Positions 1 through 64,000 of a stretch of DNA of 64,000 nucleotides are shown here, one piece after another. This DNA comes from Candidatus Woesearchaeota archaeon (lineage in GTDB: Archaea; Nanobdellota; Nanobdellia; Woesearchaeales; JAFGPW01). The notes below the pieces were generated by a model. The model was given only the letters and a program-made list of their open reading frames with translations, did not search any database and was not told the DNA's origin. The DNA lies in NCBI GenBank assembly GCA_016935985.1, contig JAFGPW010000006.1, forward strand, positions 89,047 through 153,046, in the 5' to 3' direction. A program made the translations under genes and the position numbers. Numbering within the stretch: the stretch's first letter is position 1; every line of letters begins with the position of its first letter.

Positions 1-807
1 CCAGCCGCCGATACTGCCGTCGGAGGCCACCACACGGTGACATGGCACGACCGGCGCGCAGGGATTGCGCTTCATAGCCATCCCGACCGCACGATAGGCG
101 GACATCCCCATGCTGCGGGCGATATCGGCATAGGTCGTCACCTTCCCTTCAGGGACCGAGAAGCAGCGCTGCGCCACTGCGTGATGGAACGGCCGGAGGA
201 GCGCCATCTCGAGGTAGCCGAGGACCTGGCCGAAGCTCCGATCGTCCGGCGCGCCGATATACTGTCTGGCGAGCGAACGCACTATGCGCGCATCGACCGT
301 CCGCCCCATACGCTCCCAGACGGCTTCCAGGTTCCCTGACGCGACGAACTGGCAGAACTGGGTGACATTATGGGCCCTGAGCCGCAGGGCGCACCGCTCG
401 AAGTCTATGAGCACCGCATTGCCGCGGGGGGTCACGATGACGTGCCTCGTCGGATGGTGCATCTCCTCTTTCTGGAGGCCTGCGCGATCGAGGGCGTAGC
501 ACTGCGCGAAGACGTCCTGCAGCAGGCCGAGCGCCTTGCGCGGCGTCGCCGACTTGAGCCGGGGCACTATCTCCGTGCCTTCGACGAACGCCATCACGAG
601 CTCAGCGCCGTCGTACGATATGAACCGTGGGCCGATGCCGAGGCTGTTCACCCGCTGCAGCATCGCCGCCTCATGCGCGATCCTTCCCACCGCCCTGCTC
701 TCCGGCCGGGCGCGCTTGATCGCGACCTTATTCCCATCGAGCATGCCTACTTCCACGATGCCGCGCTTCCCGCGCGCGAACGGCCGTCTCTTGGTTATCG
801 CGCTCAT
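1..807 (-). CDS. ogt: Partial (3' end beyond window edge) fusion protein: N-terminal protein-kinase-like domain (Bud32/RIO/Kdo-kinase-like) + C-terminal O6-alkylguanine-DNA alkyltransferase (MGMT/Ogt) DNA-binding/active-site domain
   Basis: Manual reverse-strand translation of 1-807 gives one uninterrupted frame: MSAITKRRPFARGKRGIVEVGMLDGNKVAIKRA...VLIDFERCAL...FHHAVAQRCFSVPEGKVTTYADIARSMGMSAYRAVGMAMKRNPCAPVVPCHRVVASDGSIGGW. The PCHRV active-site motif and the TYGDIA/NP helix-turn-helix motifs of MGMT are present; the N-terminal part has a Gly-rich loop, a VAIK lysine and a DFG-like DFE. ATG at 805-807 overlaps the stop of the upstream gene (ATGA). The six-frame track does not list it because it runs off the edge. 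Confidence 0.6.
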   Translation of the reverse strand, partial: MSAITKRRPFARGKRGIVEVGMLDGNKVAIKRARPESRAVGRIAHEAAMLQRVNSLGIGPRFISYDGAELVMAFVEGTEIVPRLKSATPRKALGLLQDVFAQCYALDRAGLQKEEMHHPTRHVIVTPRGNAVLIDFERCALRLRAHNVTQFCQFVASGNLEAVWERMGRTVDARIVRSLARQYIGAPDDRSFGQVLGYLEMALLRPFHHAVAQRCFSVPEGKVTTYADIARSMGMSAYRAVGMAMKRNPCAPVVPCHRVVASDGSIGGW

Positions 808-1727
808 CGTCTCCGTACCGACAGAATTTCGGTTCCGTACACGAACGAATCGATCGACCCGTAGAGGAAGTCGGGGATGCCGTCCATCTCGAAATACCCC
901 GCCACCGGGATGCCCTTATAGGCCACGAACATGCCCCTTTTCACCTCGGCGAGGAGCTTTTTATCGAACTCGAACGCGTAGTAGGTGAGCTCGCCCTCCT
1001 GCTTGACCATCGGATGGACGAGGGCGCGCGTCTTCTTGCCGATGACCATGAAACCGGAGAAATCCGGGTCGCCGAGCAGCCTGAAGAGCGCCGAGAAAGG
1101 GTCATACCGACGCTGGTCGCCGCGCGAGAAGACATAGGAGGTGTCTTTCGGCGAGCCGCCGGGCCTCGGGACACGCTCTTCGATCACCACCGTATCGCCG
1201 CTCGCGTTGAAACTGTATCTCCTGAACCCGTCATCCCGCTCGCCGTTCTCGAGATGGATGTTCTCTGAGAAGCTGACCGGATAGCCGTGGCTGTCAAGAA
1301 GTGCCTCATACCGGTACTCGTCGAGATCGGAGAAAGCGTCGATGACCGCCGCAAGGTCGGTGACCCCGGCGGTGACGGTCCTGGTCCCAGCATCGTAGCG
1401 GAGGCTCGCGGTGCCGAGCCTGACATTCCCGAGCAGGCTGATGATCGGGATGCTCCCCTTGAGCGCATAGGTGGCGGTGAACGGTGTGTAGGGGAATCCC
1501 TCGACACGGTCGAGGACAGCGAGGTCGAGGGAGCCGAGATCATCCTCGATCATCCCGAGCCGGTCTTCGAGACCAGGAAGGAATAAGACCTGCCGCTCGT
1601 GCTGCGCCTCGAACCGCTGCTGCGGCAGCATGCCCGTCCTCGGCCCATCCTGTCCTGCGGCGTTGCCGGCAAGGCCGAGCAGGAGCGCCATCACGACCGC
1701 CTTTCTCGATAGGCCCATCATCCCCAC
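804..1727 (-). CDS. Secreted hypothetical protein (N-terminal signal peptide)
   Basis: 307-aa ORF with an N-terminal hydrophobic signal (MGMMGLSRKAVVMALLLGLAGNAAGQ). The body is non-repetitive and not a GC-shadow; no recognisable catalytic motif. Confidence 0.5.
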   Translation of the reverse strand: MGMMGLSRKAVVMALLLGLAGNAAGQDGPRTGMLPQQRFEAQHERQVLFLPGLEDRLGMIEDDLGSLDLAVLDRVEGFPYTPFTATYALKGSIPIISLLGNVRLGTASLRYDAGTRTVTAGVTDLAAVIDAFSDLDEYRYEALLDSHGYPVSFSENIHLENGERDDGFRRYSFNASGDTVVIEERVPRPGGSPKDTSYVFSRGDQRRYDPFSALFRLLGDPDFSGFMVIGKKTRALVHPMVKQEGELTYYAFEFDKKLLAEVKRGMFVAYKGIPVAGYFEMDGIPDFLYGSIDSFVYGTEILSVRRR

Positions 1728-2260
1728 CTGAGCGCGTAGACGTAGAGCCGCTCGAAATCGAGCGCCTGCTCGCGCAGCAGCTCTGCGGAATACCCTTCCT
1801 GCGCCATGATCGCCTCGACCACTTCCTTCCCGGTACGGGACGAGAAGAGCAGCAGCACTCTGCCATCAGGGTTGAGGTGGCGCTTCGCGCCCATGAGGAA
1901 CCGCTCGATCAGCTCATGGCCCCTCAGCCCGCCGTCGAGCGCGATGTCCTTCGCACGCGGGTCGTCAGGCAGGTACGGCGGATTGAAGACGATGAGGTCG
2001 AACCTGCCCTTGATGTCCGCGAAGAGATCGGACTCGATCCAGGTTATCTTCGGCAGCCGCAGACGCTTTCCGAGGACGATCGCTTGGGGGTTGATGTCTG
2101 CTGCGACCACCTCGTCCGCATACCTGGCCGATTCCCTGGCAAGGACGCCAGAGCCAGTGCCCATGTCGAGAACCCTGCCCCTGGCGTACGGCCTGATGCA
2201 CTGCAGCAGCAGGTAGGAATCCTCCCGCGGCTCATAGACCGGATGCCCCTCATCTGCCAT
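1718..2260 (-). CDS. HemK/Mtq2-family protein (release factor glutamine) N5-methyltransferase, small MTase domain
   Basis: NPPY motif (FNPPYLPDD), SAM motif I (VLDMGTGSGVLA) and VYEPREDSYLL, typical of archaeal Mtq2/PrmC-like enzymes. Start placed at MADEGHPVYEP, ~25 nt downstream of the bidirectional TATA at 2283-2296. Confidence 0.7.
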   Translation of the reverse strand: MADEGHPVYEPREDSYLLLQCIRPYARGRVLDMGTGSGVLARESARYADEVVAADINPQAIVLGKRLRLPKITWIESDLFADIKGRFDLIVFNPPYLPDDPRAKDIALDGGLRGHELIERFLMGAKRHLNPDGRVLLLFSSRTGKEVVEAIMAQEGYSAELLREQALDFERLYVYALRWG

Positions 2261-2282
2261 GCAGGGGCGGCAAATAAGCAAA

Positions 2283-2296
2283 ATTTATAAATATAG
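2283..2296. promoter_or_regulatory. Palindromic TATA element (aaatttataaatat) serving divergent genes at 2260 (-) and 2325 (+)
   Basis: AT-rich TATA box centred ~25-35 nt from both start codons in an otherwise GC-rich context. Confidence 0.5.
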
Positions 2297-2324
2297 TGTG
2301 CTCGACAGCGGTCAGGGGGAGGTC

Positions 2325-2588
2325 ATGGAGCTGGATGCTGTCCAGGACAGTGGAAAGAAGGTTTCTCAGTTCGCGAGCCAGGAGGAGTTCGACGCCTATA
2401 TCAGGAAGCTCCCCTTCACCAAGAAGTGCATGCTCATAACCGGGACCGTGGTCGCGCTGTGCTCTGACTGCACCCACCGCTGCGTCTACCGGGGGGATGA
2501 GACCTACACGCTCAGGTACGGCAAGCTCCCCGAGTGCAAGCGGGAGAACATGCTCCGGCTCAAGCGCATCCTCGGCGAACGGAAGTGA
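2325..2588 (+). CDS. Small Cys-containing hypothetical protein (CxxC...C, possible Zn-binding)
   Basis: ATG at 2325 preceded by a GGGGGAGGT Shine-Dalgarno-like sequence; 87 aa containing CSDCTHRC. The longer ORF start at 2259 lies inside the TATA region. Confidence 0.4.
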   Translation: MELDAVQDSGKKVSQFASQEEFDAYIRKLPFTKKCMLITGTVVALCSDCTHRCVYRGDETYTLRYGKLPECKRENMLRLKRILGERK

Positions 2589-2594
2589 CGACGT

Positions 2595-3020
2595 TCAGGT
2601 CACGAACGAGGTCGAGCCGCCGATCTCGAGCCGCCCTTGCGCGCAGCCCCCTTCTTCTGCGAGGAGCACCACGACCCTGAACTCCTTCTGGCTGTCTGCT
2701 ATGGTGTCGGCGTCCCAGACATAGCCGATGACCTCGAACCCTTGGGTGTCCCTGGGAAGGATCTCGGTGTCGAAGACGACGTTGAGGTTGCCGGTGAGGC
2801 CGGGCCGCGATATCTTCCAGAACTCGTCGGAATAGATGTTCGCGACCGTGCACGGCGCGCTTCCGGTGTTCGTGATCTCGAGATATATCGGGAATTCCCT
2901 GAACTGGGAGACATTGAAGGAACCAAGGTATTCAAGCTTGGTGACCTCGAGCCTGCCTTCCCCACAGCCCGCTACAAAGGGAAGGAGGATCAGCATGAGC
3001 ATTATCGGAAGCGGACGCAT
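2595..3020 (-). CDS. Small lipoprotein (lipobox LPFVAGC)
   Basis: N-terminal MRPLPIMLMLILLPFVAGC signal with lipobox cysteine; 141 aa. Confidence 0.5.
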   Translation of the reverse strand: MRPLPIMLMLILLPFVAGCGEGRLEVTKLEYLGSFNVSQFREFPIYLEITNTGSAPCTVANIYSDEFWKISRPGLTGNLNVVFDTEILPRDTQGFEVIGYVWDADTIADSQKEFRVVVLLAEEGGCAQGRLEIGGSTSFVT

Positions 3021-3263
3021 CAGCGAACCTCGCCCATATCTTGGGCATAATGCCTATTTAATACTTGCTACATATATGCCATGCCGGGCTTCGCCTCACC
3101 TTTATATATGAGAAGCGATTCTCATGATCACAGCATGCTAATCGCACGCGGAACGGACGCTGGTTCTATCATCATTATCCGGTGAGAGCCCCTTTCTCAG
3201 GGCTCCTGCAGCGAAACATTTAAAGGGCAGCATCCGCTCGCGTGGAAGGCAGAAGGGACAACC

Positions 3264-6200
3264 ATGGCAGAAGGCTACGACCCGCAGGAGATCGAGGCCG
3301 GCATCCTCAGGCACTGGAGGAAGGAGCAGACCTATCAGAAGGCCAAGGACCGGGGGAAGGGCAAGCCGCAGTGGTACTTCCTCGACGGCCCGCCCTACAC
3401 CTCAGGGAAGGTGCATATCGGCACCGCCTGGAACAAGTCCCTCAAGGACGCGATCCTGCGCTACAAGCGCATGAAGGGGCTCGACGTCTGGGACCGGGCG
3501 GGCTACGACATGCACGGCCTCCCCACTGAGAACGCCACGCTGCGCAAGCTTGGCATAGAGACCAAGGAGGAGGTCGAGCGTTTAGGGGTGCCGCGGTTCA
3601 TCGGGGAATGCAAGCGGCTCTGCGTCGAGAACATGCTCCTCATGAACGAGGACTTCCAGCGCCTCGGCGTCTGGATGGACTTCGAGGGCGCCTACCAATC
3701 CATCAGCAAGGAATTCATGGAGGGCGAGTGGTGGCTGATCAGGAAGGCGCACGAGAACGGCCGGCTGTACGAGGGCCTTCGCACCATGACCTGGTGCCCG
3801 ATATCCGAGTCCGCGCTCGCCAAGCACGAGCTCGAGTACAGGACCGTCGAGGACGACTCCATCTTCGTCAAGATGCTGATCGAGGGCACCGAGGATGAGT
3901 ACCTCGTCATCTGGACGACGACGCCGTGGACGATCCCGTTCAACCTCGCCATCATGGCAGGCCCTGACATCGACTATGTCAAGGTCAAGGTCGAAGGCAC
4001 CGGCGAGAAGTGGGTAGTCGCGAGCAAGCTCATCGGCGTCTTCATGGGAGGCGTCGTCGACAGGAAGTACGAGGTTGTCGAGGAGATGAAAGGGACCGAC
4101 CTCGAGGGCTTGCGGTACGTGCACCCCTTCTATGAGGACCTCAGGAATGTCTACGACCCGATCATCACGGCATCGAAGAAGGCCTTCTCCGTGCTGCTCT
4201 CGAGCGAGTACGTCGACACGAGCGCCGGCACCGGTCTCGTCCACTGCGCGCCCGGCTGCGGGCCCGAGGACTATGAGATAGGGTACCGGAACGGCATCCC
4301 CGCCTTCAACACGATCGACACGAAGGGCGTCTTCCCGGAGGAGATGGGCCCGTTCGCCGGGTGGACCGCGAAGAAGGACGACCCTAGGTTCATCGAGCAC
4401 CTGGAGAGGAAAGGAGCGCTCATCGCGACCACCAGGGTCGAGCACGAGTACGCGCACGACTGGCGGCACCACAAGCCCGTCATCTTCAGGACGACCAAGC
4501 AGTGGTTCTTCAGGATAGAGGACCTGAAGGAGAAGATGATCGCGGCGAACAAGGATATATCCTGGGTCCCGGAGAGCGCGTTCAACGCCTTCGAGTCGTG
4601 GCTCACGAACCTGCGCGACAACTCGATATCGAAGCAGCGGTACTGGGGGACGCCCTTGCCGATTTGGCGGAACGAGGACGACCCCGACGATTACATCGTG
4701 GTGGGATCGGCAGCAGAGCTCGAGAGGCTGTCAGGCACGAAGGTCGACGACCTCCACATACCTGCGGTCGATCCTGTCATCATCAGGAAGGGGAAGAGGA
4801 CCTACCGCCGCGTGCCTGACATCCTCGACGTCTGGGTCGACGCAGGAACGGTCTCATGGAACTGCCTCGACTTCCCGCACCGGAAAGACCTCTTCGAGCG
4901 GCTCTTCCCGGCGGACTTCATCCTCGAGGGGAAAGACCAGTTCAGGGGATGGTTCAACCTGCTCCTCGTCGCCTCAATGGTCTCGATGGAGCGGCCGTCG
5001 TTCAGGAATGTCTATGTCCACGGATTCGTCCAGGACGCGCAGGGGCGGAAGATGAGCAAGTCACTCGGGAATTACATCCTGCCGAGCGAGGTGGTGGACA
5101 CGTATGGCGCCGACGCGTTCAGGTACTACACGATCGGCGGCAGCAAGGCAGGGATAGACCTCAACTACAACTTCGACGACCTGCGCATCAAGCAGCGCAA
5201 CCTCGGCATCCTCTGGAACCTCTCCCGCTTCGTGATCGACTATGCAGCACAGCTCGGCAAGAATCCTCTCGATCTCGACAGAGGGCTCCTGGAGAAAGAT
5301 CTCGGGACCGAGGAGCGCCACATGCTCTCGCGCATGCACTCCGCGATTCGGAAGGCGGGCGATCTCTTTGAGCAGTACCGCATCGACGAGGTCCCAGCCG
5401 TCGTCGAGGATCTCTTCCTCGAGCTCTCGCGCGGCTACATCCAGTTCGTCCGCGAGAAGGCGCAAGGTGACGACGGGAACGAGCAGGAGCTGGTGCTCCA
5501 CACCATATTCTCCGTGCTCGACACCGCGCTCACGCTCTTCGCGCCGATCGCGCCCTTCATCACCGAGCGGATATTCCTCAACCTCAAGGGGCTATTCGGG
5601 CTCCCGGGGAAGAGCGTCCACCTGCGCGCCTGGCCTGAGGCGGACGTCGCGCGAATCGACCGGGCGCTGGAGAAGGAGATGGCGATCGCCGAGGAGGTCA
5701 TCCAGTCGGCGCTCAACGCGCGCGAGCGCGCGAACCTCGGGGTCAGATGGCCGGCAAAAGAGCTCGTGCTCACGACGACCGACAGGGGGATCATCGCCGC
5801 TGTCGAGCGGATGCGCGACCTTATCAAGGGCCAGGTGAACGCGAAAGACATCACCATCGTCCCGTCGTTTCACGCGGTGCGTCTCTCGGTGCGGCCTGAC
5901 TACAGGCAGATCGGGCCCGACTTCGGCGAGCGAGCGCCGCGGATCATCGCGAAGCTCGCGTCAGAGTCGGCAGCGACCATCCTCTCCCATATCGAGCGCG
6001 AGCGCAAGCACCTCATGCGGGTAGACGGCGAGGAGGTGGCGATCGTGAAGGAGCACCTCATCGTCGAACGCACGGTCGACGACCGGTATGTGGAGAGCCC
6101 GACGCGGCATGGCTTCGTCTACCTCGACACCCTGCGCGACGACGAGCTCGACGGGGAGGGCTTCGCGCGCGAGATCATGCGCAGGACCCAGGCGCTCCGG

Positions 6201-6419
6201 AAGAAGGCAGGTCTCGAGAAGAGGGACCGGATCGACCTTTTCCTCCGGCTGGGGAAGGGGCTCTACCGGCTGGTCAAGCCGCACGAGAAGGCGATCGCGG
6301 GAAAGACCGGCGCCTCGCGCATCCAACTCGCGACCGAGGATCTCAAGGGCGACTGGGAGCACGCGTCAGAGCAGAAGGTAAAGGGCGAGCGCTTCGATAT
6401 CTACCTGAAGAAGGCGTGA
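3264..6419 (+). CDS. ileS: Isoleucyl-tRNA synthetase (archaeal/eukaryal type)
   Basis: 1051 aa; class I aaRS HIGH-like motif (PPYTSGKVHIGTAWNK), KMSKS motif (GRKMSKSLGN), editing and anticodon-binding regions. Confidence 0.95.
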   Translation: MAEGYDPQEIEAGILRHWRKEQTYQKAKDRGKGKPQWYFLDGPPYTSGKVHIGTAWNKSLKDAILRYKRMKGLDVWDRAGYDMHGLPTENATLRKLGIETKEEVERLGVPRFIGECKRLCVENMLLMNEDFQRLGVWMDFEGAYQSISKEFMEGEWWLIRKAHENGRLYEGLRTMTWCPISESALAKHELEYRTVEDDSIFVKMLIEGTEDEYLVIWTTTPWTIPFNLAIMAGPDIDYVKVKVEGTGEKWVVASKLIGVFMGGVVDRKYEVVEEMKGTDLEGLRYVHPFYEDLRNVYDPIITASKKAFSVLLSSEYVDTSAGTGLVHCAPGCGPEDYEIGYRNGIPAFNTIDTKGVFPEEMGPFAGWTAKKDDPRFIEHLERKGALIATTRVEHEYAHDWRHHKPVIFRTTKQWFFRIEDLKEKMIAANKDISWVPESAFNAFESWLTNLRDNSISKQRYWGTPLPIWRNEDDPDDYIVVGSAAELERLSGTKVDDLHIPAVDPVIIRKGKRTYRRVPDILDVWVDAGTVSWNCLDFPHRKDLFERLFPADFILEGKDQFRGWFNLLLVASMVSMERPSFRNVYVHGFVQDAQGRKMSKSLGNYILPSEVVDTYGADAFRYYTIGGSKAGIDLNYNFDDLRIKQRNLGILWNLSRFVIDYAAQLGKNPLDLDRGLLEKDLGTEERHMLSRMHSAIRKAGDLFEQYRIDEVPAVVEDLFLELSRGYIQFVREKAQGDDGNEQELVLHTIFSVLDTALTLFAPIAPFITERIFLNLKGLFGLPGKSVHLRAWPEADVARIDRALEKEMAIAEEVIQSALNARERANLGVRWPAKELVLTTTDRGIIAAVERMRDLIKGQVNAKDITIVPSFHAVRLSVRPDYRQIGPDFGERAPRIIAKLASESAATILSHIERERKHLMRVDGEEVAIVKEHLIVERTVDDRYVESPTRHGFVYLDTLRDDELDGEGFAREIMRRTQALRKKAGLEKRDRIDLFLRLGKGLYRLVKPHEKAIAGKTGASRIQLATEDLKGDWEHASEQKVKGERFDIYLKKA

Positions 6420-6500
6420 GAGCCCGGAATAGGAGTCATCTCCTGCCAGGCACGGAAAAGCTTATTAAGTCCGCCAGCCAGGACACGGTCGATAGACACC

Positions 6501-7283
6501 ATGCGAACGACCATATTCTGGTTCTCCGGCACCGGCAACTCGCTGAAGGTGGCGAAAGACCTCGCCGAGAAGCTCGACGGCGACGTCACGCTCGTCCCTA
6601 TCGCGACAGCAATCCGGAAGCAGCCCGACCTCACTGCCGACAGGATCGGCCTCGTCTTCCCGACCTACGCCTGGGGGCCGCCGTACATCGTGGCGCAGTT
6701 CCTCTCGAAGGTGAAGACGAGCAAGTATGTCTTCGCGGTCGCGACCGCCGGCGCGTCCTCCGCAGGCTGCATGGAGTATGTCAAGAAGGGTCTCGCCGCC
6801 GTCGGCACCGGCCTCGACGCCGGCTGGGTCGTGCTGATGCCGTCGAACTATCTCCCGTTCGGCGGGCCGCCGGCGGAGGGGAAGCGGAAGGAGCTGTACG
6901 CCGCCGAGCAGGCGCGGATAGCCGAGATCGCGGCCGCGATAGGACAGAAACGTTCAGGCGTGCTCGAGAAAGGGAACCTCGTCGTGAACGCGATACTGAC
7001 CGGCTTCGTCTACCAGAAGGGGATCGCGCGGTTCAGGGAGGCAGACCGCGAGTTCTGGGTGAATGACCGATGCATCTCGTGCGGCAGGTGCGCGCTCATC
7101 TGCCCGGTGGGAAACATCAGGATGGCGAACGGCCACCCGACCTGGCTGCACCGCTGCGAGCAGTGCCTCGCCTGCATCCACTGGTGCCCGAGCGAGGCGA
7201 TCCAGCTCGGCACGAAGAGCGAGGGCAAGCAGCGCTACCATCATCCTGACATCGCGGTGGAGGAGCTGTTCCTGCGGACGTGA
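6501..7283 (+). CDS. Flavodoxin-like domain protein with C-terminal 2x[4Fe-4S] ferredoxin domain (EFR1-family ferredoxin-like)
   Basis: N-terminus MRTTIFWFSGTGNSLKVAKDLAEKL (flavodoxin fold) and two CxxCxxCxxxCP clusters (CISCGRCALICPVG, CEQCLACIHWCPSEA). Confidence 0.75.
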   Translation: MRTTIFWFSGTGNSLKVAKDLAEKLDGDVTLVPIATAIRKQPDLTADRIGLVFPTYAWGPPYIVAQFLSKVKTSKYVFAVATAGASSAGCMEYVKKGLAAVGTGLDAGWVVLMPSNYLPFGGPPAEGKRKELYAAEQARIAEIAAAIGQKRSGVLEKGNLVVNAILTGFVYQKGIARFREADREFWVNDRCISCGRCALICPVGNIRMANGHPTWLHRCEQCLACIHWCPSEAIQLGTKSEGKQRYHHPDIAVEELFLRT

Positions 7284-8239
7284 GGGTCATGGCGCCGAGG
7301 ATCTCCATCATCGTCCCGACGCTCGATGAGGAGGAGTACCTGCCAAAGCTCCTCGAATCGGTCAGGCACCAGACCTTCAGGGACTATGAGATCATCGTCG
7401 CCGACGCCGGGTCGTCTGACCAGACCCGCGCGATCGCGCGCGCCTACGGCGCGAAGGTCGTCGATGGAGGGATGCCCGGCGCCGGAAGGAACGCGGGCGC
7501 GAGAGCGGCGAGGGGCGAGCTCCTCTTCTTCTTCGACGCTGATGTCAAGATACCGAAGGAGTTCCTGCGAAAGGCCTACGACGAGATGCAGGAGCGCTTC
7601 CTGGACTTCGCCACCTGCGAATTCCGCCCGCTCTCGACGCATGTCCTCGACCGGTTCATCTGCAACCTCTTCAACGCGAACATCAAGATGATGCAGTACT
7701 CGGACCCGCATGCGATGGGGTTCGCGATCTTCGTGACGCGGCGGCTCTTCGAGCGGGTCGGCGGCTTCGACGAGACGATCCGGGTGTCCGAGGACCACGA
7801 CTTCGCGCGCCGGGCGAGCGTCTACCGGCCGGTTCGCGTGCTCCATTCGACGACGCTCTCCGTCTCCGTGCGCCGGCACATGAAGGAAGGGAGGCTCGCC
7901 TACCTCAACAAGTCCCTCAGGATCGTGCTGTTCCGGTTCTTCAGGGGAGAGCTGCGCGACGACATCATCGAGTACGAGTTCGGCTACGGGAAGAGGAAGC
8001 CTATCGACGACAAGCTGCGCAGGATGGAGCGCCAGCTCGAGAGCATGAACCGGAAGTACAACCACTGGGCGAAGCGGCACCTCAAGGGGGACGGGCTGAG
8101 GATTGAGGAAGGCCTCCGGAAATTCTACGGCCAACTCGATGCGCTCAACCGGCGCTTCGTCGGCTTCGTCACAGCAAAGAGGGGTCGTCCACCATCTCAG
8201 GATCAGAAAGCGAAGGCTTCTCGGACAAGAGCCTCCTGA
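7280..8239 (+). CDS. Family 2 glycosyltransferase
   Basis: ISIIVPTLDEEEYLPKLLESVRHQTF, DAGSSD and a DAD motif (FFFDADVKIP), typical of GT-A fold GT2 enzymes. Confidence 0.75.
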   Translation: MRVMAPRISIIVPTLDEEEYLPKLLESVRHQTFRDYEIIVADAGSSDQTRAIARAYGAKVVDGGMPGAGRNAGARAARGELLFFFDADVKIPKEFLRKAYDEMQERFLDFATCEFRPLSTHVLDRFICNLFNANIKMMQYSDPHAMGFAIFVTRRLFERVGGFDETIRVSEDHDFARRASVYRPVRVLHSTTLSVSVRRHMKEGRLAYLNKSLRIVLFRFFRGELRDDIIEYEFGYGKRKPIDDKLRRMERQLESMNRKYNHWAKRHLKGDGLRIEEGLRKFYGQLDALNRRFVGFVTAKRGRPPSQDQKAKASRTRAS

Positions 8240-8501
8240 CGGTCTTCTTGAAGGCCTCGATCTGCTTCTCGGTGAGCGAGTTCTGGTTGATCGCCTTGAT
8301 CTTGATGTCCCGTAGGAACGGGTCCATGCGATACAGATCCTCGGGGATGTCGCACAGCTTCGATAGCTCGGGGTCCCTGATCTTCCCGGCAAGCTGCCCC
8401 TTCTGGCAGTCGTAGCAGACCGGGAACCGGTTGCGCGTCGTCGTGAGCACGAAGTTCCTGCGGCATCGCACGCACTTCTGCTTGAATCTGGGCCGTGGCA
8501 T
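8169..8501 (-). CDS. Zinc-ribbon-containing hypothetical protein
   Basis: Only the C-terminal 110 aa of track ORF 8169-8756 look coding (MPRPRFKQKCVRCRRNF...FPVCYDCQ); the upstream part is a GC-shadow. ATG at 8499-8501. Confidence 0.4.
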   Translation of the reverse strand: MPRPRFKQKCVRCRRNFVLTTTRNRFPVCYDCQKGQLAGKIRDPELSKLCDIPEDLYRMDPFLRDIKIKAINQNSLTEKQIEAFKKTVRRLLSEKPSLSDPEMVDDPSLL

Positions 8502-8502
8502 C

Positions 8503-8931
8503 TTAACGGTACATCTCCTTGCCTTCGCGCCTGAGCTTCCGGTGCTTGAAGAGGTCATAGACCCCAGCGACCAGTTGCGGGACGATCCTGCCGCCGAGGA
8601 GCGCGATGCCGCCGGCGATCGCGCCGCCGTACGTGAGCGCCTTGTAGACCAGAGAATCATAATCGACCCGTGGATTCGAGTAGTCCTTGAAGGTGGTTCC
8701 CCGATAGCCGTTGCCGCCGAAGGTCTTCTTCCCCGAGACAGCGCTGTAGCCGGCACCGATGGGGTCCACGCACATCTTGAACCCGTCGACGAGACCGCGG
8801 ACGATGGTGTCGATCGTGCTGTAGCGGGGCTTCAGGGCATCTCCCATGTCGAGCGCAGGGGACATGCGAGACAGGGAGGCACAGCCCATATTTAAAGCCT
8901 CCTCCAGAAGGTTTATATAATGCCATTCCAT
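8503..8931 (-). CDS. Hypothetical small protein with Gly-rich C-terminal hydrophobic segment
   Basis: Coding-like part of track ORF 8503-9165 starts at MEWHYINLLEEALNMGCA (ATG 8929-8931). Confidence 0.35.
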   Translation of the reverse strand: MEWHYINLLEEALNMGCASLSRMSPALDMGDALKPRYSTIDTIVRGLVDGFKMCVDPIGAGYSAVSGKKTFGGNGYRGTTFKDYSNPRVDYDSLVYKALTYGGAIAGGIALLGGRIVPQLVAGVYDLFKHRKLRREGKEMYR

Positions 8932-9025
8932 CTCCTCATGGATAAAGGGGTGAACGAGCCCCGGCTGGTTCTCGGTTGGGATATTGATAGGTTTAGGTGA
9001 TAGGTTTAGGGCAAAGGTGATCAGA

Positions 9026-10165
9026 ATGACGAAGAGGGTGATAGGAATCCTTACCGGTGGCGGCGACGCCCCAGGCCTCAACAACGCGATAAAGCAGGTT
9101 GTCAACAGCGCTGCCGGCGAGTTCATCATAGAAGGCATCACCGAAGGATGGAAGGGAGCGATCATGATGACGAAGGGGGAGGATCCGCGGGTCTATACCC
9201 TACCGCTCATCACCAATCAGGTCAGGAGGATCGACCGCACCGGAGGGACAATCCTCATGTCGAGCAGGGCGAATCCCTTCAATTATGGGGGAGAGGACCT
9301 GTCCGACAAGGTCGCCGGTTTCCTCAGCGAGCGCTATCATGCCGTGATCGCGCTCGGCGGCGAGGACACGCTCGGCGCAGCGGGAAAGCTCTACGCAAAA
9401 GGGCTCGATATCATAGGCATCCCGAAGACCATCGACAAGGACCTCTGCCAGACGCGCTTCACGCTCGGCTTCGACACCGCGACGAACATCATCAAGGACC
9501 ACGTCATCAGCCTCAAGACCCCTGCCGGCTCGCACGGCGAGGTCTACTTCATCGAGGCGATGGGCAGGAACGCGGGCCACCTCACCTATTGGGGAGGGAT
9601 CGGCGCGAACGCCCATTTCATCACCATCCCCGAGGCTGAGATCGACGCAGAGAGGCTCATCGAGGCGATCGAGCGGCGCAGGGGTTCGCTTGTCAAGAGA
9701 CGCGGCTACTCCCTCGATGGGCTCCGCTACACCATCGTCGTCGTCTCAGAAGGGACGCGCTTTTCGGGAGTCGGCCAGATCACGAAGAAGACGATCGACC
9801 CGCACGGCAACCAGGAGCTCGGCGACGGGCTCGTCGCGCTCTATCTCCAGAGGAAATACAAGGAGCTGACCGGCTGCACGGCGAAGACCGAGGTCATCGG
9901 CCGCAGGCAGCGCGGCGGCTCGCCGAGCGCCTATGACAACCTGCTCGGCATCCTCCTCGGCCAGAAGGGGGTCGATCTCATACGGCATGGGGATTTCGGA
10001 AGGATGGCGACCTTCAACGGCGAGACCGTCGGCGACGTCCCGCTCGAGTCGGTGATCGACAAGATACGCATCCTTGACGCCGACAAGGTCTACGACCCGA
10101 AGAGGTACCGACCGATCATCGCGGCGAACAACCGGCTCTATCATGAGATAGAGGTCAGCAAGTGA
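9026..10165 (+). CDS. pfkA: 6-phosphofructokinase, PFK-A family (ATP- or PPi-dependent)
   Basis: GILTGGGDAPGLN, GGEDTLG and IGIPKTIDKDL motifs. First ATG at 9026; the track start at 8984 is a TTG. Confidence 0.85.
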   Translation: MTKRVIGILTGGGDAPGLNNAIKQVVNSAAGEFIIEGITEGWKGAIMMTKGEDPRVYTLPLITNQVRRIDRTGGTILMSSRANPFNYGGEDLSDKVAGFLSERYHAVIALGGEDTLGAAGKLYAKGLDIIGIPKTIDKDLCQTRFTLGFDTATNIIKDHVISLKTPAGSHGEVYFIEAMGRNAGHLTYWGGIGANAHFITIPEAEIDAERLIEAIERRRGSLVKRRGYSLDGLRYTIVVVSEGTRFSGVGQITKKTIDPHGNQELGDGLVALYLQRKYKELTGCTAKTEVIGRRQRGGSPSAYDNLLGILLGQKGVDLIRHGDFGRMATFNGETVGDVPLESVIDKIRILDADKVYDPKRYRPIIAANNRLYHEIEVSK

Positions 10166-10184
10166 AGGGAGCGGCAGGGGGGAG

Positions 10185-10787
10185 AGGATCATCGAGTTCG
10201 TCTGCACCGCGAACCGCGGCAGGTCGCCGTTCGCCGAGTATTTCGCGAACGAGCATCTCGTGAAGATAGGCGCCGACGGCCTCATCGCGATATCGAGCGG
10301 GTCGCACCCCGACCTCCTCCGCAAGGGATGGATGGCGCCGCCCGACAGGCTCATCATCAGGCGCGCGGTCGAGCGCGAGATCTATGACCCGACCCTGCGG
10401 CCGAAGATAACCGAAGCGACCGTCCTCCATAATGCGGAAGGGACCAGTTCGCTGTATGACATCGCATACGTCCGGTTAAGCGATGAGGAGAAGGACCATC
10501 GGGCATCGATGGAGAAGGAGCTCGATATCGAAGGCAAGCTCAAGACGATCCCAGAGCAGACCGTTGCGCGGCCTGAGACGATCGCGGCGGTCTCCCTGTC
10601 GCCGCGGAATGGGGAGAAGGCGAAGGATATCTATCATGCCGTCTGGCTCGATCCGGCGTCTACCCCCTCGACATCCAGAACACCTTCGGGAGGGTACGCC
10701 GATTACCAGAAGGCGATATTCTCTATGAAGGAGCGCGTCCTGAGGCTCGTCGACCGCATCATTTTCGGATACCGGAAAAACCTTTAA
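10185..10787 (+). CDS. Low-molecular-weight phosphotyrosine phosphatase / ArsC-like family protein (CX5R P-loop); start codon unresolved
   Basis: In-frame upstream extension of track ORF 10260-10787 encodes IIEFVCTANRGRSPFAEYFA (CX5R signature). The frame is open back to a TAG at 10149-10151, but there is no ATG/GTG/TTG upstream of the motif; it begins immediately after the pfkA stop. Confidence 0.45.
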   Translation, partial: RIIEFVCTANRGRSPFAEYFANEHLVKIGADGLIAISSGSHPDLLRKGWMAPPDRLIIRRAVEREIYDPTLRPKITEATVLHNAEGTSSLYDIAYVRLSDEEKDHRASMEKELDIEGKLKTIPEQTVARPETIAAVSLSPRNGEKAKDIYHAVWLDPASTPSTSRTPSGGYADYQKAIFSMKERVLRLVDRIIFGYRKNL

Positions 10788-10812
10788 AAACCTTGACGCC
10801 TACCCTCTGGGC

Positions 10813-12282
10813 ATGGGGGACCGCTGGACCTATCTCTGGAGCACCGACACATCCCTCTATTTCACCTGGATAGAATTCACCAAGCACTCGATATTCCGCA
10901 GGATCGACTACACGAAGCTGCCGGGAAACGAGCATCGGAACGTGCTCTGCTATGCCAAGAACGGCTTCGTCGAGCGCTACGGCCTCGCCGATGAGGTGCG
11001 GCGCGCCGCCGAGCACGGCACCCGCCTCTTCGACAGGCGGACGGCAGAGGACCTGTTCGCCGCAGCGAGGAGAGCCCGTGAGCATCATGACGCCTTCGTC
11101 GCGAAGGTGAGGGGGAAGGAATTTGCGGAGGCTTCGAACGATGAGATCCTCAGGCTCTTCATCGAGCTCGTCGACACCTGGGGCCTGGTCATCAATCACT
11201 TCCGCTTCACGAGGCCCGAGTTCCTCGTCCATCAGGAGACCCTGCTGCGCGAGACGATCAGGAAGGCGCTCGGCGACGAGCGGCTCGAGGAGCGGTTCGC
11301 GCTGCTCACGACGCCTGCCGAGGTCGACCCGATCGGCGAGGAGGAGATCGCGATCCGCAGGCTCGTCCTCGAGGCGATACCGACAGACGAGCGCCTGCTG
11401 GCGCACGCCCTCGACTATCCCTTCCTCTTCCCGAACACCTTCACCCAGGGCGAGGCTCTCCATTACCTGAAGATCAGGGTGCAGCGGCTGGTGCAGGAGG
11501 GCATCGGCACGCTCGAGCGGGAGGCCGATGGGATCGAGGAGCGGAAGCGCGCGCTGCACGAGCGCCAGGAGCGGCTTCTCAAGGATATCGGGGACGACGC
11601 CGCGCGACACCTTTCCTGGCTCTTAAAGGAGTGCGCGCTCGAGCGGCTGCGGCTGGAAGGCTGCTGGGCAGGGATCGAGTACGCCGCGCTCCCGCTCGTG
11701 CGGGAGGCCGCATCGAGGGTCGGCCTCCCCCCAGAGGAGTTCGCGCGGACCTACCGGCTCGAGGAGGTCGAGGCGTTCCTGCGGAAAGGGGCACGGTTGC
11801 CGGCTCTCGAGCTCGAGCTGCGCAAGGCCTATTATCTCGTCAGGCTCAGGGACGGCGTCCTCTCCTTCCATTCAGGCAGGGAAGCGAAGGACCTCGCGAG
11901 GGACGAGCTCGGCCGGCTCATCGGCGATGTGGCAGCCGACGAGGCGGTCGGCGCCTGCGCGAATCCGGGGAAGGCGCAAGGGACGGCACGGCTCGTGCCA
12001 ATCAGGAGCGTCAGCGACATCGTGAACGCGGAGCGCCGCTTCATGCAGGGTGATATCCTCATCACCCAGGCGGTCCAGCCGAACATGATCTTCCTCGCGA
12101 AGAAGGCAGGCGCGATCGTCACCGACGAGGGCGGCGTCGTGTCGCACGCCGCGATGATCGCGCGCGAGCTCGGCATCCCCTGCATCGTCGGGACCGGCAT
12201 CGCGACCAAGGCCTTCAGGGAGGGCGAGACGGTCGAACTCGACGCAGGCAAAGCCACAGTCCGCAGGATTGTGCAGAGTTGA
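10813..12282 (+). CDS. PEP-utilizing-enzyme mobile (swivel phosphohistidine) domain protein with uncharacterised ~370-aa N-terminal domain
   Basis: C-terminus GGVVSHAAMIARELGIPCIVGTGIATKAF matches the PEP-utilizers swivel domain (His carrier). The N-terminal region lacks ATP-grasp/PPDK_N glycine-rich motifs. Confidence 0.65.
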   Translation: MGDRWTYLWSTDTSLYFTWIEFTKHSIFRRIDYTKLPGNEHRNVLCYAKNGFVERYGLADEVRRAAEHGTRLFDRRTAEDLFAAARRAREHHDAFVAKVRGKEFAEASNDEILRLFIELVDTWGLVINHFRFTRPEFLVHQETLLRETIRKALGDERLEERFALLTTPAEVDPIGEEEIAIRRLVLEAIPTDERLLAHALDYPFLFPNTFTQGEALHYLKIRVQRLVQEGIGTLEREADGIEERKRALHERQERLLKDIGDDAARHLSWLLKECALERLRLEGCWAGIEYAALPLVREAASRVGLPPEEFARTYRLEEVEAFLRKGARLPALELELRKAYYLVRLRDGVLSFHSGREAKDLARDELGRLIGDVAADEAVGACANPGKAQGTARLVPIRSVSDIVNAERRFMQGDILITQAVQPNMIFLAKKAGAIVTDEGGVVSHAAMIARELGIPCIVGTGIATKAFREGETVELDAGKATVRRIVQS

Positions 12283-12434
12283 AAGTTTATTCTTAGAGGT
12301 TTCGAGCATCCACTGGACTCTTCGATAACAGCTCAGAATGCGTTTTTCGGCCTGCTGAACCTATGTGATGGGCGCACTGGACACAGGACTCGCTGTTGAG
12401 AGATATATATAGGCGCTCGTCCATCCCCAGGGGC

Positions 12435-12902
12435 ATGAAACAGAGAACTGTGGCCAAGGACATCCCGCTCTCTGAGGTGACGTTCCGAAAGTACGAGCGG
12501 CCGTCGGGGCTGCCGCCGCGGGAGCTCGTGAAGAAGCTCTGCCTGTCGGTCGGGCTGCTCCAGCCCGGCGACTCGCGGGACATCGTGGTGGACGTGCTCC
12601 ACGCGCTCATCATGGCGGAGCGGGAACTCTCGTCTGTCGAGGTCAGAGGCAGTGTCATACGCCTGCGCGAGGACGCGGGGCTCGCCCTCGCCGGAATCGC
12701 CGCCTCGAACATACGTCGGCAGCTCAAGCGCCTGCGCGAAATCTACGTCGTCGAGAAGGTCAAGAACAGCTACCGCATCACCGAGATGGCGCCGATCGGC
12801 GAGGCGTTCGAGGAGAAGGTGGAGCGTTTCCTGCTGCCGTCGATCATGGACAGGGTGAAGGAATACATCGACGCGGTCGACCAGTTGCGGCCGGGCGGCT
12901 GA
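12435..12902 (+). CDS. Hypothetical protein
   Basis: ATG at 12435, ~25 nt downstream of the TATA-like atatatatagg (12405-12415); 155 aa, no recognisable motifs. Confidence 0.4.
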   Translation: MKQRTVAKDIPLSEVTFRKYERPSGLPPRELVKKLCLSVGLLQPGDSRDIVVDVLHALIMAERELSSVEVRGSVIRLREDAGLALAGIAASNIRRQLKRLREIYVVEKVKNSYRITEMAPIGEAFEEKVERFLLPSIMDRVKEYIDAVDQLRPGG

Positions 12903-13310
12903 TCACCTTTTGTAGTGCGCCTCGAATGCGGCGACGATTGCACTCACCGGCACTGGCTTGATGAGGATCTCCTTCACTTTTGCCTCTTCGACATACTTCT
13001 TATAGACACCTTCCTGGGTGGTCATGGCGACTATCGGGATCCCTTTCGCCCTCGTGAAGACCGGATCGGAATACAGCGTGTCGATGATGGTCGTTCCTAC
13101 TCCGGACCTTGCCGGCGGCTCTTTGAAGTTGTAGTCAAGGAAGATCAGGCCGGCATCCTGATGGTTGCTGATCAGTTCGAGTCCTGAGGGCACATCGAAG
13201 GCGGTGAGAACGGTGTGCGGCTTCGCCTTGTAGTGTTGATGCTCAGTGAATATACTATCGAAAAGCCCGGTGATGCCCTTCTCGTCGTCAATCACGAGTA
13301 TTTTTACCAT
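12903..13310 (-). CDS. Stand-alone response regulator receiver (CheY-like REC) domain protein
   Basis: MVKILVIDDEKGITGLF...LIFLDYNF...TGIPIVAMT: phospho-acceptor Asp context and (beta/alpha)5 REC pattern. Confidence 0.7.
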   Translation of the reverse strand: MVKILVIDDEKGITGLFDSIFTEHQHYKAKPHTVLTAFDVPSGLELISNHQDAGLIFLDYNFKEPPARSGVGTTIIDTLYSDPVFTRAKGIPIVAMTTQEGVYKKYVEEAKVKEILIKPVPVSAIVAAFEAHYKR

Positions 13311-13376
13311 GGTGGCAGGAGGAAGGTGCGAACTATATTTAAGGCTTTCTATTTAGTGCCACTTTATAGTGACAAA

Positions 13377-13643
13377 TTAATGGACAGAAGGTGCGGTGGC
13401 ACCTGTCCTCGCCGCGAGAAGGGTCCAGACACCCCAGCCGATCACGATCGAGACCGTGATGACGAAGCCGAGCATGAGGTCAGGGACCGTGAACGAGAGG
13501 AGCTCTGCGTTCCAGGCGTGGTCGATCACGCCGAAGGCGGCGGCGCCGTAGAGGAGCAGTGAGAGCTTGGAGTGGTCCTTCCCGCGCCCGAACAGGCCGG
13601 AATGGAGTATAGCGGTGAGGAGCGGGACGACGTAGCATGCCAT
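13377..13643 (-). CDS. Small membrane protein (2 predicted TM helices)
   Basis: 88 aa, two hydrophobic helices. Confidence 0.4.
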   Translation of the reverse strand: MACYVVPLLTAILHSGLFGRGKDHSKLSLLLYGAAAFGVIDHAWNAELLSFTVPDLMLGFVITVSIVIGWGVWTLLAARTGATAPSVH

Positions 13644-13658
13644 GGGAATCCACCTCTT

Positions 13659-14663
13659 TCAATCCCTCTTTTTATCTCGTTTGATTTCTTTTAGTATGAT
13701 GTTCGGAAAGTAGGAATATTTATAGATTTTGATTGCCTTGTAGTAGAAGAAGGACCTGACCTTTTTAGGGAAGAGTGCGCGAATCTCCTCGATGAGGGCG
13801 TAGAACGCGCTTTGGCTTTCCAGCTCGCAGTCGAACTCGAAGTCGCTCCCTCCAATCGTGACGTCGCGATACAGGATGTGCGGGTGCTCGACGATGAACC
13901 GGTCGAGCGCAGGGATGATGCTCGGATCCTCGAGCAGCAGGTCGACCTTGTAGTATTCGAGACCGAGCTCGTGGAAGTTGATTATCGCCCGGTAGGCGAC
14001 GATAACCTTGGATTTCTCTAGCCGCTTGAGCCGGTATTTGATGGTATTGATGGGCGTGTCAAGGCGTTTCGAAAACTCGACGAGCGATATCCGAGCCTCT
14101 GTTGATATCTCTTTGAGGATCCTGATATCGGTGTCATCATAGTCGAAGATCTCATGGCTTCCTGTCGACAATGCGGTTTGGTCATGGAGCTTCACGTCGA
14201 CGAGGTAATTATGGAAGTACTGGATGAAATCGGAGAAGACGCTGAAATGCTTGTCGATGACATACTCCCGGTATTGTCCGAGAAAGGCCTCGTAGGTCTT
14301 CTGGTATGCGCGGAGATCCTTGACCAGGAGGCCGATAGCGAGCTCATAATGCCCGTCGGTATGGTAGGCGATTATCACCGAGTCCTGGTCCATCAGATAG
14401 TCCAGCATATCCTCCTCAATCTCAGCGGTCGTATTCTGGAGCTTGATGTAGAGGCGGACTAACTGGTAGCCGAGCTTGGTGAAATCGATGAGGGTGATAT
14501 AGCCGGTGATGACTCCCTTTTTTTCCAACTGGGCGATCCGATACCGCACCACATCCCGATTGAGCCGGGTTATCGAGGCAAGCTCGTTGACCGACCGCCT
14601 GCAGTTGCGGTCGAGTTCGAATAGGATACGTTTGTCTTTTTGGTCTATTTTTGTCATTATCAC
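13659..14663 (-). CDS. lrp: Lrp/AsnC-family transcription regulator, tandem duplicated (two HTH_AsnC + RAM modules)
   Basis: Two repeats of the KDxxILxxLxxNxRxSxxELAxxxxLxxxxVxxRIxxLEKxGVI pattern (residues ~5-60 and ~170-225). Confidence 0.8.
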   Translation of the reverse strand: MIMTKIDQKDKRILFELDRNCRRSVNELASITRLNRDVVRYRIAQLEKKGVITGYITLIDFTKLGYQLVRLYIKLQNTTAEIEEDMLDYLMDQDSVIIAYHTDGHYELAIGLLVKDLRAYQKTYEAFLGQYREYVIDKHFSVFSDFIQYFHNYLVDVKLHDQTALSTGSHEIFDYDDTDIRILKEISTEARISLVEFSKRLDTPINTIKYRLKRLEKSKVIVAYRAIINFHELGLEYYKVDLLLEDPSIIPALDRFIVEHPHILYRDVTIGGSDFEFDCELESQSAFYALIEEIRALFPKKVRSFFYYKAIKIYKYSYFPNIILKEIKRDKKRD

Positions 14664-14757
14664 TTAATAAATAAAGATACTATTTAAATATTTCGCAATA
14701 TTAAGTAAAAATTAATGATAAAATATATATTTCTATAAGTCTCTATATAGTAGTAAT
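14664..14757. promoter_or_regulatory. AT-rich divergent promoter/operator region between lrp and the alaE-like gene
   Basis: ~95 nt of >80% AT (taaataaagatactatttaaatatt...ataaaatatatatttctataag) in a ~63% GC genome; multiple TATA-like elements on both strands. Confidence 0.5.
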
Positions 14758-15282
14758 ATGTTGGACGACCTGATACATAGGATCCATGAAAAATATGCTT
14801 TGGTAAGGAACGCGCTTCACGACAAAGAATCCCGCACTTACACCGGCCTGATCGACACCCTGGGAAATGTAACATTTTCCCTCGCAGTCGGCAGCCTCCT
14901 CGACTATTCTTCGGGTCTGGACTGGCGGGGGATTGTAGGGTCAAGGGCTTCAGCGAGCGCGCTCAACACGACCACGGGCGGTCTCTACGGCGGCTGGAGG
15001 GACTACATATTCAGAATCACAAGGACGACCGAGAAGAGCCATTGGCTCAGGAACCGTGGCGCCGACCTGCTCGCGTTCAACACATTCCAGGTGCCGGTCT
15101 ACGCAGTCGCCCTCAGCGTCGGCAGTCTCGTCCAGGAAGGCGAGTTCGATTATTATAAGGTGCTTGAGGGCTGCAAGAACCTCGCCGTTATCTCGCCGCT
15201 CATCGCGCCGACCATGGGCATGTATATGAATCGCGTGAGGAAGTGGTTCGGCGTCAGCACGCCTGAGCAACGGGCAGAATGA
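14758..15282 (+). CDS. AlaE-like L-alanine exporter family membrane protein
   Basis: RDYIFRITR...WLRNRGADLLAFNTFQVPVYAVALSVG aligns by eye with E. coli AlaE (YgaW) RDLFMRAARK...WIKNLADILAYVTFQSPVYVAIL. Confidence 0.55.
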   Translation: MLDDLIHRIHEKYALVRNALHDKESRTYTGLIDTLGNVTFSLAVGSLLDYSSGLDWRGIVGSRASASALNTTTGGLYGGWRDYIFRITRTTEKSHWLRNRGADLLAFNTFQVPVYAVALSVGSLVQEGEFDYYKVLEGCKNLAVISPLIAPTMGMYMNRVRKWFGVSTPEQRAE

Positions 15283-15435
15283 TCACTTCAGGACATGGCC
15301 GCAGGTGTTGCAGACATGGGCCATCTTCTCCTCGTCGAAGGTGGTCGTGATGCCGTACTCTATCTTGGACTCGCACTTCGGGCAATGGGGCTCCAAGTGC
15401 TGCACAGAGTTGAAGAAATTGAACTCCCCGACCAT
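15283..15435 (-). CDS. Small zinc-ribbon protein (50 aa; CPKC...CNTC)
   Basis: Manual translation: MVGEFNFFNSVQHLEPHCPKCESKIEYGITTTFDEEKMAHVCNTCGHVLK*. Below the track's size cut-off; replaces the shadow ORFs 15254-15523(-) and 15295-15498(+). Confidence 0.45.
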   Translation of the reverse strand: MVGEFNFFNSVQHLEPHCPKCESKIEYGITTTFDEEKMAHVCNTCGHVLK

Positions 15436-15537
15436 GTCTCCGAACCCATAGACTATCCACTATATCGTTTAGTAAGGAAAAGGGGGATTCAAGTATAAAT
15501 ACTTTTCGGAAAAAAAACCGCACGAGCCACCCACGGT

Positions 15538-15550
15538 AGTTTTATATACG
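15538..15550 (+). promoter_or_regulatory. TATA box (gttttatatacg) upstream of the polB-like gene
   Basis: Located ~25 nt upstream of ATG 15572. Confidence 0.45.
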
Positions 15551-15571
15551 CAGCCAGCCACCCATCCCTCG

Positions 15572-18073
15572 ATGCCGCAGATAACCTTCTTCCTGATAGA
15601 CCTCTTCTACAAGGTGATAGCCGGAAGGCCGACCGTCGTCCTCTATGGCAAGACCCCCCGGCGGGCGCCCATCCTCGTCCATGACACGAGCTTCGAGCCG
15701 TACCTGCTCGCGCGGATCCATCCCTCGAGCTACAACGATTTCGTCGCCAGGGTGAAGAAGCTCGCCTGGACCGAAGAGGAGCGGCGCTATGCGGTGACGA
15801 GGACCGAGCTCGTGAAGCGGAAGGTCGACGGCTACGCGATGCAGCTCATCAAGGTGCACGGCAATGTCCCGAAGGCGGTGGGGCTCATCAAGAACGAGAT
15901 ACAGGGATGGGATATCGTGCAGTCGGTCTACGAGCACGACGTCTCGCTCAAGCGGAGCTATCTCATCGACAAGGGCATCTTCCCGCTCCGGCAGGTGACC
16001 GCGTCCGGCGACTTCATCAGGACCAGGAGCAAGGTGCAGGCATTCCAGGCGGTCAGGGTGGAGCCTGCCGGCGACGAATTCTACCCCGACCCGTCGATCC
16101 TCGCGATGGATGTCGGCACCATGCTGCAGGCAGAGCAGCAGGCGCTCGGGACCGAGAACCCGATCGTGCTCATCTCACTCTACAGCGAAGGGTACCGCAA
16201 GGTGATCACCTGGAAGCGGCACGAGAACGCGAAGGACTATGTCGAGTTCGTGGGGAGCGAGCACGACCTGATCATGCGGTTCAAGGACCTCATCGACCGA
16301 CTGCGGCCTGACATCCTCGTCGGCTTCCATTCCGACATGTTCGACCTGCCGTACCTCATCGCGCGCGCCAGGAAATACAGCATCCGGCTCGACATCGGCA
16401 TCGAATTCTCCCCACCCAGGGTCAGGAAGAACCCGCGGAGCGTGATGATCGCGGGCATCAACCACATCGATCTCGCGAACCTCGGCCGCGGCCTCTATCC
16501 CGAGCTGCTCGGCCTCGAGGAGTTCGACCTCGAGAGCGTCAGGCGCGTGCTCCTGAAGGCCGAGCCGCCGGAGACTGGCCAGAGAGTCCTCGTCAAGGAT
16601 GCGCCCGCCCCTGAGACCAACGCCGCTTCGCTCTGCGCGAAGGAGCACGAGCACGCGCGGCTGATATTCACCCTCAGCCACCGGCTCATGCCCTACCTCT
16701 TCGAGGTGGTGCGCCTCGTCGGCTTTACTCCCTACTCGGTCGCGAAGATGAACACGAGCATGATCGTCGAAGCGTACCTCATGCGCCAGACCCGCCAGTA
16801 CGACGAGGTCATCCTCAGGCGGCCGGGCAGGGGCCTGATCGAGCAGCGGTCAGGGACCGGCGTCCGGACGACCGTCCTCAAGGAGGCTGAGGAGGGGATC
16901 TCAAGCCAGGTCGCGCTCGTCTCCTACGCGAGCAGCTATCCCCATATCATCATCGAGCACAACATCTCCATGGGCGCGCTCAGGTGCCATTGCTGCAGGC
17001 GCGACGACCGGATGGTGCCTGACCTTGAGGAGGAGACCTGGTTCTGCCAGAACCGCCGCGGCTTCATCCCGCACGTGGTGCAGGCGCTCCTCTCGCGGCT
17101 CGAGACGATCGAGGCGATCATCGCGTCGGGCAGGAGCTCTGACCTGCTGCGGATACGGAAGGCGACGATCGAGCAGCTGCTCGCGAGCTCGCACATGGCA
17201 TTCTCCCATACCCATGCGAGATGGTATTCCTACCACTGCGCCCAGGCGGTGCACCGCTACGCGGCGTTCTACACGACGCATATCAGGAAGCGTCTCGAGG
17301 AGAAGGGCATCAGGGTTCTCTACGCGACCGAGTCGCAGCTGCACGTGTCGCTCGAGGGCAGCGGCCTCAACTGGCTCAGGCTCGCGCTCGAGGGGGCTGA
17401 GAGGAGCTACCCCCGCGTGCTCGTCTCGTCCCTTGCAGGACCGTACCTCAAGGCCCTCTACCGGACCGAGAAGGAGGGCGACCGGACGAGGACCGGCTAC
17501 GCGCTCATGGACGACGACGGCACGCTCACGCTCTCCGGCCTCGGGCCCCAGACGCGCACGCTTCCGCCGATCGCAAGGCTCGCCCTGGAGCAGGTCATCT
17601 CCATCCTCTTCAGGCAGGCTGACCGCGAGAAGGCGGCGACCTACATCCGCACGCTCATCAAGCAAGTGAGACAGAAGACCGTGCCTAAGGAGCTGATGAC
17701 GATCACGACGGCGCTCTCGAAGGACATCGACGAGTACGACACCGTCGCCCCGCACGTCGCGGTGGCGAAGCGGATGCGCAGCATCGGAATCCCGGTCGAG
17801 GCCGGGCACACGATCAGCTATATCGTCACCGCAGGCCCTGACAAGGTAGGCCAGCGCGCCCGACTGCCCAGCGAGGTCGCTCCCGGCGGCTATGACCCTG
17901 AGTATTATATCGAGAGCCACATCCTCCCCGCGATCGAGCCGATCCTCGGCATCGTCGGCATGACCCGCGAGGACCTCGAGCTCGACCGCGAGCAGGCGAC
18001 GCTCGGCTCGTTCGTCGAGGGTGAGGGGGAAGGGGATAGGGGAGAAAAGAGGGGGACGGGAAGGGATCCCTAG
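15572..18073 (+). CDS. polB: Family B DNA polymerase homologue with catalytic motifs disrupted (predicted inactivated PolB derivative)
   Basis: 833 aa with PolB architecture: Exo II FDLPYL retained; Exo I FDIET replaced by AMDVGT; motif A DxxSLYPSII replaced by LVSYASSYPHII (Asp lost); motif C YGDTDS replaced by YATESQ (both Asp lost). Confidence 0.8.
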   Translation: MPQITFFLIDLFYKVIAGRPTVVLYGKTPRRAPILVHDTSFEPYLLARIHPSSYNDFVARVKKLAWTEEERRYAVTRTELVKRKVDGYAMQLIKVHGNVPKAVGLIKNEIQGWDIVQSVYEHDVSLKRSYLIDKGIFPLRQVTASGDFIRTRSKVQAFQAVRVEPAGDEFYPDPSILAMDVGTMLQAEQQALGTENPIVLISLYSEGYRKVITWKRHENAKDYVEFVGSEHDLIMRFKDLIDRLRPDILVGFHSDMFDLPYLIARARKYSIRLDIGIEFSPPRVRKNPRSVMIAGINHIDLANLGRGLYPELLGLEEFDLESVRRVLLKAEPPETGQRVLVKDAPAPETNAASLCAKEHEHARLIFTLSHRLMPYLFEVVRLVGFTPYSVAKMNTSMIVEAYLMRQTRQYDEVILRRPGRGLIEQRSGTGVRTTVLKEAEEGISSQVALVSYASSYPHIIIEHNISMGALRCHCCRRDDRMVPDLEEETWFCQNRRGFIPHVVQALLSRLETIEAIIASGRSSDLLRIRKATIEQLLASSHMAFSHTHARWYSYHCAQAVHRYAAFYTTHIRKRLEEKGIRVLYATESQLHVSLEGSGLNWLRLALEGAERSYPRVLVSSLAGPYLKALYRTEKEGDRTRTGYALMDDDGTLTLSGLGPQTRTLPPIARLALEQVISILFRQADREKAATYIRTLIKQVRQKTVPKELMTITTALSKDIDEYDTVAPHVAVAKRMRSIGIPVEAGHTISYIVTAGPDKVGQRARLPSEVAPGGYDPEYYIESHILPAIEPILGIVGMTREDLELDREQATLGSFVEGEGEGDRGEKRGTGRDP

Positions 18074-18085
18074 GCTCTGCAGCGA

Positions 18086-18421
18086 TCACTTCCGCTGGCG
18101 CGCCAGGAACTCGTCGAGCCGACCCTTCAGCTGCTCTTTCCCCATGAAGCCAACGAGGCGCCCCGCTTCCTTCCCGTCCTTGAAAAGGACGAGCGTCGGG
18201 ATGCTCATCACATCGAAACGGGCAGCGGTGGCAGAGCTCGCATCCACGTCGAGCTTGCCGAACCTGAGCTCTGAAGGCCCGTATCCTTTCGAAACATCCT
18301 CGAATATGGGTCCCAGTATCTGGCAGGGACCGCACCAGCCTGCCCAGAAGTCGACGACAGAGGGGCTGCCGCCGGCGATGAAGCCATCGAAGTCCGCATC
18401 AGTGAGTCTTTCAGGTGCCAT
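18086..18421 (-). CDS. trxA: Thioredoxin
   Basis: WCGPC active site; 111 aa. Confidence 0.85.
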   Translation of the reverse strand: MAPERLTDADFDGFIAGGSPSVVDFWAGWCGPCQILGPIFEDVSKGYGPSELRFGKLDVDASSATAARFDVMSIPTLVLFKDGKEAGRLVGFMGKEQLKGRLDEFLARQRK

Positions 18422-18436
18422 TTCCTCATCATCCTC

Positions 18437-18898
18437 TCATCTCGTGCCATTGCCATCATCATCGTCCCCGTCGTCACTGTCCCCTGTTCCCGAGAACCGG
18501 GAGAGGAGCCGCCCGAGGAACCCCTTCTCCGAGCGGGTGCCCGTGCCGTCGGCGACGCCGAGCGAGACGTCGATCGCCTTCTCGAGCGCGGCACGGCGCG
18601 GCACGCCCTTGATGCCGATCCATTGGGGGTCGGCTGGGCCCTTGATGAGGATGGTAGGGGTCGACATGATCTCGAACCGCCGCGCCATCTGCAGGCCCAT
18701 GGGGGTCATGATATTGATCTCCTCGAACATGATGTCGTCCCTATCCGACGCGACGGTGCGGACGAGGTCCTTTGCTGGGGGGCAATGAGGACAGGTAGGG
18801 GAGAAGAACACCTTCACGTCCGCCTTCACCGTTTCGGTCGCAGAGGGGGTTGTCGCAGCCGTCATCATGTCACATCCGATTGTGAATATAGGATTCAC
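18437..18898 (-). CDS. Thioredoxin-fold / glutaredoxin-like small redox protein with acidic C-terminal tail
   Basis: CPHCP active-site motif in thioredoxin-fold context (VFFSPTCPHCPPAK...STPTILIKG); C-terminal DSDDGDDDDGNG tail. Confidence 0.6.
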   Translation of the reverse strand: MNPIFTIGCDMMTAATTPSATETVKADVKVFFSPTCPHCPPAKDLVRTVASDRDDIMFEEINIMTPMGLQMARRFEIMSTPTILIKGPADPQWIGIKGVPRRAALEKAIDVSLGVADGTGTRSEKGFLGRLLSRFSGTGDSDDGDDDDGNGTR

Positions 18899-18945
18899 AC
18901 CTATTATTTAAAGCCTGTGGAGTTGTGAAAAAAAGGAGAGGAAAA

Positions 18946-19332
18946 TCACCAGCCGTCGAGCTCCTTCGCGAACCGCTCGCTCCAGTTCCGGAAGTTCTCG
19001 CCGATCCTCTCCTTGAGGTCCGCCTTGTCGTGGATGTGGTAGACGAAGATGTAGCCGCCGCGGCCAAGGTTCTTCTGCCTACGCTCGATGATGCCCTTCT
19101 CGAGCAGCCGGGAGATCGACTTCTGCACGGTGCTGCGCTCCTTCCCCACCGCGTCCGCGAGCTCCTGGACAGGTCGGTTGTCGTGCGTCATCAGCGCCTC
19201 GAGCAGCAGGAAGTCGGTCTTGGTGATGCCGAACCCGCAGCGCACGATCTGGTCGAATGGTATCTTCGTGCAGGCGAAATTGAGGTCAGTCATGGTGGTC
19301 CTCCGGATGAAGGGGAAGCGGGTGCCAGGCAT
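18946..19332 (-). CDS. Winged-HTH transcription regulator (TrmB/MarR-like)
   Basis: LLLEALMTHDNRPVQELADAVGKERSTVQKSISRLLEKGIIERRQ is an HTH + wing pattern. True start may be the internal MTDLNF. Confidence 0.55.
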   Translation of the reverse strand: MPGTRFPFIRRTTMTDLNFACTKIPFDQIVRCGFGITKTDFLLLEALMTHDNRPVQELADAVGKERSTVQKSISRLLEKGIIERRQKNLGRGGYIFVYHIHDKADLKERIGENFRNWSERFAKELDGW

Positions 19333-19362
19333 TCAGGCGCCGGGAGTTCAGGAGCCGGGAGT

Positions 19363-20160
19363 TCAGTCCAGGTCGGCGAGCGTCACGTCGTCGTCCGGCG
19401 GGAACGGCCGCGGCTCGCGCTTGACCGGCGCCGAGAGAGGGGCCTTCAGGGGCTGATGCGACGGTCGGCGACGCTGGCCGCCGCGCCGTCCGCGGGACCG
19501 GCCTCCAGGCCTGCCGTCAGGCTGGCCGCCGCCGCGCGGCGGGCTCTGGGCCGGAGCCTGCTGCTTCTGGGGCTCGGCCACGGGCTTCGCCCGGTCCTTC
19601 GTACCGTCTGCCGCAGGCTCCTCCTTCGCCGGCCGGGTGCCGGATCTCCCGCGCTTCTCCGTCGACGCGGCGAGGTACTTCTTGAGGTCCTTGCTCATGT
19701 CGGTGAAAAGGTCCGCCTCGCTCTCGAGCATCTGCGAGGTCGTCTTCTTGAAGGATATCACCTCGCACCTGACGCCGTTCGTCTTGAGGTAGTGGAGAAG
19801 CTCCTTGAAGTCGCCGTCGCCAGAGACGAGCACCGCGACGTCGATCTTCGGCGCCATGCGGACCATGTCCATCGCGATCCCCACATCCCAATCGCCCTTC
19901 TTTGCCCCTGACGCGAAGATCTGGAGGTCCTTCGCCCTCGCCTCGATCCCTATATTGTTGAGGGCGTCATGGAAGTTGCCCTCGTCCTTCATGTCCGCCC
20001 GGATCACGTACGCTATCGCGCGGATGAGATTGCGTCCCGCGACCGCGGTCGCGAGTATCGCCTTGAAGTTCACCTTCTTCTTATACAGCTGTTTCGCTGA
20101 GTAGTACATGTTCTGCGTGTCGATGAAGACCGCCACGCGCTGGTCCTTGTGTTGTAGCAT
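19363..20160 (-). CDS. NYN-domain (LabA-like) predicted ribonuclease with Arg/Gly/Pro-rich C-terminal tail
   Basis: VAVFIDTQNMYY...DVAVLVSGDGDF is the LabA/NYN PIN-like motif set; ~90-aa disordered RG/P-rich tail. Confidence 0.7.
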   Translation of the reverse strand: MLQHKDQRVAVFIDTQNMYYSAKQLYKKKVNFKAILATAVAGRNLIRAIAYVIRADMKDEGNFHDALNNIGIEARAKDLQIFASGAKKGDWDVGIAMDMVRMAPKIDVAVLVSGDGDFKELLHYLKTNGVRCEVISFKKTTSQMLESEADLFTDMSKDLKKYLAASTEKRGRSGTRPAKEEPAADGTKDRAKPVAEPQKQQAPAQSPPRGGGQPDGRPGGRSRGRRGGQRRRPSHQPLKAPLSAPVKREPRPFPPDDDVTLADLD

Positions 20161-20193
20161 TCTGTTGCCTCCTTCATAGGCCGGCGGGCATGT

Positions 20194-21432
20194 TCAGCCC
20201 GACCGGTAGCGGGCGGCCGCGCCGATCCGCCTGAGGGCAAGGACGAACGCCGCTGTCCGCAGGCTGGTCCCCTTCTCCTCGGCGATTTCATGGATGGCGA
20301 AATACGCCTTCTCCATGACCGGCCGCAGCCGCGCCTTCACCTCGTCCTCGGTCCAGGAGTATCCCTGGAGGTTCTGCACCCACTCGAAGTAGCTCACCGT
20401 GACGCCTCCGGCGTTCGAGAGGATGTCGGGGATGACGAGCGTCCCCTTCCTGGACAGCATCGCGTCCGCTTCAGGCGTCGTGGGCCCGTTCGCGAGCTCG
20501 AGCACGACCTTCGCCCGTATCTTGTCCGCGTTCTTCGCGGTTATCTGGTTCTCGAGGGCAGCCGGTATCAGGATGTCGACGGGAAGCGTGAGGAGCTCCT
20601 CGTTCGTCACCTCCTCCGCCCGGGGAAATCCCTTGACCGAGAAGGTGCGCGCCTTGTGGTCGAAGACCTTCTCCGGATCGAAGCAGTCCTCGCAGAACAA
20701 GCCGCCCTTCGAGTCCGACACCGCGACCACCTTGAAGCCGAGCCCGTGGAGGATCCGCGCCATCACCTGTCCGGCGTTCCCGTAGCCCTGGATCGCGACG
20801 GTCAGGTCCTTCGGCCTCTTCCCCATCTTCGCGAGCGCCGCGAGAAGGACATAGACGCCGCCCTGCGCTGTCGCCGTGCCGCGGCCGAGCGAGCCGCCGA
20901 TCTCGACCGGCTTTCCCGTGATCATGGCAGGGCTCTTCCCATGGAATTTCTCGTACTCGTCGAGCATCCAGGCCATCACCTGCGCGTCGGTGTAGACGTC
21001 GGGCGCCGGCACGTCGATATGGGGGCCGAGGTTCATATGGAAGGCATCGACGTACGCCCGCGAGAGCGCCTCGAGCTCGCGTCTCGAGAGCTTCTTCGGG
21101 TCGACGACGATTCCGCCCTTCCCGCCGCCGAACGGGATGTCCACGACCGCGCACTTCATCGCCATCCAAGCGGAAAGCGCCTTGACCTCCGCGAGATCCA
21201 CCTGGGGGTGGTACCTGATGCCGCCCTTGAAGGGCCCGCGAGTGTCGTCGAACTGCACGCGGTAGGCGTCGAAGACGCGGACGCTGCCGTCATCCATCCG
21301 GACCGGGAGCGACGCCTGCAGGATGCGCTTGGGGCGCTTCAGCGCCTCCACGGTGTCGGGAGCGAGGTCGGCATGCCTCGCCGCCGTCGCGAGCTGGGAG
21401 AGGTAGTTGTCGAACGGTGTGGGATTCGCCAT
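20194..21432 (-). CDS. gdhA: Glutamate dehydrogenase
   Basis: 412 aa with GDH signature (GGGKGG, Rossmann GYGNAGQ). Confidence 0.9.
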   Translation of the reverse strand: MANPTPFDNYLSQLATAARHADLAPDTVEALKRPKRILQASLPVRMDDGSVRVFDAYRVQFDDTRGPFKGGIRYHPQVDLAEVKALSAWMAMKCAVVDIPFGGGKGGIVVDPKKLSRRELEALSRAYVDAFHMNLGPHIDVPAPDVYTDAQVMAWMLDEYEKFHGKSPAMITGKPVEIGGSLGRGTATAQGGVYVLLAALAKMGKRPKDLTVAIQGYGNAGQVMARILHGLGFKVVAVSDSKGGLFCEDCFDPEKVFDHKARTFSVKGFPRAEEVTNEELLTLPVDILIPAALENQITAKNADKIRAKVVLELANGPTTPEADAMLSRKGTLVIPDILSNAGGVTVSYFEWVQNLQGYSWTEDEVKARLRPVMEKAYFAIHEIAEEKGTSLRTAAFVLALRRIGAAARYRSG

Positions 21433-21442
21433 AGGTATCGCC

Positions 21443-22399
21443 TCATGGATTGAGCATGTCCTGCAGGCAGTAGTACGCGGACCATGCCGCGAGCGCGCCT
21501 TCGCCGGCGCCGACCACCGCCTGCTTGTAGTCGGTGTCGGTTATGTCGCCCGCAGCGAAGACGCCCTTCACGCTCGTCTTCGCCTCGCGGTCGATCCGTA
21601 TCTCGCCCTTCTCGTTCATCGCGAGGCCGAGGTCCTGTGCCACCGTGTTCGCCGGGTCGGCGCCGATCTCGATGAAGAGGCCGTCGAGCGGCAGGTCATA
21701 GGATCCCTTGTAGGGCGTGTCGAGCACGACTTTCTCGACCTTTGATGCGCCCTTGATCGCGGTGACGTTCGTGGTGTAGATGACCTCGATCTTCGGGTTG
21801 TCCTGGATGTGCTTGACCGTGATGGGCTCTGCCCGGAGCCTGGCTTTCCGGTAGATCATGTAGACCTTGTCCGCATACTCGGAAAGGAGGAGCGCCGCCT
21901 GGGCCGCGCTGTCGGATCCGCCGACGACCGCGGCGGTCTTGCCGCCGTAGAAGGGCGCGTCGCAGGTCGCGCAGTAGTGCACACCCTTCCCCTTCAGCTC
22001 CCTCTCGCCCGGGACGCCGAGCTTGCGCCGTATCGTCCCGGTGGCGATGATGACCGTCCGCGTCCGGTAGCTCCCCTTGTCGGTCGTGATGACGAAGAGG
22101 TCGCCGTCCTTCTTCGCGCCGGTGACGTTCTCGTCCGATACTGGCACCCTGAAGTGGTCCAGGTGCTCCTTGAACCTCATCATGAGCTCGAAGCCGGAGA
22201 TCGAGGAGTAGCCAGGGTAGTTCTCGACCTTGTGAGCCTCGTTGAGGAGGCCGCCGACCTCCCTGCCGAACACCTTCGTCCGCATGCGATAGCGCGCCGC
22301 GTAGATCGCCGCGGTCATGCCGGCGGCGCCGGCGCCGATGATGACGGTGTCGTACGTGCCGCTCTTCTTCGTGCTCTGTGATGGCTCCATAGAAGTCAC
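21443..22399 (-). CDS. trxB: Thioredoxin-disulfide reductase
   Basis: FAD motif GAGAAGMTAAIYAA, redox CATC motif (HYCATCDAPFY), NADPH motif GGSDSAAQAAL. Confidence 0.9.
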   Translation of the reverse strand: MTSMEPSQSTKKSGTYDTVIIGAGAAGMTAAIYAARYRMRTKVFGREVGGLLNEAHKVENYPGYSSISGFELMMRFKEHLDHFRVPVSDENVTGAKKDGDLFVITTDKGSYRTRTVIIATGTIRRKLGVPGERELKGKGVHYCATCDAPFYGGKTAAVVGGSDSAAQAALLLSEYADKVYMIYRKARLRAEPITVKHIQDNPKIEVIYTTNVTAIKGASKVEKVVLDTPYKGSYDLPLDGLFIEIGADPANTVAQDLGLAMNEKGEIRIDREAKTSVKGVFAAGDITDTDYKQAVVGAGEGALAAWSAYYCLQDMLNP

Positions 22400-22481
22400 C
22401 TGCGTACTGGAAGGCCGGAATGGTGAGGTGGTATATAAAGGTTGTGAAAACGGTTTGCACAGCCAAGGGAAAGAGATAAAA

Positions 22482-23207
22482 ATGAGGAGACACCAAGTTT
22501 ACATGAGACCCATGGTCATGTCGATCCAACTGCCGGCTATTTTCGTCAATTTCAAGACCTATGAGAAAGCGACGGCAGACCGGGCAGAGGCTCTCGCCCG
22601 CATCTGCCAGCAGGTTTCGCACGAGACCGGCGTGCAGGTAGTCGTCGCAGTCCAGGATGCCGACATCTATCGTGTCTCGAGAAGGGTTACCATCCCTGTC
22701 TTCGCCGAGCACATCGATCCGGTGGGGTATGGGTCCTATACCGGCCAGATCATCCCTGAGGCGGTCAAGCTCAATGGCGCGCAAGGGACCATCCTCAACC
22801 ATTCTGAAGACCGGGTGCGGCTCGATGTGCTCGAGACAGCTATCAGGCGAGCGCATGAGGTCGGATTGATAACCCTCGCGTGCGCGAACACGCCCGAGGC
22901 CGCCGCTTCGATCGCCGAGCTCGGTCCTGACCTCATCGCCGTCGAGCCGCCTGAGCTCATCGGGTCAGGACGATCGGTCTCGAAGGCGAAGCCTGAGGTC
23001 ATCACTGACACGCTCGCGCGGGTGCGCAAGGTCGCGAACATCCCGGTCTTGTGCGGCGCCGGAATCGTCGACGCCGATGACGTCCGCCGGGCCATCGCTC
23101 TCGGCGCGCGCGGGATCCTCGTCGCGAGCGCGGTGACGAAGGCGAAGGATCCGGAGAAATCTCTTAGGGACCTCGCGAGAGGGTTCTCGAGAATCGAACA
23201 TGCCTAA
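22482..23207 (+). CDS. tpiA: Triosephosphate isomerase (archaeal type)
   Basis: AIFVNFKTYEKAT...ILNHSEDRV...AVEPPELIGSG matches archaeal TIM. First ATG after the TATA at ~22430; alternative starts at 22512/22518. Confidence 0.85.
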   Translation: MRRHQVYMRPMVMSIQLPAIFVNFKTYEKATADRAEALARICQQVSHETGVQVVVAVQDADIYRVSRRVTIPVFAEHIDPVGYGSYTGQIIPEAVKLNGAQGTILNHSEDRVRLDVLETAIRRAHEVGLITLACANTPEAAASIAELGPDLIAVEPPELIGSGRSVSKAKPEVITDTLARVRKVANIPVLCGAGIVDADDVRRAIALGARGILVASAVTKAKDPEKSLRDLARGFSRIEHA

Positions 23208-23824
23208 CCGATCTCTATATAGAGCTTATAGGCATTGTTGCCGTAGCTCTCCATGTTCGCGATGTCACACCCTGTCGGCTGCATACGCGGACAGGTCTTC
23301 ACAGTCACGGTGAATGCGAAGACATCGCTGCAGAATCCTTCATCATCGGCATCAATCTTGATGATGAATGAACTCTTCGCATTATTCTCGATGGTAGACG
23401 ATATCGAGACCTCATCCAGGGGGGTGACTATGGTCCGCTGATCAGTGATAGTCTGCATGACGAAATCTTGGGCATAGCAGCCCGCGACCTCCGACGGTTT
23501 GATGGTAATCCTGAAGTCACGCGTCTGACCTAAGACATTCATGACACCGATCGCGAAGGTGGACGCAGCGCCAGGACGGACGGTCTTGCGCGAGAGCGGG
23601 ATGGCGACACGCTCTCCCCTGTCCAGCAGACGTCTTATCTGCATCTCGGTCTGCGAGTCGACGTCCGCCTTGAGGCCTTCTGCTTTCTGGAAGAATGTCC
23701 GTGCGAACGAGATTCCCAGGCCGAAGACGACGACGGCGAGGACGAGGATGACCACAAAGCCGACCGAGAGTTCGATGGCGCGCTTGTTCAATCTCATGCG
23801 GGCGCGGGCGGGCTTCATTTTCAT
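23204..23824 (-). CDS. Signal-anchored / pilin-like secreted protein with 4 Cys (paralogue of 25561-26052)
   Basis: N-terminus RLNKRAIELSVGFVVILVLAVVVFGLGISFA: positive n-region, ~23-aa hydrophobic stretch, resembling class III (prepilin/TadE-like) signals or a signal anchor; mature part contains 4 Cys. Confidence 0.45.
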   Translation of the reverse strand: MKMKPARARMRLNKRAIELSVGFVVILVLAVVVFGLGISFARTFFQKAEGLKADVDSQTEMQIRRLLDRGERVAIPLSRKTVRPGAASTFAIGVMNVLGQTRDFRITIKPSEVAGCYAQDFVMQTITDQRTIVTPLDEVSISSTIENNAKSSFIIKIDADDEGFCSDVFAFTVTVKTCPRMQPTGCDIANMESYGNNAYKLYIEIG

Positions 23825-25257
23825 CTGCTCAGGTCGACGAAGACGAACTGCTCGTCATAGGTATTGCTGAACACGGCATCGTAGAGTGTGTAGGGCTCGC
23901 CTGCCCGATCGTTCAGGGCGACGTTGTAATGCAACCGGAGCGTCATCTTCCCGGTCTGCTCTGCAGTCTCGAGCGAGAAATCTATGGGGACATCGACGAC
24001 AATCGTCTCCCGCAAGGTGTCGAGAGTGTTTCCGTTAAAGAGGTCCTTCTTGCCGAGCAGCTCCTCACCGTCGACCAGCTCGATTCGGGTCACTTCGAGC
24101 GGACCGACGAAGTTGTCCCGTATCCCCGACAGCTGGATGGATATCGAGACGCTGTCCTCTCCGACGTGGATTGGCTTTTGCGCGTTCAACTCGGTAATGA
24201 GCTGGTACTCGTCGGCAGAATCTGTATAGAGGAGCTTAGTTTCTGATCGAGTATCGTCCCGAATCCGTTTGACGCAGCTGTTCGAAACGCAACGCCATTC
24301 GAGATGGTCCGAGTAGTCCCCCTCGCAGGTGCCGCAGTCGACCGCACAGGAGCACTTGTTCTCCGTGCTCTCGCACTCGAGGTTCCCGCAGATGCCGGGA
24401 ATCGGCGTGTGGATGCAGAGGAGCTTACCCTCGACGCATTCGTCTTCGGTGGCGTCATTACCGTCATCGCAGAAATCAGAGGCGCAGGCATAGGGTGTCG
24501 TCGGTTTCAGGAAGATGACGTTTGGAAGCTTTAGGTCCCGGCTTGCGGAAAGGGGGTCATACGCAGCCCGGTTGGGCTTGATCTTCCCGTAGTCAACAGA
24601 AACGCGGATCGTGAGATCTCCCGTCGTTTCGATAGAGGAGAAGGCGCGGTCCTTGAGAATAATGCTCTTGGAATATCCATCCCCACGACGCTCGAGCAAC
24701 AGATTCAGGGGGATAGTCGCGAGGGTCTCTTCGACACCATCGATGGTCGTCGTCAGTTCTATCGATGTGATCGTGATGTCGTTCGCATAATCCAGGTTCC
24801 TGTCTGATATATAGGTTATACTCGAAAGTTCAACGGTAAGGTTGAGATAGTTAGAGAACAGGTTGAAGGGGTTCGCATACCCTGCGGTGACCTTCAGCTC
24901 GAATCCCTCAAATTGCATCTTGGTCGCTACTTGTTCCTTATCGATGAGGTCCTTCACGATGTCCATGACACATTCGTCATTGACGCATAGCGTCTGGAAA
25001 TAGCGGCTCTCACTCACGCCTTCGCACGCTCCCACGTCCTCGGGGCAGCTGCACTTGGTCTCGTTCCTGTCGATGAGGCCGTTGCCGCAGCAGTTAAGGA
25101 GGGGCGAATAGGTGCAGATGCCCTTCACGCACTTGACGGTGTGGCAGGTCTTCTGGACGCAGTCGGCGTTCTGCTCGCATTCCGCCGGCCCGCAGCCGGC
25201 GAGGAGCAGGAGAACGGCCAGGGAGAATGCCAGGAGCGGGTATCTGATTGCCATCAC
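23821..25257 (-). CDS. Cys-rich secreted lipoprotein with internal duplication ([Cys-rich module + ~190-aa beta-rich domain] x2)
   Basis: Lipobox LLLAGC. Two homologous Cys-rich modules each ending KCSC...C..CEG (residues ~22-78 and ~266-322). 4-nt overlap with the downstream gene. Confidence 0.5.
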   Translation of the reverse strand: MMAIRYPLLAFSLAVLLLLAGCGPAECEQNADCVQKTCHTVKCVKGICTYSPLLNCCGNGLIDRNETKCSCPEDVGACEGVSESRYFQTLCVNDECVMDIVKDLIDKEQVATKMQFEGFELKVTAGYANPFNLFSNYLNLTVELSSITYISDRNLDYANDITITSIELTTTIDGVEETLATIPLNLLLERRGDGYSKSIILKDRAFSSIETTGDLTIRVSVDYGKIKPNRAAYDPLSASRDLKLPNVIFLKPTTPYACASDFCDDGNDATEDECVEGKLLCIHTPIPGICGNLECESTENKCSCAVDCGTCEGDYSDHLEWRCVSNSCVKRIRDDTRSETKLLYTDSADEYQLITELNAQKPIHVGEDSVSISIQLSGIRDNFVGPLEVTRIELVDGEELLGKKDLFNGNTLDTLRETIVVDVPIDFSLETAEQTGKMTLRLHYNVALNDRAGEPYTLYDAVFSNTYDEQFVFVDLSR

Positions 25258-25327
25258 AATCCCTTTTGAGGAAGAGAGGTATAAAAAGGTATCGGAATGA
25301 AAAGAGAAGAAAGGGAGGGGAAACCCC

Positions 25328-25549
25328 TCACTTGATGATCTCGTACTCCTTCACGATGAGCATCATGAAGAGTATGAGCACGATCGCGCCCGCGACCATG
25401 AACGAGAGCCCGCGGAGCACCTCGGTCGTCGTGCCGTTGACCATGACCCACATGCCGAAGGCCATGATGGCGAGCCCGAGCCAGAGGAACTTGTCGAGCA
25501 CCAGCTTCATGATCTCGAACTCTTCCGCCTGGGTTAAGCGTTTCTTCAT
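25328..25549 (-). CDS. Small membrane protein (2 TM)
   Basis: Coding-like part begins at MKKRLTQAEEFEIMKLV (ATG 25547-25549), 12 nt after the stop of the upstream gene; two hydrophobic helices. Confidence 0.35.
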   Translation of the reverse strand: MKKRLTQAEEFEIMKLVLDKFLWLGLAIMAFGMWVMVNGTTTEVLRGLSFMVAGAIVLILFMMLIVKEYEIIK

Positions 25550-25560
25550 GACGACCACCT

Positions 25561-26052
25561 TTAGGAAACCTGGACGACTATCTGCTTGGTCAGGCCTCCG
25601 CCGGCACCGATGGTGCACACCGACGATCCTGAACCGGTCATGTCAGCTGCCTCGACTACGACCTTGAAGCTTCTGAACGCTTCAGCAGGCACGGTCTGCG
25701 CAATGCCCGTGATAGGACTAGCAGGAGTTGCGGTAACGACTCCGCCCGTAGCGCATACGATCTGAGGAGTCATCGTTTGGTTTGATGTCGCGTCATTATA
25801 GATGTTCACTGGGATGACGCAGTCCTTGTTCTGGCTGCATTTAATCGTGTCAGAATAGACCACGACCGGCTCGTCCGCCGTCGCAGGGATGTTCGGCGGC
25901 TCGACCTCGAGCTTACCTTGCAGTTTCCCGAACATGCCTTTCGTGAACGCCAGGCCAAGACCGAGCATGGTGATGCCCAGCACCAGGACGACGATCGCGT
26001 TGACGGAAAGCTGGAGCGAACCGTCCTTGTTCCTTGCGAAAAACCTCATCAC
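25561..26052 (-). CDS. Signal-anchored / pilin-like secreted protein with 4 Cys (paralogue of 23204-23824)
   Basis: N-terminus RNKDGSLQLSVNAIVVLVLGITMLGLGLAFT shares the [RK]..LSV..VV.LVL...GLG..F pattern with 23204-23824. Confidence 0.45.
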   Translation of the reverse strand: MMRFFARNKDGSLQLSVNAIVVLVLGITMLGLGLAFTKGMFGKLQGKLEVEPPNIPATADEPVVVYSDTIKCSQNKDCVIPVNIYNDATSNQTMTPQIVCATGGVVTATPASPITGIAQTVPAEAFRSFKVVVEAADMTGSGSSVCTIGAGGGLTKQIVVQVS

Positions 26053-26281
26053 GCTTCACCTCTTTTCCATAGCTCAATGGTTTGGGTAGTACCGTAAATT
26101 CCGGGCATCGGTGATGCCATCGGGGAGCTTATCCCCTTTTATGATAATACTCTTTTATAAACTTTTCGGTAAAAATCCTCTAAAGGTTTATTCATTCATG
26201 AGTAAAGAAAACAGGAGGCTCCTCGTTTTCAGCAAAGGAAAACTTTTTAAATGAACATGTTTTTCTGAGGGCCGACAACCT

Positions 26282-26809
26282 ATGGCACGGCTCAGGAAAT
26301 TCAACGCGTACCGCCGGCTGGAGCGGCCGTACACCCGGAAGAGCAAGAAGAAGGGCAAGAACTACGTGCGCGCCTTCCCGAACAACAAGGTCGTCATGTT
26401 CGACATGGGCGACCCGAAGCGCGACTACGACTACCAGGTGGACCTCATCTCCAAGGACCCCCTCCAGATCAGGCACAACTCCATCGAGTCGGCGCGCCAG
26501 ACCGCGAACAAGGCGCTCGAGAAGGCGCTTGGCAAGAACCAGTACCACTTCAAGATCCGCATCTTCCCGCACCACGTGCTCAGGGAGAACCCGCTCGCCG
26601 CCGGCGCCGGCGCGGACCGCATGAGCACGGGCATGAAGAAGTCGTTCGGGAAACCTATCGGCCTCGCCGCGCGCATCCGGACCGGCCAGAAGCTCTTCAC
26701 CGTCAAGGTCATGAAGGGCCAGGTGAAGGCGGCGCAGGACGCGATGAAGCGGGCCGGCCACAAGGTGCCCTGCGCGTGCCAGATCGCGACGAGCCAGATC
26801 GCGAAGTGA
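26282..26809 (+). CDS. rpl10e: 50S ribosomal protein L10e (uL16)
   Basis: MARLRKFNAYRRLERPYTRKSKKKGKNYVRAFP is the canonical L10e N-terminus; TATA (cttttaaatg) ~35 nt upstream. Confidence 0.9.
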   Translation: MARLRKFNAYRRLERPYTRKSKKKGKNYVRAFPNNKVVMFDMGDPKRDYDYQVDLISKDPLQIRHNSIESARQTANKALEKALGKNQYHFKIRIFPHHVLRENPLAAGAGADRMSTGMKKSFGKPIGLAARIRTGQKLFTVKVMKGQVKAAQDAMKRAGHKVPCACQIATSQIAK

Positions 26810-26849
26810 GCGATTAGATTTCTCAGAATCAGATTATCGGGAGACCGCT

Positions 26850-27818
26850 TCAGACCCGCGAGAGGATCATCCGCCTGAGCGTCTTGAGGTCGGCGATCCC
26901 CGAGTACTGCTCGACGAACTCCCGCGTCGCCTCGGCAGGCGCGATGTCCGTCTTGCTCACGTAGACGATGAGGCCATGCTCCTCTCTGAGCTGCTCGTAG
27001 AGCCGCTTCTGGTCTTCGATCGGATAGCCGCCGGTCGGGTCGAAGACGTAGACGATCGCCTTCCCGTAGTGCTTGAGGACGAGCTGCGTCTGCCGCTCGA
27101 TCAGGTTCATCTTCGCGCCGCGGTTGAGGGTCCCCGGCGTGTCGATGAGCTGGATCTTCCTCCGCCCCTGCCCGAGGTAGGCGACGTTCAGCCCCTTGGT
27201 GGTGAAAGGGTAGCTGTCGATCGCCGGCGTCGAGCCGGAGAGCCTGGCGAGGAGCGTGGTCTTGCCGACGTTAGGGAAGCCGATGATGACCGCGGTGCGC
27301 ATGTCCTTGATCGTCGGGAACGATCGCAGCGTCCTGCGCGCGAGGTCGAGCGCCTTGAGGTTCTCGCGGACCTGCCGCATCACCGACGAGACCCGGCCGT
27401 AGCACTCCTTCTGGTGCGCCTCGATCGCGCGCATGTCGCGGCCCGACGTGATCTTCCTGAGCGCGTCGTCGATGAAGAAGTTGACCTTCCCCTTCGCCCA
27501 TTTGAGCGCGCCGAGGCTCTTTCGCACCGCGTCGAGCTCGAGGTTGTTCCGCGCGAGCTCCTGATAGAAGGCAGGCATCTGCGAGAAGCTCGGGAACTGT
27601 TCCATCAGCTTCTGGAGGTTTCCCGAGAGCGCGCCTCCCGCCGCCTTCAGCTTCTCGATGCCGATCGACTTCGCGCGGCCGACGGGGTCGCGGAAGCGCT
27701 TCTGGCGCATGCTCTCCGCGCGCTTCCTCCCTGCTGAGAACGCGATGTCGAGGTAGCCCTTGTCGGTCTGCACCGGCGGTATCTTCTGGAAGTCCATACA
27801 CCAGCTAATGCCACCCAT
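26850..27818 (-). CDS. NOG1-family GTP-binding protein
   Basis: G1 GFPNVGKTTL, G3 DTPG, NOG1-like N-terminal domain; TATA (catttatatatggg) ~22 nt upstream on the minus strand. Confidence 0.8.
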   Translation of the reverse strand: MGGISWCMDFQKIPPVQTDKGYLDIAFSAGRKRAESMRQKRFRDPVGRAKSIGIEKLKAAGGALSGNLQKLMEQFPSFSQMPAFYQELARNNLELDAVRKSLGALKWAKGKVNFFIDDALRKITSGRDMRAIEAHQKECYGRVSSVMRQVRENLKALDLARRTLRSFPTIKDMRTAVIIGFPNVGKTTLLARLSGSTPAIDSYPFTTKGLNVAYLGQGRRKIQLIDTPGTLNRGAKMNLIERQTQLVLKHYGKAIVYVFDPTGGYPIEDQKRLYEQLREEHGLIVYVSKTDIAPAEATREFVEQYSGIADLKTLRRMILSRV

Positions 27819-28002
27819 ATATAAATGGTTTTGGGTGGGGGATCAGGCAGCGTTGCTGAAAAGGTGATCAGCGCCATGGGGAGAAGGCCAGGAGGGGTTG
27901 TCCCTTACGGGGATTCCGGCCCTCTGAGGGTCCGGTGCGCGCCTGAGCGTCGGCGCTGACCCGAGCGAAGGCGAGATTTTCAGCAGGGCCGGATAAGGCA
28001 CA

Positions 28003-28013
28003 ACATTTATAAA
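28003..28013 (+). promoter_or_regulatory. TATA box (atttataaata) for the rps6e-eif2g operon
   Basis: AT-rich element 57 nt upstream of ATG 28070. Confidence 0.5.
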
Positions 28014-28069
28014 TATCGCCGTAATCCGTCGGCATACTTCTCTCAAGCGAAAGTGGAGGGACACACACG

Positions 28070-28615
28070 ATGGTAAGCTTCAAGCTCGTTATCAGCGATC
28101 CGAAAACCAAGCGGTCACACCAGAAAGAGGTCCAGGACCCTGAGGCCTCGTACTTCTTGGGGAAGAGGCTCGGCGAGGCGGTCAAGGGCGACCACTTCGG
28201 CATGGCAGGCTATGAGATGCAGATCCGCGGCGGCTCGGACAGCTCTGGGTTCCCGATGCGCGCAGACGTCTCCGGCACCGGCAGGAAGCGCGTGCTCGCG
28301 GTCGAGGGGGTCGGCATGCGCAAGAAGGGCAAGGGCCAGAAGCAGCGCAAGACCGTCTGCGGCAACACGGTCCATGAGGGCATCTCCCAGATCAATCTCA
28401 AGGTGACAAAGGAGGGGAAAGAGAAGCTCGGCGGCGCGGCAGAGGCGCCGGCAGAGGCGCCGAAGGAAGAGAAGAAACCTGGACCGAAGAAGCAGGAGAA
28501 GCCCGCAGAGGGGAAGAAGGAAGCGCCGAAGGAAGAGAAGAAGGAGAAGCCGAAGCAGGAGAAGAAGCCGGAGCCGAAGAAGGAAGAGAAGCCGGCCGAG
28601 GAGAAGCAGGGATAA
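28070..28615 (+). CDS. rps6e: 30S ribosomal protein S6e (eS6) with Lys/Glu/Pro-rich C-terminal extension
   Basis: MVSFKLVISDPKTKRSHQKEV...GFPMRADVSGTGRKRVL is the S6e core; the C-terminal ~70 aa are (EEKKPxPKK)-like low complexity. Confidence 0.9.
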   Translation: MVSFKLVISDPKTKRSHQKEVQDPEASYFLGKRLGEAVKGDHFGMAGYEMQIRGGSDSSGFPMRADVSGTGRKRVLAVEGVGMRKKGKGQKQRKTVCGNTVHEGISQINLKVTKEGKEKLGGAAEAPAEAPKEEKKPGPKKQEKPAEGKKEAPKEEKKEKPKQEKKPEPKKEEKPAEEKQG

Positions 28616-29868
28616 TGCCGCGCGCGAAGAAGACCGATACCACGGTCCAGCCGGAGATCAACATCGGCCTGATCGGCCACGTCGACCACGGGAAGACGAC
28701 GCTCACCGAGCGGCTGTCCGGCAAGTGGACCGACACGCATTCTGAGGAGCTCAAGCGCGGCATCACCATCAGGCTCGGCTATGCGGACACGACCTTCCGC
28801 AAGTGCGGGAAATGCGATGAGCCCGCCTGCTACACCACGAAGCAGAAGTGCGAGAAGGACGGGAGCGCGACGGTCCCCTTGCGCAAGGTCTCGTTCGTCG
28901 ACGCGCCGGGGCACGAGTCGCTGATGGCGACGATGCTCTCGGGCGCCACCATCATGGACGGCGCGCTGCTCCTCATCGCCGCGAACGAGGAGTGCCCGCA
29001 ACCGCAGACGCGCGAGCACCTGATGGCGCTGCAGATCATGGGCGTCAAGAGCGTGGTCGTCGTCCAGAACAAGGTCGATCTCGTCTCCAAGGAGGATGCG
29101 GAGCGCAACCACAAGCAGATCATCGCGTTCCTGAAAGGGACCGCCTTCGAGAGCGCGCCGATCATCCCGATATCGGCGACGCACAACATCAACATCGACC
29201 TGCTCATCCGGACGATCCAGGATACCATACCCACCCCTGCGCGCGACGAGAAGAAGGACCCGATCATGTTCGTCGCCCGCTCATTCGACATCAACAAGCC
29301 CGGGACCGACATCACGGACCTCAAGGGCGGCGTGCTCGGCGGCGCGCTGAAATCCGGACGGCTCAAGAAGGGCCAGGAGATCGAGATCAGGCCCGGAAGG
29401 ATCATCGAGGAGCACAGCAAGAGGGTGGGGAGACCCCTTATCACCAAGATCACCGGCATCATGACCGGCTCAGCCATCACCGATTCGGTGGGCCCTGGCG
29501 GATCGATCGGAGTGCTCACCGATCTCGACCCTTCCATCGTCAAGTCAGACAACCTCGCCGGGAACATCGTAGGACTCCCGGGCAAGCTCCCGCCGGTCTG
29601 GGACCACATGCGGCTCGAGGTGGACCTGCTCAAGCGCGTGGTCGGCACCGAGCAGGAGCTCGACGTGGAGCCGCTCAAGCAGAACGAGGTCCTCATGCTC
29701 AACGCGAACTCGGCCGCGACGGTCGGGGTCGTCAGGGAGTTCAAGCGAGGCATCGGCTCCCTCGATCTCAAGCACCCGGTGTGCACCGAGGTCGGCTCGC
29801 GGGTGACGATATCCCGACGGATCGGCAACCGGTTCCGGCTCATCGGTGTCGGCATCCTCAAGGAGTGA
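28615..29868 (+). CDS. eif2g: Translation initiation factor aIF2 gamma subunit
   Basis: GHVDHGKTTL (G1), DAPGHE (G3), NKVD (G4), Zn-knuckle CGKCDEPAC; start overlaps the rps6e stop (TAATG). Confidence 0.95.
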   Translation: MPRAKKTDTTVQPEINIGLIGHVDHGKTTLTERLSGKWTDTHSEELKRGITIRLGYADTTFRKCGKCDEPACYTTKQKCEKDGSATVPLRKVSFVDAPGHESLMATMLSGATIMDGALLLIAANEECPQPQTREHLMALQIMGVKSVVVVQNKVDLVSKEDAERNHKQIIAFLKGTAFESAPIIPISATHNINIDLLIRTIQDTIPTPARDEKKDPIMFVARSFDINKPGTDITDLKGGVLGGALKSGRLKKGQEIEIRPGRIIEEHSKRVGRPLITKITGIMTGSAITDSVGPGGSIGVLTDLDPSIVKSDNLAGNIVGLPGKLPPVWDHMRLEVDLLKRVVGTEQELDVEPLKQNEVLMLNANSAATVGVVREFKRGIGSLDLKHPVCTEVGSRVTISRRIGNRFRLIGVGILKE

Positions 29869-29975
29869 CGTTCCCTCGGGAAAAATCCAAACCTTTTTAT
29901 AGGAGCTTTCTCAGGAATAGTCCTGCATAGTCATGCAGCCTGCCAACGCGGGCGCCAAAAAGGAGGTCATCGACA

Positions 29976-30176
29976 ATGGGTGCTCTATTCGGTACTGTTC
30001 TTCTGGCTCTGGTGCTCGGCGGACTCATCGCTGTCGCGTACATCCTCAAGGGGCTCATCATCCACAAGAAGGAGAAGCTCAAGTCCCTGGAGGCAGACGC
30101 CGCGAAACGAGTGGCCAAGACAGCGCCCGCCAAGGCCGCGCCGAAGAGGAAGCCGGCGAAGCGCGGGAAGAAGTGA
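29976..30176 (+). CDS. Small membrane protein with Lys/Ala-rich basic tail
   Basis: 66 aa; one TM helix then KEKLKSLEADAAKRVAKTAPAKAAPKRKPAKRGKK; AGGAGGT SD-like sequence upstream. Confidence 0.35.
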   Translation: MGALFGTVLLALVLGGLIAVAYILKGLIIHKKEKLKSLEADAAKRVAKTAPAKAAPKRKPAKRGKK

Positions 30177-30221
30177 ACCCCTTTTTCCTTCCCTTTTCAC
30201 GCTTTCTCCTGTCCCTTCTGT

Positions 30222-30722
30222 TCATTCCTTCGTGAAGAAGCTGAAGGTGGTCGCTCCCACGATCCCCACGCTCTGTCCCGCGAGGAAGTAGCGGATGAGC
30301 AGCAGGGTGCTTATGTCCGCTGTCATCTTGTTGAGGATGATGAGCAGCAGGATGACGGTGACGAACACGCTCAGGTAGATGTAGGAGAACCGCTTCGCGA
30401 GCGCTGCGAGGAACTTGGGGTTGAAGGAGAAGGTGCTGCGGTACTTGAAGTTGAGCGCGGTCACCACGCAGAACAGGAAGAAGAGGTGGAGAACCAGCAT
30501 CTGGCCGGTGGAGACGAGCGGCAGGTAATCCCAGAAGCTCGTGTTGATGAAGGCCGGAAGCCCGAAGACCCCGGCGCCGATGACCCCTTGCGCGAAGTCG
30601 GCGAAGGTGAAGCGCTTGACCTCATCGCGCTGGATGGTCTTGTGCTTCTTCTCCTCATCCTCCATCGCGAGCTCGAGGATCTTCTGCTGGGTCTTGAGCG
30701 TTGGGGAGAGCTGCTCCTTCAT
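30222..30722 (-). CDS. Hypothetical integral membrane protein
   Basis: 166 aa, 4 predicted TM helices; not a GC-shadow (AT-richer, hydrophobic). Confidence 0.45.
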   Translation of the reverse strand: MKEQLSPTLKTQQKILELAMEDEEKKHKTIQRDEVKRFTFADFAQGVIGAGVFGLPAFINTSFWDYLPLVSTGQMLVLHLFFLFCVVTALNFKYRSTFSFNPKFLAALAKRFSYIYLSVFVTVILLLIILNKMTADISTLLLIRYFLAGQSVGIVGATTFSFFTKE

Positions 30723-30795
30723 GCCTGCCCCTGGGGCCGGGCGGTATAAAAAGATTAGTTGTAATCAAGGAGGGGGGACAGGCGTTTCCGAAGGG

Positions 30796-31002
30796 TCACT
30801 GTTCAGGCCGGGAACGGCCCTCATGCCTCTCATTCTCCATCATGCTCCGGTAGAAGCCGCAGTCGTGGCAGGCGTCGGTATTGCTGCAGTGGCCTGAGCC
30901 GAGGTCGCACCTGCCGACATACCCTGAGAATGAGGTTGTGTGGCCTTCCCTGGCCGGCCTGCGGCGCCCTTCCTCGAGCTCGGCGATGTCGGTGAGCGAC
31001 AT
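30796..31002 (-). CDS. Small Cys4 (Zn-binding-like) hypothetical protein
   Basis: MSLTDIAELEEG...CDLGSGHCSNTDACHDCGFYR; TATA (tatataaagg) upstream on the minus strand at ~31025-31035. Confidence 0.3.
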   Translation of the reverse strand: MSLTDIAELEEGRRRPAREGHTTSFSGYVGRCDLGSGHCSNTDACHDCGFYRSMMENERHEGRSRPEQ

Positions 31003-31080
31003 GCTGCCATGGAAAATCACAACCTTTATATACTTATCTTTTTACCACCACCCAATACTCATTTATTGGGGGACAGAAGC

Positions 31081-32304
31081 ATGAGAAAAGCGTTCCTGCT
31101 CATCATGGCAATCATTCTTGCGGCTGTCGCCGCAGGCACGGCCTCTGCCCAGTGCTACGAGATCCAGGAGGTCGAGGTCGGCGGCACCGAGCTTGCGCCC
31201 GGCACCACCACTATCCTCGCCCAGGACCGGAACGAGGACATCGAGGTAAGGGTGCAGATCCTCGCGCTCTGCGACCAGGACAACGTCCAGGTCGAGGCTA
31301 TGATGCGCGGGTATGACCACGACGACCGAATCGAGGACATCACCGACGTCTTCGATGTCCAGGAGAACCGGACATATGTCCGCTGGCTGAACCTGCGGCT
31401 GCCGCTCAGGATGGACGTCGACCAGTACAAGCTGCGCGTGCTCGTGACCGACCGGAACCACCCCTCGATCGAGGCCTCGTTCGACCTCGAGATCGGGACC
31501 GCACGGCACCAGGTAGGCATCAGGGACGTGATCTTCGAGCCGGGCCAGGAGGTCCAGGCGGGACGGAGCCTCATAACCAGCATACGGCTCAAGAACTACG
31601 GCGCCGAGGACGAGGACGACATCAAGGTGTCTGTCGCGATCCCGGCGCTCGGGCTCTACGCGAGCGACTATATTGATGAGGTCGAAGCGGATGAGTCCCG
31701 CACGAGCGAGGAGCTCTACATGCGCATCCCGATGTGCGCGACGCCGGGGAGCTACACGCTCGAGGCGAAGCTCACCTATGACGACGGCGATGAGTACTTC
31801 ACCGAGACCTACGAGATCGTGGTCGAGGAGGGCGAGGGCTGCGCCGCCGAGGCGGCTGCCGCAGAGAAGGCGCCCATGGGCGGCCTCTCCATCGAGCCCA
31901 CCCTCCCGGTGAGCGCGAGCGCAGGCGGCTCGGCCTCCATCCCTCTCCTCATCACGAACCATGGCACGGCCGGCATCTTCCAGGTGTCGGTGCCAGGCAT
32001 GACCTCCTACGGATCCTACACGGTGACGCCGTCGCACGTCCTCGAGATCGGCGCCGGCGCGACCGAGGTAGCGATCGTGACTCTCGGCTTCGACGCAGGT
32101 GTCTCGGGCGACAGGATCCTCATCGCCGAGGTCGGGACCGTCGGCGGCGAGGACAGGATCACCGCGCCGCTCATCGTCTCGGTCCAGGGATCGCCTGCTG
32201 CGGCGCAGGAGGGCATCCCCCTGCGGACCGTGCTACTCGCTGCCCTCGCGGCGCTCCTCGTGGTCCTCGTCGTGCTCGCTGCCCTCGCGCTCGCGAGACG
32301 CTAA
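31081..32304 (+). CDS. Cell-surface protein with CARDB-like domains, N-terminal signal peptide and C-terminal TM anchor
   Basis: Signal MRKAFLLIMAIILAAVAAGTASAQ; LKNYGAEDEDDIKVSV-type CARDB/DUF11 motifs; C-terminal LLAALAALLVVLVVLAALALARR anchor. Confidence 0.55.
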   Translation: MRKAFLLIMAIILAAVAAGTASAQCYEIQEVEVGGTELAPGTTTILAQDRNEDIEVRVQILALCDQDNVQVEAMMRGYDHDDRIEDITDVFDVQENRTYVRWLNLRLPLRMDVDQYKLRVLVTDRNHPSIEASFDLEIGTARHQVGIRDVIFEPGQEVQAGRSLITSIRLKNYGAEDEDDIKVSVAIPALGLYASDYIDEVEADESRTSEELYMRIPMCATPGSYTLEAKLTYDDGDEYFTETYEIVVEEGEGCAAEAAAAEKAPMGGLSIEPTLPVSASAGGSASIPLLITNHGTAGIFQVSVPGMTSYGSYTVTPSHVLEIGAGATEVAIVTLGFDAGVSGDRILIAEVGTVGGEDRITAPLIVSVQGSPAAAQEGIPLRTVLLAALAALLVVLVVLAALALARR

Positions 32305-32340
32305 TTTATTATACTACTTCTGCCTGTGGCGGACCCGACG

Positions 32341-32484
32341 ATGGGGGTACTTCAGCAGTGCCCTGACTGCGGCGGGACGGTGAAGAGGATCGACACCATC
32401 CGTTCCCTCAGCATCGACTATGACGTGTACCTGTGCGGCATCTGCGGCAGGCGCCATGTCAGGGTCAGCAGGTTCAAGGAGTGA
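32341..32484 (+). CDS. Small zinc-ribbon protein (47 aa; CPDC...CGIC)
   Basis: Manual translation MGVLQQCPDCGGTVKRIDTIRSLSIDYDVYLCGICGRRHVRVSRFKE*; TATA (taatttattatac) at 32302-32316; stop 3 nt before the next ATG. Confidence 0.4.
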   Translation: MGVLQQCPDCGGTVKRIDTIRSLSIDYDVYLCGICGRRHVRVSRFKE

Positions 32485-32486
32485 CG

Positions 32487-34022
32487 ATGATAGGAGGCAT
32501 ATGGCAGAAGATGCGGGGGAGGCCGGTGCTGATAGCGATACCGCTCATCATCCTCATGACCGTGATCGTTTCGGCCTGGCTGCTCAGGGGCGTGACCCCG
32601 CACGGGTACGATGTCATCAAGCCCCCTTCCCCGGGCTATGTGCGAGAGGCGCAGGTGGCAGGCCAGTTCTACCCGCTCTTCAAGATCGACCTCGAGCTCG
32701 CGGTCGACAACCTCCTCGCCAAGGCGAAGACGACGCCCGTTCCTGAGGGCAGGGAGCTGAAAGCCCTCGTGGTGCCGCACGCGGGCTACATCTACTCAGG
32801 CCAGGTGGCGGCCGACGGCTTCGCGCTCGTGCCGCCCAGCACCCACCGCGTCTACCTGATCGGCTCGAACCACAACAGCGAGGCGCGGTTCTCCGGGATA
32901 TCGGTCGGCAACTACACCCACTTCCGGACCCCCCTCGGGCTGGTGCCGGTCGACACTCTGGCCACCGGACGGCTGCGCGCCCTCTCCAGCGCCCAGTTCG
33001 TCGCCGACGACGCGCCGCACGATTCCCATATCCTGGAGGTGGAGCTGCCCTTCCTCCAGCGGCGATTGCCGGAGTTCACGATCGTCCCGATGGTCACTGG
33101 CTGGATCGCCCAGGAGGAGATCCCCCATTATGCCGCTGCGCTCGAGAACGTGATGAGGCGCGACCCTGGCCTGCTCGTCGTGTCCTCAGACCTCTCGCAC
33201 TACCACCCGTACGATGAGGCGGTCGTCCTTGACACCGCCTGCGTCTCGGCGATAGCGGCGGTCGACTACAGTGCCGCCACATCCTGCGAGGCGTGCGGCT
33301 ACCACGCGATCCTGATGCTCCTCGACATCGCTGTCCGCAGCGACTGGACCGCGACGCTGATAGAGTACGCGAACTCCGGCGATGCCGCCGGCTCGAAGGA
33401 CTCGGTCGTCGGGTATTCCGCGATCGCCTTCTTCGGGCCCGCGTCGGCTGTCAGCGACCCCTATCCGAGCAGCGAGAAGTCGTGGATGCTCGCGCTCGCG
33501 CGCCGGGCGGTGGAGGGATGGGTGCGCACGGGGACGAAGGTCACGGTCGACGCTTCTGAGGTGCCGGCGCGGCTGAAGGAGACGCGCGGCTGCTTCGTGA
33601 CGCTCAACGAGGGCGGGGCGCTGCGCGGCTGCATCGGCCACATCATCGCGCAGGAGGAGCTGTACAAGTGCATCATCGACAACGCGATAAACGCCGCGTC
33701 GAACGACGCGCGCTTCGAGCCGGTCGCCGCGTCAGAGCTCGACGATATCGCGATCGACATCTCGATCCTGACGCATCCCGAGGAGCTCGCGTTCGGCTCG
33801 CCCGAGGAGCTGCTGGGAAAGCTCGTCCCCTTGCGCGACGGCGTCGTGCTCGAGAGAGGCTGGAGGACGAGCACGTACCTGCCGCAGGTCTGGGAGCAGC
33901 TGCCGGGAAAGGAGGAATTCCTGACGCAGCTGTGCAAGAAGCAGGGGAGCGAAGGCGACTGCTGGCGCGACCCAGGCACTAAGGTCTACGTCTACCGCAC
34001 AATCGTGTTCGGGGAAGAATGA
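32487..34022 (+). CDS. Fusion protein: N-terminal TM helix + MEMO1-like (AmmeMemoRadiSam system protein B) domain + AMMECR1 domain
   Basis: VVPHAGYIYSGQVAADGF...VVSSDLSHYHPY (Memo) and CFVTLNEGGALRGCIGHI (AMMECR1 signature) in a single 512-aa ORF. Confidence 0.8.
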   Translation: MIGGIWQKMRGRPVLIAIPLIILMTVIVSAWLLRGVTPHGYDVIKPPSPGYVREAQVAGQFYPLFKIDLELAVDNLLAKAKTTPVPEGRELKALVVPHAGYIYSGQVAADGFALVPPSTHRVYLIGSNHNSEARFSGISVGNYTHFRTPLGLVPVDTLATGRLRALSSAQFVADDAPHDSHILEVELPFLQRRLPEFTIVPMVTGWIAQEEIPHYAAALENVMRRDPGLLVVSSDLSHYHPYDEAVVLDTACVSAIAAVDYSAATSCEACGYHAILMLLDIAVRSDWTATLIEYANSGDAAGSKDSVVGYSAIAFFGPASAVSDPYPSSEKSWMLALARRAVEGWVRTGTKVTVDASEVPARLKETRGCFVTLNEGGALRGCIGHIIAQEELYKCIIDNAINAASNDARFEPVAASELDDIAIDISILTHPEELAFGSPEELLGKLVPLRDGVVLERGWRTSTYLPQVWEQLPGKEEFLTQLCKKQGSEGDCWRDPGTKVYVYRTIVFGEE

Positions 34023-34043
34023 AAAAAAAGGAGATGAAGCACC

Positions 34044-34328
34044 ATGATGTCAAAAATTCCCTTAGACCTCGGGAGGCTCAGCAATGAGACCATCGATAGG
34101 GAGATACTGCGGGCAGGGATGATTGCGGAATTGGATGCGGTGAACATGTACGAGCAGATGGCCGCGTTCGCAAAGGACCCGAATATCAAAAAGATGCTGC
34201 TTGACATCGCGAAGGAGGAGAAGACCCATCTCGGCGAATTCCAGAGGCTTCTTCTCAATAGGGATCAGGAGCAGGTAGCGGAGCTCGAGAAGGGGGAAGA
34301 GGAGGTCAGGAAGGAAGTGGGCGAATGA
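34044..34328 (+). CDS. Small ferritin-like (rubrerythrin-type ExxH half-motif) protein
   Basis: ELDAVNMYEQMAAFAK...IAKEEKTHLGEFQ resembles one diiron-binding helix pair of the rubrerythrin/ferritin-like fold. Confidence 0.4.
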   Translation: MMSKIPLDLGRLSNETIDREILRAGMIAELDAVNMYEQMAAFAKDPNIKKMLLDIAKEEKTHLGEFQRLLLNRDQEQVAELEKGEEEVRKEVGE

Positions 34329-34445
34329 AAGATCCCGTGCTCCTCCATTCCACTATATTTTCCCGCCATACAATCTTTTTCCTTCGCCATCCTTCAAGAA
34401 CCCCGATAGAAAAAATTTAAATATGATGAATCCCCGACACGTCCT

Positions 34446-35177
34446 ATGGCGAAGCTATCCTTCAGGCGGCGCATGCGCGTCGGCGAGATGATCCGGCTCG
34501 CGTGGGAGCCGTTCATGGCCAACCTGAACACCATCCTGATCATAATCGCCGTGTTCTACCTGCCGCTGCACATGCTCGGGCTCGTCTTCAACCTCATGTT
34601 CGGCACGCCTGAGCCCGGCATCGTCCCCGGCTTCGCCGGCGCGTCCGCCGGCGTCGCGATCGCGCTCGCCTTCATCCGGCTCCTCGGCACCATCGCCATC
34701 ATGCTCGCGGTCCACAGCCACCTGAAGGGGAAGGACATCACCTGGACCGAGGCCCTCAACCGTGCGTTCCCGCGCTACTGGTCCGCCCTCGGGACAGGGG
34801 TCATGGCCGCGGTCTTCATCATCGGGCTGCTCCTGCTCCTGATCGTCCCGGGAATCATCTTCGCGGTCTTCTGGATGTTCATCCTTTACCTCGTGGTCCT
34901 GCGGGACAAGGTCGGCAGGGCAGCCCTGCGGGCGAGCAGGGCGCTCGTCCAGGGCAGGTGGTGGCGGACGCTCGGCTACGCGCTCGTCATCGGGCTCTTC
35001 AGCGTCGCCGTCATGGTCATCATCGCCATCCCGCTCTCGGTCATGTTCTTCCTCGCGCCGCAACCGATCCTGACCTTCGTGATCGACGTCCTCGCCGAGG
35101 CAGTCGCCGCGTACACCGGCATCGTCTCCCTCATCCTCTTCCTCAACTGGGAGGCGACGAATCGGGCGCCGGCATAG
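34446..35177 (+). CDS. Hypothetical integral membrane protein (6 TM)
   Basis: 243 aa, hydrophobic throughout. Confidence 0.5.
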   Translation: MAKLSFRRRMRVGEMIRLAWEPFMANLNTILIIIAVFYLPLHMLGLVFNLMFGTPEPGIVPGFAGASAGVAIALAFIRLLGTIAIMLAVHSHLKGKDITWTEALNRAFPRYWSALGTGVMAAVFIIGLLLLLIVPGIIFAVFWMFILYLVVLRDKVGRAALRASRALVQGRWWRTLGYALVIGLFSVAVMVIIAIPLSVMFFLAPQPILTFVIDVLAEAVAAYTGIVSLILFLNWEATNRAPA

Positions 35178-35212
35178 GAAAGCATTTATTCTAGCGGCCA
35201 TCACCCCCGAGC

Positions 35213-35668
35213 ATGGCCAATGTGCTGTCCATCGAATCACAGGTGAGATACCAGAGGCATGGAGCGGCAATCGACACCGTGTACTCCATCAGCGCCTCGT
35301 TCAGGGGATGGAACTACCAGTTCGGCCGGCTGCAGCCGGTCCCGGACCTGCGCACCATGACCGCGAACGGCATCATCACCTTCGTCCTGAAGGATGCGCA
35401 GCCGTCGCCCTGGACATGCAACTACATCGTCGTCTCGACAGACCTGGTCGGGCGGCACTCTGCTGTCGGCTTCGTCGACTTCCCGACGTCGTCCAATCCC
35501 AAACCGACCTATTACACCATGGGCGACGACCTCGAGATCAGGCTCGATGACACGACACGGGCCGCATTCAGGCAGATCAAGGAAACTGTGGGATACGGGT
35601 ATCAGGAGGGGAAGACACCGCTCCCGGAGCACCTCGTCAGCCTCCTCGATCCCATCCATCTCAACTGA
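35213..35668 (+). CDS. Hypothetical protein
   Basis: 151 aa with amino-acid-like composition (not a shadow); no motifs recognised. Confidence 0.35.
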   Translation: MANVLSIESQVRYQRHGAAIDTVYSISASFRGWNYQFGRLQPVPDLRTMTANGIITFVLKDAQPSPWTCNYIVVSTDLVGRHSAVGFVDFPTSSNPKPTYYTMGDDLEIRLDDTTRAAFRQIKETVGYGYQEGKTPLPEHLVSLLDPIHLN

Positions 35669-35966
35669 TCCTGTCGAGGACGATCCGCTCCGAGAATCCG
35701 CCGCGCCTCTCCGCCTTCTCCATGCGCATGCGCTCGAGCTCCTTCCACGGCACCTTCTTCTCCTCGCTGAGCGCTTTTACCACCTCGAGGATGTCGGCGA
35801 GCTCGTCCACATCGCCGGATTCTGAGAACTCGTCGACCTCCTCATAGAGCTTCTCGAGGAGGCGCTTGCGGTACTCGACGGCGTCGGCGACGTGCGTCTT
35901 CGGCACCTGCTTATCCTTCCGGATGATCTCAGGGATGCGGTCGCGGACGAGCTTGTCGGATGGCAT
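35661..35966 (-). CDS. MazG-like / PRA-PH-like all-alpha nucleoside triphosphate pyrophosphohydrolase
   Basis: MPSDKLVRDRIPEIIRKD...EELADILEVVKAL matches the MazG-like NTP-PPase family. Confidence 0.6.
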   Translation of the reverse strand: MPSDKLVRDRIPEIIRKDKQVPKTHVADAVEYRKRLLEKLYEEVDEFSESGDVDELADILEVVKALSEEKKVPWKELERMRMEKAERRGGFSERIVLDRIS

Positions 35967-36313
35967 GTTCGAGAGTTTAGCCGCTCCTGTTTATAATTTT
36001 TTCGTAAGAAAAGGAGGGACATGAAGCCCGTGTGCTCCTGCGCCGAGAGCGAATGGACGGCTCCTGCCTCCATGCGGATGAAGGCGCCGGGCCGCATCGG
36101 GACCTTCTTCCCTTCGAGGATGAAGGTGCCGTCGCCATCGACCATGTAGGCTATAGCGGTCCGCGCCGAGGTGTGCCCGGACATCGAGGTGCCGGCCGCC
36201 ATGCAGAAGAGGGTCGTCTCGACGTCGTCACTCGTGGTCTGCTTCGAGGCGATCGCTCCCTCAGAATAGGATATCAGCCCTGACATGTCCTTTGTCGTAT
36301 GCGCCAGGGACAC
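35777..36313 (-). CDS. Cupin-domain protein (ORF extends in a different frame over the 5' end of the MazG-like gene)
   Basis: TAIAYMVDGDGTFILEGKKVPMRPGAFIRMEAGAVHSL is a cupin beta-barrel motif; the last ~60 codons overlap 35777-35966 out of frame. Confidence 0.45.
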   Translation of the reverse strand: MSLAHTTKDMSGLISYSEGAIASKQTTSDDVETTLFCMAAGTSMSGHTSARTAIAYMVDGDGTFILEGKKVPMRPGAFIRMEAGAVHSLSAQEHTGFMSLLFLRKNYKQERLNSRTCHPTSSSATASLRSSGRISRCRRRTSPTPSSTASASSRSSMRRSTSSQNPAMWTSSPTSSRW

Positions 36314-36348
36314 TCAACCACGGCTAAGCACTATAAATGATTGCCTGT

Positions 36349-38531
<2,183 letters not shown>

Positions 38532-38535
<4 letters not shown>

Positions 38536-40001
38536 CTGCCGCACCCGCAGCCGCCGCCCATGCCGCAGCTCCCGCCTGCCGCCGGCCCCGGCGCCGCCGC
38601 GAGCGCCTTCTGAACAGCAGTCGCATCCGCCGTATCGATTCCGTCCACCACGACGAAGGTGCCGGAAATCATGCCCATCCAGCAGCTCCACGACACCACG
38701 CCTGCCTCTGTCGGCGTGAACTCGATCTCCTGGATACCCGGCCTGATGGGGAAGCTGAGCCCGTAGGCAGGCACCTGGATCGCGTTGTTGCAGCTGGTGA
38801 TCTCGACGCCGTCGATGCGCCATCTCACCGGCACGCCCTTCTTGAGCACGAACCGGTCCGGCTCCCAGCCGGAGCGGGTGACCTTCATCTCGATCACCTG
38901 GTAGCCGTCCTCGGGCTGGAGCGGCGCGTCGTCGGCCTCATACGCGATGACCGGGAGGATGCCGCCCTGCCCTGCCTTGGCCATGAGCGACGTCACGTCA
39001 TAGCCGGTGCCGGTGAGCGCGAGCCCGGTGTTGAGCATGACGATGCCGAGGACGATCACAAGCGCGCCCGAGGCCTTCAGGATCTTCGTCGTCGCCCTGC
39101 TCGATATGATGCTCGTGACATAGCCGAAGCCGAGGAGGACGGGGAGCGTGCCGAGCCCGAAGACGAAGAGGAGCTTGGCTCCCTCGAGCATGCTGCCGGT
39201 GCCGGCAGCCATGATGTAGATTGCCTGGAGCGGGCCGCAGGCGATCATCAGCCCGTTGAGGAGCCCGATGACGAGCGGACTCGAGTGCCTTCGCGAGGTC
39301 GTGCCGGCGAAACGCGCCACTGCCGACGGCATCCTGAGCCCGAAGCGGCGCAGCGACGGGAAGATGTTGAGCATCTTCAGCCCGAAGACGATGAGGAAGA
39401 GCCCGGCGAGCACGCCTGCGACCCCGCGCATCGCGGGGGTGAAGGCGATGATGGAGCCGAGCAGGCCGAATGCGGCGCCGATGACAGTATAGGAGACGGT
39501 CTTGCCGACAGCATACATGAGATGGAGCCGCGCGGGCCTGACGCCCTTCTGGGCTCCGTGCGCGGTGTAGGAGACGACGAACCCGCCGCACATCGCGACG
39601 CAGTGGAAGCCGGTGAGGAGCCCCACCGCGAAGAGCAGGCCAAGACCCGTGTTCTGCGATATCGTCGGGATAGGGATCGTCTCCGCCATCCGGAGGAGGA
39701 AATAGCCCACGATGAGCAGGCCGAGAAGGCCGAAGAACCAGCCGGCAGTCCGCGAGCCTGCCGTCCGGGGGGCGGGCGCATCGGCGAGGATCGAGCAGGA
39801 GTAGCCCTTCTCCCCGATCTTGAGGAGGATGGTGTCGATATCGGCCAGTCCGGGATCGTAGGTCACGGTGCCGGTCTCGGACGGATAGTCGAACGTGACG
39901 CTCGTCACGCCGGCGACTTTCAGCGCCTGCCGCCTGATGACCTCTGCGCACGACTCGCAGGTCGTTCCCTCCGCCATGAATCCTCTCGTCTCCTCTGCCA
40001 T
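38532..40001 (-). CDS. Metal-binding membrane protein: HMA domain + DsbD/TauE-like multi-TM permease domain + C-terminal cupredoxin-like domain + Cys/Gly-rich tail
   Basis: [21 protein letters not shown] (HMA); ~8 TM helices with paired Cys ([15 protein letters not shown]); C-terminal beta-rich domain; [10 protein letters not shown] tail. Start at MAEETRGF (alternative MGCADM at 40016). Confidence 0.7.
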
Positions 40002-40002
40002 G

Positions 40003-40209
40003 TCAGCGCACCCCATAGCCTTCCTTCTCGATGATGCTCCTGACCAGCGCAGCATCGACCTTGCGCTCGTCGTACCTGATCATGGCCGTCCCCCGGGAAT
40101 GGGACACGACCGCGCTCGCGATGCCGTCGGTCTCCTCGAGACTGTCCTGCAGCAGCGTCTCGCAGCCCGGGCAGTGCATGCCCGACACGTCTATGGTGAG
40201 TTCTTTCAT
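40003..40209 (-). CDS. copZ: Copper chaperone CopZ (HMA domain)
   Basis: MKELTIDVSGMHCPGCETLLQDSLEETDGIASAVVSHSRGTAMIRYD; 68 aa. Only this C-terminal part of track ORF 40003-41244 is coding. Confidence 0.8.
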   Translation of the reverse strand: MKELTIDVSGMHCPGCETLLQDSLEETDGIASAVVSHSRGTAMIRYDERKVDAALVRSIIEKEGYGVR

Positions 40210-40289
40210 CGTACAGACCACCTCGTGGGCATCCGGACGAGCGAAACGGCATATCAAAGAAGCGGTGAAACTGGTTTCAGGCGCCGGTA

Positions 40290-40775
40290 TCAGTGCCTGA
40301 GGAGCACCACGTTCGTCATGCCGCGGCGCTTGCGCTCGATCAGCCCTTTCCCTTCGAGGCGGTCGAGGATGCGCGTGGTCTTGACCTTGGAGAAGCCAGT
40401 CTTGGCGACGAGGTCGGACTGGAAGAGCGAGCCCTTCGCGTCGATGACGAGCATGAGGAGCCGCCGGTCGTCGTCGCCCATGGCGGCGAGCTCGTCCTTG
40501 TAGTCCTCCGGCTTCGGCGCCGGCCTGCGCTGCGCCTGCGGATGCGTCGGCTCCGGCGTGAAGATGATGAGATAGCCGCCGATGGCCGCGACGAAGACCA
40601 TGATGCCGACCGAGACGTAGGTCTGGAAGTTGAGCGTCCCCCACATGGGGCAGGCAGGCCCGTGCGAGCAGGCCGTGTTGACGATCTGCGTCATCGCGCG
40701 GTTGAAGGCCCAGATGATGAAACCGATCAGGAGCGCGATGCCGATGACGAGGACGCCGACCGTGCGGTTCTTCAT
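40290..40775 (-). CDS. Membrane-anchored winged-HTH regulator: two TM helices bracketing a CSHGPACP loop + C-terminal TrmB/MarR-like wHTH
   Basis: TM1 VGVLVIGIALLIGFIIWAF, loop ...TACSHGPACPMWG..., TM2 VSVGIMVFVAAIGGYLIIF, then LLMLVIDAKGSLFQSDLVAKTGFSKVKTTRILDRLEGKGLIERKRRG. Confidence 0.6.
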   Translation of the reverse strand: MKNRTVGVLVIGIALLIGFIIWAFNRAMTQIVNTACSHGPACPMWGTLNFQTYVSVGIMVFVAAIGGYLIIFTPEPTHPQAQRRPAPKPEDYKDELAAMGDDDRRLLMLVIDAKGSLFQSDLVAKTGFSKVKTTRILDRLEGKGLIERKRRGMTNVVLLRH

Positions 40776-40863
40776 GCTCCCATGGTCTGGCGTGTCGTAT
40801 ATAAATATTCAGGAGCCCCCTTCCTCCAAAAGGTTTATAAGGGCTGCAGACAAGGACCTGCCC

Positions 40864-41334
40864 ATGAAAGGGGTTGCGTCGCTCATCCTCATCCTGCTCC
40901 TCGCGACCTCTGCCGCGGGCCTCGACCTCGCGGATGCCGTCACCGAGCGCTACGGCTTCCCGGTTGCCTTCGTCCAGGGCGAGGGCACGCTCTATCTCGA
41001 TTCCGGCCTGCAGGGCTCCTATTTCGTCCTTTTCGATGACGGCAGCAGGTGCGAGCTTGTCGATTTCGCCTATAGCGGCTGCGGGAAGGACCGGATCCCC
41101 GCCGACGCCTGTGTCCCCGAGGCGAAGCCGGTCTGGCCGGCTGAGCGCTGCTGCGGGACCGCGAAGAAGGTCGCAACAGGCGCCGGCGGCCTCATCTGCG
41201 CCGAGCTCGAGGGCATCGACCGGTTCAGGTATGAGCTGCGCCACAACCCACGCTGGTGGGTGCAGGCTGGCGTGGCGGTCTTCGCGAGCCTGCTTCTCGC
41301 CGCGACCGTAGTGGAGCTCCTCAGGAGGGATTGA
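40864..41334 (+). CDS. Small secreted protein with signal peptide, 6 Cys and C-terminal TM anchor
   Basis: MKGVASLILILLLATSAAG signal; C-terminal WWVQAGVAVFASLLLAATVVELL helix. Confidence 0.4.
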   Translation: MKGVASLILILLLATSAAGLDLADAVTERYGFPVAFVQGEGTLYLDSGLQGSYFVLFDDGSRCELVDFAYSGCGKDRIPADACVPEAKPVWPAERCCGTAKKVATGAGGLICAELEGIDRFRYELRHNPRWWVQAGVAVFASLLLAATVVELLRRD

Positions 41335-41472
41335 GGCCGCAGCCTAAGAAAAATTAATATAGGTGCCCCGCTCTTGAGCATAAGTACTATTCAAAAATAG
41401 TAACATTTATATATCATTAGTACCTGCTGGGTGGTGAAATAGAGCATATTTCCGTTCAGGGGGTTATCGAAA

Positions 41473-43467
41473 ATGAATAAGCACGGTTTCATCGGCCTCA
41501 TCTGCACCGTTCTCGCCGTCCTGATGGCGTCGACCGCCTTCGCGGCGCTCGAGATATCGGGCGAGACGACCTCGCTCGCCGGTACGAACGGCGACACGCC
41601 CACGGGCTCCTTCGACGTCACCAACACCGGCGGAAGCGCGGTGAGCGACGTGCATTCGACCGACACCCACCCCTACGGCATCGGCTACGTGCCGGACGGC
41701 TTCGGGCTCGCCGCTGGCGCGACCGAGACGGTCGACTTCACGGTCACCATCCCCGCCGACGCGAAGGTCGGTTCCTACCAGGGCATCGTCACCGCCGAGG
41801 ACAACCTCAGCCAGACCGACACCTTCATCCTGACGGTCGAGGTCCAGGACAACGGCCTCGGGCTCGTCAAGTCGAGCGACCCCACGCCCCTGACGACCGA
41901 CTCAGGTCTCACCATCGAGGGCAGCTTCAGTGTCGAGAACGAGAGGAACGACGACATCACCGCGACGCTCTCCGGCGTGCTGACGAAGGGGAGCGACGAG
42001 CTCACCATCACGGGAAAGCAGGTCACCCTGCCGTATCTCACCACGACCACGGTCACGTTCCAGATCGCCGTGCCTGACAGCGCGCCTGCCGGCACCTATG
42101 TGGGCGACATCAGCCTCGCCTACGGCTCAGACACGCTCATCGCCGCGGCGACTGTCACCGTCAACCCGACCGCGATCATCAGCGTCGCGGACGTCTCGCA
42201 GAACATCCTTCCCGGCGACAGCGAGAGCGCGACCATCACGATCCATAACACCGGCAACGTCGATGTCGCGGGGCTCGGGATCAACTACACCGCGAGCGAC
42301 TTCAGGGACAACGACGGTGACGAGCTCGACCTCTCGTTCTCCCCGATGACGGGGATCGACATCGCGGCGGGCGGGAGCGCGACGGTCACCGTCACCGCCG
42401 ACGCGCCGACGAGCCTCGACCGCGGCACCTACTCGGGCACGGTCACGGTCACGGACAGCGCGGTCCAGGATACTTTCACCCTCTCCTTCCAGACCCTCTC
42501 GGTCCTCAGGATAGGCGACGTGACGTTGACGAGCGAAGGGAAGGACGTCGAGGTCAGGCCCGGCGAGGAGTTCGAGGTCGAGGTCGAGGTCGAGAACGTC
42601 GCCGACGAGATCGACGTCGAGAACATCGTCGTCACGGTCTGGTTCGAGAACGGCGGCAGGCTCGAGGACGACGAGGGCGACGACCTCGAGGACGAGAGCG
42701 ACGAGTTCGACCTCGACGAGGGCGACGAGGAGACCGTCGTCTTCTCCTTCATCATGCCCTACGGCGTCGAGGACGGCGACGACTACACCATCCATGTCGA
42801 GGCGGAGGGCAGGAACGCCGACGACCGCACCCAGCGCATCTTCGACGAGGACGATAGCGAGACGATCGAGGTCGTGAAGGAGAAGCATGAGATCGTCTAT
42901 GACCATGTCGCGCTGCGCTCGTCCACGCTCGCCTGCGAACGGACGACCTCGGTCGAGGTGACGGTCCGCAACACCGGCCAGAAGGACGAGGATGTCGAGC
43001 TCATGATCACGAACGACGACTTCGACATCGAGATCATCGACTTCTTCACGCTCGACGCGGACTATGACGACGACGAGAACGAGTATGACGGCAGCTACGC
43101 GATCAGCGTTCCGTCAGGGACGAAGAAGGGCGAGTACGAACTCGAGGTCCGCGCCTACTACGACGACGGAGACAAGTACCTCTCCGCCGACCTCTCGCTC
43201 ACGGTGGGCGACTGCAGGCAGACCACACCTACCGAGGATCAGGAGGAAGGGGAAGAGCAGGAGGAGGTAGAGGAGCAGGAGGAGGGGATGATTGTCATCA
43301 CCCCGCCGTCGAAGCCCGGCGAGGGCGAGGTCATCGTCAAGCCGCCCATCGAGGTGACGGAAGAGGCCGCTGCGACGAACGGCTACCTATGGCTCCTCAT
43401 CATCGCCGATGCGGTGCTGCTCGCATCGATCGTCGCGGTCATCTGGCTGCTCCTGAGGAAGAGGTAA
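41473..43467 (+). CDS. Large cell-surface protein with multiple CARDB-like domains, acidic repeat region and C-terminal TM anchor
   Basis: Signal MNKHGFIGLICTVLAVLMASTAFA; repeated xTNTGxxxV motifs; DE-rich stretches; C-terminal YLWLLIIADAVLLASIVAVIWLLLRKR. Confidence 0.6.
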   Translation: MNKHGFIGLICTVLAVLMASTAFAALEISGETTSLAGTNGDTPTGSFDVTNTGGSAVSDVHSTDTHPYGIGYVPDGFGLAAGATETVDFTVTIPADAKVGSYQGIVTAEDNLSQTDTFILTVEVQDNGLGLVKSSDPTPLTTDSGLTIEGSFSVENERNDDITATLSGVLTKGSDELTITGKQVTLPYLTTTTVTFQIAVPDSAPAGTYVGDISLAYGSDTLIAAATVTVNPTAIISVADVSQNILPGDSESATITIHNTGNVDVAGLGINYTASDFRDNDGDELDLSFSPMTGIDIAAGGSATVTVTADAPTSLDRGTYSGTVTVTDSAVQDTFTLSFQTLSVLRIGDVTLTSEGKDVEVRPGEEFEVEVEVENVADEIDVENIVVTVWFENGGRLEDDEGDDLEDESDEFDLDEGDEETVVFSFIMPYGVEDGDDYTIHVEAEGRNADDRTQRIFDEDDSETIEVVKEKHEIVYDHVALRSSTLACERTTSVEVTVRNTGQKDEDVELMITNDDFDIEIIDFFTLDADYDDDENEYDGSYAISVPSGTKKGEYELEVRAYYDDGDKYLSADLSLTVGDCRQTTPTEDQEEGEEQEEVEEQEEGMIVITPPSKPGEGEVIVKPPIEVTEEAAATNGYLWLLIIADAVLLASIVAVIWLLLRKR

Positions 43468-44049
43468 TCATATTTTTTCTATTCCTTTCTCCAATACGCG
43501 TATCCTATCGCCGTTCTCTCGCATACGCTCGTTGCCCTTCCCGACGAGCAGCTCGAGAAAGCCCTTATCCACGAATTTCGTGCCCCCGACAGCGACCGGC
43601 GCGTCGATGTACTCTGTCGAGAGCAGTTCGACCATGATCTTCGACGGCCGCATGCTGATGATGCCGCTGCGCTTGAACCCGGCATCACGGGCTGCGCCGA
43701 TGAGCCGCCCGGCGGCATCGATCGTGCGGCACGCCGCATGGAGGATGAATCCCTCCTGCAGGAACCAGAGGTCGTCCGGTCCGCTGTAGCCCCCGATCGC
43801 GGCTGCCACCTCGTCAGGCCGCACCGGCGCGTGAGATTTCAGCACCCAGGCCGACCCCTTCTTGCTGCCGGAGGCAGGCCGGGTCACGAGCACGATGCGG
43901 CCGGCGCAGGAGCTCGTGGTGACATAGTCCGGCTTCCTGTTCAGGGTGCCGACGAGGCGCCTGATCGGGGCGTCGATCCTCCCTTCCCGGCTCTTGTCCG
44001 CGCGCGCGAGGATGTCGCGCTTCATCGCGTCGAAGCGGCTGCCCTGCAT
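43468..44049 (-). CDS. taw3: tRNA wybutosine-synthesis protein Taw3/TYW3 (SAM-dependent methyltransferase)
   Basis: YVTTSSCAGRIVL matches the TYW3 signature (SSCSGRI); 193 aa. Confidence 0.75.
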   Translation of the reverse strand: MQGSRFDAMKRDILARADKSREGRIDAPIRRLVGTLNRKPDYVTTSSCAGRIVLVTRPASGSKKGSAWVLKSHAPVRPDEVAAAIGGYSGPDDLWFLQEGFILHAACRTIDAAGRLIGAARDAGFKRSGIISMRPSKIMVELLSTEYIDAPVAVGGTKFVDKGFLELLVGKGNERMRENGDRIRVLEKGIEKI

Positions 44050-44090
44050 GGCAGGCGGGACGGCAGGCAGGTATAAGAAGGTTGCGGCGG

Positions 44091-44888
44091 TCAGCCGAGC
44101 GCACGATAGGAAGCGAGCCCTGCGGCCGAGGTGACGGCATAAGGGATCGGCTGCGACGAGGCGAGCCTCTCGACATGCGGGAGCCGCAGGAGCGTCCGGT
44201 ACGAGACATCGTTGATCGAGCGGACGATGAGGTGCGCCTTATGGGTGAAGTCAGGCGTAAGGTTGGTGTGCTCGGTAGGGATGCCGATGACATACATGCC
44301 TGCCGCCCATGCCGAGATGACCCCTTTCTCCGCATCCTCGATCGCCACGATCCGGTCAGGCTTCAGGCCGAGCGCGATCCCTCCGGCCCGGTACGGCTCG
44401 GGATCAGGCTTGGGCCGACTGACATCGTCCTTCGTGATGACCGACGAGAAGTATCCGCGCAGGCCGGTGATGTCGAGCACATAGTCAACGTCCTCCCTGC
44501 GCGAGTTCGTAACGAGCCCCACCTTCCCTTCGAACCGCTGAGTGAAGTCGATGAGCCTCTCCTCGATGCCGTCGAAGACGATGGCACTCCCCCTATTGCT
44601 CAGCAGCTCGCGGTAGGCCTTCCGTTTCTCCTCCTTTAGCGGCGGGATGTCGTCCTTCAGTATCGGCAGCTGACGCTTCTCGATGAAGTCCTCGACCCCG
44701 CCGCCCCTGTTCGTCCAATGGTCGTAGTAGTCGTCCTCGCGGACCGTGTATCCCATGCGGCGGAAGGCCTGGATATAGGCCTGGCAGTGCAGCGGCTCGG
44801 TGTCGACGAGAACGCCGTCCATGTCGAGGAGGACGCCCCGTATCGTACGATGATTATGCCTCGAGAAGAGACGGTTCCTGCCCCCCAT
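44091..44888 (-). CDS. HAD-superfamily hydrolase (beta-phosphoglucomutase-like subfamily)
   Basis: Motif I LLDMDGVLVDTE, motif II VTNS, motif IV IEDAEKG. Confidence 0.7.
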   Translation of the reverse strand: MGGRNRLFSRHNHRTIRGVLLDMDGVLVDTEPLHCQAYIQAFRRMGYTVREDDYYDHWTNRGGGVEDFIEKRQLPILKDDIPPLKEEKRKAYRELLSNRGSAIVFDGIEERLIDFTQRFEGKVGLVTNSRREDVDYVLDITGLRGYFSSVITKDDVSRPKPDPEPYRAGGIALGLKPDRIVAIEDAEKGVISAWAAGMYVIGIPTEHTNLTPDFTHKAHLIVRSINDVSYRTLLRLPHVERLASSQPIPYAVTSAAGLASYRALG

Positions 44889-44960
44889 AAGGGAAAGGTG
44901 AGGGCGGCGGGTATTTAATGGTTATTAAGGATTCGGGAGACCCATCCGGGGAAATCCATC

Positions 44961-45824
44961 CTATCTCTCGTAGATGACGCGGCGCATCTCCCTGACGAAG
45001 CCGTCGGCCTCCTGGTACAGGGTATCGAACTCCCTGCCTGAGACCTCGTGCCGCTCCTTGTGGAGGATCTCCTTAGAGAGCCTATAGAACTTCCTCATCA
45101 CGGCCGCGTACTTGGGCTTGACGATGCCTGCCTTCACCATCCTCTCGTCGATCATGTCGGCGACGTGGCTCGGGCTCGGCGGTATCTCGCCGAGCTTCAT
45201 GAGCGCGGCATGCCCCGCATCGATCACCGCCCAATACAGGTCGAGGCTTGCTTGAAGCAGGTGCCACTTGCTGTTCCCGAGCGTGCGGGGGGCGCGGTGG
45301 TAGTAGACATGCACCGCTTCCGCGCTCGGCCGGACGCGGCCCTGGAAGAGCAGCGCCTGCATCGGCTCGAAGAAGCCGGTGTCGACGAGCGGGACGCCGT
45401 CGCGCAGCAGGTTGATCCCCACCGGGTCGCCGGCGCGGATGTATTCCCAGAAGGTCGTGAGCTTCAGGGTCGTCAGATGGATCTTGTCCGAGGTCTCGCG
45501 GATGATCTTCTCGGCGATCAGGCGGTAGCTCTCGACCACGTGCGCCGAGAGCTCTATCTGGACATCATCCACCACCACGAGGATGTCGATGTCGTTAGAG
45601 CCCTGCTGCTTCCTCGCGATCGAGCCGAAGAGGACGACCGCGCGAAGGAATATCCCGAACTCGGCATAGAGCCTCTTGGTGAACAGGTAGGCGATGTCGA
45701 GCTCGTCCTTCTTGTAATATTTGGTGTTCGCGTTCCCCGGCCGTTTCACGTCGAACTGCACTCGTCTCCCACCTTCTTGCCTTCTTCTCAGGGTCCCGAT
45801 GGGTTTAATAAGTTTTATGACCAT
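44961..45824 (-). CDS. Fusion of minimal nucleotidyltransferase (Pol-beta superfamily) and HEPN-like domain
   Basis: LFGSIARKQQGSNDIDILVVVDD is the classic hG[GS]...D.D NTase motif; all-alpha C-terminal half. Confidence 0.6.
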   Translation of the reverse strand: MVIKLIKPIGTLRRRQEGGRRVQFDVKRPGNANTKYYKKDELDIAYLFTKRLYAEFGIFLRAVVLFGSIARKQQGSNDIDILVVVDDVQIELSAHVVESYRLIAEKIIRETSDKIHLTTLKLTTFWEYIRAGDPVGINLLRDGVPLVDTGFFEPMQALLFQGRVRPSAEAVHVYYHRAPRTLGNSKWHLLQASLDLYWAVIDAGHAALMKLGEIPPSPSHVADMIDERMVKAGIVKPKYAAVMRKFYRLSKEILHKERHEVSGREFDTLYQEADGFVREMRRVIYER

Positions 45825-45856
45825 CAGAGGATGGTACCAGCAAGGGACTCGGGAAG

Positions 45857-46606
45857 ATGGGTCCAGGAAACGGTCGGAAGGGGCATTCGGGAAAACAGCA
45901 TTGGCCAGTAGTAAGAATAAAAAGTTTTTTATACATGCGCTCCGCCCGTGCGACGACCTTGGCCCCTTATGGACTCTCCAACGACGAATTCGCGTTCTTC
46001 AGGACGCTGTCGTCGCCCGAGCGCATCCAGGACCGCCTCGATTCGCTCCCCTACAACTGGTGCGCCGACGGCTACGAGTGCAAGTCGCCGCGGCGCGTGC
46101 TGCGGGAGGGCAACGCCCACTGCCTCGAAGGCGCGCTCTTCGCGGCGGCGGCGCAGCGCGTGAACGATAACCGGCCGCTGGTCATCGAGATCCAGCCCGA
46201 AGACCCTGCCCAGGGCGATGAGTACCATTTCATCGCGCCCTTCAGATGGAAGAGGTACTGGGGAGCAATGGCGAAGTCAAGGACGTATGTCCTCACCTGG
46301 CGAGACCCGATCTACCGATCGGTCAGGGAGCTGGCGGTAAGCTATGTGCCGCTCGAGATCGCCGACGGAAAGCTCCCACTGAGGAGGTATTGCCTGCCGT
46401 TCGACCTCGGACTCCACGATCGGAAATATGCCTGGATGATCACAGAGAGGAGCCTGGAGCCGCTCGCCGAAGAGCTGGACTATGTCAGGCATTTTCGCAT
46501 CGTCCCTGCAGGACTCACCCTCAGGCCGCCGTTCCCCGAGCTCGAGGAGCGGCTCATCAGGCACCAGGACTCCGGCCTGGACGAGCAGGCGCAACAGCTC
46601 GCCTGA
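45857..46606 (+). CDS. Hypothetical protein (possible transglutaminase-/papain-like Cys-His fold)
   Basis: EGNAHCLEGALFAAAAQRVNDNRPLVIEI ... DEYHFIAPF resembles the Cys/His motifs of transglutaminase-like proteases. Start uncertain (45857 vs 45935). Confidence 0.35.
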   Translation: MGPGNGRKGHSGKQHWPVVRIKSFLYMRSARATTLAPYGLSNDEFAFFRTLSSPERIQDRLDSLPYNWCADGYECKSPRRVLREGNAHCLEGALFAAAAQRVNDNRPLVIEIQPEDPAQGDEYHFIAPFRWKRYWGAMAKSRTYVLTWRDPIYRSVRELAVSYVPLEIADGKLPLRRYCLPFDLGLHDRKYAWMITERSLEPLAEELDYVRHFRIVPAGLTLRPPFPELEERLIRHQDSGLDEQAQQLA

Positions 46607-46639
46607 GATAGGGCTCGTACGCCGGCACCTCGATTCTTT

Positions 46640-46685
46640 CCGCAAAATATATAAACAGCCGGAGGGATGATCTGTATTTATATAG
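46640..46685 (+). promoter_or_regulatory. Two TATA-like elements (aaatatataaac; gtatttatatagg) upstream of the pilus-assembly operon
   Basis: AT-rich boxes followed by a ~140-nt GC-rich leader before ATG 46830. Confidence 0.4.
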
Positions 46686-46829
46686 GTACCAGACCATAGG
46701 GAAGATGAGGGAGTCCTGCTCGGCTGACGCCTCGCCGTCGCCGCGGCTGCTCGACCTTGCCGGGAGATGATATCTCGCGGATGCCGCGACCCTGGCGATG
46801 ACGGACTCCCGACATGAAAGAGGTGGGAG

Positions 46830-48449
46830 ATGGCAGAGGCTGAGACGACGGCTCCTGCGCCCAAGGCGCAGGCCGATGCGGCGGCAGAGACCGCGCGCAG
46901 GAAAGGCACCTTCTACATCGACCTCCGGCCACGCCTGATGCGCCTCCCCTCCTTCCGGGAGAAGGAGCGAATCAACATCCGCTACCCGCTCATCTACCCC
47001 TACTCCTTCGCCCACATCTTCTGGGACGAGAAGAACAAGGAGCTCGTCTACTTCGTCGAGGAGCCGATCCTCAACGACACCGAGCGCGAGATCCTGAAGC
47101 TCATCCAGCTCGGGCTCGAGGAGATGATCAACGTCAGCTTCATCAAGGCGAAGGAGCTCAACATCATCCTCGACTACCTGGAGCGCAACGTCCAGTCGAT
47201 CCTCATCGAGCTCGGCACCAAGGTGAGCAAGGAGACCTACCAGAAGATGATGTATTACATCTACCGCGATGCGGTGGGCCTGAACCAGATCGAGCCGCTG
47301 CTCAACGACTACTACATCGAGGACATAGAGTGCAACGGGAAAGGGGTGCCCATCTACATCGTCCACCGCAGCTATGAGAACATGCGGACGAACATCGTGT
47401 ATCGCGACAACCAGGACCTGATCAACTTCATCGAGAAGCTCGCCCAGAAGGCGGGGCGGTACGTCTCCTACGCGAAGCCGCTGCTCGACGGCACTCTCCC
47501 CGACGGATCCCGCGTGAACGCCACCTACACGGACGACGTCACCACGCGGGGGCCCACCTTCACCATCCGCAAGTTCACGAAGGAGCCCTGGACGCCGATC
47601 CACCTCATCCAGAAGGGGACGGCGACCGCCGAGGTCTTCGCCTTCCTCTGGCTCGCGATCGAGCACAAGTTCAACATCATGTGCGTCGGCGAGACGGCGT
47701 CGGGCAAGACCACGTTCCTGAACGCGATCATCCACTTCATCCCGCCGGAGGCGAGGATTTGCTCGATCGAGGACACGCGCGAGATCAACATCGCGCACGA
47801 GAACTGGCTTCCCTCGGTCACGCGCTCGGGCTTCGGCATCCCGAACATCCTCGGCAAGATGTACGGCGAGATCACGCTCTTCGACCTGCTCAAGGAATCC
47901 TTCAGGCAGAACCCCGACTATGTCATCGTCGGCGAGATCAGGGGCGAGGAGGCGTACGTCCTCTTCCAAGGCATGGCATCAGGGCATCCGTCGTCGTCCA
48001 CGTTCCACGCGGCGAGCGTCGAGACGCTCGTGCGGCGCCTGCAGACCCCGCCGATCAGCCTCTCGCCCTCGCTCATCGAGTCGCTCGACATCGTGTGCGT
48101 GCTCACGCACATCAAGGACCAGGAGAAGTCGGTGCGCAGGCTGAAGGAGGTCGACGAGGTGATAGCGGTCAAGGACGCTGCGGGGGCCGTCGACTACAAC
48201 AGGGTCTTCCTCTGGGACCCGGCGCGCGATACCGTCCAGCTCAGGGGGCAGTCCTACATCCTGCAGCGGATGATCAAGCAGAGCGGGAAGACGATCCAGG
48301 ATTTCGGGTCGGAGCTCAAGCGGCGGACGCTGCTCCTATCGAAGCTCGCCGAGATGAACATCACCAACTACAAGGAAGTCAACCAGGTCCTCAACGCCTA
48401 CTACAAGAACCCGCAGGCGGTGCTGGACAATTACGGGATACAGGCCTGA
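46830..48449 (+). CDS. Type IV filament assembly ATPase (FlaI/ArlI-EpdL-TadA-like, VirB11 superfamily)
   Basis: Walker A CVGETASGKTTFLNAI, Walker B/Asp box DYVIVGEIRGEEA, His box; 539 aa. Confidence 0.85.
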   Translation: MAEAETTAPAPKAQADAAAETARRKGTFYIDLRPRLMRLPSFREKERINIRYPLIYPYSFAHIFWDEKNKELVYFVEEPILNDTEREILKLIQLGLEEMINVSFIKAKELNIILDYLERNVQSILIELGTKVSKETYQKMMYYIYRDAVGLNQIEPLLNDYYIEDIECNGKGVPIYIVHRSYENMRTNIVYRDNQDLINFIEKLAQKAGRYVSYAKPLLDGTLPDGSRVNATYTDDVTTRGPTFTIRKFTKEPWTPIHLIQKGTATAEVFAFLWLAIEHKFNIMCVGETASGKTTFLNAIIHFIPPEARICSIEDTREINIAHENWLPSVTRSGFGIPNILGKMYGEITLFDLLKESFRQNPDYVIVGEIRGEEAYVLFQGMASGHPSSSTFHAASVETLVRRLQTPPISLSPSLIESLDIVCVLTHIKDQEKSVRRLKEVDEVIAVKDAAGAVDYNRVFLWDPARDTVQLRGQSYILQRMIKQSGKTIQDFGSELKRRTLLLSKLAEMNITNYKEVNQVLNAYYKNPQAVLDNYGIQA

Positions 48450-48480
48450 CCGGCGGGAGGGCCAGGGGGGACGGGCACGC

Positions 48481-48681
48481 ATGAGGCTCGCTGAACTGGA
48501 AGAGAACATCGAACGCATGATAGCGACCATGGAATTCTACCAGGAGCTCCTCGCCACGAAGACGCTCGACGAGGACGGCTTCGAGGCGCTCCAGGTGAAG
48601 GCCCGCTACGCGAAGGAGCAGCTGCTGCGCCTCACCCTCACCAACACGAGGCTCATCAAGCGGATGGAGAAGGGGCTCTGA
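48481..48681 (+). CDS. Small coiled-coil protein (66 aa)
   Basis: Short ORF between the ATPase and platform genes. Confidence 0.3.
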   Translation: MRLAELEENIERMIATMEFYQELLATKTLDEDGFEALQVKARYAKEQLLRLTLTNTRLIKRMEKGL

Positions 48682-48684
48682 GGG

Positions 48685-50802
48685 ATGGACGAGAAGAGGT
48701 TCAAGGACATGAAGGGACGGGCCCTGCGGATGCTCGAGATCATCAGGGAAATCCGCGTCCTCGAGGCGTACAAGGTCAGGATCAGCGAGACCGCGCGGAC
48801 GATCGAGGAGAATTACCAGAAGGGCGTCTACGGCTACTTCAGGTACCAGAACCTGCTCCACGAGCACCTCAAGGACAAGGGCCTCAAGGAGTGGGTCGAT
48901 TACTACAACGCGAGCATCATGGAGCTCCTTGCCGAGACAGACTTCCTCAACGCCCAGGTCTTCTACGACGTCTACCATGACGAGACGCGGCTCTCGCTCA
49001 AGGCGCTCAGGGTCCATCGGGTAACGAGGAAGGAGCCTGAGCCCCATCTCCCGGGCTATCCGGTCGATCCCGGGAAGGTGAAGGAGGAGAGGGCGCGGCT
49101 CTTCAGGCCGGTCCTCAGGAAGAAGATAACGACCGGGCTCACGCACCCTGAGACGGCGAAGCCAGCTCCCGCACCGCCGGTACCCGCGCCGGCTCCGGCC
49201 GAGGCGGCCCCCCTGCCCCCGCACCGCCCGCGCCTCCCGTTCTGGCATCGCTTCAGGCTGTCGCTCAGGGACCTGCTCCATCTGAAGACTAAAGCCGGTC
49301 CGCGGGCTAAGCCCGGGACGAGGAAGGCTCCCGCACCGCCAGCGTCGGCTCCGCCGCCCGCGCCAGAGGCATTCGCGCAGGGGCCGGAGAAGGCGCAGGC
49401 CCGCATGCCGCCGAGCGGGCCGGAAAAGGAGCCGGAGTTCATGGACCTCGACATCGGCGACGCCGGGAAGGTCACGACCGAGGCGCCGGCCGAGAAGGAG
49501 GGAAAGCCCATCTTCATGATACGGCCGCGCGGCGCCGCCGACGTGCTCCCCTGGCTCGAGGAGGGGGCGCGGGCGCGCACCCCGACGCTCGGGGAGCGCA
49601 TCACCGCCGCGTTCAGGGGGAAGCGGCGGAAGAGGACGCTCTTCGAGGACCTGCACGAGGAGGAGCCTGAGGCCGGCGGCGAGCCCATCGGCCTGCAGTT
49701 CAACATCATCAGGATGGTGAAGCGGATGCTGTCCGAGCGCCAGCAGTACATGGGCACGAAGACCGAGATATCGCCGACGCTCCTCTCGCTGCGCCGCTAC
49801 CGCGAGGGCACCATCACCGAGGTTGGCAAGGAGGACGTGAACGCGACGCTGCTCGCGAAGGAGGCGAGGCGCATCAAGAGAATCATAGGGAAGGAGTCGC
49901 GGTTCTCCATCTACAACCCTTCCTCAATCGGCTCGATCGCGAACGTGCTCGTCCGCAGGATCAGCCTCTACTTCATCGACCAGTATCCCGAGTTCTTCAA
50001 GGCCTTCTACAACAACCTGCGGCTCGCGAACATCAGGATCCTGTCCAACACCTATGTCAACATGATGACGCTCGCGGTGCTCTCCTCGCTCGGCGTCTTC
50101 ACGACGTTCTTCGCCGTGTTCTTCTGGGTGCTCGGCTACCCGCCCCTGCAGATCCTCGCGCGCACGCTCCTCGCCTCGAGCCTGTTCGGCATCCTCTCCT
50201 TCGTCCTGTTCTACACCTACCCGATCAGCCGCATCAGGCAGCGCCGGCGCTCGATCAGGACGAACCTGCCGTTCGCGATCAACCACATGTCGGCGGTCGT
50301 GTCCTCGGGGGTCCCCCCTGACGCGATGTTCCGGCTGATCGTCGAGTCGAGCGAGTACGGCGAGATCGTCGTCGAGATCGAGAAGATCGTCGAGTACGTC
50401 GACCTCTTCGGCTACGACCTCCTCACCGCGGTGAACAGCGTCGCGCAGATGACGCCGGCCGACGAGCTGCGCGAGTTCTTCGCCGGCTTCGTCTCGACGA
50501 TCGAGTCCGGCGGCGACCTCAAGGACTACCTCCAGCAGAAGGCCGAGGAGGCGATGCTCTCGTACAAGCTCGAGCGCCAGAAGTACCTCGAGTCGATCTC
50601 GACCTATTCCGACATCTACACCGGCATCCTCATCGCCGCGCCGCTCTTCTTCGTGGTCGCGCTCTCGCTCGTCAGCATGCTCGGCGGGCAGATCGGCGGC
50701 ATGGAGATCAACACCGTCATCGCTATCGGGACCTATGCGGTCATCCCGCTGCTGAACCTCGGCTTCCTCGTGTTCCTGCAGCTGAACCAGCCGGAGGTGT
50801 GA
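48685..50802 (+). CDS. Type IV filament platform protein (T2SSF domain; TadB/EpdJ-like) with ~420-aa cytoplasmic N-terminal extension containing Pro/Ala-rich linkers
   Basis: C-terminal ~280 aa carry TM helices and a T2SSF-like cytoplasmic domain (LPFAINHMSAVVSSGVPPDAMF...DLFGYDLLTAVNSVAQ). Confidence 0.7.
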   Translation: MDEKRFKDMKGRALRMLEIIREIRVLEAYKVRISETARTIEENYQKGVYGYFRYQNLLHEHLKDKGLKEWVDYYNASIMELLAETDFLNAQVFYDVYHDETRLSLKALRVHRVTRKEPEPHLPGYPVDPGKVKEERARLFRPVLRKKITTGLTHPETAKPAPAPPVPAPAPAEAAPLPPHRPRLPFWHRFRLSLRDLLHLKTKAGPRAKPGTRKAPAPPASAPPPAPEAFAQGPEKAQARMPPSGPEKEPEFMDLDIGDAGKVTTEAPAEKEGKPIFMIRPRGAADVLPWLEEGARARTPTLGERITAAFRGKRRKRTLFEDLHEEEPEAGGEPIGLQFNIIRMVKRMLSERQQYMGTKTEISPTLLSLRRYREGTITEVGKEDVNATLLAKEARRIKRIIGKESRFSIYNPSSIGSIANVLVRRISLYFIDQYPEFFKAFYNNLRLANIRILSNTYVNMMTLAVLSSLGVFTTFFAVFFWVLGYPPLQILARTLLASSLFGILSFVLFYTYPISRIRQRRRSIRTNLPFAINHMSAVVSSGVPPDAMFRLIVESSEYGEIVVEIEKIVEYVDLFGYDLLTAVNSVAQMTPADELREFFAGFVSTIESGGDLKDYLQQKAEEAMLSYKLERQKYLESISTYSDIYTGILIAAPLFFVVALSLVSMLGGQIGGMEINTVIAIGTYAVIPLLNLGFLVFLQLNQPEV

Positions 50803-51722
50803 GGGTGGCGTTCAGGCTGCAGTTCGACCTCAGGCACTCCCTCACGATGGGGATGGGGCTGATCCTCATCGGGCTCGACGCCGTGTTCTTCTTCGGGACG
50901 CCCCTCTTCATCCCGCTGATCGTCGTCGCGGTGACACTCGGGTGGAGCCAGTACTGGATCGACTTCTTCAGGGAGCGGGCGGCGCAGGGCCAGTACGAGG
51001 CGCAGTTCGGCGAGTTCGTGCGGAACCTCGTCGCGGGCATCAAGTCGGGCATGCCGGTGTCGCGCGCGATCATCCACGTCGCGAAGAACGACTACGGAGC
51101 GTTGTCCCCCCATGTCAAGAAGCTCGCGAACCAGATCGAGTGGACGATCCCCGTGCACAAGGCGCTCGTCAACTTCGGCGCCGCGACGCGGAACCCGATC
51201 ATCGCGCGCGCGATATCGACGGTGATCGAGGCGGAGCAGAGCGGCGGCAACATCGAGGACGTGCTCGAGTCGATCACCATCTCGCTGATGGAGATCAAGA
51301 AGATCAAGCAGTCGCGCAAGGCCTCGATCCAGGGCCAGGTCATCCAGTCCTACATCATCTTCTTCGTCTTCCTCGGCGTGATGATCATCATCCAGAACCT
51401 GCTCATCCCCTACATCTCGAGCATGGAGGCGAGCGGGTTCGGCATCGGGGAGGGGGGAATCAACCTGGCGCAGACGCGCGCGGTCCAGATCGAGGAGTCG
51501 ATGGCGATCGACTACCGCTCGCTCCCGCGCTTCTTCGAGACCTTCGGGCTGTGGCTCGTCTCCCTCCACGGCATCTTCCTCTCGCTCACGCTCGTCCAGG
51601 GGCTGTTCGCCGGGCTCGTCATCGGCAAGCTCTCGGAAGGGGACATCCAGGCAGGCATCAAGCACAGCCTGATCCTGATGACCCTCGCCTTCTTCGTGAT
51701 CAGCCTGGCGCAGGGGTTCTGA
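50799..51722 (+). CDS. Second type IV filament platform protein (single T2SSF domain; TadC/EpdK-like)
   Basis: GTGA start overlapping the upstream stop; 307 aa, N- and C-terminal TM helices flanking a T2SSF-like cytoplasmic domain. Confidence 0.65.
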   Translation: MRVAFRLQFDLRHSLTMGMGLILIGLDAVFFFGTPLFIPLIVVAVTLGWSQYWIDFFRERAAQGQYEAQFGEFVRNLVAGIKSGMPVSRAIIHVAKNDYGALSPHVKKLANQIEWTIPVHKALVNFGAATRNPIIARAISTVIEAEQSGGNIEDVLESITISLMEIKKIKQSRKASIQGQVIQSYIIFFVFLGVMIIIQNLLIPYISSMEASGFGIGEGGINLAQTRAVQIEESMAIDYRSLPRFFETFGLWLVSLHGIFLSLTLVQGLFAGLVIGKLSEGDIQAGIKHSLILMTLAFFVISLAQGF

Positions 51723-51775
51723 ACTGTCACCACTGACCGATAGGATTATAAAGGCATCCGGCCTCCCTCCGCCAC

Positions 51776-52531
51776 ATGCGCGACCATTTCCACACCGCGA
51801 AGACAGCCCTCCAGGAGCGGTTCGGCGACTACCTGAAGGCGAAGAACTATAAGGTCGACCACCGGCTGAAGGACGTCAACAAGCTCTATCTCCTGGAGAA
51901 GCGCTATGACCTCTTCCTGCTCGACCGGGACTGCACGCTCCACGGCTATCATGCGGCGGCGAGGGAACCGGCGTTCGAGCTCACGCTCGAGCACCTCAAG
52001 GGCAAGAGCGATCTCGTCTCGAACTCGTCGTACGACGAGGTGCGGCGGATCCGCGACATCTTCGGCGACCTCATGCCGGTCTCGATGATGGTGAGGATGG
52101 AGGCCTCGGACCATCCGATCCTCCTCAGGTTCGTCGGCGGGAAGCTCAACGCGATGGAGTACCATGACGACGACGGCAGCTTCCTCCACCGCACCGCCGA
52201 GCTCGTCGGCCCTGACGAGCGGCTCCTCTCCCCTGTCATCCACAAGTTCAAGAAGCCCAACCCCGAGATACTCACCGCCGTCATCCAGGCGAACGTGCTC
52301 GAGGGCCGCGTCAGGCACGACCCGCGCGTGCTCATGGTGGGCGACCGTTACCTCACCGACATCGTGGCGGGCAACCTCGCGGACGTCGACACCGCGCTCG
52401 TCAGGCCGTTCAGGCCCTTGACCGACAAGCTTGAGCTCATCGCCGTCAGGTATGCGCTCGACCTGCCGCTCGGCACGGTGATGCGGAACATCCACGCGCT
52501 CTCGGGATCATCCTACGCCCTACCGTATTGA
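51776..52531 (+). CDS. HAD-superfamily phosphatase (YqeG/IIIA-like)
   Basis: DxDxT motif (FLLDRDCTLHGY), KKPNPE, GDRYLTDI; TATA (gattataaagg) 25 nt upstream. Confidence 0.6.
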   Translation: MRDHFHTAKTALQERFGDYLKAKNYKVDHRLKDVNKLYLLEKRYDLFLLDRDCTLHGYHAAAREPAFELTLEHLKGKSDLVSNSSYDEVRRIRDIFGDLMPVSMMVRMEASDHPILLRFVGGKLNAMEYHDDDGSFLHRTAELVGPDERLLSPVIHKFKKPNPEILTAVIQANVLEGRVRHDPRVLMVGDRYLTDIVAGNLADVDTALVRPFRPLTDKLELIAVRYALDLPLGTVMRNIHALSGSSYALPY

Positions 52532-52570
52532 CCGCAACGAATATATAGTCGTCGGTTCCTGCTGCTTCTC

Positions 52571-53395
52571 ATGGTCACCGTCGATATAGATGTCACGAAA
52601 TCCGTCGAGGAGAACGCGGCACGCTATTTCGAGGAGGCGAAGAGGGCGAAACGCAAGCTCGAGGGCGCGGCAGAGGCCTATAAGGCGTCGGTCGCCGCGT
52701 ACGAGAAGGCGAGAAAGGAGAAGGACTCCTACCTCGCGCGGTTCGAGGAGGAGGAGCGGCGCAGGAAGCGGTTCGCGCAGCGCAGGCGCCACTGGTACGA
52801 GAAATTCCGCTGGTTCTACAGCTCCGACGGCTTCCTCTGCGTCGGCGGCCGCGACTCGACGACGAACGAGGTCCTCATCAAGAAGCACGCCGAACCCGGC
52901 GACAAGGTGCTCCACACCGACATGGCCGGCGCGCCGTTCTACGTGGTAAAGGCGAAGGGGCGGCCGGTCCCCCAGACCACGCTCGAGCAGGCGGGCGTCG
53001 CCGCGGCCTCGTTCTCGAAGGCGTGGAAATCGGACCTGACGACCGCCGAGGTTTTCCACGTCGACCCTGATCAGGTGTCGAAGACCGCCGAGACGGGCGA
53101 GTACCTGACGAAGGGCGCGTTCGTCATCCGCGGGAAGACGAGGTACCTCCATCCCCGGCTCGAGCTCGGGGCAGGGCTCTTCGACTCCAAGGACGAGATC
53201 ATCATGGTCGGCCCGCGCGACGCTGTCATGGCGAACTGCGGGCGCTGGCTCGAGGTCTCCAAGGGCGCGCTGAAGACGAGCGACGCCGCGAAGCGCATCC
53301 AGAACATGCTCGGCGGCGAGCTCGACCAGATCATCCAGCAGCTACCGCCGGGTGGTGTCAGCATCACGGCGCCGCGGGAGAGGCCGAAGCACTAA
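52571..53395 (+). CDS. Coiled-coil + NFACT-R (DUF814) domain protein
   Basis: KFRWFYSSDGFLCVGGRDSTTNEVLIKKHAEPGDKVLHTDMAGAPFYVV is the DUF814/NFACT-R signature; the NFACT-N domain is absent. Confidence 0.6.
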   Translation: MVTVDIDVTKSVEENAARYFEEAKRAKRKLEGAAEAYKASVAAYEKARKEKDSYLARFEEEERRRKRFAQRRRHWYEKFRWFYSSDGFLCVGGRDSTTNEVLIKKHAEPGDKVLHTDMAGAPFYVVKAKGRPVPQTTLEQAGVAAASFSKAWKSDLTTAEVFHVDPDQVSKTAETGEYLTKGAFVIRGKTRYLHPRLELGAGLFDSKDEIIMVGPRDAVMANCGRWLEVSKGALKTSDAAKRIQNMLGGELDQIIQQLPPGGVSITAPRERPKH

Positions 53396-53449
53396 CATTT
53401 TTATAGTAACATGCCGATGAGAGGCGATGAATGAGGAGGTAGCGCCAGC

Positions 53450-55171
53450 ATGGAGAACATATTTCTCGATATAGGAATGATCATCCTCGTCGCGACCGCC
53501 ATCTCCTATATCGCGCGGCTGCTCAAGCAGCCCCTCATCCCGGCCTATATCCTGACCGGGCTCGTCATCGGCCCGATGATGGGGCTGATCAAGAACCAGG
53601 AGGTCATCGCGACCCTCTCGGAGATCGGCATCGCGTTCCTCCTCTTCATCGTCGGGCTTGAGATCGACTTCCGGCGCCTCAAGGACGTCGGGCTCGTCTC
53701 GACCCTCGGCGGCACCATCCAGGTGCTGATCGTCTTCATCTTCGGCTACCTCATCTCCGTCGCGCTCGGCTTCGCGCCCATCCATTCCTTCTACCTCGGG
53801 CTCATCCTCGCCTTCTCATCCACGATGGTGGTGGTGAAGATCCTCTCGGACAAGCGCGAGCTCGACACGCTCCACGGCCGCATCGTGCTCGGCATCCTGC
53901 TCATGCAGGACGTGATCGCGATCCTCGCGCTCTCGGTGCTCTCGACGCTCGCCGAGTTCAGCTCGATGTTCCTCCTCATCTCCGTCGGGAAGGGCTTCGT
54001 CCTCGCGCTCACCGCGGCCTTCTTCGGCCACTTCATCTTCCCGCAGGTCTTCAAGTTCGCGGCAAAAAGCCAGGAGTTCTTCTTCCTCGTCTCCGTCGCG
54101 GTCTGCTTCTCGTTCGCGATCCTCTTCCATATGGTGGGCTTCTCGATCGCCATCGGCGCGTTCGTGGCGGGGATCACGCTCGCGAACCTCGAGTACAGCT
54201 TCGAGATCATCGGGAAGGTCAGGTCCTTGAAGGACTTCTTCGCGATCCTCTTCTTCGTCTCGCTGGGGATGCAGCTCTCGGTGGGCACCATGCAGGGGCT
54301 CGTCTGGCCGCTCGTCATCCTCACCGTGTTCGTGCTGGTGTGCAAGCCCCTCGTCATCATGATCGTCTCCTCGCTCTTCGGCTACAAGAAGCGCACGAGC
54401 TTCATCTCCTCGGTCAGCCTCGCCCAGATCTCCGAGTTCAGCCTGATCATCGTGGCGCTCGGGATGACGCTCGGGCAGGTGAGCGACGAGATCGTCACGA
54501 TATCGATCCTGCTCGCCATCATCACGATCACCATCACCTCCTACACCCTCAAGTACGAGAAGGAGCTCTACGACTTCTTCGCGAAGATGCTCAATATCTT
54601 CGAGACGCTCTCGTCCGGGATGGACGACCTCGAGTTCCTGCCGGCCAAGCAGAAGCGCGACGTCGTGCTCTGCGGCTACGACCGGACCGGCTACTCGATC
54701 CTGAGGAAGATCAAGGAGCTTCGGAAGGAGGTGGTGATCGTCGACTTCAATCCGGATATCATCAAGCGCCTGATCAGGGAGAAGGTCCCGTGCATCTACG
54801 GCGACATGAGCTCCGAGGAGATCATCGAACGGATCGGTCTCGAGCGGGTCAAGCTCATCATCTCGACGATCCCCGACGTCCAGACCTCGCATGTCCTCAT
54901 CAAGAAGGCGCGGGCGATCAACAGGGATATCATCATCTTCGTCACCGCCTACCAGGTGGACGACGCGCTCGACCTCTACGACACGGGCGCCGACTATGTC
55001 ATCCTGCCCCATTTCCTCGGCGGCGAGCACGTCTCGCTCATCCTCGAGGACGTGACCGCCGACCTCAACAAGCTGCTCAAGACCAAGGTCGACCATATCA
55101 GGGAGCTGCACACCCGCCGGGATCTCGGCCACCACCACCCGCAAGGCCTTCAGAAGAGCAAGGAGGACTGA
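53450..55171 (+). CDS. CPA2-family monovalent cation:proton antiporter with C-terminal RCK/TrkA-N domain (KefB/C-like)
   Basis: ~12 TM helices, then a Rossmann RCK domain (VVLCGYDRTGYSILRKI). Confidence 0.8.
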   Translation: MENIFLDIGMIILVATAISYIARLLKQPLIPAYILTGLVIGPMMGLIKNQEVIATLSEIGIAFLLFIVGLEIDFRRLKDVGLVSTLGGTIQVLIVFIFGYLISVALGFAPIHSFYLGLILAFSSTMVVVKILSDKRELDTLHGRIVLGILLMQDVIAILALSVLSTLAEFSSMFLLISVGKGFVLALTAAFFGHFIFPQVFKFAAKSQEFFFLVSVAVCFSFAILFHMVGFSIAIGAFVAGITLANLEYSFEIIGKVRSLKDFFAILFFVSLGMQLSVGTMQGLVWPLVILTVFVLVCKPLVIMIVSSLFGYKKRTSFISSVSLAQISEFSLIIVALGMTLGQVSDEIVTISILLAIITITITSYTLKYEKELYDFFAKMLNIFETLSSGMDDLEFLPAKQKRDVVLCGYDRTGYSILRKIKELRKEVVIVDFNPDIIKRLIREKVPCIYGDMSSEEIIERIGLERVKLIISTIPDVQTSHVLIKKARAINRDIIIFVTAYQVDDALDLYDTGADYVILPHFLGGEHVSLILEDVTADLNKLLKTKVDHIRELHTRRDLGHHHPQGLQKSKED

Positions 55172-55250
55172 TTCTCCTTTTGCTGGCGGAGGCCGACCAC
55201 AAGGTTTTAATACAACGTTCGCATCAGCCGAGGCATCGGTATCGAGGTGA

Positions 55251-55514
55251 ATGACTATGAAGATTAAGCATACCAATACCGTGGCGGTGCGGTTCAACCC
55301 CGGACGGCAGGCCCTCACGATAGTCGCGGCAGGCAAGGTCCACCGGGAAGGCGAGATCCTCGCCGAGGATCCCATCACCATCACCATCGAGCTGCAGGGG
55401 AAAGGGGTCCTCGACATCGCGCACGCGTTCGGCCAGGAGACCGCGGACGTCAAGACATGGATATCGCCGGGCGGAAGGTTCGGGCGCATCAAGCCCAGCA
55501 TCGATCTCGATTAG
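55251..55514 (+). CDS. Small hypothetical protein (87 aa)
   Basis: ORF immediately upstream of the yhbY-like gene; no motifs. Confidence 0.3.
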   Translation: MTMKIKHTNTVAVRFNPGRQALTIVAAGKVHREGEILAEDPITITIELQGKGVLDIAHAFGQETADVKTWISPGGRFGRIKPSIDLD

Positions 55515-55519
55515 GCACC

Positions 55520-55867
55520 ATGGGAACAGGAGCGATCGGATACGCCGAATTCGGCGACAGGCGGCTCCTCGCGGAGCTGCGCGGCCGCGCCCAGGCGCTC
55601 GCGCCGGCGATGCAGGTGGGCAAGAACGGCGTGACCCCGAACGTGGTGGCGGACCTGAAGCGGCACCTGAAGCGGCGCCGGCTCGTCAAGGTCCGGCTCC
55701 TCAAGGGCTTCATCGAGGGCAGGGACCGGTTCGCCGAGGCGCAGGCCATCGCCCAGGCAACGGAGAGCACGCTCATCCAGGTGGTCGGCTTCTCGGTGGT
55801 GCTGTACAAAGCGCCGGCCGCAGGGCTTTCCGGCCGAAATGTTTTTAAAGGCGGCTCCCGAGAGTGA
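55520..55867 (+). CDS. CRS1/YhbY (CRM) RNA-binding domain protein
   Basis: QVGKNGVTPNVVADLKRHLKRRRLVKVRLLKG ... TLIQVVGFSVVLYK matches the YhbY/CRM fold. Confidence 0.75.
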   Translation: MGTGAIGYAEFGDRRLLAELRGRAQALAPAMQVGKNGVTPNVVADLKRHLKRRRLVKVRLLKGFIEGRDRFAEAQAIAQATESTLIQVVGFSVVLYKAPAAGLSGRNVFKGGSRE

Positions 55868-55891
55868 TGGGGAGGGAAAGAGGTACGCCAC

Positions 55892-57316
55892 GTGGTCAAG
55901 CTCTCAGATTACGGATTCAAGGAAGAGAAGATGGAGATCACGCGGGGCCAGCCGCCGATCCCCACCGGCTTCCCGGCGACGAAGAAGCGGGAATGGCTGA
56001 TCTTCGAGTCGGTCAACCAGTCGATGGAAGAAGTCTACTACTGGGTGCTCGAGCACCTCAGGATCGACCAGTCCTGCATCGTCGAGGACAAGATAAGCGA
56101 CGTGTTCGCAGCGAGCGAGCATTCCGCGTTCTTCGGCGTCGCCCAGCAGCGGATCGGCCTCCAGCAGGACAAGGTCTCCCAGTTCCTCGCGACCATCGGC
56201 AAGATGGTGAAAGAGCTCTTCCAGCTCGTCCGCGAGCTCCGCATCCTCGACGAGCGCCTCTCCTACTACAAGGACTCGTATTCAGGCAGCAAGAGCGCGC
56301 TGTCGGCGGAAGTGACGCTCAAGGGGATCTGGATCGACATGGTCGAGCAGGGCGCGAAGAACCCGGCGAGCGTCTACGGCATGGCGCGTGACCTGCAGTT
56401 CGTGACCCTTCCTGACCTCTTCTTCAGCGCGCCGCCGATGCGCAAGAGCGATGTGGACGGCCATGTCATGAGGCTCGACTTCAACCGCAAGGTGAAAGAG
56501 GTGCTCTCGCGCAAGCTCCGCACCTTCATCGAGTGGAAGGAGGCGACCTATAAGGAGCTCAAGACGAAGAGGCTTTTCACCGTCAAGTACCTCAAGCAGC
56601 ACTACGACATCATCAAGATGTACATGTCCTGGGTAAAGCCGTACCTGCGGAACCTCCGCCGGCTCGGGCTTTCTGAGAGGCACATGAACAGCCCCGACCT
56701 CGTGGGCGCCTTCGAGTCCTCGGCAATCGAGGTCGAGTTCCTGGCGAAGAAGATCGCGAAGGAGGGGAGCAAGGTCTGGGGGGTCATCATCGCCCACTTC
56801 AAGTACCGGACCATGCCCCAGATGAGCTTCCAGCGCGAGGGCTACCAGCGCGGGCCGCTCCATATGGGCCATGCCGAGTTCGTGCTGCGCGCGTATGCCT
56901 GGACCGAGGAGGAGATCACGAGGTACAAGGAGTACCGCGATGCCGAGGACATGGAGATCCTCGGCTCTATCGACGCGAGCGTGAAGGCCGCGATGGAGGC
57001 GCTGGGGGACGAGCTGCAGAAGTACCTCGCCGAGGCCGAAGGGAAGGTGTACTCGCCGCCCACCACGGCGAAGAGGAGCGCCGCCGAGGCTGCGATATCG
57101 GCAGCAGACCCCTTCCTCGGCATCTTCCGCGGATTCGGCGACATGTTCTCAGCCCTGACCTCGATACGGTTCTCCGGGGACGGCAAGGGAAAGCCCACCG
57201 CGAGCAGCATGTACAAGGAGGACTCGGACAGGAAGACCGCGTATTCCTCTGTAGAGCGCTCCGCCTGGCTCTGCTACAAGAATTTCAAGAAGGCCCACCG
57301 GATGCTCACCTGGTGA
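55892..57316 (+). CDS. Large hypothetical protein (474 aa), mostly alpha-helical
   Basis: Coding-like composition, no nucleotide-binding or catalytic motifs recognised. Confidence 0.45.
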   Translation: MVKLSDYGFKEEKMEITRGQPPIPTGFPATKKREWLIFESVNQSMEEVYYWVLEHLRIDQSCIVEDKISDVFAASEHSAFFGVAQQRIGLQQDKVSQFLATIGKMVKELFQLVRELRILDERLSYYKDSYSGSKSALSAEVTLKGIWIDMVEQGAKNPASVYGMARDLQFVTLPDLFFSAPPMRKSDVDGHVMRLDFNRKVKEVLSRKLRTFIEWKEATYKELKTKRLFTVKYLKQHYDIIKMYMSWVKPYLRNLRRLGLSERHMNSPDLVGAFESSAIEVEFLAKKIAKEGSKVWGVIIAHFKYRTMPQMSFQREGYQRGPLHMGHAEFVLRAYAWTEEEITRYKEYRDAEDMEILGSIDASVKAAMEALGDELQKYLAEAEGKVYSPPTTAKRSAAEAAISAADPFLGIFRGFGDMFSALTSIRFSGDGKGKPTASSMYKEDSDRKTAYSSVERSAWLCYKNFKKAHRMLTW

Positions 57317-57320
57317 GCGT

Positions 57321-57659
57321 TCAGTTGCGCCGTGCGTTCTGGTGGGGGATACCCCGGACAGGACGGTAGACCGTATCGCCGAAGTACTGCTTGGAGAAGA
57401 GGGCTTTGCTCCCTGACTCGAGTATCACCCTGAAGAAGGTGCCGTTCGGCGTCCCGAGCTTGCTATGATACTGTAACCGGTTGTCAGGCAGCCCCAATTC
57501 CTTCATCTTGCGAAGGTCCATCACCAGGTAGTCGCCTCGCGTGATGTTGTCGATGCTCAGCGGTTCTACCCCTATGACGACCTTTGCCAGCGGCTCGTCA
57601 TTCCGAATCTCTGTATCGTTGAGCTTTATCGGGTACGTGTTCTTGAATTGGGAAACCAT
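57321..57659 (-). CDS. Small hypothetical protein (112 aa)
   Basis: AT-richer ORF convergent with the 474-aa gene. Confidence 0.35.
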   Translation of the reverse strand: MVSQFKNTYPIKLNDTEIRNDEPLAKVVIGVEPLSIDNITRGDYLVMDLRKMKELGLPDNRLQYHSKLGTPNGTFFRVILESGSKALFSKQYFGDTVYRPVRGIPHQNARRN

Positions 57660-57780
57660 CTGCTTTCACCTCAGGGGATTGATCCCGACACATCTGAATG
57701 GCATCCTCTATATAAACCTTTCCATTTTATAGTCCCTTTATAGTGGTAACAACAGAAAATATAAATAGCAAGTTCCCTCC

Positions 57781-58356
57781 GTGGCGGCTGGGATGGCCGA
57801 TTTCGACGCGAAGAGCCTAGAGAAGCTGTCGCCTGCGGAGCGGATAGCGAAGCTCAAGGATCTCGAGAAGACCCGGAAGGAGGAGCAGGAGGAGATAGCA
57901 AGGCTACTCAAGAAGAGCGAGGAGGAGCGCCGGCGCCAGATCGAGGAGATGCTCGACGATGTCGAGGTGCCAGACGAGGTCGATCTGGAGAGCAGGTTCA
58001 GGCCTGACGATGAGGAGAGCCTGGATGCCCAGGTCGAGACGGAGGCGCCTGAGGCGGAGGAAGAGCATGCCATCCATTCCCGATATCAGACCTTCCTCGC
58101 CAGGCAGGCCTTCGATGATCTCTACTCGAACATCGTCGGCATGGCGAGCGAGGCGAGCGAGGCAGGCTACACAACGCCTGACATGATGGGCCGGGCGGTC
58201 GACATGGCCTATGCCATCCGCCAGAAGCAGGATGACATCGCCCGCGGCGCATACAACTCCCAGAAGCTGCTCGACGAGCAGATGGATGCGGCGAAGAGGA
58301 TCCTCGACATGGTCATGGGGATGTACAAGCCGGAACGTCGGGTCGGCCCCTACTGA
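57781..58356 (+). CDS. Acidic coiled-coil hypothetical protein (191 aa)
   Basis: Highly charged N-terminal helix (KLKDLEKTRKEEQEEIARLLKKSEEERRRQIEEM) and acidic linker; TATA (aatataaatagc) upstream. Confidence 0.4.
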   Translation: MAAGMADFDAKSLEKLSPAERIAKLKDLEKTRKEEQEEIARLLKKSEEERRRQIEEMLDDVEVPDEVDLESRFRPDDEESLDAQVETEAPEAEEEHAIHSRYQTFLARQAFDDLYSNIVGMASEASEAGYTTPDMMGRAVDMAYAIRQKQDDIARGAYNSQKLLDEQMDAAKRILDMVMGMYKPERRVGPY

Positions 58357-58437
58357 ACACACACTGATGAATAAATAACCACTTTATAGTAAGGAAGTAA
58401 AGCAATATTTAAATACCACCAGCCGCTCACCCCACGC

Positions 58438-60489
58438 ATGACGACAGCGACAGCCGTCTATCAGACAGAAGTCGTCGGTCGGGCACGGGAGCTCAACCAG
58501 GGCCTGGACAGAATCTCCATCCTCCTGAGGCCCTACTCCCAGGACCACCTCGATCTCGCCCGCCGTATCAGCGCGCTCACCACAGGACTCTACGACGCGA
58601 TCGGCGCTTCGCTCGATACGCTGCATACCGACCTCGCCGGCTTCGCCACCATCCCGAAGACCTCGATCGCCATCGCCGGCGAGCACCTGCTCGCATCCCA
58701 CCGGGTGTTCGAGGACCGCAGGGGAGAATGGCAGCGGAAGACCGGCTATCCCCCCCTCAGTTACCTCAACCGTTCTGACAAGCTCGTCAGCGACACCCTC
58801 CTCGCCGTAGGCTACAAGCTCGGCGCGGCCATCAAGAGACACTATTCGTTCCACCACATCCATGCTATAGCCCGCGACATCACCAAGCCATTCTGGGACG
58901 GGAAGAAGGTCAGCGTGACAGATGACACCTTCATCCCGCTCATGCTGCAGGGATATCATCTCCTCTCCGAAGCCGACGAGCGCCTGCAGGCGCATCTCGC
59001 GCATGAGCACACGGAGACTATCGCGACCGACGCGATAGTCGCTGCCGCCGGGAAGCGCCTCGGCACCGCGATCGACCGCATATTCCAGGAATTCCATCGT
59101 CGGAACGGGAATAAGCTCAGGGAAGAGATCGAGAGTATCGATCGCAAGATCGACACGAACCTCGAGCGGCTCGGCCACCCGCAATATCTCATGCATGGCT
59201 TTCCTGAACCCGGCGTCGGCGACGAGCTCGTCGCCTTCTGGCTCAGGCTCATCACGACCCGGCAGCTCCTCGACTGCTATCGGAAGGGGGAGCAGTCCTC
59301 CGAGAGGTATGCGACGATTATCGAGAAGGGGGATCGGGCTCTCGACCGCCACGCCCAGACCGGGATCGCAGCAGGCCTGCTCGCCGGTCTCCAGGAGACG
59401 GGCAAGGAGATCGACGCCATGATCGCGCATGACAGGGGGCATATCGATGACATCATCACCTATGGCACCGGCCAGCTCGACATCGGCAAGCGTCTCGAGC
59501 AGGCCGAGGAGACAGTCAGGTACTTCGCGCGCCAGGAACGCCAGGACCGGCTCGCCGTCCCACGGCCCTTCTTCAGGACCATCAAGCGGCTCTATGACGG
59601 CGTGCAGGCGAGATTCGGACCGTGGAAAGAGCTCCATCATCTCAAGACCGACCTCTATGTCATGGACGAGATGCTCCATTCCGAAGACAAGGACATCACG
59701 GTGAATTTCAAGAACGCCTCGAGCGTCGAGTACTTCACCGCGCTCCTCGGCAACGCGCGGCACCGGATCACGCGCCACCTCAGGAGAGAGAGCGCCGGCA
59801 ATCCGCCGAGCTATCTGTCCAGGGAGGCGATCGGCGCGCTCTCACGAAAGCTCTCCCGAATCGGCTCCGATTTCAGGAAGGGCCTCGCTGACGCGGAAGG
59901 CCGATCGCTCCCCGAGTGGATTGAAGGGCTCCCGATGACCCAGCAGCGGAAGAGCAGGCGCAGGCGCCGCACGCCCGAAATCGAGGATAAGACCAAGAAG
60001 CGGGGATGGTGGAAGTACGCAGCGGTCGCCGCCGGGGCGCTGGGAATCGGCCTGCTCGCGACATGGTACTCGATGAAGCCGGTAACGGTTCCGCAGCAGG
60101 AGCCTGCCACCGCACCGGCCGCATCGAAGAGCGCCGATGTGGAGCGCCACTGGCTCGCGTCGATGGTGGGGGAGACCTTCACCGCGGAGATGACCCCTGC
60201 CGACCGGAACTTCACCCTCTTCGCGCGCAGGATCGGCATCCCGCGAGATCTCGAGCAGCGGTTCGTCCTCGACCTCCAGAAGCGGAACGGCTGGAAGGCG
60301 ATACCCGGGAAGAACGACTGGTGCTCGGGGATCGAGGGCAGGGTCGTCGGAACGAGGGAGGATCCGCGATCCGACGGCGCGATCGACGACATCGGCATCG
60401 TGCCTGCCGACAGGAAGGTCTTCCTGCCGCAGGGGTACTGGCGGCTCTATGATTATTCGGCGGTCACGAGCACGCTCACCATCCGCTGA
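58438..60489 (+). CDS. Large hypothetical protein (683 aa) with single TM helix near residue 520
   Basis: ~510-aa N-terminal soluble region, basic stretch KSRRRRRTPEIEDKTKKRGWW, TM helix YAAVAAGALGIGLLATWY, ~165-aa C-terminal domain; TATA (aatatttaaatacc) upstream. Confidence 0.45.
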   Translation: MTTATAVYQTEVVGRARELNQGLDRISILLRPYSQDHLDLARRISALTTGLYDAIGASLDTLHTDLAGFATIPKTSIAIAGEHLLASHRVFEDRRGEWQRKTGYPPLSYLNRSDKLVSDTLLAVGYKLGAAIKRHYSFHHIHAIARDITKPFWDGKKVSVTDDTFIPLMLQGYHLLSEADERLQAHLAHEHTETIATDAIVAAAGKRLGTAIDRIFQEFHRRNGNKLREEIESIDRKIDTNLERLGHPQYLMHGFPEPGVGDELVAFWLRLITTRQLLDCYRKGEQSSERYATIIEKGDRALDRHAQTGIAAGLLAGLQETGKEIDAMIAHDRGHIDDIITYGTGQLDIGKRLEQAEETVRYFARQERQDRLAVPRPFFRTIKRLYDGVQARFGPWKELHHLKTDLYVMDEMLHSEDKDITVNFKNASSVEYFTALLGNARHRITRHLRRESAGNPPSYLSREAIGALSRKLSRIGSDFRKGLADAEGRSLPEWIEGLPMTQQRKSRRRRRTPEIEDKTKKRGWWKYAAVAAGALGIGLLATWYSMKPVTVPQQEPATAPAASKSADVERHWLASMVGETFTAEMTPADRNFTLFARRIGIPRDLEQRFVLDLQKRNGWKAIPGKNDWCSGIEGRVVGTREDPRSDGAIDDIGIVPADRKVFLPQGYWRLYDYSAVTSTLTIR

Positions 60490-60526
60490 TTCAGGTATAC
60501 CACTTCTTAGTATACACATTTGTATA

Positions 60527-60566
60527 CAAAGGTATATAAATAGTAAAGTATATAAACTAGCGATGC
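60527..60566 (+). promoter_or_regulatory. Strongly AT-rich promoter region (ggtatataaatagtaaagtatataaac) upstream of the 756-aa gene
   Basis: Tandem TATA-like elements ~35-70 nt upstream of ATG 60600. Confidence 0.45.
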
Positions 60567-60599
60567 CCTAGACCCTGATGCAGCTAGAGGAATGATCCT

Positions 60600-62870
60600 A
60601 TGGCATTCGGCGAATATTATTCCACCATGGACCGCGGGTATGCGAGCGTCGCCCCGCCGAACACGCTCGCCGACCTGCCGGAGATGAACAGCGAGTTCTC
60701 CCCACTCTCAGCCAACCCAGGCGACCCCTCGCCGGACATCTCGGAGGACATGATCCCGGCACCTGCCCCTATCGACACGTCATGGAGCGATCCTGACCGG
60801 ATAGGACCCTTCCGGCCTGACTTCGAGTCCCAGTCGAGCGGCGACCCTGCCGCACGGGTCGGCATGAAGGAAGTCGGCGTCTCGGTGACCGAAGGCAACA
60901 GGTTCGGCAGCTTCCTGCAGACAGTCACCTCGGCGATCCGTCTGGGCGGTTCGGCGATCGAGCTCCAGCCCCAGCTCGGAGGCGGCGCCGAGGCGACCGG
61001 CGTCGAGAGCTACGGCATCGAGGCGAGGAAGGCGCTGCGCGACCTCGCGCGCGTGAACCAGGTCAAGCTCACGACTGTCCACACGCCGAGCCAGATAGGC
61101 AACCTCTCCGGCTTCAACCCCCAGCATGGCTTCTCCGACGACCAGCGGCTCGCGAGCATCGAGGAGGTCAGGAAGGCGATCGACTTCGCGGCAGACGTCA
61201 CCGGCGGCGGGCCGGTGGTCGTGCACACCGGCGAGTACCAGCGGCCGATCTCCGAGCAGGAGTGGGCGAAGAACCCGGACGGCAGCTACCGGTTCCTCGG
61301 CTATGCGGAAGAGCCGGGGCGCGCCATCACCTACATGGTGGATGACCGCACCGGCCGCATCATCTCCGACGTGCGCAAGAGCCAGATCATCCGCGAGCCG
61401 GTCTACAAGGAGGCAGACCATGATTACACAGACAAGAACGGCAAGAAGGTTTTCAAGGGCGACTGGATCGACAAGGACGGCAACTACATCGACCCGGCGA
61501 ACCCCGACGACCTCTTCAGCCGGATCCCCCGATGGGATTCCGACAAGACGAGGTTCCAGACGCGAAAGCTCTCCTGGACCGAGATCCAGGAGCGGGCGGA
61601 CAAGTTCAACCGACGTCATCCCGGAGAGAACATAACCCCCGAGGAGATGGCGTTCCGCATCCAGATGGAGACCCAGATGCTGCAGTACCGCGGCTCGTCC
61701 CTCTACCACGGCAGGTTCTACGACCAGGTCAAGGACCGGAGGGAAAAGTACCTCGAGGCCCTGGACTGGTGGACGAAGTTCGAGGGGGCGATCCCGAAGG
61801 AGAAGCTCGACGAGGTGAAGGTGATCGCCGACGACGCGTCCCGCTACCTCGGCGCCCAACATATCGTCGCCTATGACAAGAAGCTCCCGACCCAGCTCCT
61901 CCAGGACGCGATCAAGCAGGCGAACCAGGAGATGCAGTACACGCACGAGGCGAGCGCGTCGGCCGACGCGCAGGCCGACACCATCCAGGACACGCTCGAC
62001 CACGTGAAGCCGATCTCGCAGTACGCGATAGAGCAGTCGCTCAAGAGCTATGCGGAGGCCGGCATCCATGCGATGCTCCAGACCAAGCACAACAAGAACG
62101 TCACGCGCGACATCTTCGTCGCGCCTGAGAACATCTTCCCCGAGACGGGCTACGGCTCGCATCCCGAGGAGCTCATCGAGCTCGTCGAAAAATCCCGCGA
62201 GCGGATGGTCGACTACCTGACCAGCCCAAAGGTCGAGGACCCGACCGCGCAGCGCGACAAGGACGGCAACCTCAAGAAGGTGAAGAACCCCTATTACATG
62301 CCGGGGGTCAGCAAGGAGCAGGCGAAGCGCGAGGCGGAGAAGCATATCAAGGCCACGTTCGACACCCAGCATCTCGGCATGTGGCGCAAGCACTTCCAGC
62401 CGCAGTACAATAAGGGCGAGGGCCGGATGGAGACCAAGCAGGAGACCGACAAGCGTTTCAGGGGATGGTACATGGACCAGATCGGGAAGATGCAGAAGCG
62501 GGGCGTGCTCGGCCACCTGCATCTCGTCGACTCCATGGGCACCGGCCATACCCACCTGCCGATCGGCCAGGGCATGAACCCGGCGATCGAAGCGGTGGAG
62601 TACCTCAAGAAGAAAGGATTTTCCGGCACCATCACCTCAGAGGGGTTCGCCGAGGAGCAGCACCAGCCCGGCCGGCAGTTCACCGAGGTCCTCAACGCCT
62701 TCGGCAGCCCGATCTATTCGAGCGGCTTCTTCGGCCCGGCCCCCGGCATGGCCAGATGGACCGACATCGAGGACAGCTATTTCAGGCAGATGCAGACCCC
62801 CTACTTCATCTTCGGCTCCTACTCACCGTCGAACGACTGGACGCTCTGGAGCCAGGTCCCGCTCGAATGA
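60600..62870 (+). CDS. Xylose-isomerase-like TIM-barrel (sugar phosphate isomerase/epimerase, AP endonuclease 2 family) protein with ~90-aa disordered N-terminus and a ~300-400-aa insertion
   Basis: N-terminal half: AIELQPQLGG...VKLTTVHTP...AADVTGGGPVVVHTGEY. C-terminal half: GHLHLVDSMGTGHTHLPIGQGMNPAIEAVEYLKKKGFSGTITSE. Several hundred residues of K/E/D-rich sequence lie between. Confidence 0.5.
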   Translation: MAFGEYYSTMDRGYASVAPPNTLADLPEMNSEFSPLSANPGDPSPDISEDMIPAPAPIDTSWSDPDRIGPFRPDFESQSSGDPAARVGMKEVGVSVTEGNRFGSFLQTVTSAIRLGGSAIELQPQLGGGAEATGVESYGIEARKALRDLARVNQVKLTTVHTPSQIGNLSGFNPQHGFSDDQRLASIEEVRKAIDFAADVTGGGPVVVHTGEYQRPISEQEWAKNPDGSYRFLGYAEEPGRAITYMVDDRTGRIISDVRKSQIIREPVYKEADHDYTDKNGKKVFKGDWIDKDGNYIDPANPDDLFSRIPRWDSDKTRFQTRKLSWTEIQERADKFNRRHPGENITPEEMAFRIQMETQMLQYRGSSLYHGRFYDQVKDRREKYLEALDWWTKFEGAIPKEKLDEVKVIADDASRYLGAQHIVAYDKKLPTQLLQDAIKQANQEMQYTHEASASADAQADTIQDTLDHVKPISQYAIEQSLKSYAEAGIHAMLQTKHNKNVTRDIFVAPENIFPETGYGSHPEELIELVEKSRERMVDYLTSPKVEDPTAQRDKDGNLKKVKNPYYMPGVSKEQAKREAEKHIKATFDTQHLGMWRKHFQPQYNKGEGRMETKQETDKRFRGWYMDQIGKMQKRGVLGHLHLVDSMGTGHTHLPIGQGMNPAIEAVEYLKKKGFSGTITSEGFAEEQHQPGRQFTEVLNAFGSPIYSSGFFGPAPGMARWTDIEDSYFRQMQTPYFIFGSYSPSNDWTLWSQVPLE

Positions 62871-62943
62871 TGCCGCGGAGGGGGGCGCAGGGGCGGGGAA
62901 CCGGTCGGAACATTTATATTGTCAGGAGGGCCTCCAACCGCCC

Positions 62944-63531
62944 ATGGGGGATACGGTGGACGGCCGGTTCAAGCGGTACAAGCTCATCGAGGCCGCGTAT
63001 GACGACTATGAGCGAGAGATGATCGACCAGGGCGTCTATCCCATGCGGGAGACCGACCTCGGTTTCTGGGGCACCTCCACCATCGGCAACATCTACGAGC
63101 TCTTCATCAAGATACGGCTGCAGGACTGCCGCAGCTTCGTGGATCTGGGCAGCGGCGACGGCAGGGTCGCGAACCTCGCGAGCGTCTTCACGAGTTCGAC
63201 GGGGATCGAGTATGACAAGCCCCTCTTCGAGCGGAGCCTCGCCTTCAAGCGGCAGCTGGGCCTCTCGACCGAGTTCGTCAGGGACGATTTCCTCTCGGTC
63301 GACCTCTCCGGCTACGACGTCGCTTTCATCTACCCTGACAAGCGGTTCACCCTGCGCTTCGAGAACAAGCTGGAGCGCGAGTTCACAGGGAGGCTCTTCG
63401 TCTATACCAGCGTCTTCCACCCCTCATGCCTCGTGAAGGGGAGGACCTACTGGGTGAACCAGACGCCGGTGCTCTCCTTCACCGCGAGGGGCCAGTGGCT
63501 GCTGCGGCAGGAGAAGGGCAAAGGCGGATAG
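62944..63531 (+). CDS. Class I SAM-dependent methyltransferase-like protein
   Basis: Motif I FVDLGSGDGRVANLA and post-I acidic residue; 195 aa. Confidence 0.5.
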   Translation: MGDTVDGRFKRYKLIEAAYDDYEREMIDQGVYPMRETDLGFWGTSTIGNIYELFIKIRLQDCRSFVDLGSGDGRVANLASVFTSSTGIEYDKPLFERSLAFKRQLGLSTEFVRDDFLSVDLSGYDVAFIYPDKRFTLRFENKLEREFTGRLFVYTSVFHPSCLVKGRTYWVNQTPVLSFTARGQWLLRQEKGKGG

Positions 63532-63589
63532 GCAGGGCAGGCCGCACGGCCCGTGATCCAGCCCGACTCACGCATGATTCGTTCAGGGA

Positions 63590-63979
63590 TTAGGTGATGT
63601 CCTTCGCCCTTATCGAGAGGAAGTCCGCCTGCGACTCGAGCGTGATCTCGAGGTCGTAGTCGAAGTTCGCCGAGTCCACGCTGTAGATGACGGACACGTA
63701 GTCGGCGTTCGTCTGGTTGGTCGCCGGGAACATCGCGCTCGTCACGACGCCCTCGCTGTTCGCAGGGTCAGACGGGTCGCCGATCGCGAAGTCGAAGGTG
63801 CCGTTCACCGACGCGTTCGTCTCCTTGAGGAAGATCCATTCCACGATGTCGGAGAGGTTGATGGACTGGTTGCCGAACCTGTTCAGCCGCACCCGTATGC
63901 GGGAGTTCTCGAGGATGTAGTGGGAGCCGTGCTCGTAGGAGTTGACATCCACGTTGGAGGAGATGACGAGGTTGCCCAT
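63590..63979 (-). CDS. Hypothetical protein (possibly 5'-truncated by window edge)
   Basis: Coding-like ORF; Asn/Ser/Thr-rich, beta-strand-like. Confidence 0.3.
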   Translation of the reverse strand: MGNLVISSNVDVNSYEHGSHYILENSRIRVRLNRFGNQSINLSDIVEWIFLKETNASVNGTFDFAIGDPSDPANSEGVVTSAMFPATNQTNADYVSVIYSVDSANFDYDLEITLESQADFLSIRAKDIT

Positions 63980-64000
63980 GCGTATCTTGGTCCGCGGCTC

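What the first reader, a model, noticed from the sequence alone, without database searches (positions are those of the whole stretch)
1..807. Kinase-like domain fused to an Ogt/MGMT C-terminal domain; kinase catalytic loop appears degenerate
The reverse strand of 1-807 encodes a continuous frame that is absent from the ORF track because it runs off the edge. It has a Bud32/RIO/Kdo-kinase-like N-terminal half (Gly-rich loop, VAIK lysine, DFE). This runs directly into the MGMT helix-turn-helix and PCHRV active-site region, without the usual MGMT N-terminal domain. The kinase catalytic loop reads MHHPTRHVIV where HGDLHPGNI is expected, that is, the catalytic Asp is missing, which suggests a pseudokinase scaffold. 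Replacement of the Ogt N-domain by a kinase fold is unusual.
Basis: seen in the sequence. Interest (0 to 1): 0.5.

Follow-up and report, generated by a model that had tools for sequence, protein, structure and literature searches.

The report
ArkI-type RNA kinase fused to MGMT
A Woesearchaeota gene joins a small kinase domain, related to the archaeal tRNA 2'-kinase ArkI, to the catalytic half of the DNA-repair protein MGMT; the kinase's odd catalytic loop is a strictly conserved family trait rather than decay, and the public annotation misses the kinase half.

Summary
The reverse strand of 1-807 is an open 269-codon frame. An independent assembly extends it to a 301-aa protein. Residues 206-301 are a complete MGMT/Ogt C-terminal domain with the Tyr, Arg finger, Asn and PCHRV cysteine, and there is no Ogt N-domain.

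The "degenerate" loop is misregistered. The HRD-equivalent triplet is K113-E114-E115. K-x-E-M-x-x-P-x-K-H is nearly invariant in 160 family representatives (E115 160/160), and all ATP- and metal-binding residues are kept. ArkI itself is active with HGQ at this site. A pseudokinase is therefore not supported.

The fusion recurs in 11 other protein clusters. In 42 related loci the MGMT domain is a separate ~105-aa gene directly downstream of the kinase. About 60% of family members carry an Mtq2/HemK2 methyltransferase fused at the N-terminus; here that methyltransferase is two genes upstream, and Trm112 lies nearby. Biochemical function is inferred, not shown. I rate it a new variant of a known kind, of moderate interest.

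The parts
1..807 (-). Residues 1-269 of a 301-aa ORF (ArkI-like kinase fused to MGMT C-domain). The last 32 codons lie beyond the window edge.
   Evidence: Open frame. Full length recovered from L145:3127-4032, identical in the overlap. Homologues reach E 1e-54.
208..801 (-). ArkI/COG2112-family kinase domain, residues 3-200
760..777 (-). Gly-rich (P-) loop A11-R-G-K-R-G16
   Evidence: G13 in 160/160 and R15 in 156/160 family representatives. It aligns with TkArkI K32/G33, which are essential.
715..717 (-). K31, the VAIK lysine. It pairs with E46 (nt 670-672).
   Evidence: Both are 160/160. They correspond to TkArkI K51 and E65.
442..471 (-). Catalytic loop K113-E-E-M-H-H-P-T-R-H122. K113-E114-E115 occupies the HRD position.
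   Evidence: K113 160/160, E115 160/160, M116 146/160, P119 159/160, position 121 K 155/160 (R here), H122 133/160. It aligns to TkArkI H130-G-Q132...K137-H.
397..405 (-). Metal-binding D135-F-E137, which is DFE as in ArkI
   Evidence: D135 160/160. TkArkI D149A is inactive.
358..369 (-). N147-V-T-Q150, the subdomain IX motif
   Evidence: N147 160/160 and T149 153/160. Corresponds to TkArkI N160/T162.
253..261 (-). Y183-I-G, the position of the ArkI YKR motif. The Lys and Arg are missing in this protein.
   Evidence: Y183 160/160; position 184 is K in 126/160 but I here.
205..207 (-). Met201, an in-frame ATG at the domain junction. It is the start of the 101-aa GenBank gene model, and it sits where a separate MGMT gene starts in relatives.
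   Evidence: MBN2567334.1 equals residues 201-301. Junctions in relatives shown.
1..192 (-). MGMT/Ogt C-terminal (alkyl-acceptor, helix-turn-helix) domain, residues 206-269 of 206-301. Y226, R239, N248 and P255-C-H-R-V259 are present.
   Evidence: PF01035. Motif census: Y 55/55, R 50/55, N 55/55, C 55/55 in kinase-linked MGMT modules.
804..1718 (-). Orphan 304-aa ORF with an N-terminal signal-like segment. It lies between the methyltransferase and the kinase-MGMT gene and overlaps both by start/stop codons.
   Evidence: MBN2567335.1. No Pfam or NCBIfam hit. No homologue in 144 related loci.
1718..2260 (-). HemK2/Mtq2-family methyltransferase (NPPY motif), 180 aa. It is the first gene of the apparent operon.
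   Evidence: TIGR00537 128.5 bits against a cutoff of 87. MBN2567336.1. The same domain is fused N-terminally to the kinase in 85+ of 162 family proteins.

Best explanation
This is a real gene of a Candidatus Woesearchaeota genome. It encodes a 301-aa two-domain protein.

Domain 1 (residues ~3-200) is a compact atypical kinase of the ArkI/COG2112 family. The family's characterised member, TkArkI, phosphorylates the 2'-OH of U47 in tRNA.
- This domain belongs to a large, mostly DPANN subfamily whose catalytic loop reads K-x-E-M-x-x-P-x-K-H where ArkI has H-G-Q-I-Q-G-G-K-H.
- All residues that bind ATP and metal are kept: G-loop, K31-E46, D135 of DFE.
- An invariant Glu (E115) sits at the HRD-Asp position.
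- I infer an active ATP-dependent phosphotransferase. Its substrate is most likely RNA (tRNA), engaged by a very basic surface (pI 10.2).

Domain 2 (residues ~206-301) is the catalytic C-terminal half of an O6-alkylguanine alkyltransferase.
- Its nucleotide-flipping Arg, Tyr, Asn hinge and acceptor Cys256 are intact, so it should bind nucleic acid and accept an alkyl group stoichiometrically.
- The kinase domain takes the place of the usual Ogt N-domain and is predicted to pack rigidly against it (pTM 0.89).

The gene ends an operon: Mtq2-like methyltransferase, orphan ORF, kinase-MGMT. It is one realisation of a module that recurs in Woesearchaeota and Nanoarchaeota: [Mtq2/HemK2 methyltransferase]-[ArkI-like kinase]-[MGMT C-domain], variously fused or adjacent, often with Trm112 nearby.

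Shown: domain identities, motif conservation, recurrence of the fusion and the linkage.
Inferred: kinase activity, RNA as substrate, alkyl-transfer activity, and that the modules act on a common nucleic-acid or translation-related target.
For: Identity of the kinase domain:
- Profile against PDB sequences: 8yv5/8yv4 E 1.4e-26, 7vnx TkArkI E 5.7e-18, next best 3e-5.
- hhalign to Thermococcales ArkI: 99.8%, E 7.8e-29, full length.
- The model is confident: pLDDT 92.5, pTM 0.89.

Likely competence:
- Residues equivalent to the TkArkI residues shown essential by mutagenesis (K32, G33, K51, E65, H130, Q132, K137, D149, N160, T162) are R12, G13, K31, E46, K113, E115, R121, D135, N147 and T149. They are 97-100% conserved in 160 representatives, apart from position 12 (K or R in 130/160) and T149 (153/160).
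- 8YV5 has the same loop and is an ATP complex.
- The domain is basic: pI 10.2, net charge +11; the family median is pI 9.8.

MGMT domain:
- PF01035 full length, E 1.1e-24.
- Y, N and PCH are invariant (55/55), R258 54/55 and the Arg finger 50/55, in 55 kinase-linked MGMT modules.

The fusion is real and recurrent:
- Two assemblies are identical.
- There are 11 other kinase-MGMT clusters, one methyltransferase-kinase-MGMT and one methyltransferase-MGMT.
- The fusions are scattered in a rough NJ tree.
- In 42 of 142 related loci the MGMT domain is a separate ~100-120-codon ORF directly downstream.

Methyltransferase link:
- TIGR00537 Mtq2 family, above cutoff.
- Fused to the kinase in 100 of 142 loci.
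- Trm112 lies 1.7 kb downstream here and within 1.2-4.9 kb in 10 other locus entries (9 distinct contigs), nine of them downstream on the same strand.

Family size: 564 representatives at E<1e-30; 315 GTDB species, mostly labelled Woesearchaeota or Nanoarchaeota.
Against: - No biochemical data exist for any member of the K-x-E-M subfamily that I could find. The name 'RNA kinase Ark1' for 8YV4/5 is the depositors' title, and no paper was found.
- The loop differs from ArkI at two residues whose mutation cripples TkArkI: H130 becomes K and Q132 becomes E. Chemistry or substrate may therefore differ.
- This particular protein lacks the Lys and Arg of the YKR motif (YIG). K201A in TkArkI gave a severe loss of activity.
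- Fusion to Mtq2, whose known substrate is a protein (aRF1/eRF1), could point to a protein or ribosome-bound target rather than tRNA.
- About half of related loci have no MGMT gene next to the kinase, so the MGMT link is facultative.
- Part of the linkage may be plain synteny among related genomes: TFB, IleRS and AMP phosphorylase are also conserved neighbours.
- GenBank models only the 101-aa MGMT part.
- Domain packing was judged from pTM only; I had no coordinates.
Confidence: 0.6

Rival explanations
1. Pseudokinase scaffold. The kinase-like domain is catalytically dead and only replaces the structural role of the missing Ogt N-domain, so the protein is simply an Ogt with an odd N-terminus.
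For: - There is no Asp at the HRD position.
- The window protein lacks the K and R of YKR.
- From my own recollection of the MGMT domain literature, not checked here: an isolated C-domain needs the N-domain for stability and activity, so some partner is plausible.
- A high pTM (0.89) suggests tight packing.
Against: - Every ATP- and metal-binding residue and the loop itself are 97-100% conserved across 160 representatives.
- Most family members have no MGMT domain at all: 57 stand alone and more than 85 are fused only to a methyltransferase. A scaffold role for MGMT cannot explain that conservation.
- The same loop occurs in an ATP-bound crystal structure, 8YV5.
- ArkI with Gln at the Asp position is an active kinase.
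Confidence: 0.1
2. Artefactual or mis-modelled fusion. The true state is two genes, a 200-aa kinase and a 101-aa MGMT protein starting at Met201, as in most relatives. A 1-nt sequencing or assembly indel, or simply internal initiation, makes them look fused.
For: - In 42 related loci the MGMT domain is a separate gene whose ATG overlaps the kinase stop (ATGA), in another frame.
- The window has an in-frame Met exactly at that point.
- GenBank annotates only the 101-aa product, MBN2567334.1.
- A single-base indel would be enough to fuse the frames.
Against: - An independent Logan assembly gives the identical sequence, with 0 mismatches in 3933 nt, and calls a 301-aa gene.
- The kinase tail aligns with homologues up to its last residue and continues in frame.
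- In-frame fusions with diverse linkers exist in 11 other clusters.
- With no stop codon, ribosomes translating the kinase must read into MGMT.
- The GenBank model leaves 600 nt of clearly homologous coding sequence unannotated.
Confidence: 0.08
3. Protein kinase or ATPase acting on the translation-termination machinery. The domain phosphorylates a protein (aRF1, Mtq2/Trm112 or the MGMT domain itself), or acts as a RIO/Bud32-style ATPase switch on a ribonucleoprotein. It would not be an RNA 2'-kinase.
For: - It has an ePK-type fold.
- About 60% of members are fused to an Mtq2-family methyltransferase, whose established substrate is the release factor.
- Trm112 is nearby.
- The loop differs from ArkI at H130 and Q132.
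Against: - As in ArkI, the peptide-binding subdomain VIII and activation segment are absent: the domain is ~200 aa, and 171 of 173 residues of 8yv5_B align.
- The domain is highly basic.
- The partner MGMT domain is a nucleic-acid binder.
Confidence: 0.2

Closest known systems
TkArkI (Thermococcus kodakarensis TK2051; PDB 7VNX), the tRNA U47 2'-OH kinase; COG2112 / AQ578 family (PMC9095486)
   Different: - The catalytic loop is K-E-E-M-H-H-P-T-R-H, against H-G-Q-I-Q-G-G-K-H in ArkI, and is one residue longer.
- The G-loop is GKRG rather than GTTS.
- The window protein lacks the K and R of YKR.
- ArkI is a stand-alone protein, mainly of thermophiles. This subfamily is mostly in Woesearchaeota and Nanoarchaeota, and is usually fused to a methyltransferase and sometimes to MGMT.
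- Activity is untested.
Geoglobus acetivorans 'RNA kinase Ark1' (PDB 8YV4; 8YV5 with ATP)
   Different: It is a 175-aa stand-alone protein with a shortened N-lobe, and it is acidic (pI 5.8 against 10.2). No publication was found, so its activity and substrate are known to me only from the entry title.
Ogt/MGMT O6-alkylguanine-DNA alkyltransferases (TIGR00589; archaeal NF041132, NF003022)
   Same: A complete C-terminal domain with the helix-turn-helix, the Tyr, Arg finger, Asn hinge and the PCHRV acceptor cysteine. The equivalent of Glu172 is present by motif (KEAML against the human KEWLL, the latter from memory).
   Different: There is no N-terminal domain (PF02870); an ArkI-like kinase domain sits in its place. 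In relatives the same C-domain is a ~105-aa stand-alone protein encoded directly after the kinase gene.
Alkyltransferase-like (ATL) proteins (E. coli YbaZ, S. pombe Atl1)
   Same: They are small proteins made of the C-domain only that bind alkylated nucleic acid.
   Different: In ATLs the acceptor Cys is replaced by Trp or Ala (from my own knowledge). Here Cys is invariant, 55/55.
Bud32 / RIO / Kdo atypical kinases
   Same: They are small ePK-like folds without an activation segment, and they act on RNA or ribonucleoproteins. Kae1-Bud32 fusions in archaea are an architectural precedent (from my own knowledge).
Bacterial bifunctional PrmC/TrmB (NCBIfam NF002421): a release-factor Gln methyltransferase fused to the tRNA m7G46 methyltransferase
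   Same: It is a parallel fusion logic: a HemK/Mtq2-type methyltransferase joined to an enzyme that, in the characterised relative, modifies the tRNA variable loop (position 46 there, 47 for ArkI).
   Different: The partner enzyme and the domain of life differ. The parallel is an inference from the family name listed, not a tested relationship.

Membership tests
ArkI / COG2112 / AQ578 RNA kinase family | Full-length sequence homology to ArkI | tested here: met
   hhalign 99.8%, E 7.8e-29, positions 2-197 against 23-214. hmmsearch against PDB sequences: 7vnx E 5.7e-18, 8yv5 E 1.4e-26.
ArkI / COG2112 / AQ578 RNA kinase family | Compact two-lobe ePK-like fold of ~200 aa without an activation segment (subdomains VIII and X absent) | tested here: met
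ArkI / COG2112 / AQ578 RNA kinase family | ATP-site residues: P-loop K32/G33, K51, E65; metal-binding D149 in DFE | tested here: met
   The equivalents are R12/G13, K31, E46 and D135-F-E. G13, K31, E46 and D135 are 160/160 in the subfamily.
ArkI / COG2112 / AQ578 RNA kinase family | Catalytic loop H130-G-Q132 ... K137-H | tested here: not met
   The loop is K113-E-E115 ... R121-H122. Only the K/R-H end is shared. The variant loop is itself invariant in the subfamily and is shared with 8YV5.
ArkI / COG2112 / AQ578 RNA kinase family | Subdomain IX N160/T162 and the C-terminal YKR motif | tested here: inconclusive
   N147 and T149 are present. Y183 is present, but the motif reads Y-I-G in this protein. 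Position 184 is K in 126/160 of the subfamily.
ArkI / COG2112 / AQ578 RNA kinase family | ATP-dependent 2'-phosphorylation of tRNA U47 | not testable with these tools
   This needs an enzyme assay and tRNA mass spectrometry.
Ogt/MGMT alkyltransferase | PF01035 / TIGR00589 C-terminal domain above the curated cutoff | tested here: met
   86.5 bits against 27, covering 1-81 of 81. TIGR00589 65.2 bits against 46.4.
Ogt/MGMT alkyltransferase | Acceptor Cys in PCHRV, plus Tyr, Arg finger and Asn hinge | tested here: met
   Y226, R239, N248 and C256. Conserved in 50-55 of 55 kinase-linked modules.
Ogt/MGMT alkyltransferase | N-terminal Ogt domain (PF02870) | tested here: not met
   No PF02870 hit. 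Residues 1-200 are the kinase domain.
Ogt/MGMT alkyltransferase | Stoichiometric alkyl transfer from O6-alkylguanine | not testable with these tools
   This needs a biochemical assay.
ATL (alkyltransferase-like, non-catalytic) | Acceptor Cys replaced by Trp or Ala | tested here: not met
   Cys is present here and in 55/55 related modules.
Bud32 / RIO / Kdo kinases | Significant match to the family profiles; HGD...N catalytic loop | tested here: not met
Pseudokinase | Loss or relaxed conservation of nucleotide-, metal- and catalytic-site residues | tested here: not met
   K31, E46, K113, E115, D135 and N147 are 160/160; P119 159/160; K121 155/160.
HemK2/Mtq2 methyltransferase (neighbour gene 1718-2260) | TIGR00537 above cutoff, NPPY motif, Trm112 partner encoded nearby | tested here: met
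   128.5 bits against 87. NPPY is in the sequence. Trm112 (PF03966) lies 1.7 kb beyond the kinase-MGMT gene. Substrate not testable.

The most novel reading that the evidence does not exclude
The Mtq2-like methyltransferase, the ArkI-like kinase and the MGMT C-domain form one nucleic-acid-directed machine in Woesearchaeota and Nanoarchaeota. The kinase would write an internal RNA 2'-phosphate, or another phosphate mark, on tRNA or rRNA in organisms not known to be thermophiles. The methyltransferase would act on the same substrate. The MGMT domain would serve as an RNA-directed nucleotide-flipping, alkyl-removing module. That would be a role for an MGMT domain outside DNA repair, and a role for ArkI-type phosphorylation outside thermostabilisation.
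Probability: 0.15. Interest if true: 0.8.

Novelty: new variant of a known kind. Interest (0 to 1): 0.55.

Why it matters
- **Reach of ArkI-type kinases.** ArkI-type internal RNA phosphorylation was described in 2022 as mainly a thermophile device for tRNA stability. Here a large sister subfamily appears (564 representatives at E<1e-30; 315 GTDB species) with its own invariant catalytic loop. It sits in Woesearchaeota and Nanoarchaeota, not a lineage of known thermophiles.
- **Unusual partners.** The subfamily is habitually fused to the release-factor-type methyltransferase Mtq2 and repeatedly fused or adjacent to an active-site-intact MGMT C-domain. This "Rosetta-stone" pattern predicts a functional link between RNA or translation-factor modification and alkyl transfer. 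I found no description of it in the searched literature.
- **Testable candidates.** It offers concrete proteins for finding new RNA-phosphorylation substrates.
- **Annotation gap.** Neither Pfam nor NCBIfam has a model for this kinase family. GenBank annotates only the last 101 residues of this gene as "MGMT family protein", which leaves the kinase domain invisible.

Tried and rejected
- **Recovering the source contig through IleRS.** Exact look-up failed twice, and the 304-aa start variant of the neighbour also failed. The 305-aa variant worked.
- **Literature on 8YV4/8YV5 and G. acetivorans Ark1.** Nothing relevant found. A search on Mtq2, Trm112, archaea and kinase found no description of the fusion. 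COG2112 and AQ578 searches returned only the ArkI papers and old kinase surveys.
- **Survey of ArkI diversity.** The profile made from GaArk1 and TkArkI fragments returned almost only Thermococcus proteins. I therefore could not see which loop type the other experimentally confirmed ArkI homologues carry (M. fervens, A. aeolicus, N. viennensis).
- **AFDB fold search.** The library was unavailable.
- **Model coordinates.** These are not exposed, so I could not check whether the kinase cleft and the MGMT pocket face the same surface.
- **Promoter and terminator scan of 1-3300.** Nothing found; the scan is of the bacterial type and uninformative for an archaeon.
- **Orphan ORF 804-1718.** No family and no homologue in related loci.
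- **Second kinase, MGMT or methyltransferase copy in the window.** None found.
- **Glu172-equivalent across the family.** The alignment in that loop is unreliable, so I make no family-wide claim.
Full report
**1. The observation**

The reverse strand of window 1-807 translates without a stop for 269 codons, starting from an ATG at 807-805. That ATG overlaps the TGA of the upstream ORF (ATGA).

- ARGKRG: residues 11-16
- VAIK lysine: K31
- DFE: residues 135-137
- KEEMHHPTRH: residues 113-122
- PCHRV: residues 255-259

Pfam places PF01035, the MGMT C-terminal "DNA_binding_1" domain, on residues 206-268 at E 2.8e-21, and finds no Ogt N-domain. NCBIfam TIGR00589 is above its cutoff.

The frame runs off the window edge. 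A look-up of the neighbouring 305-aa product found an independent Logan assembly, L145 from SRR13394437 (12,330 bp). It is identical to window 1-3933 (0 mismatches) and extends beyond it. The complete product is 301 aa, and PF01035 then covers the whole profile (1-81 of 81, E 1.1e-24).

**2. Source and annotation**

The window's IleRS is 100% identical to a protein of a Candidatus Woesearchaeota MAG, on a contig of 162,994 bp. The two upstream genes are MBN2567336.1 (methyltransferase) and MBN2567335.1 (hypothetical protein).

GenBank models only residues 201-301 of the ORF, as MBN2567334.1, a 101-aa "MGMT family protein" starting at Met201. The 600 nt that encode the kinase-like half are therefore unannotated in GenBank. 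The Logan gene call gives the 301-aa product.

**3. What the N-terminal half is**

No Pfam or NCBIfam family reaches its threshold: APH E 0.0035, Kdo E 0.23, Bud32 E 0.14.

A profile of the domain built from 12 homologues (A2) was searched against PDB sequences. The results:
- 8YV5/8YV4: E 1.4e-26
- 7VNX, TkArkI: E 5.7e-18
- next best, TAK1: E 3e-5

The entry titles identify 8YV4/5 as "G. acetivorans RNA kinase Ark1", with 8YV5 the ATP complex. TkArkI is the archaeal RNA kinase that makes 2'-phosphouridine at tRNA position 47. It belongs to COG2112, the "AQ578" family of atypical kinases (PMC9095486).

Further support:
- Profile-profile comparison with 15 Thermococcales ArkI sequences gives 99.8% probability, E 7.8e-29, over the whole domain.
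- An AlphaFold model built on a 70-sequence alignment is confident: pLDDT 92.5, pTM 0.89.

**4. The catalytic loop**

Ohira et al. report that in TkArkI the HRD triplet is HGQ and DFG is DFE. They also report that K32, G33, K51, E65, H130, Q132, K137, D149, N160, T162 and K201 matter for activity.

The profile alignments map these residues as follows:

| TkArkI | This protein |
|---|---|
| K32 / G33 | R12 / G13 |
| K51 | K31 |
| E65 | E46 |
| H130 | K113 |
| Q132 | E115 |
| K137 | R121 |
| D149 | D135 |
| N160 / T162 | N147 / T149 |
| Y200-K-R | Y183-I-G |

The HRD-equivalent is therefore K113-E114-E115. The Asp position holds a Glu.

In 160 family representatives the counts are:
- K113, E115, K31, E46, G13, D135, N147 and Y183: 160/160
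- P119: 159/160
- K121: 155/160 (R in this protein)
- M116: 146/160
- H122: 133/160

G. acetivorans Ark1 has the same KEEMNHPDRH loop. This is a strictly conserved variant motif, not a decayed one. It is combined with an intact nucleotide- and metal-binding site, and the characterised relative works with Gln at that position. A pseudokinase is not supported.

Two caveats apply. H130 and Q132 are replaced, so the chemistry or the substrate may differ. This particular protein also lacks the Lys and Arg of the YKR motif.

The domain is very basic: pI 10.2, net charge +11. The family median is pI 9.8 and Thermococcales ArkI is 9.45. This is consistent with nucleic-acid binding but does not prove it.

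**5. The MGMT half**

Y226, R239 (the Arg finger), N248 and P255-C-H-R-V259 are present. The KEAML segment matches the position of Glu172 in human KEWLL; the human motif is from my memory.

I collected 55 MGMT modules that are fused to, or lie directly after, a kinase of this family. Among them Tyr, Asn, Pro, Cys and His are 55/55 and the Arg finger is 50/55. It is therefore not an ATL-type protein, which lacks the Cys. It should be a competent alkyl acceptor, though this is untested.

**6. Is the fusion real, and how common is it?**

The exhaustive profile search found 1565 representatives at E ≤ 0.001 and 564 at E < 1e-30.

Architectures among 162 family proteins (the window protein included):

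| Architecture | Count |
|---|---|
| methyltransferase-kinase | 85 (plus 5 variants) |
| kinase alone | 57 |
| kinase-MGMT | 11, plus the window protein |
| methyltransferase-kinase-MGMT | 1 |
| methyltransferase-MGMT | 1 |

In a rough neighbour-joining tree the kinase-MGMT fusions fall in about ten separate places in the leaf order. This suggests repeated fusion or fission; it is an NJ tree on divergent sequences, so only indicative.

A scan of one genome per GTDB species found 315 loci. Most are labelled Woesearchaeota or Nanoarchaeota, and some carry the label "uncultured Methanosarcinales". In the 142 loci analysed:
- the methyltransferase is fused to the kinase in 100
- an MGMT domain is fused in 1
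- an MGMT domain lies directly downstream as a separate ORF in 42
- an MGMT domain is elsewhere in the locus in 14
- no MGMT domain is present in 70

Both locus sets were ranked by a query that includes the MGMT part. These frequencies are therefore biased upward.

In the separate-gene arrangement the MGMT ATG overlaps the kinase stop (ATGA), in another frame. The product is about 100-120 codons. In the window, Met201 sits exactly at that point but in frame. The fusion could therefore have arisen by a 1-nt indel, either evolutionary or artefactual.

Four points argue against an artefact:
- Two assemblies are identical.
- The kinase tail aligns with homologues to its last residue.
- There is no stop codon.
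- Natural in-frame fusions with diverse linkers exist.

Read mapping would settle the question. Even if there were two genes, the module would be the same.

**7. Context**

On the minus strand the order is:
- HemK2/Mtq2-family methyltransferase, 1718-2260 (TIGR00537 128.5 bits against 87; NPPY motif)
- an orphan 304-aa ORF with a signal-like N-terminus, 804-1718
- the kinase-MGMT gene

The genes overlap at their start and stop codons, which suggests one operon. The orphan ORF has no family and no homologue in the related loci.

Beyond the window lie a 115-aa ORF, TFB and a 61-aa Trm112 gene, 1.7 kb downstream on the same strand. Trm112 is the activating partner of Mtq2-type methyltransferases. 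It also lies within 1.2-4.9 kb of the kinase in 10 other locus entries (9 distinct contigs); nine are downstream on the same strand and one is upstream on the opposite strand.

TFB (29 of 81 loci), IleRS (8) and AMP phosphorylase (8) are also recurrent neighbours. Part of the linkage is therefore synteny among relatives. The independent domain fusions are the stronger argument for a functional link.

NCBIfam lists a bacterial bifunctional PrmC/TrmB protein, NF002421. It joins a release-factor methyltransferase to the tRNA m7G46 methyltransferase. This is a suggestive parallel to Mtq2 joined to an ArkI-like enzyme, since ArkI acts at position 47. It is inference only.

**8. Most likely mechanism**

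Shown:
- the domain identities
- the intact and conserved active-site residues in both halves
- the recurrent fusion and adjacency with Mtq2 and MGMT modules

Inferred:
- The kinase domain binds ATP-Mg/Mn through the G-loop, K31-E46 and D135. It transfers phosphate with E115 and K/R121 in the roles of ArkI Q132 and K137.
- By analogy with its only characterised relatives, and given its basic surface, the acceptor is most likely an RNA 2'-OH, probably in tRNA.
- The MGMT domain binds and flips a nucleotide and can accept an alkyl group on Cys256.
- The kinase domain stands in for the missing Ogt N-domain. The high pTM suggests a fixed interface.

My confidence is about 0.9 in the identity claims and about 0.5 in "active RNA kinase". 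The rivals are a protein- or ribonucleoprotein-directed kinase/ATPase (0.2), a pseudokinase scaffold (0.1) and an artefactual fusion (0.08).

**9. Novelty and score**

The two domains are each members of known families. The ArkI fold and its non-canonical loops were described in 2022, and 8YV4/5 shows the K-E-E-M loop type.

What appears new is the architecture and its setting. I found no description of it in the searched literature.
- There is a large DPANN subfamily of ArkI-like kinases with its own invariant loop.
- It is usually fused to Mtq2.
- It is repeatedly fused or adjacent to an MGMT domain that lacks the Ogt N-domain but keeps the cysteine.

I rate this as a new variant of a known kind, with interest 0.55.

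A different and testable question replaces it: what does an ArkI-type kinase do, in a lineage not known for thermophily, next to a release-factor methyltransferase and an alkyltransferase?

Noticed in passing
window 205-807 (-) compared with GenBank MBN2567334.1: The public annotation models only the last 101 residues, from Met201, as 'MGMT family protein'. The 600 nt encoding the ArkI-like kinase domain are left unannotated. Neither Pfam nor NCBIfam has a model for the ArkI/COG2112 family.
   Followed up: yes
window 804-1718 (-): An orphan 304-aa ORF with a hydrophobic, signal-like N-terminus is wedged between the Mtq2-like methyltransferase and the kinase-MGMT gene, overlapping both at start and stop codons. 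It has no Pfam or NCBIfam family and no homologue in 144 related loci, where the methyltransferase and kinase are usually fused or adjacent.
   Followed up: partly
L145:5723-5908 (+) and L145:4483-5421 (-), just beyond the window's left edge: A 61-aa Trm112 gene lies 1.7 kb downstream of the kinase-MGMT gene; Trm112 is the activator of Mtq2-type methyltransferases. A TFB gene sits in between. Trm112 recurs near the kinase in 10 other locus entries, and TFB in 29 of 81.
   Followed up: partly
window 32433-34022 (+): A single 529-aa ORF combines AmmeMemoRadiSam system protein B (MEMO1-like, residues 71-333) and protein A (residues 352-526). NCBIfam models these as two separate families.
   Followed up: no
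whole window compared with L001-L080: Window GC is 61.9%. The 80 related Woesearchaeota/Nanoarchaeota loci have a median of 37.9% (range 27-62%), so the source is an unusually GC-rich member of the group. GC dips locally to 52.5% at 14001-16000 and 55.9% at 24001-26000.
   Followed up: no
window 15572-18073 (+): This family-B DNA polymerase ORF (833 aa) matches the archaeal PolB equivalog models only weakly (117 bits against cutoffs of 570-1289), so it is a divergent polymerase.
   Followed up: no
window 41473-43467 (+) and 48685-50802 (+): The first is a putative S-layer protein of the PACE-CTERM type (119 bits, above cutoff). The second is a 705-aa protein whose C-terminal third resembles ArlJ/FlaJ/UpsF pilus or archaellum membrane proteins.
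   Followed up: no
window 1-64000: ARAGORN finds no tRNA gene in the whole 64 kb.
   Followed up: no
P0274 (G. acetivorans Ark1, PDB 8YV4/5): The closest solved relative is only 175 aa, with a shortened N-lobe, and it is acidic (pI 5.8). The DPANN subfamily is strongly basic (median pI 9.8). This is an odd difference if both bind RNA.
   Followed up: no

Follow-up and report, generated by a model that had tools for sequence, protein, structure and literature searches.

The described family of inactivated archaeal B-family DNA polymerases (PolBs; Rogozin 2008; Makarova 2014) is PolB2, also known as Dpo2, in which both motif sets are disrupted and for which a non-replicative or structural role has been proposed. 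Its defining features are a clade of its own and an operon that also contains arCOG07300 and an inactivated RadA, often with arORC2 as well (PMC4104785). PolB2 lacks Exo III but retains Asp in motif A and one of the Asp residues of motif C, and genomes that encode it usually have other PolBs too (PMC7544198). Although PolB2 was for a long time expected to be inactive, Dpo2 proved to be a robust polymerase (PMC8764526). A PolB fold without catalysis is also found in the C-terminal module of Pol epsilon and in the exonuclease domains of Pol alpha and Pol zeta, where it is kept for a replisome scaffold role; Pol epsilon needs its inactive C-terminal half as a scaffold (PMC7544198), and yeast can dispense with the active half but not with the dead one. 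No report of inactivated B3 enzymes in DPANN was found in the literature searched. The current study examines a Woesearchaeota PolB homologue which, compared to canonical PolB3, has all of its polymerase and most of its exonuclease catalytic residues changed, and which most likely persists, to judge from its sequence, as a non-enzymatic replication-fork protein.

The 833-aa product of a PolB-like open reading frame (ORF) in the window (the whole 64-kb stretch of DNA analysed here) is a family B DNA polymerase homologue. Its NCBI entry, from a Candidatus Woesearchaeota MAG, reads 'hypothetical protein JXB02_04695' (MBN2567353.1). Pfam identified two domains that exceed the gathering cut-off, PF03104 (E 9.7e-18) and, C-terminal to it, PF00136 (E 1.4e-15). 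The AF2 model of the protein (pLDDT 84.1, pTM 0.80) had as its top Foldseek match the PolB of P. abyssi (4flu_A; TM 0.79/0.86 for query/target, 812 aligned columns). The best relatives in the PDB were the Thermococcales PolBs (E ~1e-87 over the full length), followed by Pyrobaculum PolB3 (6.5e-44), then Sso PolB1 (1s5j; 1.6e-11), and the top homologues were all PolBs of about 800 aa from Woesearchaeota/Nanoarchaeia. Length, domain order and predicted fold are shared with canonical PolB3, as represented by the enzymes of Pfu, KOD, 9°N and P. abyssi (PDB 1qht, 4flu) and by these ~800-aa Woesearchaeota/Nanoarchaeia PolBs. The G+C content of the source MAG is 62%, which is unusual for Woesearchaeota. 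The features discussed below are listed in Table 1.

Table 1. Positions in the window of the PolB-like gene, its promoter, its motif sites and its conserved neighbours.
Feature	Residues	Coordinates	Strand	Remarks
Isoleucyl-tRNA synthetase (IleRS) gene		3264..6419	+	Identified by Pfam; part of the conserved Woesearchaeota PolB neighbourhood
TATA box TTTATATA		15541..15548	+	24 nt 5' of the ATG at 15572
PolB-like ORF, 833 aa		15572..18073	+	Start ATG, stop TAG
N-terminal domain	1-140	15572..15991	+	Best-conserved region
Exo I remnant ILAMDVGT	176-183	16097..16120	+	Asp180 retained; catalytic Glu replaced by Gly182
Exo II HSDMFDLPYLI	253-263	16328..16360	+	Motif and Asp258 kept
Exo III remnant KEHEH		16640..16654	+	Catalytic Tyr replaced by Lys357, Asp by His361
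Motif A remnant LVSYASSYPHII	449-460	16916..16951	+	Metal-binding Asp replaced by Ser451; steric-gate Tyr456 retained
Motif B remnant EQLLASSHMAFS		17171..17206	+	Lys, Asn, Tyr and Gly of KxxxNSxYG all changed
Motif C remnant YATESQ		17321..17338	+	DTD replaced by TES; string VLYATESQLH at residues 582-591
KKxY remnant RTRTGY		17483..17500	+	Both Lys gone, Tyr643 retained
PIP-like motif QATLGSFV	808-815	17993..18016	+	Q808 and L811 invariant across all relatives
18-aa tail EGEGEGDRGEKRGTGRDP		18017..18070	+	Unique; no counterpart in any relative
Thioredoxin (Trx) gene		18086..18421	-	PF00085; 12 nt from the PolB-like gene, convergent; part of the conserved neighbourhood
NYN-domain gene, predicted nuclease		19363..20160	-	PF01936; usual divergent PolB neighbour in Woesearchaeota

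The motifs were compared in a 26-sequence alignment of the window protein and 25 relatives. DIE, D, YxxxD, DxxSLYPS, KxxxNSxYG, DTD, KKxY and RRxW were intact in 25 of the 25 relatives, while the corresponding sites of the window protein read DVG, D (kept), KEHEH, SYASSYPH, EQLLASSHMA, TES, RTGY and TRTL. Translation of the ORF returned the motif strings exactly as the initial annotation had quoted them, and the alignment confirmed the motif positions and the replacement of the polymerase aspartates. The accompanying claim that all catalytic aspartates are replaced holds for the polymerase site (S451, T586, S588) and for Exo III (H361) but not for Exo I and Exo II, where D180 and D258 are kept; preservation of the Exo II motif and of the overall length and architecture was borne out by the alignment, Pfam and the structure match. 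With DTD changed to TES (T586, S588), both catalytic aspartates of motif C are gone. Motif B forms the dNTP-binding helix of the fingers and KKxY binds the primer terminus, and the loss of both is additional to the motifs named in the initial annotation. The Y-GG region is gone as well. Where an active enzyme would carry the motif A and motif C carboxylates and KxxxNSxYG, the window protein has S451, T586/S588 and EQLLASSHMA, and its DEDDy 3'-5' exonuclease site is incomplete, with D180 and D258 present and G182, K357 and H361 replacing Glu, Tyr and Asp. A DEDDh-type rescue of the exonuclease through His359/His361 was considered and rejected, as the H-x4-D spacing and the Exo I Glu are absent. 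From its residues, the protein is predicted to be no longer capable of polymerisation or proofreading.

An enzyme that is still active with non-canonical residues, either as a polymerase or as another nucleotidyl transferase or nuclease, has its precedent in PolB2/Dpo2, which proved to be a robust polymerase despite the prediction of inactivity (PMC8764526), and the window protein does contain Glu587 within the former motif C and keeps Tyr456 of the steric gate together with D180 and D258. However, this explanation is very unlikely, since all three carboxylates are gone from the window protein whereas PolB2 still has Asp in motif A and at one position of motif C (PMC7544198), since motif B has lost its Lys, Asn, Tyr and Gly, KKxY its two Lys residues and the Y-GG region is missing too, and since just 28-36% of the conserved columns of the fingers and palm survive.

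The initial annotation had also matched the protein to the inactivated PolB derivatives described in archaea, a comparison that fails in several respects. The described derivatives are PolB2, while the nearest relatives of the window protein are B3-type and its gene neighbours, which include neither arCOG07300 nor a RadA-like or ORC gene, are unrelated to the PolB2 operon. The Exo III segment that is missing from PolB2 is present in the window protein in mutated form (KEHEH), and motif C (TES) has no Asp. PolB2 is a separate, ancient clade of shorter proteins whereas the window protein appears to be B3-derived, and Dpo2 is an active TLS extender. PolB2 membership was rejected on best-hit affinity.

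Decay is concentrated in the fingers and palm, while the N-terminal domain, the thumb and the PIP-like motif are retained. In the N-terminal domain the window protein retains 81-92% of the columns that active enzymes conserve. When conservation was defined on 132 active enzymes, the retained fractions were 0.92 in the N-terminal domain, 0.75 in the thumb, 0.69 in the exonuclease domain, 0.36 in the fingers and 0.28 in the palm. Residues of the uracil/hypoxanthine read-ahead pocket are kept (Y13, P43, Y44, P100 and V103, equivalent to Y7, P36, Y37, P90 and V93 of Tgo), with two changes relative to Tgo (I114 to V124 and F116 to L126). The N-terminal pocket residues and the C-terminal PIP-like motif are shared with canonical PolB3. 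QATLGSFV satisfies the Qxx[LIM]xx[FYW][FYWLIV] pattern of PIP-box clients and lies in a region that is modelled as disordered (pLDDT <50 from residue 806), as a PIP tail should be; it is a putative PCNA-binding motif. The 18 aa that follow it are a further difference from canonical PolB3; their GC3 of 0.56 and coding log-odds of -0.30, compared to 0.90 and +0.64 over the remaining gene, suggest that they are probably a recent stop-loss extension.

No protein among 15 billion searched was more than 34% identical to the window protein, which makes it a singleton. Identity to Woesearchaeota PolBs is 29-34%, compared to 50-54% between those enzymes. Across genomes, PolB identity to the window sequence correlated with IleRS identity (r = 0.67), and the window PolB fell 17 points (3 SD) under expectation. 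The IleRS nearest to that of the window is just 59% identical, which indicates that the source genome is without close relatives; intermediates of decay were sought in this way and none were found. When placed one at a time with the active enzymes, the window protein was nested within the active clade and was basal in 2 of 40 replicates. Taken at sequence level, the evidence indicates that the window gene descends from a canonical B3-type PolB of Woesearchaeota.

The gene itself bears several marks of function. The initial annotation's report of a TATA box belonging to this gene was confirmed, and the octamer occurs 13 times in the window compared to 0.05 expected, a count reached in 0 of 100 shuffles; its distance from the start codon implies that the transcript has little or no leader. 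The probability of 833 codons without a stop arising by chance is 2.4e-10, no frameshifts were found despite massive divergence, and GC3 (0.90) and coding log-odds (0.635 bits/codon) equal those of the IleRS and GDH genes, an agreement that holds for each domain. The intact ORF, codon bias, consensus promoter and domain-specific decay together suggest that the gene is transcribed and translated and that the scaffold is under purifying selection. A functionless, decaying pseudogene that has not yet acquired a stop codon could explain the excess divergence, the singleton status, the mere 'hypothetical protein' label at NCBI and a C-terminal tail resembling stop-loss read-through. Nevertheless, this explanation is improbable given the long stop-free and frameshift-free reading frame, the genome-typical codon bias across all domains, decay that is far from uniform (0.92 retained in the N-terminal domain and 0.75 in the thumb versus 0.28 in the palm), the preservation of PIP-like residues that are otherwise invariant, the consensus TATA box at its proper distance, and the repetition of the same pattern in 11 other proteins (see below).

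The genomic neighbourhood was compared to 80 active PolB loci from other genomes, selected by the patterns [LM]YP[ST]II..HN and MEL.. (an intact motif A was required). In 21 of the 80 genomes the active PolB has an IleRS gene no more than 3 kb away, and Trx lies upstream of it at 7 of the 80 loci and NYN beside it at 17 of the 80. IleRS, Trx and NYN all lie within 12 kb of the window gene, a gene set that also surrounds active Woesearchaeota PolBs, although order and orientation are rearranged relative to Trx-NYN-PolB-IleRS and 9 kb are inserted between IleRS and the PolB-like gene. The convergent arrangement with the thioredoxin gene is as the initial annotation described it, and the other neighbours are AlaE, a 50-aa Zn-ribbon protein, Trx_3 and TrmB. 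An assembly or binning artefact, such as a chimeric contig or a foreign or viral PolB, might be suspected because the source is a metagenome-assembled genome with a G+C content that is odd for Woesearchaeota, but it is extremely improbable: GC and GC3 of the gene equal those of its neighbours, IleRS, NYN and Trx on its flanks are typical of Woesearchaeota (50-65% identity), and an independent Logan assembly of SRR13394437 shows the gene in the same context as the NCBI MAG record does.

The window protein is not alone, as at least 11 further degenerate PolB3-like proteins were identified in DPANN (P0026, P0078, P0085, P0095, P0102, P0110, P0122 [MEM4267726.1], P0132 [MBN2421962.1], P0150, P0158 and P0187). 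Like the window protein, these 11 have decayed fingers and palm with a better retained thumb and N-terminal domain, and the PIP-like motif is present in 12 of the 12 degenerate proteins. They differ from it in that they come from low-GC genomes (33-48% G+C), are 24-30% identical to it without shared derived states at the catalytic sites, and in some cases retain exonuclease motifs (P0026). The full uracil pocket is kept in only 4 of the 12, several others having lost it. P0132 (assembly GCA_016935095.1) and P0122 (GCA_038884615.1) also adjoin NYN in the divergent position, and their NYN proteins are 64% and 57% identical to that of the window.

These proteins bear directly on whether the window gene is an orthologue or, as the initial annotation termed it, a paralogue. 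An extra inactivated paralogue, possibly from an old Woesearchaeota-specific family of dead PolBs, would be a structural or regulatory partner of an active PolB encoded elsewhere. Such an origin would fit a neighbor-joining (NJ) tree of all alignment columns, in which 11 of the 12 degenerate proteins cluster, as well as the rearranged gene order and the 9-kb insert, which duplication followed by relocation might leave, and the common occurrence of PolB2 alongside other PolBs (PMC7544198). However, the NJ cluster was not accepted as a sign of common origin: sites without variation in active enzymes but saturated in degenerate ones produce just such an attraction, and the grouping is what long-branch attraction predicts. 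Every degenerate protein resembled active enzymes more closely than its degenerate counterparts (ranks above 90), and when placed singly on variable sites the degenerate proteins were nested in the active clade and rarely basal, at positions that are poorly supported. Derived states shared among them had a median of 0.19 and were all conservative changes, a count that is uninformative, and no derived state was shared at the catalytic sites. In addition, neither Pfam, applied to the ten largest ORFs apart from this one, nor tblastn detected a second PolB within the 64-kb window, and three degenerate genes lie among the canonical neighbours, of which two keep precisely the divergent NYN-PolB arrangement. 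The paralogue designation is therefore unproven and probably wrong, and we regard this origin as rather unlikely; the IleRS, NYN and Trx neighbours shared with active PolBs argue instead for an orthologue that decayed in place.

The explanation favoured here, with moderate confidence, is that the gene is a canonical Woesearchaeota B3 PolB that decayed at or near its ancestral locus and now encodes a PCNA-tethered, non-catalytic scaffold. The protein would keep the full PolB fold and dock on the PCNA sliding clamp through the C-terminal QxxLxxF[FIV], while the thumb and the N-terminal domain, with its uracil/hypoxanthine pocket essentially intact, may still hold primer-template DNA; it would thus act as a clamp- and DNA-bound non-catalytic component of the replisome or of repair. 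DNA synthesis would be carried out by another polymerase, for which PolD is the obvious candidate: it is present in DPANN (PMC6355029), where it is widespread, and several Euryarchaeota can replicate with it alone. T. kodakarensis, T. barophilus and M. maripaludis can do without PolB (PMC13136892). The same conversion has probably occurred in several other Woesearchaeota/Nanoarchaeia lineages, with the PIP-like motif always kept. It is possible, although this is put forward only tentatively, that here and, as separate events, in two or more further Woesearchaeota lineages (those with NYN-adjacent genes) the only canonical PolB has become a dead, PCNA-tethered scaffold, so that PolD or an acquired polymerase alone would replicate the genome while the body of PolB is still needed. 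The likeness to Pol epsilon is best regarded as an analogy of principle, the event not being homologous: in Pol epsilon the C-terminal module is joined to an active one and binds the B-subunit and CMG through Zn-finger domains, whereas the window protein stands alone, without a Zn-binding C-terminal domain and with a PCNA-binding-like tail.

As to how PolB and PolD share the work at the archaeal fork, some species tolerate deletion of PolB while others do not, and a defective PolB allele can do more harm than the lack of any PolB (PMC13136892). A gene in which catalysis has been erased while the fold, the clamp-binding-like tail, the promoter and the genomic partners have been kept points to a non-catalytic function of PolB, which is hard to separate from catalysis by deletion genetics. 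With about a dozen DPANN proteins showing the same outcome, a comparative data set is available in which universally surviving residues would mark the surfaces that matter. The degenerate PolBs are labelled inconsistently in databases, either as 'hypothetical protein' or as 'DNA-directed DNA polymerase', and inventories of DPANN replication genes drawn from genomes would miscount them as active polymerases. The window protein would also represent an independent case of a polymerase becoming a scaffold, the route that has been proposed for the C-terminal half of Pol epsilon. If the dead protein is indeed the sole PolB of these lineages, archaea would have arrived, naturally and repeatedly, at an equivalent of the Pol epsilon half that is essential without being catalytic, and this would indicate a conserved non-enzymatic role of PolB at the archaeal fork.

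The coordinates of the features discussed here, all within the 64-kb window, are collected in the following table.

Features around the inactivated family B DNA polymerase (PolB) gene
Feature	Position	Strand	Remark
IleRS	3264-6419
Insert between IleRS and PolB-like gene	6501-15435		~9 kb
50-aa Zn-ribbon gene	15283-15435	-
PolB-like ORF	15572-18073	+	833 aa, ATG start, TAG stop, uninterrupted
18-aa tail, EGEGEGDRGEKRGTGRDP	18017-18070		C-terminal to PIP-like motif; no counterpart in any relative
Trx	18086-18421		convergent with PolB-like gene
NYN	19363-20160

In the encoded protein, Pfam recognises PF03104 (PolB exonuclease domain, E = 1e-17) and PF00136 (polymerase domain, E = 1e-15). Its closest solved structures are the Thermococcales PolBs 1qht, 5h12 and 4flt (E ~1e-87, end-to-end alignment), followed by the Pyrobaculum PolB3 5mdn (6.5e-44) and, far more weakly, the Sulfolobus PolB1 1s5j (1.6e-11). 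AlphaFold2 gave a confident full-length PolB fold (pLDDT 84.1, pTM 0.80), whose superposition with the PolB of P. abyssi has TM scores of 0.79/0.86. The identical NCBI protein, MBN2567353.1 ('hypothetical protein JXB02_04695 [Candidatus Woesearchaeota archaeon]'), is encoded on a 162,994-bp MAG contig, and its gene is also found in the Logan assembly of SRR13394437. The catalytic columns were read out from an alignment with 25 relatives from Woesearchaeota, other DPANN, Hadarchaeales and Thermococcus, all 25 of which have every motif.

Catalytic motifs in the relatives and in the window protein
Motif	Relatives	Window protein	Remark
Exo I	DIE	DVG	Asp180 retained, Glu gone
Exo II	D	SDMFD	Asp258 retained
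Exo III	YxxxD	KEHEH	Tyr and Asp gone
Motif A	DxxSLYPS	SYASSYPH	Asp to Ser451
Motif B	KxxxNSxYG	EQLLASSHMA
Motif C	DTD	TES
KKxY	KKxY	RTGY
RRxW	RRxW	TRTL

The Y-GG region is likewise lost. Every motif string quoted in the initial annotation proved correct in this 26-sequence alignment, and so did its reading of an inactivated PolB, as all polymerase residues and key exonuclease residues are missing; its statement that all catalytic aspartates are replaced is right about the polymerase site and Exo III, whereas Exo I and Exo II each keep theirs. Because the Exo I Glu and both Exo III residues are absent, the exonuclease should also be dead.

Several lines of evidence indicate that the gene is not a pseudogene. 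Approximately 22 stops would be expected in 833 codons of random sequence with the same composition (probability of none, 2.4e-10). Its GC3 is 0.90, and a codon model built from 19 other genes of the window gives it a log-odds score of 0.635 bits/codon (IleRS, 0.667; GDH, 0.627), with coding scores in line with these two genes across all domains, including the decayed palm and fingers. Decay of the protein is not uniform: of the columns that reach 80% conservation or more among 132 active enzymes, it retained 0.92 in the N-terminal domain, 0.77 in Palm-1, 0.75 in the thumb, 0.69 in Exo, 0.36 in the fingers and 0.28 in Palm-2, compared to means of 0.86-0.95 in any region of the active enzymes; values from an initial run with the 26 aligned sequences were similar. 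The gene also has a promoter. Across the window (62% G+C), 13 copies of the octamer TTTATATA are present where 0.05 are expected, so that it is evidently the TATA-box consensus of the source organism; the sites (e.g., 3101, 8912, 15541, 22432, 27818, 31025, 41406, 46648/46677 and 60533/60549) mostly lie directly upstream of ORF starts. The copy at 15541 ends 24 nt upstream of the PolB-like ATG, which fits a leaderless transcript. Judged from octamer positions, several window genes appear leaderless.

Sequence features with predicted binding roles are retained alongside the fold. The uracil/hypoxanthine read-ahead pocket is present (Tgo Y7, P36, Y37, P90 and V93 correspond to Y13, P43, Y44, P100 and V103), with two conservative changes (I114 to V124, F116 to L126). 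The C-terminal PIP-like motif QATLGSFV, whose Q808 and L811 are invariant throughout the 26 sequences, sits in a tail that is disordered in the AlphaFold2 model. The final 18 residues have a non-coding-like composition (GC3 0.56, log-odds -0.30) and are probably a recent extension by stop-codon loss, which leaves 12 nt before the convergent thioredoxin gene.

The initial annotation matched this protein to described inactivated families, a comparison that finds no support. The inactivated archaeal PolBs of the literature form PolB2, an ancient clade of their own whose genes usually accompany those for arCOG07300 and an inactivated RadA (PMC4104785). PolB2 proteins have no Exo III and retain a single Asp in motif C (PMC7544198), and for one of them, Dpo2, later work demonstrated activity as a TLS extender polymerase (PMC8764526). 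In contrast, the nearest relatives of the window protein are B3-type, its gene neighbours are AlaE, the Zn-ribbon protein, Trx, Trx_3, TrmB and NYN, its Exo III is present in mutated form, and its motif C has no Asp. PolB2 membership is rejected on these grounds, and the sequence comparisons therefore identify an independent, B3-derived inactivation. Among the papers searched, none describes inactivated B3 enzymes in DPANN. Pseudo-polymerases are a known kind of thing; this one derives from B3 rather than B2, and its kind is apparently recurrent in DPANN.

This recurrence emerged from a screen of 153 full-length matches at 19 catalytic positions, in which 11 further proteins had at least nine deviations and were termed degenerate (P0026, P0078, P0085, P0095, P0102, P0110, P0122, P0132, P0150, P0158 and P0187); in several others the exonuclease site alone is degraded. 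Each degenerate protein is closer to active enzymes than to other degenerate ones, except the pair P0078/P0132, to which P0067, a protein with polymerase motifs still in place, is related, and no derived catalytic-site state is common to them. They cluster in a plain NJ tree, but this was rejected as evidence of common origin and put down to the artefact expected of long branches that are saturated at sites invariant in other sequences. Placed singly, on sites variable among active enzymes, they are nested in the active clade and rarely basal, at weakly supported specific positions; the inactivation events may be independent. In all 12 degenerate proteins, the window protein included, losses fall mainly in fingers and palm and the C-terminal Q-x-x-L-x-x-[FYW]-[FIV] is kept. 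Only four of the 12 have a complete uracil pocket; therefore, the predicted common denominator is clamp binding, not uracil sensing.

Eight PolB3-like DPANN proteins with intact polymerase and degraded exonuclease motifs (P0053, P0054, P0062, P0063, P0067, P0075, P0126 and P0152) look like natural exo-minus PolBs. Among active proteins, P0067 is the nearest to the fully degenerate P0078 and P0132, a hint that decay of the exonuclease may precede that of the polymerase. At L088 5815-9092 and L089 44-3321, genes for a NUDIX hydrolase and a Ham1-like protein (ITP/XTP pyrophosphatase) come directly after the gene for P0187, linking this dead PolB with nucleotide-pool sanitation genes. NCBI labels are inconsistent: among MBN2567353.1, MBN2421962.1, MEM4267726.1 and MFH1409728.1, two are 'hypothetical protein' and two 'DNA-directed DNA polymerase', and automated replication-gene inventories of DPANN MAGs would both miss and miscount degenerate PolBs.

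Gene neighbourhoods bear on whether the gene is a paralogue, as the initial annotation had it. A scan of species-representative genomes yielded 80 loci whose active Woesearchaeota/Nanoarchaeia PolBs share 28-34% identity with the window protein and where the recurrent order is Trx(-) NYN(-), then PolB(+), then IleRS(+); within the 3-kb flanks covered, IleRS was found at 21, NYN at 17 and Trx at 7 of the 80. For most archaea, Makarova 2014 reported that PolB3 neighbourhoods are not conserved. The window shares all three markers, with orientations rearranged and 9 kb of additional sequence separating IleRS from the PolB-like gene, and a search of its 64 kb found no second PolB. Two degenerate PolBs, P0132 (MBN2421962.1, GCA_016935095.1; from the same sample, SRR13394437, but a 33% G+C genome) and P0122 (MEM4267726.1, GCA_038884615.1; 38% G+C), hold exactly the canonical position and diverge from NYN genes that are 64% and 57% identical, respectively, to that of the window. 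Because these markers surround the degenerate gene and these two proteins hold the canonical position, the arrangement is most simply explained by in-place decay of the canonical PolB gene, leaving 'paralogue' unsupported. Persistence of the divergent NYN-PolB pair even with a catalytically dead PolB suggests that PolB and the predicted NYN nuclease are functionally connected.

The insert, across which IleRS and PolB are adjacent in relatives, carries genes for ferredoxin-like, GT2 glycosyltransferase, phosphofructokinase, PEP-utilising, response-regulator-like, double-HTH Lrp/AsnC regulator, AlaE and Zn-ribbon proteins. G+C is lower (52.5%) at 14-16 kb, and a similar double-HTH regulator lies near the degenerate PolB of locus L085 and near some active PolBs.

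Compared to IleRS, the PolB-like protein has diverged rapidly. Active Woesearchaeota PolBs are 50-54% identical to each other, and across 15 genomes having both genes the window IleRS is 49-61% identical, normal for the group, while the PolB-like protein is 29-34% identical versus ~48% expected from the IleRS-PolB regression (residual -17 points, ~3 SD). Its identities correlate with those of IleRS (r = 0.67, to which lineage-rate effects could add), which fits vertical descent with acceleration. Exhaustive phmmer of 1.84 billion cluster representatives found no relative above 33% identity. The organism itself accounts for some of this isolation, since its IleRS has no relative above 59% identity in a 5.8-billion-protein database. 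The source is a phylogenetically isolated, unusually GC-rich (62%) Woesearchaeote; most related loci have 30-50% G+C.

A gene with signals of expression and coding constraint has lost its polymerase residues and kept its fold, PIP-like motif, thumb and N-terminal pocket. We infer that the protein may still bind PCNA, would probably bind primer-template DNA, and may act non-catalytically in repair or at the fork. DNA synthesis would then presumably fall to PolD, which many DPANN have (PMC6355029), or to an acquired polymerase, for instance one of the B7 group, known from Woesearchaeota (PMC7544198). As precedents, T. kodakarensis, T. barophilus and M. maripaludis can do without PolB (PMC13136892), and Pol epsilon needs its inactive C-terminal PolB module as an essential scaffold (PMC7544198). 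Since defective PolB alleles can harm more than deletion (PMC13136892), stable retention of a dead, clamp-binding PolB is more likely to reflect a selected function.

What the first reader, a model, noticed from the sequence alone, without database searches (positions are those of the whole stretch)
23204..26052. Cluster of two paralogous pilin-like/signal-anchored Cys proteins flanking an internally duplicated Cys-rich lipoprotein and a small membrane protein
Both flanking proteins share the N-terminal pattern [RK]..LSV..VV.LVL...GLG..F: a positively charged n-region followed by an ~23-aa hydrophobic segment. This resembles class III/TadE-like prepilin signals or signal anchors; each mature part has 4 Cys. 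Between them lies a 478-aa lipoprotein built of two copies of [EGF-like Cys-rich module + beta-rich domain]. The genes are tightly packed with 4-nt overlaps, suggesting a co-transcribed surface filament/adhesin unit. An Epd/Tad-like assembly ATPase and platform proteins lie ~20 kb downstream.
Basis: partly seen in the sequence, partly recalled or inferred. Interest (0 to 1): 0.6.

Follow-up and report, generated by a model that had tools for sequence, protein, structure and literature searches.

The report
Unannotated pilin-like gene cassette in Woesearchaeota
This is a conserved but unannotated four-gene cassette of a tiny symbiotic-type archaeon (Woesearchaeota): two proteins built like type IV pilus subunits, a very small membrane protein and a cysteine-rich lipoprotein, most likely parts of a cell-surface filament or attachment structure.

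Summary
The four genes exist as described, on the minus strand of a Ca. Woesearchaeota contig: pilA-like 25561-26049, a 73-aa two-helix membrane protein 25328-25549, a lipoprotein 23821-25254, and pilB-like 23204-23824. None matches a Pfam or NCBIfam family.

Both flanking proteins carry a short basic leader ending in [KR][GA], followed by a hydrophobic helix of about 22 residues. This motif is kept in 69/70 and 64/67 orthologues from 80 species. The two families are homologous over their full length (hhalign E=1.4e-17). AlphaFold gives helix plus beta-sandwich (pLDDT 90.6). The lipoprotein is a confident tandem duplication (pLDDT 93.7).

The core order pilA, small membrane protein, pilB recurs in at least 451 species genomes, usually beside rpl10e or tpiA. 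The lipoprotein is present in about one third of them and is always followed by pilB.

The class III (pilin-type) reading is therefore supported. The Epd/TadE label is not: there is no +1 Gln or +5 Glu. The cassette is never adjacent to the ATPase/platform genes (0/80 and 0/37 loci). In relatives that machinery carries its own canonical pilins.

Best reading: a stand-alone major-pilin locus, probably two transcription units. Cleavage and filament formation are untested. Verdict: new variant of a known kind.

The parts
25561..26049 (-). pilA-like gene (162 aa; NCBI JXB02_04750). It has a short basic leader (MRFFARNKDG|S), a 24-aa uncharged H-domain and a beta-sandwich with 4 Cys. It is the candidate major pilin.
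   Evidence: ORF. 71 full-length homologues, all from DPANN archaea and all 'hypothetical'. N-terminal consensus KK[GA]SLSLSINAIVVLVLAITMLGLGLAFTKGMFGKL. AlphaFold pLDDT 90.6, with helix 12-46 and beta strands 62-161. The globular domain is a generic CARDB/MG/Ig-like sandwich. No Pfam hit; only a weak UpsA N-terminal hit at E=0.085.
25328..25549 (-). Small membrane protein (73 aa): a conserved amphipathic N-terminus (KKRLTQxEEFEIMKLVLDKFLW), two hydrophobic helices joined by a variable loop, and a C-terminal KEYEIIK.
   Evidence: Alignment A6 shows 49-64% identity, the most conserved protein of the cassette. At least 451 species genomes encode a relative. A pilin gene lies immediately upstream in 69/70 loci, and the pilA plus small-membrane-protein pair is duplicated as a unit in L022, L039 and L074. 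No Pfam or NCBIfam hit. AGGTGG lies 5 nt before the ATG.
25315..25329 (-). Terminator-like hairpin GAGGGGTTTCCCCTC followed by a T-rich tract, directly after the stop codon of the small membrane protein gene.
   Evidence: Pattern scan and sequence. The number of such sites in the region is not above shuffled expectation, so this is suggestive only.
25280..25287 (-). TATA-like box TTTTTATA about 29 nt upstream of the lipoprotein ATG. This could be an internal promoter giving a near-leaderless lipoprotein-pilB transcript.
   Evidence: Read directly from the sequence. The inference rests on the usual archaeal TATA position near -26. Not tested.
23821..25254 (-). Lipoprotein (477 aa; JXB02_04740): signal peptide with lipobox LLAGC, then two copies of a 12-Cys module followed by a beta-sandwich.
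23204..23824 (-). pilB-like gene. The longest ORF is 206 aa; NCBI starts it at 23818; orthologues favour ATG 23797 (MRLNKRA|IELSVGFVV...). It has a class III-type leader, an H-domain, a conserved helix (LDSQTExQI..LL..G..VAIP) and a beta-sandwich with 4 Cys.
   Evidence: ORF. Orthologue alignment A5. Homologous to the pilA family (hhalign E=1.4e-17). Family motif [KR]x[GA][IFLVM]ELSxNF in 64-67 of 67. Always follows the lipoprotein gene (21/21 loci), with an exact 4-nt overlap in 13/29 loci when longest-ORF starts are used.
26153..26161 (-). TATA-like box TTTATAAAA, with an A-rich BRE-like stretch upstream, about 105 nt before the pilA ATG. GAGGTGA at 26056-26062 is a Shine-Dalgarno-like site.
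   Evidence: Read directly from the sequence. Function is inferred.
46830..51722 (+). Putative assembly machinery on the same contig: a FlaI-like ATPase (46830-48449) and a platform protein split into two genes (48685-50802 and 50799-51722). Any link to the cassette is inferred, not shown.
   Evidence: Pfam T2SSE and T2SSF x2. NCBIfam FlaI 417 bits, below the 550-bit cut-off; the two platform genes match the N- and C-terminal halves of FlaJ.

Best explanation
The cassette is a stand-alone structural locus for type IV pilin-like (class III signal) proteins of Woesearchaeota/Nanoarchaeota. It is made of two modules.

Proposed mechanism (inferred, not shown):
1. pilA and pilB are inserted into the membrane.
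2. A PibD/FlaK-type peptidase removes their 5-12-aa basic leaders after the conserved Gly/Ala.
3. The nearly invariant hydrophobic helices then pack into a filament, or a short fibre, extruded by the FlaI-like ATPase and split platform encoded elsewhere in the genome.

Proposed roles (inferred):
- pilA is the best candidate for the major subunit. It is often tandemly duplicated and has a very conserved H-domain.
- The 73-aa two-helix protein is a pilA-specific membrane partner. It may hold or deliver the pilin pool through its conserved cytoplasmic N-terminus.
- pilB, together with the optional and apparently translationally coupled disulfide-rich lipoprotein, forms a second module. It is probably a minor, tip or base component with an adhesive or anchoring role.

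What is shown: the motif conservation, the homology between the two pilin-like families, the predicted fold, the synteny and the modularity.
For: - Leader motif: [KR][KR][GA] directly before an uncharged stretch of 22-24 aa in 69/70 pilA and 64/67 pilB orthologues from 80 species genomes, with leaders of 4-10 aa. Experimentally studied archaeal pilins are cut at KG|Q, KA|I, RA|L, RA|V and DA|V (PMC4371748).
- Conservation: the pilA helix shows 83% mean pairwise identity against 40% for the rest of the protein.
- Fold: the AlphaFold model is a helix plus beta-sandwich 'lollipop', pLDDT 90.6.
- Homology: the pilA and pilB families are homologous.
- Only candidates in the window: they are the only ORFs with such N-termini.
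- Machinery: the window holds the ATPase and split platform with no pilin gene beside them.
- Synteny: pilA, small membrane protein, (lipoprotein), pilB.
- Modules: the pilA plus small-membrane-protein pair duplicates as a unit, and the lipoprotein plus pilB pair relocates as a unit in L065, L070 and L071.
- Peptidase: a Peptidase_A24 gene lies 88 nt upstream of pilA in L088 and 2 kb upstream in L087.
- Small membrane protein: a 2-TM protein of the same architecture is embedded among the canonical pilin genes of the ATPase operon in relatives. It may be distantly related (hhalign probability 58%, E=1e-4).
- Precedent: stand-alone major pilin genes are known in H. volcanii and M. maripaludis (PMC4371748; bioRxiv 10.64898/2026.04.22.720090).
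- Lipoproteins: lipoproteins and AliA occur in DPANN (PMC12462473).
Against: - No hit to curated archaeal pilin N-terminal models (TIGR02537, PF07790, PF04021). A neighbouring canonical pilin does pass TIGR02537.
- The cassette is never next to the ATPase or platform genes: 0/80 and 0/37 loci.
- The machinery has its own set of 3-6 canonical pilins with quite different H-domains (KKAVSPLIATVLL..., KGQIWISA...). It does not obviously need further subunits.
- In W_163 itself, Asp replaces Lys/Arg before the Gly.
- No solved archaeal pilin appears among the top fold matches; only generic sandwiches do.
- Two peptidase genes within 8 kb in 80 loci is close to what chance would give.
- The strong H-domain conservation could instead reflect packing against the conserved small membrane protein within the membrane.
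- Cleavage, filament formation and expression are all untested.
Confidence: 0.55

Rival explanations
1. A membrane-anchored surface complex, not a filament. pilA and pilB stay in the membrane through their N-terminal helix, whether cleaved or not. The pilA helix packs against the two helices of the small membrane protein. The lipoprotein joins from the outer leaflet. Together they display Ig-like and Cys-rich domains on the cell surface, for example for host contact or envelope organisation. This would resemble the non-pilin class III substrates of Sulfolobus (the bindosome).
For: - pilA and the small membrane protein are almost always adjacent and are duplicated as a pair.
- Both the pilA helix and the small membrane protein are unusually conserved, as expected for a specific intramembrane interaction.
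- The cassette is never linked to the ATPase/platform genes.
- The machinery has its own canonical pilins.
- No hit to curated pilin N-terminal models.
Against: - The near-invariant Gly/Ala after Lys/Arg at the start of the H-domain has no obvious role in a plain anchor, but is the defining feature of prepilin peptidase substrates.
- Tandem pilin paralogues and two related pilin families are typical of filaments.
- In Sulfolobus even bindosome assembly uses a type IV pilus-like ATPase and platform (my own knowledge; NCBIfam has BasE/BasF models).
Confidence: 0.27
2. A short pseudopilus or secretion-type assembly. pilA and pilB form a short piston or stalk that exports or positions the Cys-rich lipoprotein or other cargo, rather than a long adhesive pilus.
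For: - The lipoprotein gene, where present, is always followed by pilB and is apparently translationally coupled to it.
- The ATPase and split platform are present on the contig.
Against: - Two thirds of the species lack the lipoprotein gene but keep pilA, the small membrane protein and pilB. The lipoprotein therefore cannot be the reason the cassette exists.
- No other cargo or secretin-like component is seen.
Confidence: 0.1
3. Ordinary Sec-secreted or signal-anchored proteins whose resemblance to pilins is coincidental.
For: - No pilin domain model matches.
- The globular domains are generic CARDB/Ig-like sandwiches, as in many secreted archaeal proteins, including two others in this window.
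Against: - The hydrophobic stretch is 22-24 aa and its sequence is highly conserved, unlike Sec h-regions.
- The [KR][GA] motif is conserved in about 97% of orthologues.
- The mature domains match no secreted enzyme.
- Type IV pilus machinery is present on the contig.
Confidence: 0.06

Closest known systems
Haloferax volcanii adhesion pilins PilA1-PilA6 (PibD substrates)
   Same: - The pilin genes stand alone, away from the pilB/pilC biosynthesis genes.
- There are several paralogues with an almost identical H-domain.
- The leader ends in [RD][A] before the hydrophobic helix (PMC4371748).
   Different: - No sequence match: the PF07790/TIGR02537-type 'VSPVIG/ATVLL' N-terminus is absent.
- The mature start is S-L-S-L-S-I-N or I-E-L-S-x-N-F.
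- The cassette carries a dedicated 73-aa 2-TM protein and often a Cys-rich lipoprotein, neither of which is described for PilA1-6.
Methanococcus maripaludis Epd pili (archaeal type IV filament 'system 1')
   Same: - The machinery is an ATPase plus two platform genes, and system 1 is reported in DPANN (bioRxiv 10.64898/2026.04.22.720090).
- The major pilin (EpdE) is encoded away from the main operon.
   Different: - Epd pilins are EppA substrates with +1 Gln and +5 Glu (KGQ|I...). The cassette proteins have +1 Ser or Ile/Phe and no +5 Glu.
- EpdE lacks a globular domain, whereas pilA and pilB have beta-sandwiches.
- It is the other pilin set of this genome (KGQVW..., KRGQMY...) that looks Epd-like.
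Sulfolobus class III signal proteins: Ups/Aap pilins and bindosome sugar-binding proteins
   Same: - A [KR][A]-type PibD site before a hydrophobic helix.
- A weak NCBIfam UpsA N-terminal hit for W_163 (E=0.085).
- The bindosome shows that class III proteins need not form long pili.
   Different: - The hit is far below the cut-off.
- There is no substrate-binding domain.
- The gene context differs.
Bacterial Flp/TadE/TadF (Tad pili)
   Same: - Split platform (TadB/TadC-like) and a small ATPase.
- The subunits carry a short leader.
   Different: - The Flp/TadE motif G|xxxxE[YF] is absent.
- The organism is an archaeon.
- The subunits have Ig-like globular domains.

Membership tests
Archaeal type IV pilin-like proteins (class III signal peptide substrates) | A short basic leader ending in [KRD][GAS], directly followed by an uncharged hydrophobic stretch of about 20 aa | tested here: met
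   In orthologues from 80 species, pilA has [KR] 69/70, [KR] 63/70 and [GA] 69/70. pilB has [KR] 67/67 and [GA] 64/67. Leaders are 4-10 aa. W_206 reads KRA|IELSV. W_163 reads KDG|SLQLSV, with Asp at -2 as in H. volcanii PilA1-3.
Archaeal type IV pilin-like proteins (class III signal peptide substrates) | Match to the curated N-terminal domain models (TIGR02537 arch_flag_Nterm, PF07790 Pilin_N, PF04021 Class_IIIsignal) | tested here: not met
   No hit for W_163, W_206 or any of the 69 pilA family members, even at E<=1. A canonical pilin just outside the window does pass TIGR02537 (26.8 bits against a cut-off of 20).
Archaeal type IV pilin-like proteins (class III signal peptide substrates) | Long N-terminal alpha-helix carrying a globular (usually beta-sandwich) domain, with the helix more conserved than the globular part | tested here: met
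   AlphaFold model of W_163: helix 12-46 and sandwich 62-161, pLDDT 90.6. Helix 83% against 40% identity for the rest. W_206 was not modelled but aligns over its full length with the pilA profile.
Archaeal type IV pilin-like proteins (class III signal peptide substrates) | Specific fold similarity to a solved archaeal pilin or archaellin | tested here: inconclusive
Archaeal type IV pilin-like proteins (class III signal peptide substrates) | Leader removed by a PibD/FlaK/EppA-type A24 peptidase | not testable with these tools
   No A24 peptidase gene in the window or in the 10-kb flanks reached. The clade does encode one: it lies 88 nt upstream of pilA in L088 and 2 kb upstream in L087 (Pfam PF01478, E=8e-11 and 7e-13). 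Two in 80 loci is about chance.
Archaeal type IV pilin-like proteins (class III signal peptide substrates) | Genomic association with a type IV pilus ATPase and platform protein | tested here: inconclusive
   On the same contig, 21 kb away. Probably about 69 kb apart in the closed AR15-type genome, inferred from L064 and L110. Never within 8-10 kb: 0/80 and 0/37 loci. Genome-wide co-occurrence could not be computed.
Archaeal type IV pilin-like proteins (class III signal peptide substrates) | Polymerises into an extracellular filament | not testable with these tools
   Needs microscopy, biochemistry or multimer modelling.
Epd pilins / EppA substrates (DUF361-type) | +1 Gln and +5 Glu (KGQ|xSxEF) | tested here: not met
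   +1 is Ser (pilA) or Ile/Phe/Leu/Met (pilB). Glu, where present, is at +2.
Bacterial Flp/TadE/TadF pseudopilins | G|xxxxE[YF] processing motif | tested here: not met
   The motif is absent from both families.
Prokaryotic lipoproteins (lipobox) | [LVI][ASTVI][GAS]C at the end of an N-terminal signal peptide | tested here: met
   LLAGC in the window protein. The Cys is invariant in the alignments. A lipobox-like motif is present in 134/151 family representatives. Lipidation itself cannot be tested; DPANN are reported to have lipoproteins and AliA (PMC12462473).
EGF-like domain | Match to EGF-type domain models | tested here: not met
   No EGF family hit. Only sub-threshold hits to Dicty_CTDC (31/81 members, best E=2e-9) and Nodulin_late (36/81 members).

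The most novel reading that the evidence does not exclude
The cassette (pilA, small membrane protein, optional lipoprotein, pilB) encodes the principal surface filament of Woesearchaeota/Nanoarchaeota, one that has so far gone unrecognised. Its subunits use a divergent class III signal that the curated pilin N-terminal models tested here do not match. A dedicated 73-aa two-helix membrane factor and a disulfide-rich lipoprotein partner have no counterpart in described type IV filament systems. This would supply the 'missing' pilins noted for nanoarchaeal ATPases and a likely host-attachment organelle for a large uncultured DPANN lineage.
Probability: 0.35. Interest if true: 0.72.

Novelty: new variant of a known kind. 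Interest (0 to 1): 0.55.

Why it matters
DPANN archaea have very small genomes and are thought to depend on physical contact with hosts, yet their attachment structures are largely unknown. Makarova et al. 2016 (PMC4858521) noted that cognate pilins for one ATPase clade found in nanoarchaea could not be identified.

This cassette is kept in at least 451 species-level genomes, sits in a housekeeping neighbourhood, and is annotated only as 'hypothetical' with no domain hits. If its products are pilins, three things follow:
- They define new pilin families and a class III signal variant that the curated pilin models tested here do not match.
- They add two new accessory components: a 2-TM partner protein and a Cys-rich lipoprotein.
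- They give concrete targets for identifying filaments in cryo-ET or cryo-EM data and in metaproteomes of Woesearchaeota.

If they are not pilins, they are still a lineage-defining surface complex worth characterising.

Tried and rejected
- Pfam and NCBIfam scans of all four proteins, and of whole family alignments, gave no meaningful family.
- Profile searches of the pilA and pilB families against PDB sequences gave nothing significant. The best was a WxLIP Ig-like domain at E=0.04 for pilB.
- The 664-aa protein at 41473-43467 hit the pilB HMM. The match is only to a shared CARDB-like strand motif; the protein has a Sec signal and a C-terminal anchor, so it is not a pilin.
- The first comparison of the small membrane protein with the 112-aa membrane protein of the second pilin cluster gave hhalign probability 5%. 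With larger alignments it rose to 58% (E=1e-4). This is kept as a hint only.
- The search for a prepilin peptidase found none in the window or in the two 10-kb flanks that could be reached.
- An exact-sequence look-up of the 478-aa ORF failed because the deposited gene starts one codon later.
- The literature searches found no paper describing these families.

Full report
**What is there.** The window comes from a Candidatus Woesearchaeota (DPANN) metagenome-assembled contig of 162,994 bp. The four genes carry NCBI locus tags JXB02_04735 to JXB02_04750 and are all annotated as hypothetical. All lie on the minus strand:
- a 162-aa protein at 25561-26049, here called pilA;
- a 73-aa membrane protein at 25328-25549;
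- a 477-aa lipoprotein at 23821-25254;
- a protein of about 197-206 aa at 23204-23824, here called pilB.

The cassette sits between rpl10e (26282-26809, divergent) and the triosephosphate isomerase gene (22317-23207, convergent). None of the four proteins reaches a Pfam or NCBIfam family. The only hint is a sub-threshold hit of the pilA N-terminus to the Sulfolobus UpsA pilin model (E=0.085).

**Check of the observation.** The main claims hold:
- The two flanking proteins are 38% identical over their first 40 residues (E=5e-8) and not detectably similar beyond that in a pairwise comparison.
- Profiles built from their orthologues align over 149 columns with hhalign probability 98.9% and E=1.4e-17. 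They are therefore true, distant paralogues over helix and globular domain.
- Each has four Cys in the mature part.
- The two halves of the lipoprotein are 27% identical over 183 residues (E=1e-14), each with 12 Cys, and it has a lipobox LLAGC.
- A T2SSE ATPase and two T2SSF platform genes lie at 46830-51722.

Four corrections are needed:
- The 96-aa ORF is over-extended. The real small gene starts at ATG 25549 behind AGGTGG, as all orthologues show.
- Only the lipoprotein/pilB junction can overlap by 4 nt.
- The small membrane protein gene and the lipoprotein gene are about 73 nt apart.
- No EGF model matches the Cys-rich modules.

**Are the N-termini class III (prepilin-type) signals?** Four lines of evidence say yes.
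- The pilA family has at least 71 full-length members, all from Woesearchaeota or Nanoarchaeota. Its N-terminus is nearly invariant: KK[GA]SLSLSINAIVVLVLAITMLGLGLAFTKGMFGKL.
- I located 80 species-representative genomes through the small membrane protein. In them the residues before the hydrophobic stretch are [KR] (69/70), [KR] (63/70), [GA] (69/70) for pilA. For pilB they are [KR] (67/67), x, [GA] (64/67), followed by [IFLVM]-E-L-S-x-N-F. The nearest upstream Met lies only 4-10 residues away.
- This matches the logic of experimentally studied archaeal pilin sites: KG|Q, KA|I, RA|L, RA|V and DA|V (PMC4371748). W_163 itself has Asp at -2, which H. volcanii PilA1-3 also have.
- The helix is much more conserved than the rest of pilA (83% against 40% mean pairwise identity). 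AlphaFold2 with 69 sequences gives a long helix (12-46) carrying a beta-sandwich (62-161), at pLDDT 90.6.

Against membership:
- The curated N-terminal models (TIGR02537, PF07790, PF04021) do not match any member.
- The Epd/EppA signature (+1 Gln, +5 Glu) and the Flp/TadE signature are absent.
- Fold searches find only generic CARDB/MG/Ig-like sandwiches, not a solved archaeal pilin.

I therefore regard the proteins as a divergent family of class III-type proteins, not as Epd or TadE homologues. Cleavage itself is untested.

**The other two proteins.** The 73-aa protein is the most conserved member of the cassette (49-64% identity). It has an amphipathic N-terminus (KKRLTQxEEFEIMKLVLDKFLW), two hydrophobic helices joined by a variable loop, and a conserved C-terminal KEYEIIK. 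I infer that both ends are cytoplasmic.

**Comparative genomics.** The cassette is strongly conserved in gene order. In the 80 species loci:
- a pilin gene lies immediately upstream of the small membrane protein gene in 69 of 70 evaluable cases;
- a pilin gene lies downstream in 52 of 64;
- the lipoprotein gene lies between them in 21 of 64 and is then always followed by pilB;
- rpl10e is nearby in 43 loci.

The commonest architectures are pilA, small membrane protein, pilB (22 loci) and the same with the lipoprotein inserted before pilB (13 loci).

Two sub-modules emerge. The pair pilA plus small membrane protein is duplicated as a unit in L022, L039 and L074. The pair lipoprotein plus pilB is displaced together to the other strand, about 4 kb away, in L065, L070 and L071. 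With longest-ORF starts, the lipoprotein stop and the pilB start overlap by exactly 4 nt in 13 of 29 loci and lie within 8 nt in 22 of 29 (coordinates).

In the window, a hairpin (GAGGGGTTTCCCCTC) with a T-rich tail follows the small membrane protein gene. A TTTTTATA box lies about 29 nt before the lipoprotein ATG. This fits two transcription units, but it is only a pattern-level inference.

**Relation to the pilus machinery.** The ATPase is FlaI-like (417 bits, below the equivalog cut-off). The platform is split into genes that match the N- and C-terminal halves of FlaJ. This layout is described for archaeal 'system 1' (Epd-like) and some 4A systems, both reported in DPANN (bioRxiv 10.64898/2026.04.22.720090).

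No machinery gene lies within 8 kb of the cassette in any of the 80 loci. I also fetched 80 metagenomic loci around close relatives of the ATPase (50-68% identity). In the 37 loci of at least 8 kb, none contains a cassette gene. Thirty-two of them carry class III-type ORFs, typically 3-6 canonical pilin genes directly upstream of the ATPase on the same strand, with N-termini such as KKAVSPLIATVLLIAFAVALGAVVMNW, KKGQIWISAILY... and KRGQFYLIAA....

The same canonical set exists in this genome just beyond the right end of the window. It comprises proteins of 257, 146, 112, 220, 161 and 185 aa, plus adhesin-like proteins of 790 aa and more than 1428 aa. The ORF at 63590-63979 is the C-terminal part of the first. 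The 220-aa protein passes TIGR02537.

So the machinery has its own pilins, and the cassette is a separate, stand-alone locus. This is compatible with known biology. The major pilins of M. maripaludis and H. volcanii are encoded away from the assembly genes, whereas operon-encoded pilins tend to be minor (PMC4371748). It also leaves room for a non-filament role.

Two weak links tie the cassette to type IV pilus biology:
- A PibD/FlaK-type A24 peptidase gene lies 88 nt upstream of pilA in L088 and 2 kb upstream in L087. Two occurrences within 8 kb in 80 loci is about the chance expectation, though immediate adjacency is not.
- A small 2-TM protein with the same architecture and a VL(D/N)K motif is embedded among the canonical pilin genes of the ATPase operon in nine relatives. 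It shows borderline profile similarity to the cassette's small protein (probability 58%, E=1e-4).

**Most likely mechanism.** Confidence is about 0.55. The steps below are inferred:
1. pilA and pilB are membrane-inserted class III precursors.
2. An A24 peptidase removes the short basic leader after the conserved Gly/Ala.
3. The conserved helices assemble into a filament or short fibre, driven by the FlaI-like ATPase and split platform.

The proposed roles are also inferred. pilA would be the major subunit. The 73-aa protein would be its membrane partner. pilB, with the lipoprotein where present, would be a minor, tip or base module with an adhesive or anchoring function. What is shown is the motif conservation, homology, predicted fold, synteny and modularity.

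The main rival (about 0.27) is a membrane-anchored surface complex in which the pilA helix packs against the small membrane protein. That would equally explain the conservation of both. A pseudopilus that handles the lipoprotein (about 0.1) is weakened because two thirds of species lack the lipoprotein gene. Ordinary Sec proteins (about 0.06) are unlikely given the length and conservation of the hydrophobic stretch and the [KR][GA] motif.

**Novelty and verdict.** No paper in the searchable library describes these families. Makarova et al. 2016 noted that cognate pilins for one ATPase clade found in nanoarchaea could not be identified. The cassette is a new variant of a known kind: type IV pilin-like proteins with a divergent class III signal and two accessory proteins not described for type IV filament systems. 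It is conserved across a large uncultured lineage.

Its interpretation is partly supported: the pilin-like reading holds, while the Epd/TadE label, the single-operon model and the linkage to the machinery do not. Interest is 0.55.

Noticed in passing
window 63590-63979 (-), continuing beyond the window end (locus L091 6066-16007): A second pilin/adhesin cluster. It holds proteins of 257, 146, 112, 220, 161 and 185 aa, several with canonical class III N-termini (KRA|VSPLIATVLLIAF..., KHGQVWVSAILY..., KRGQMYIFAA...). It also holds Fn3/filamin-like proteins of 790 aa and more than 1428 aa. The 220-aa protein passes TIGR02537. In relatives this set lies directly upstream of the ATPase operon.
   Followed up: partly
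window 46830-51722 (+): The type IV pilus machinery operon holds only a FlaI-like ATPase and a platform protein split into two genes (N and C halves of FlaJ, with a 4-nt overlap). Unlike in most relatives, no pilin gene is adjacent.
   Followed up: partly
window 41473-43467 (+): A 664-aa protein with a Sec signal, several CARDB/NEW3/Fn3-like sandwiches, a very acidic region and a C-terminal transmembrane anchor. It is a candidate S-layer or surface protein.
   Followed up: partly
window 31081-32304 (+) and 2595-3020 (-): Two more predicted surface proteins: a 407-aa Sec-signal protein with a NEW3/CARDB-like domain, and a 141-aa lipobox protein (..LPFVAGC..) with no family hit.
   Followed up: no
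window 23204-26052 compared with its flanks; also 12000-16000: The pilA, lipoprotein and pilB genes have lower third-position GC (0.70-0.74) than neighbouring housekeeping genes (mostly 0.84-0.97; TIM 0.74); the small membrane protein gene (0.85) does not. GC in the 2-kb blocks covering the cassette (22001-26000) is 0.56-0.59, against about 0.62 for the window. A second low-GC stretch (0.53-0.58) lies at 12-16 kb.
   Followed up: no
L088 4934-5842 and L087 4625-5482: PibD/FlaK-type Peptidase_A24 genes lie next to the cassette in two other Woesearchaeota genomes: 88 nt upstream of pilA in L088 and 2 kb upstream in L087.
   Followed up: yes
L005 4265-4867: In one relative, a HicB-like antitoxin gene and two tiny ORFs on the opposite strand, plus a YgaP-like membrane protein gene, are inserted between the small membrane protein gene and the lipoprotein gene. 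This splits the cassette at the same junction where the window has the hairpin and TATA-like box.
   Followed up: no
pilA family alignment A2, residues about 47-61 of W_163: A strongly conserved acidic, proline-rich linker (VPEPDIPATADDPIV) sits between the helix and the sandwich. It is also present in the extra pilA-like protein of L007 (PPPTIPATSDEPIV). Its role is unknown.
   Followed up: no
loci L012, L015, L017, L025 and others; L028: Many species-representative MAGs that carry the cassette are titled 'uncultured Methanosarcinales archaeon', and one is titled 'Aminicenantes bacterium'. Given the gene content, these look like mislabelled or mis-binned DPANN contigs.
   Followed up: no
L093-L109, L115, L158 (for example L100 7116-7418): A conserved 2-TM protein of about 100 aa (..EKSRLNREKSMLVLNK..) is embedded among the canonical pilin genes upstream of the ATPase in relatives. 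Its counterpart in this genome is L091 7361-7699. It may be a distant paralogue of the cassette's 73-aa protein.
   Followed up: partly
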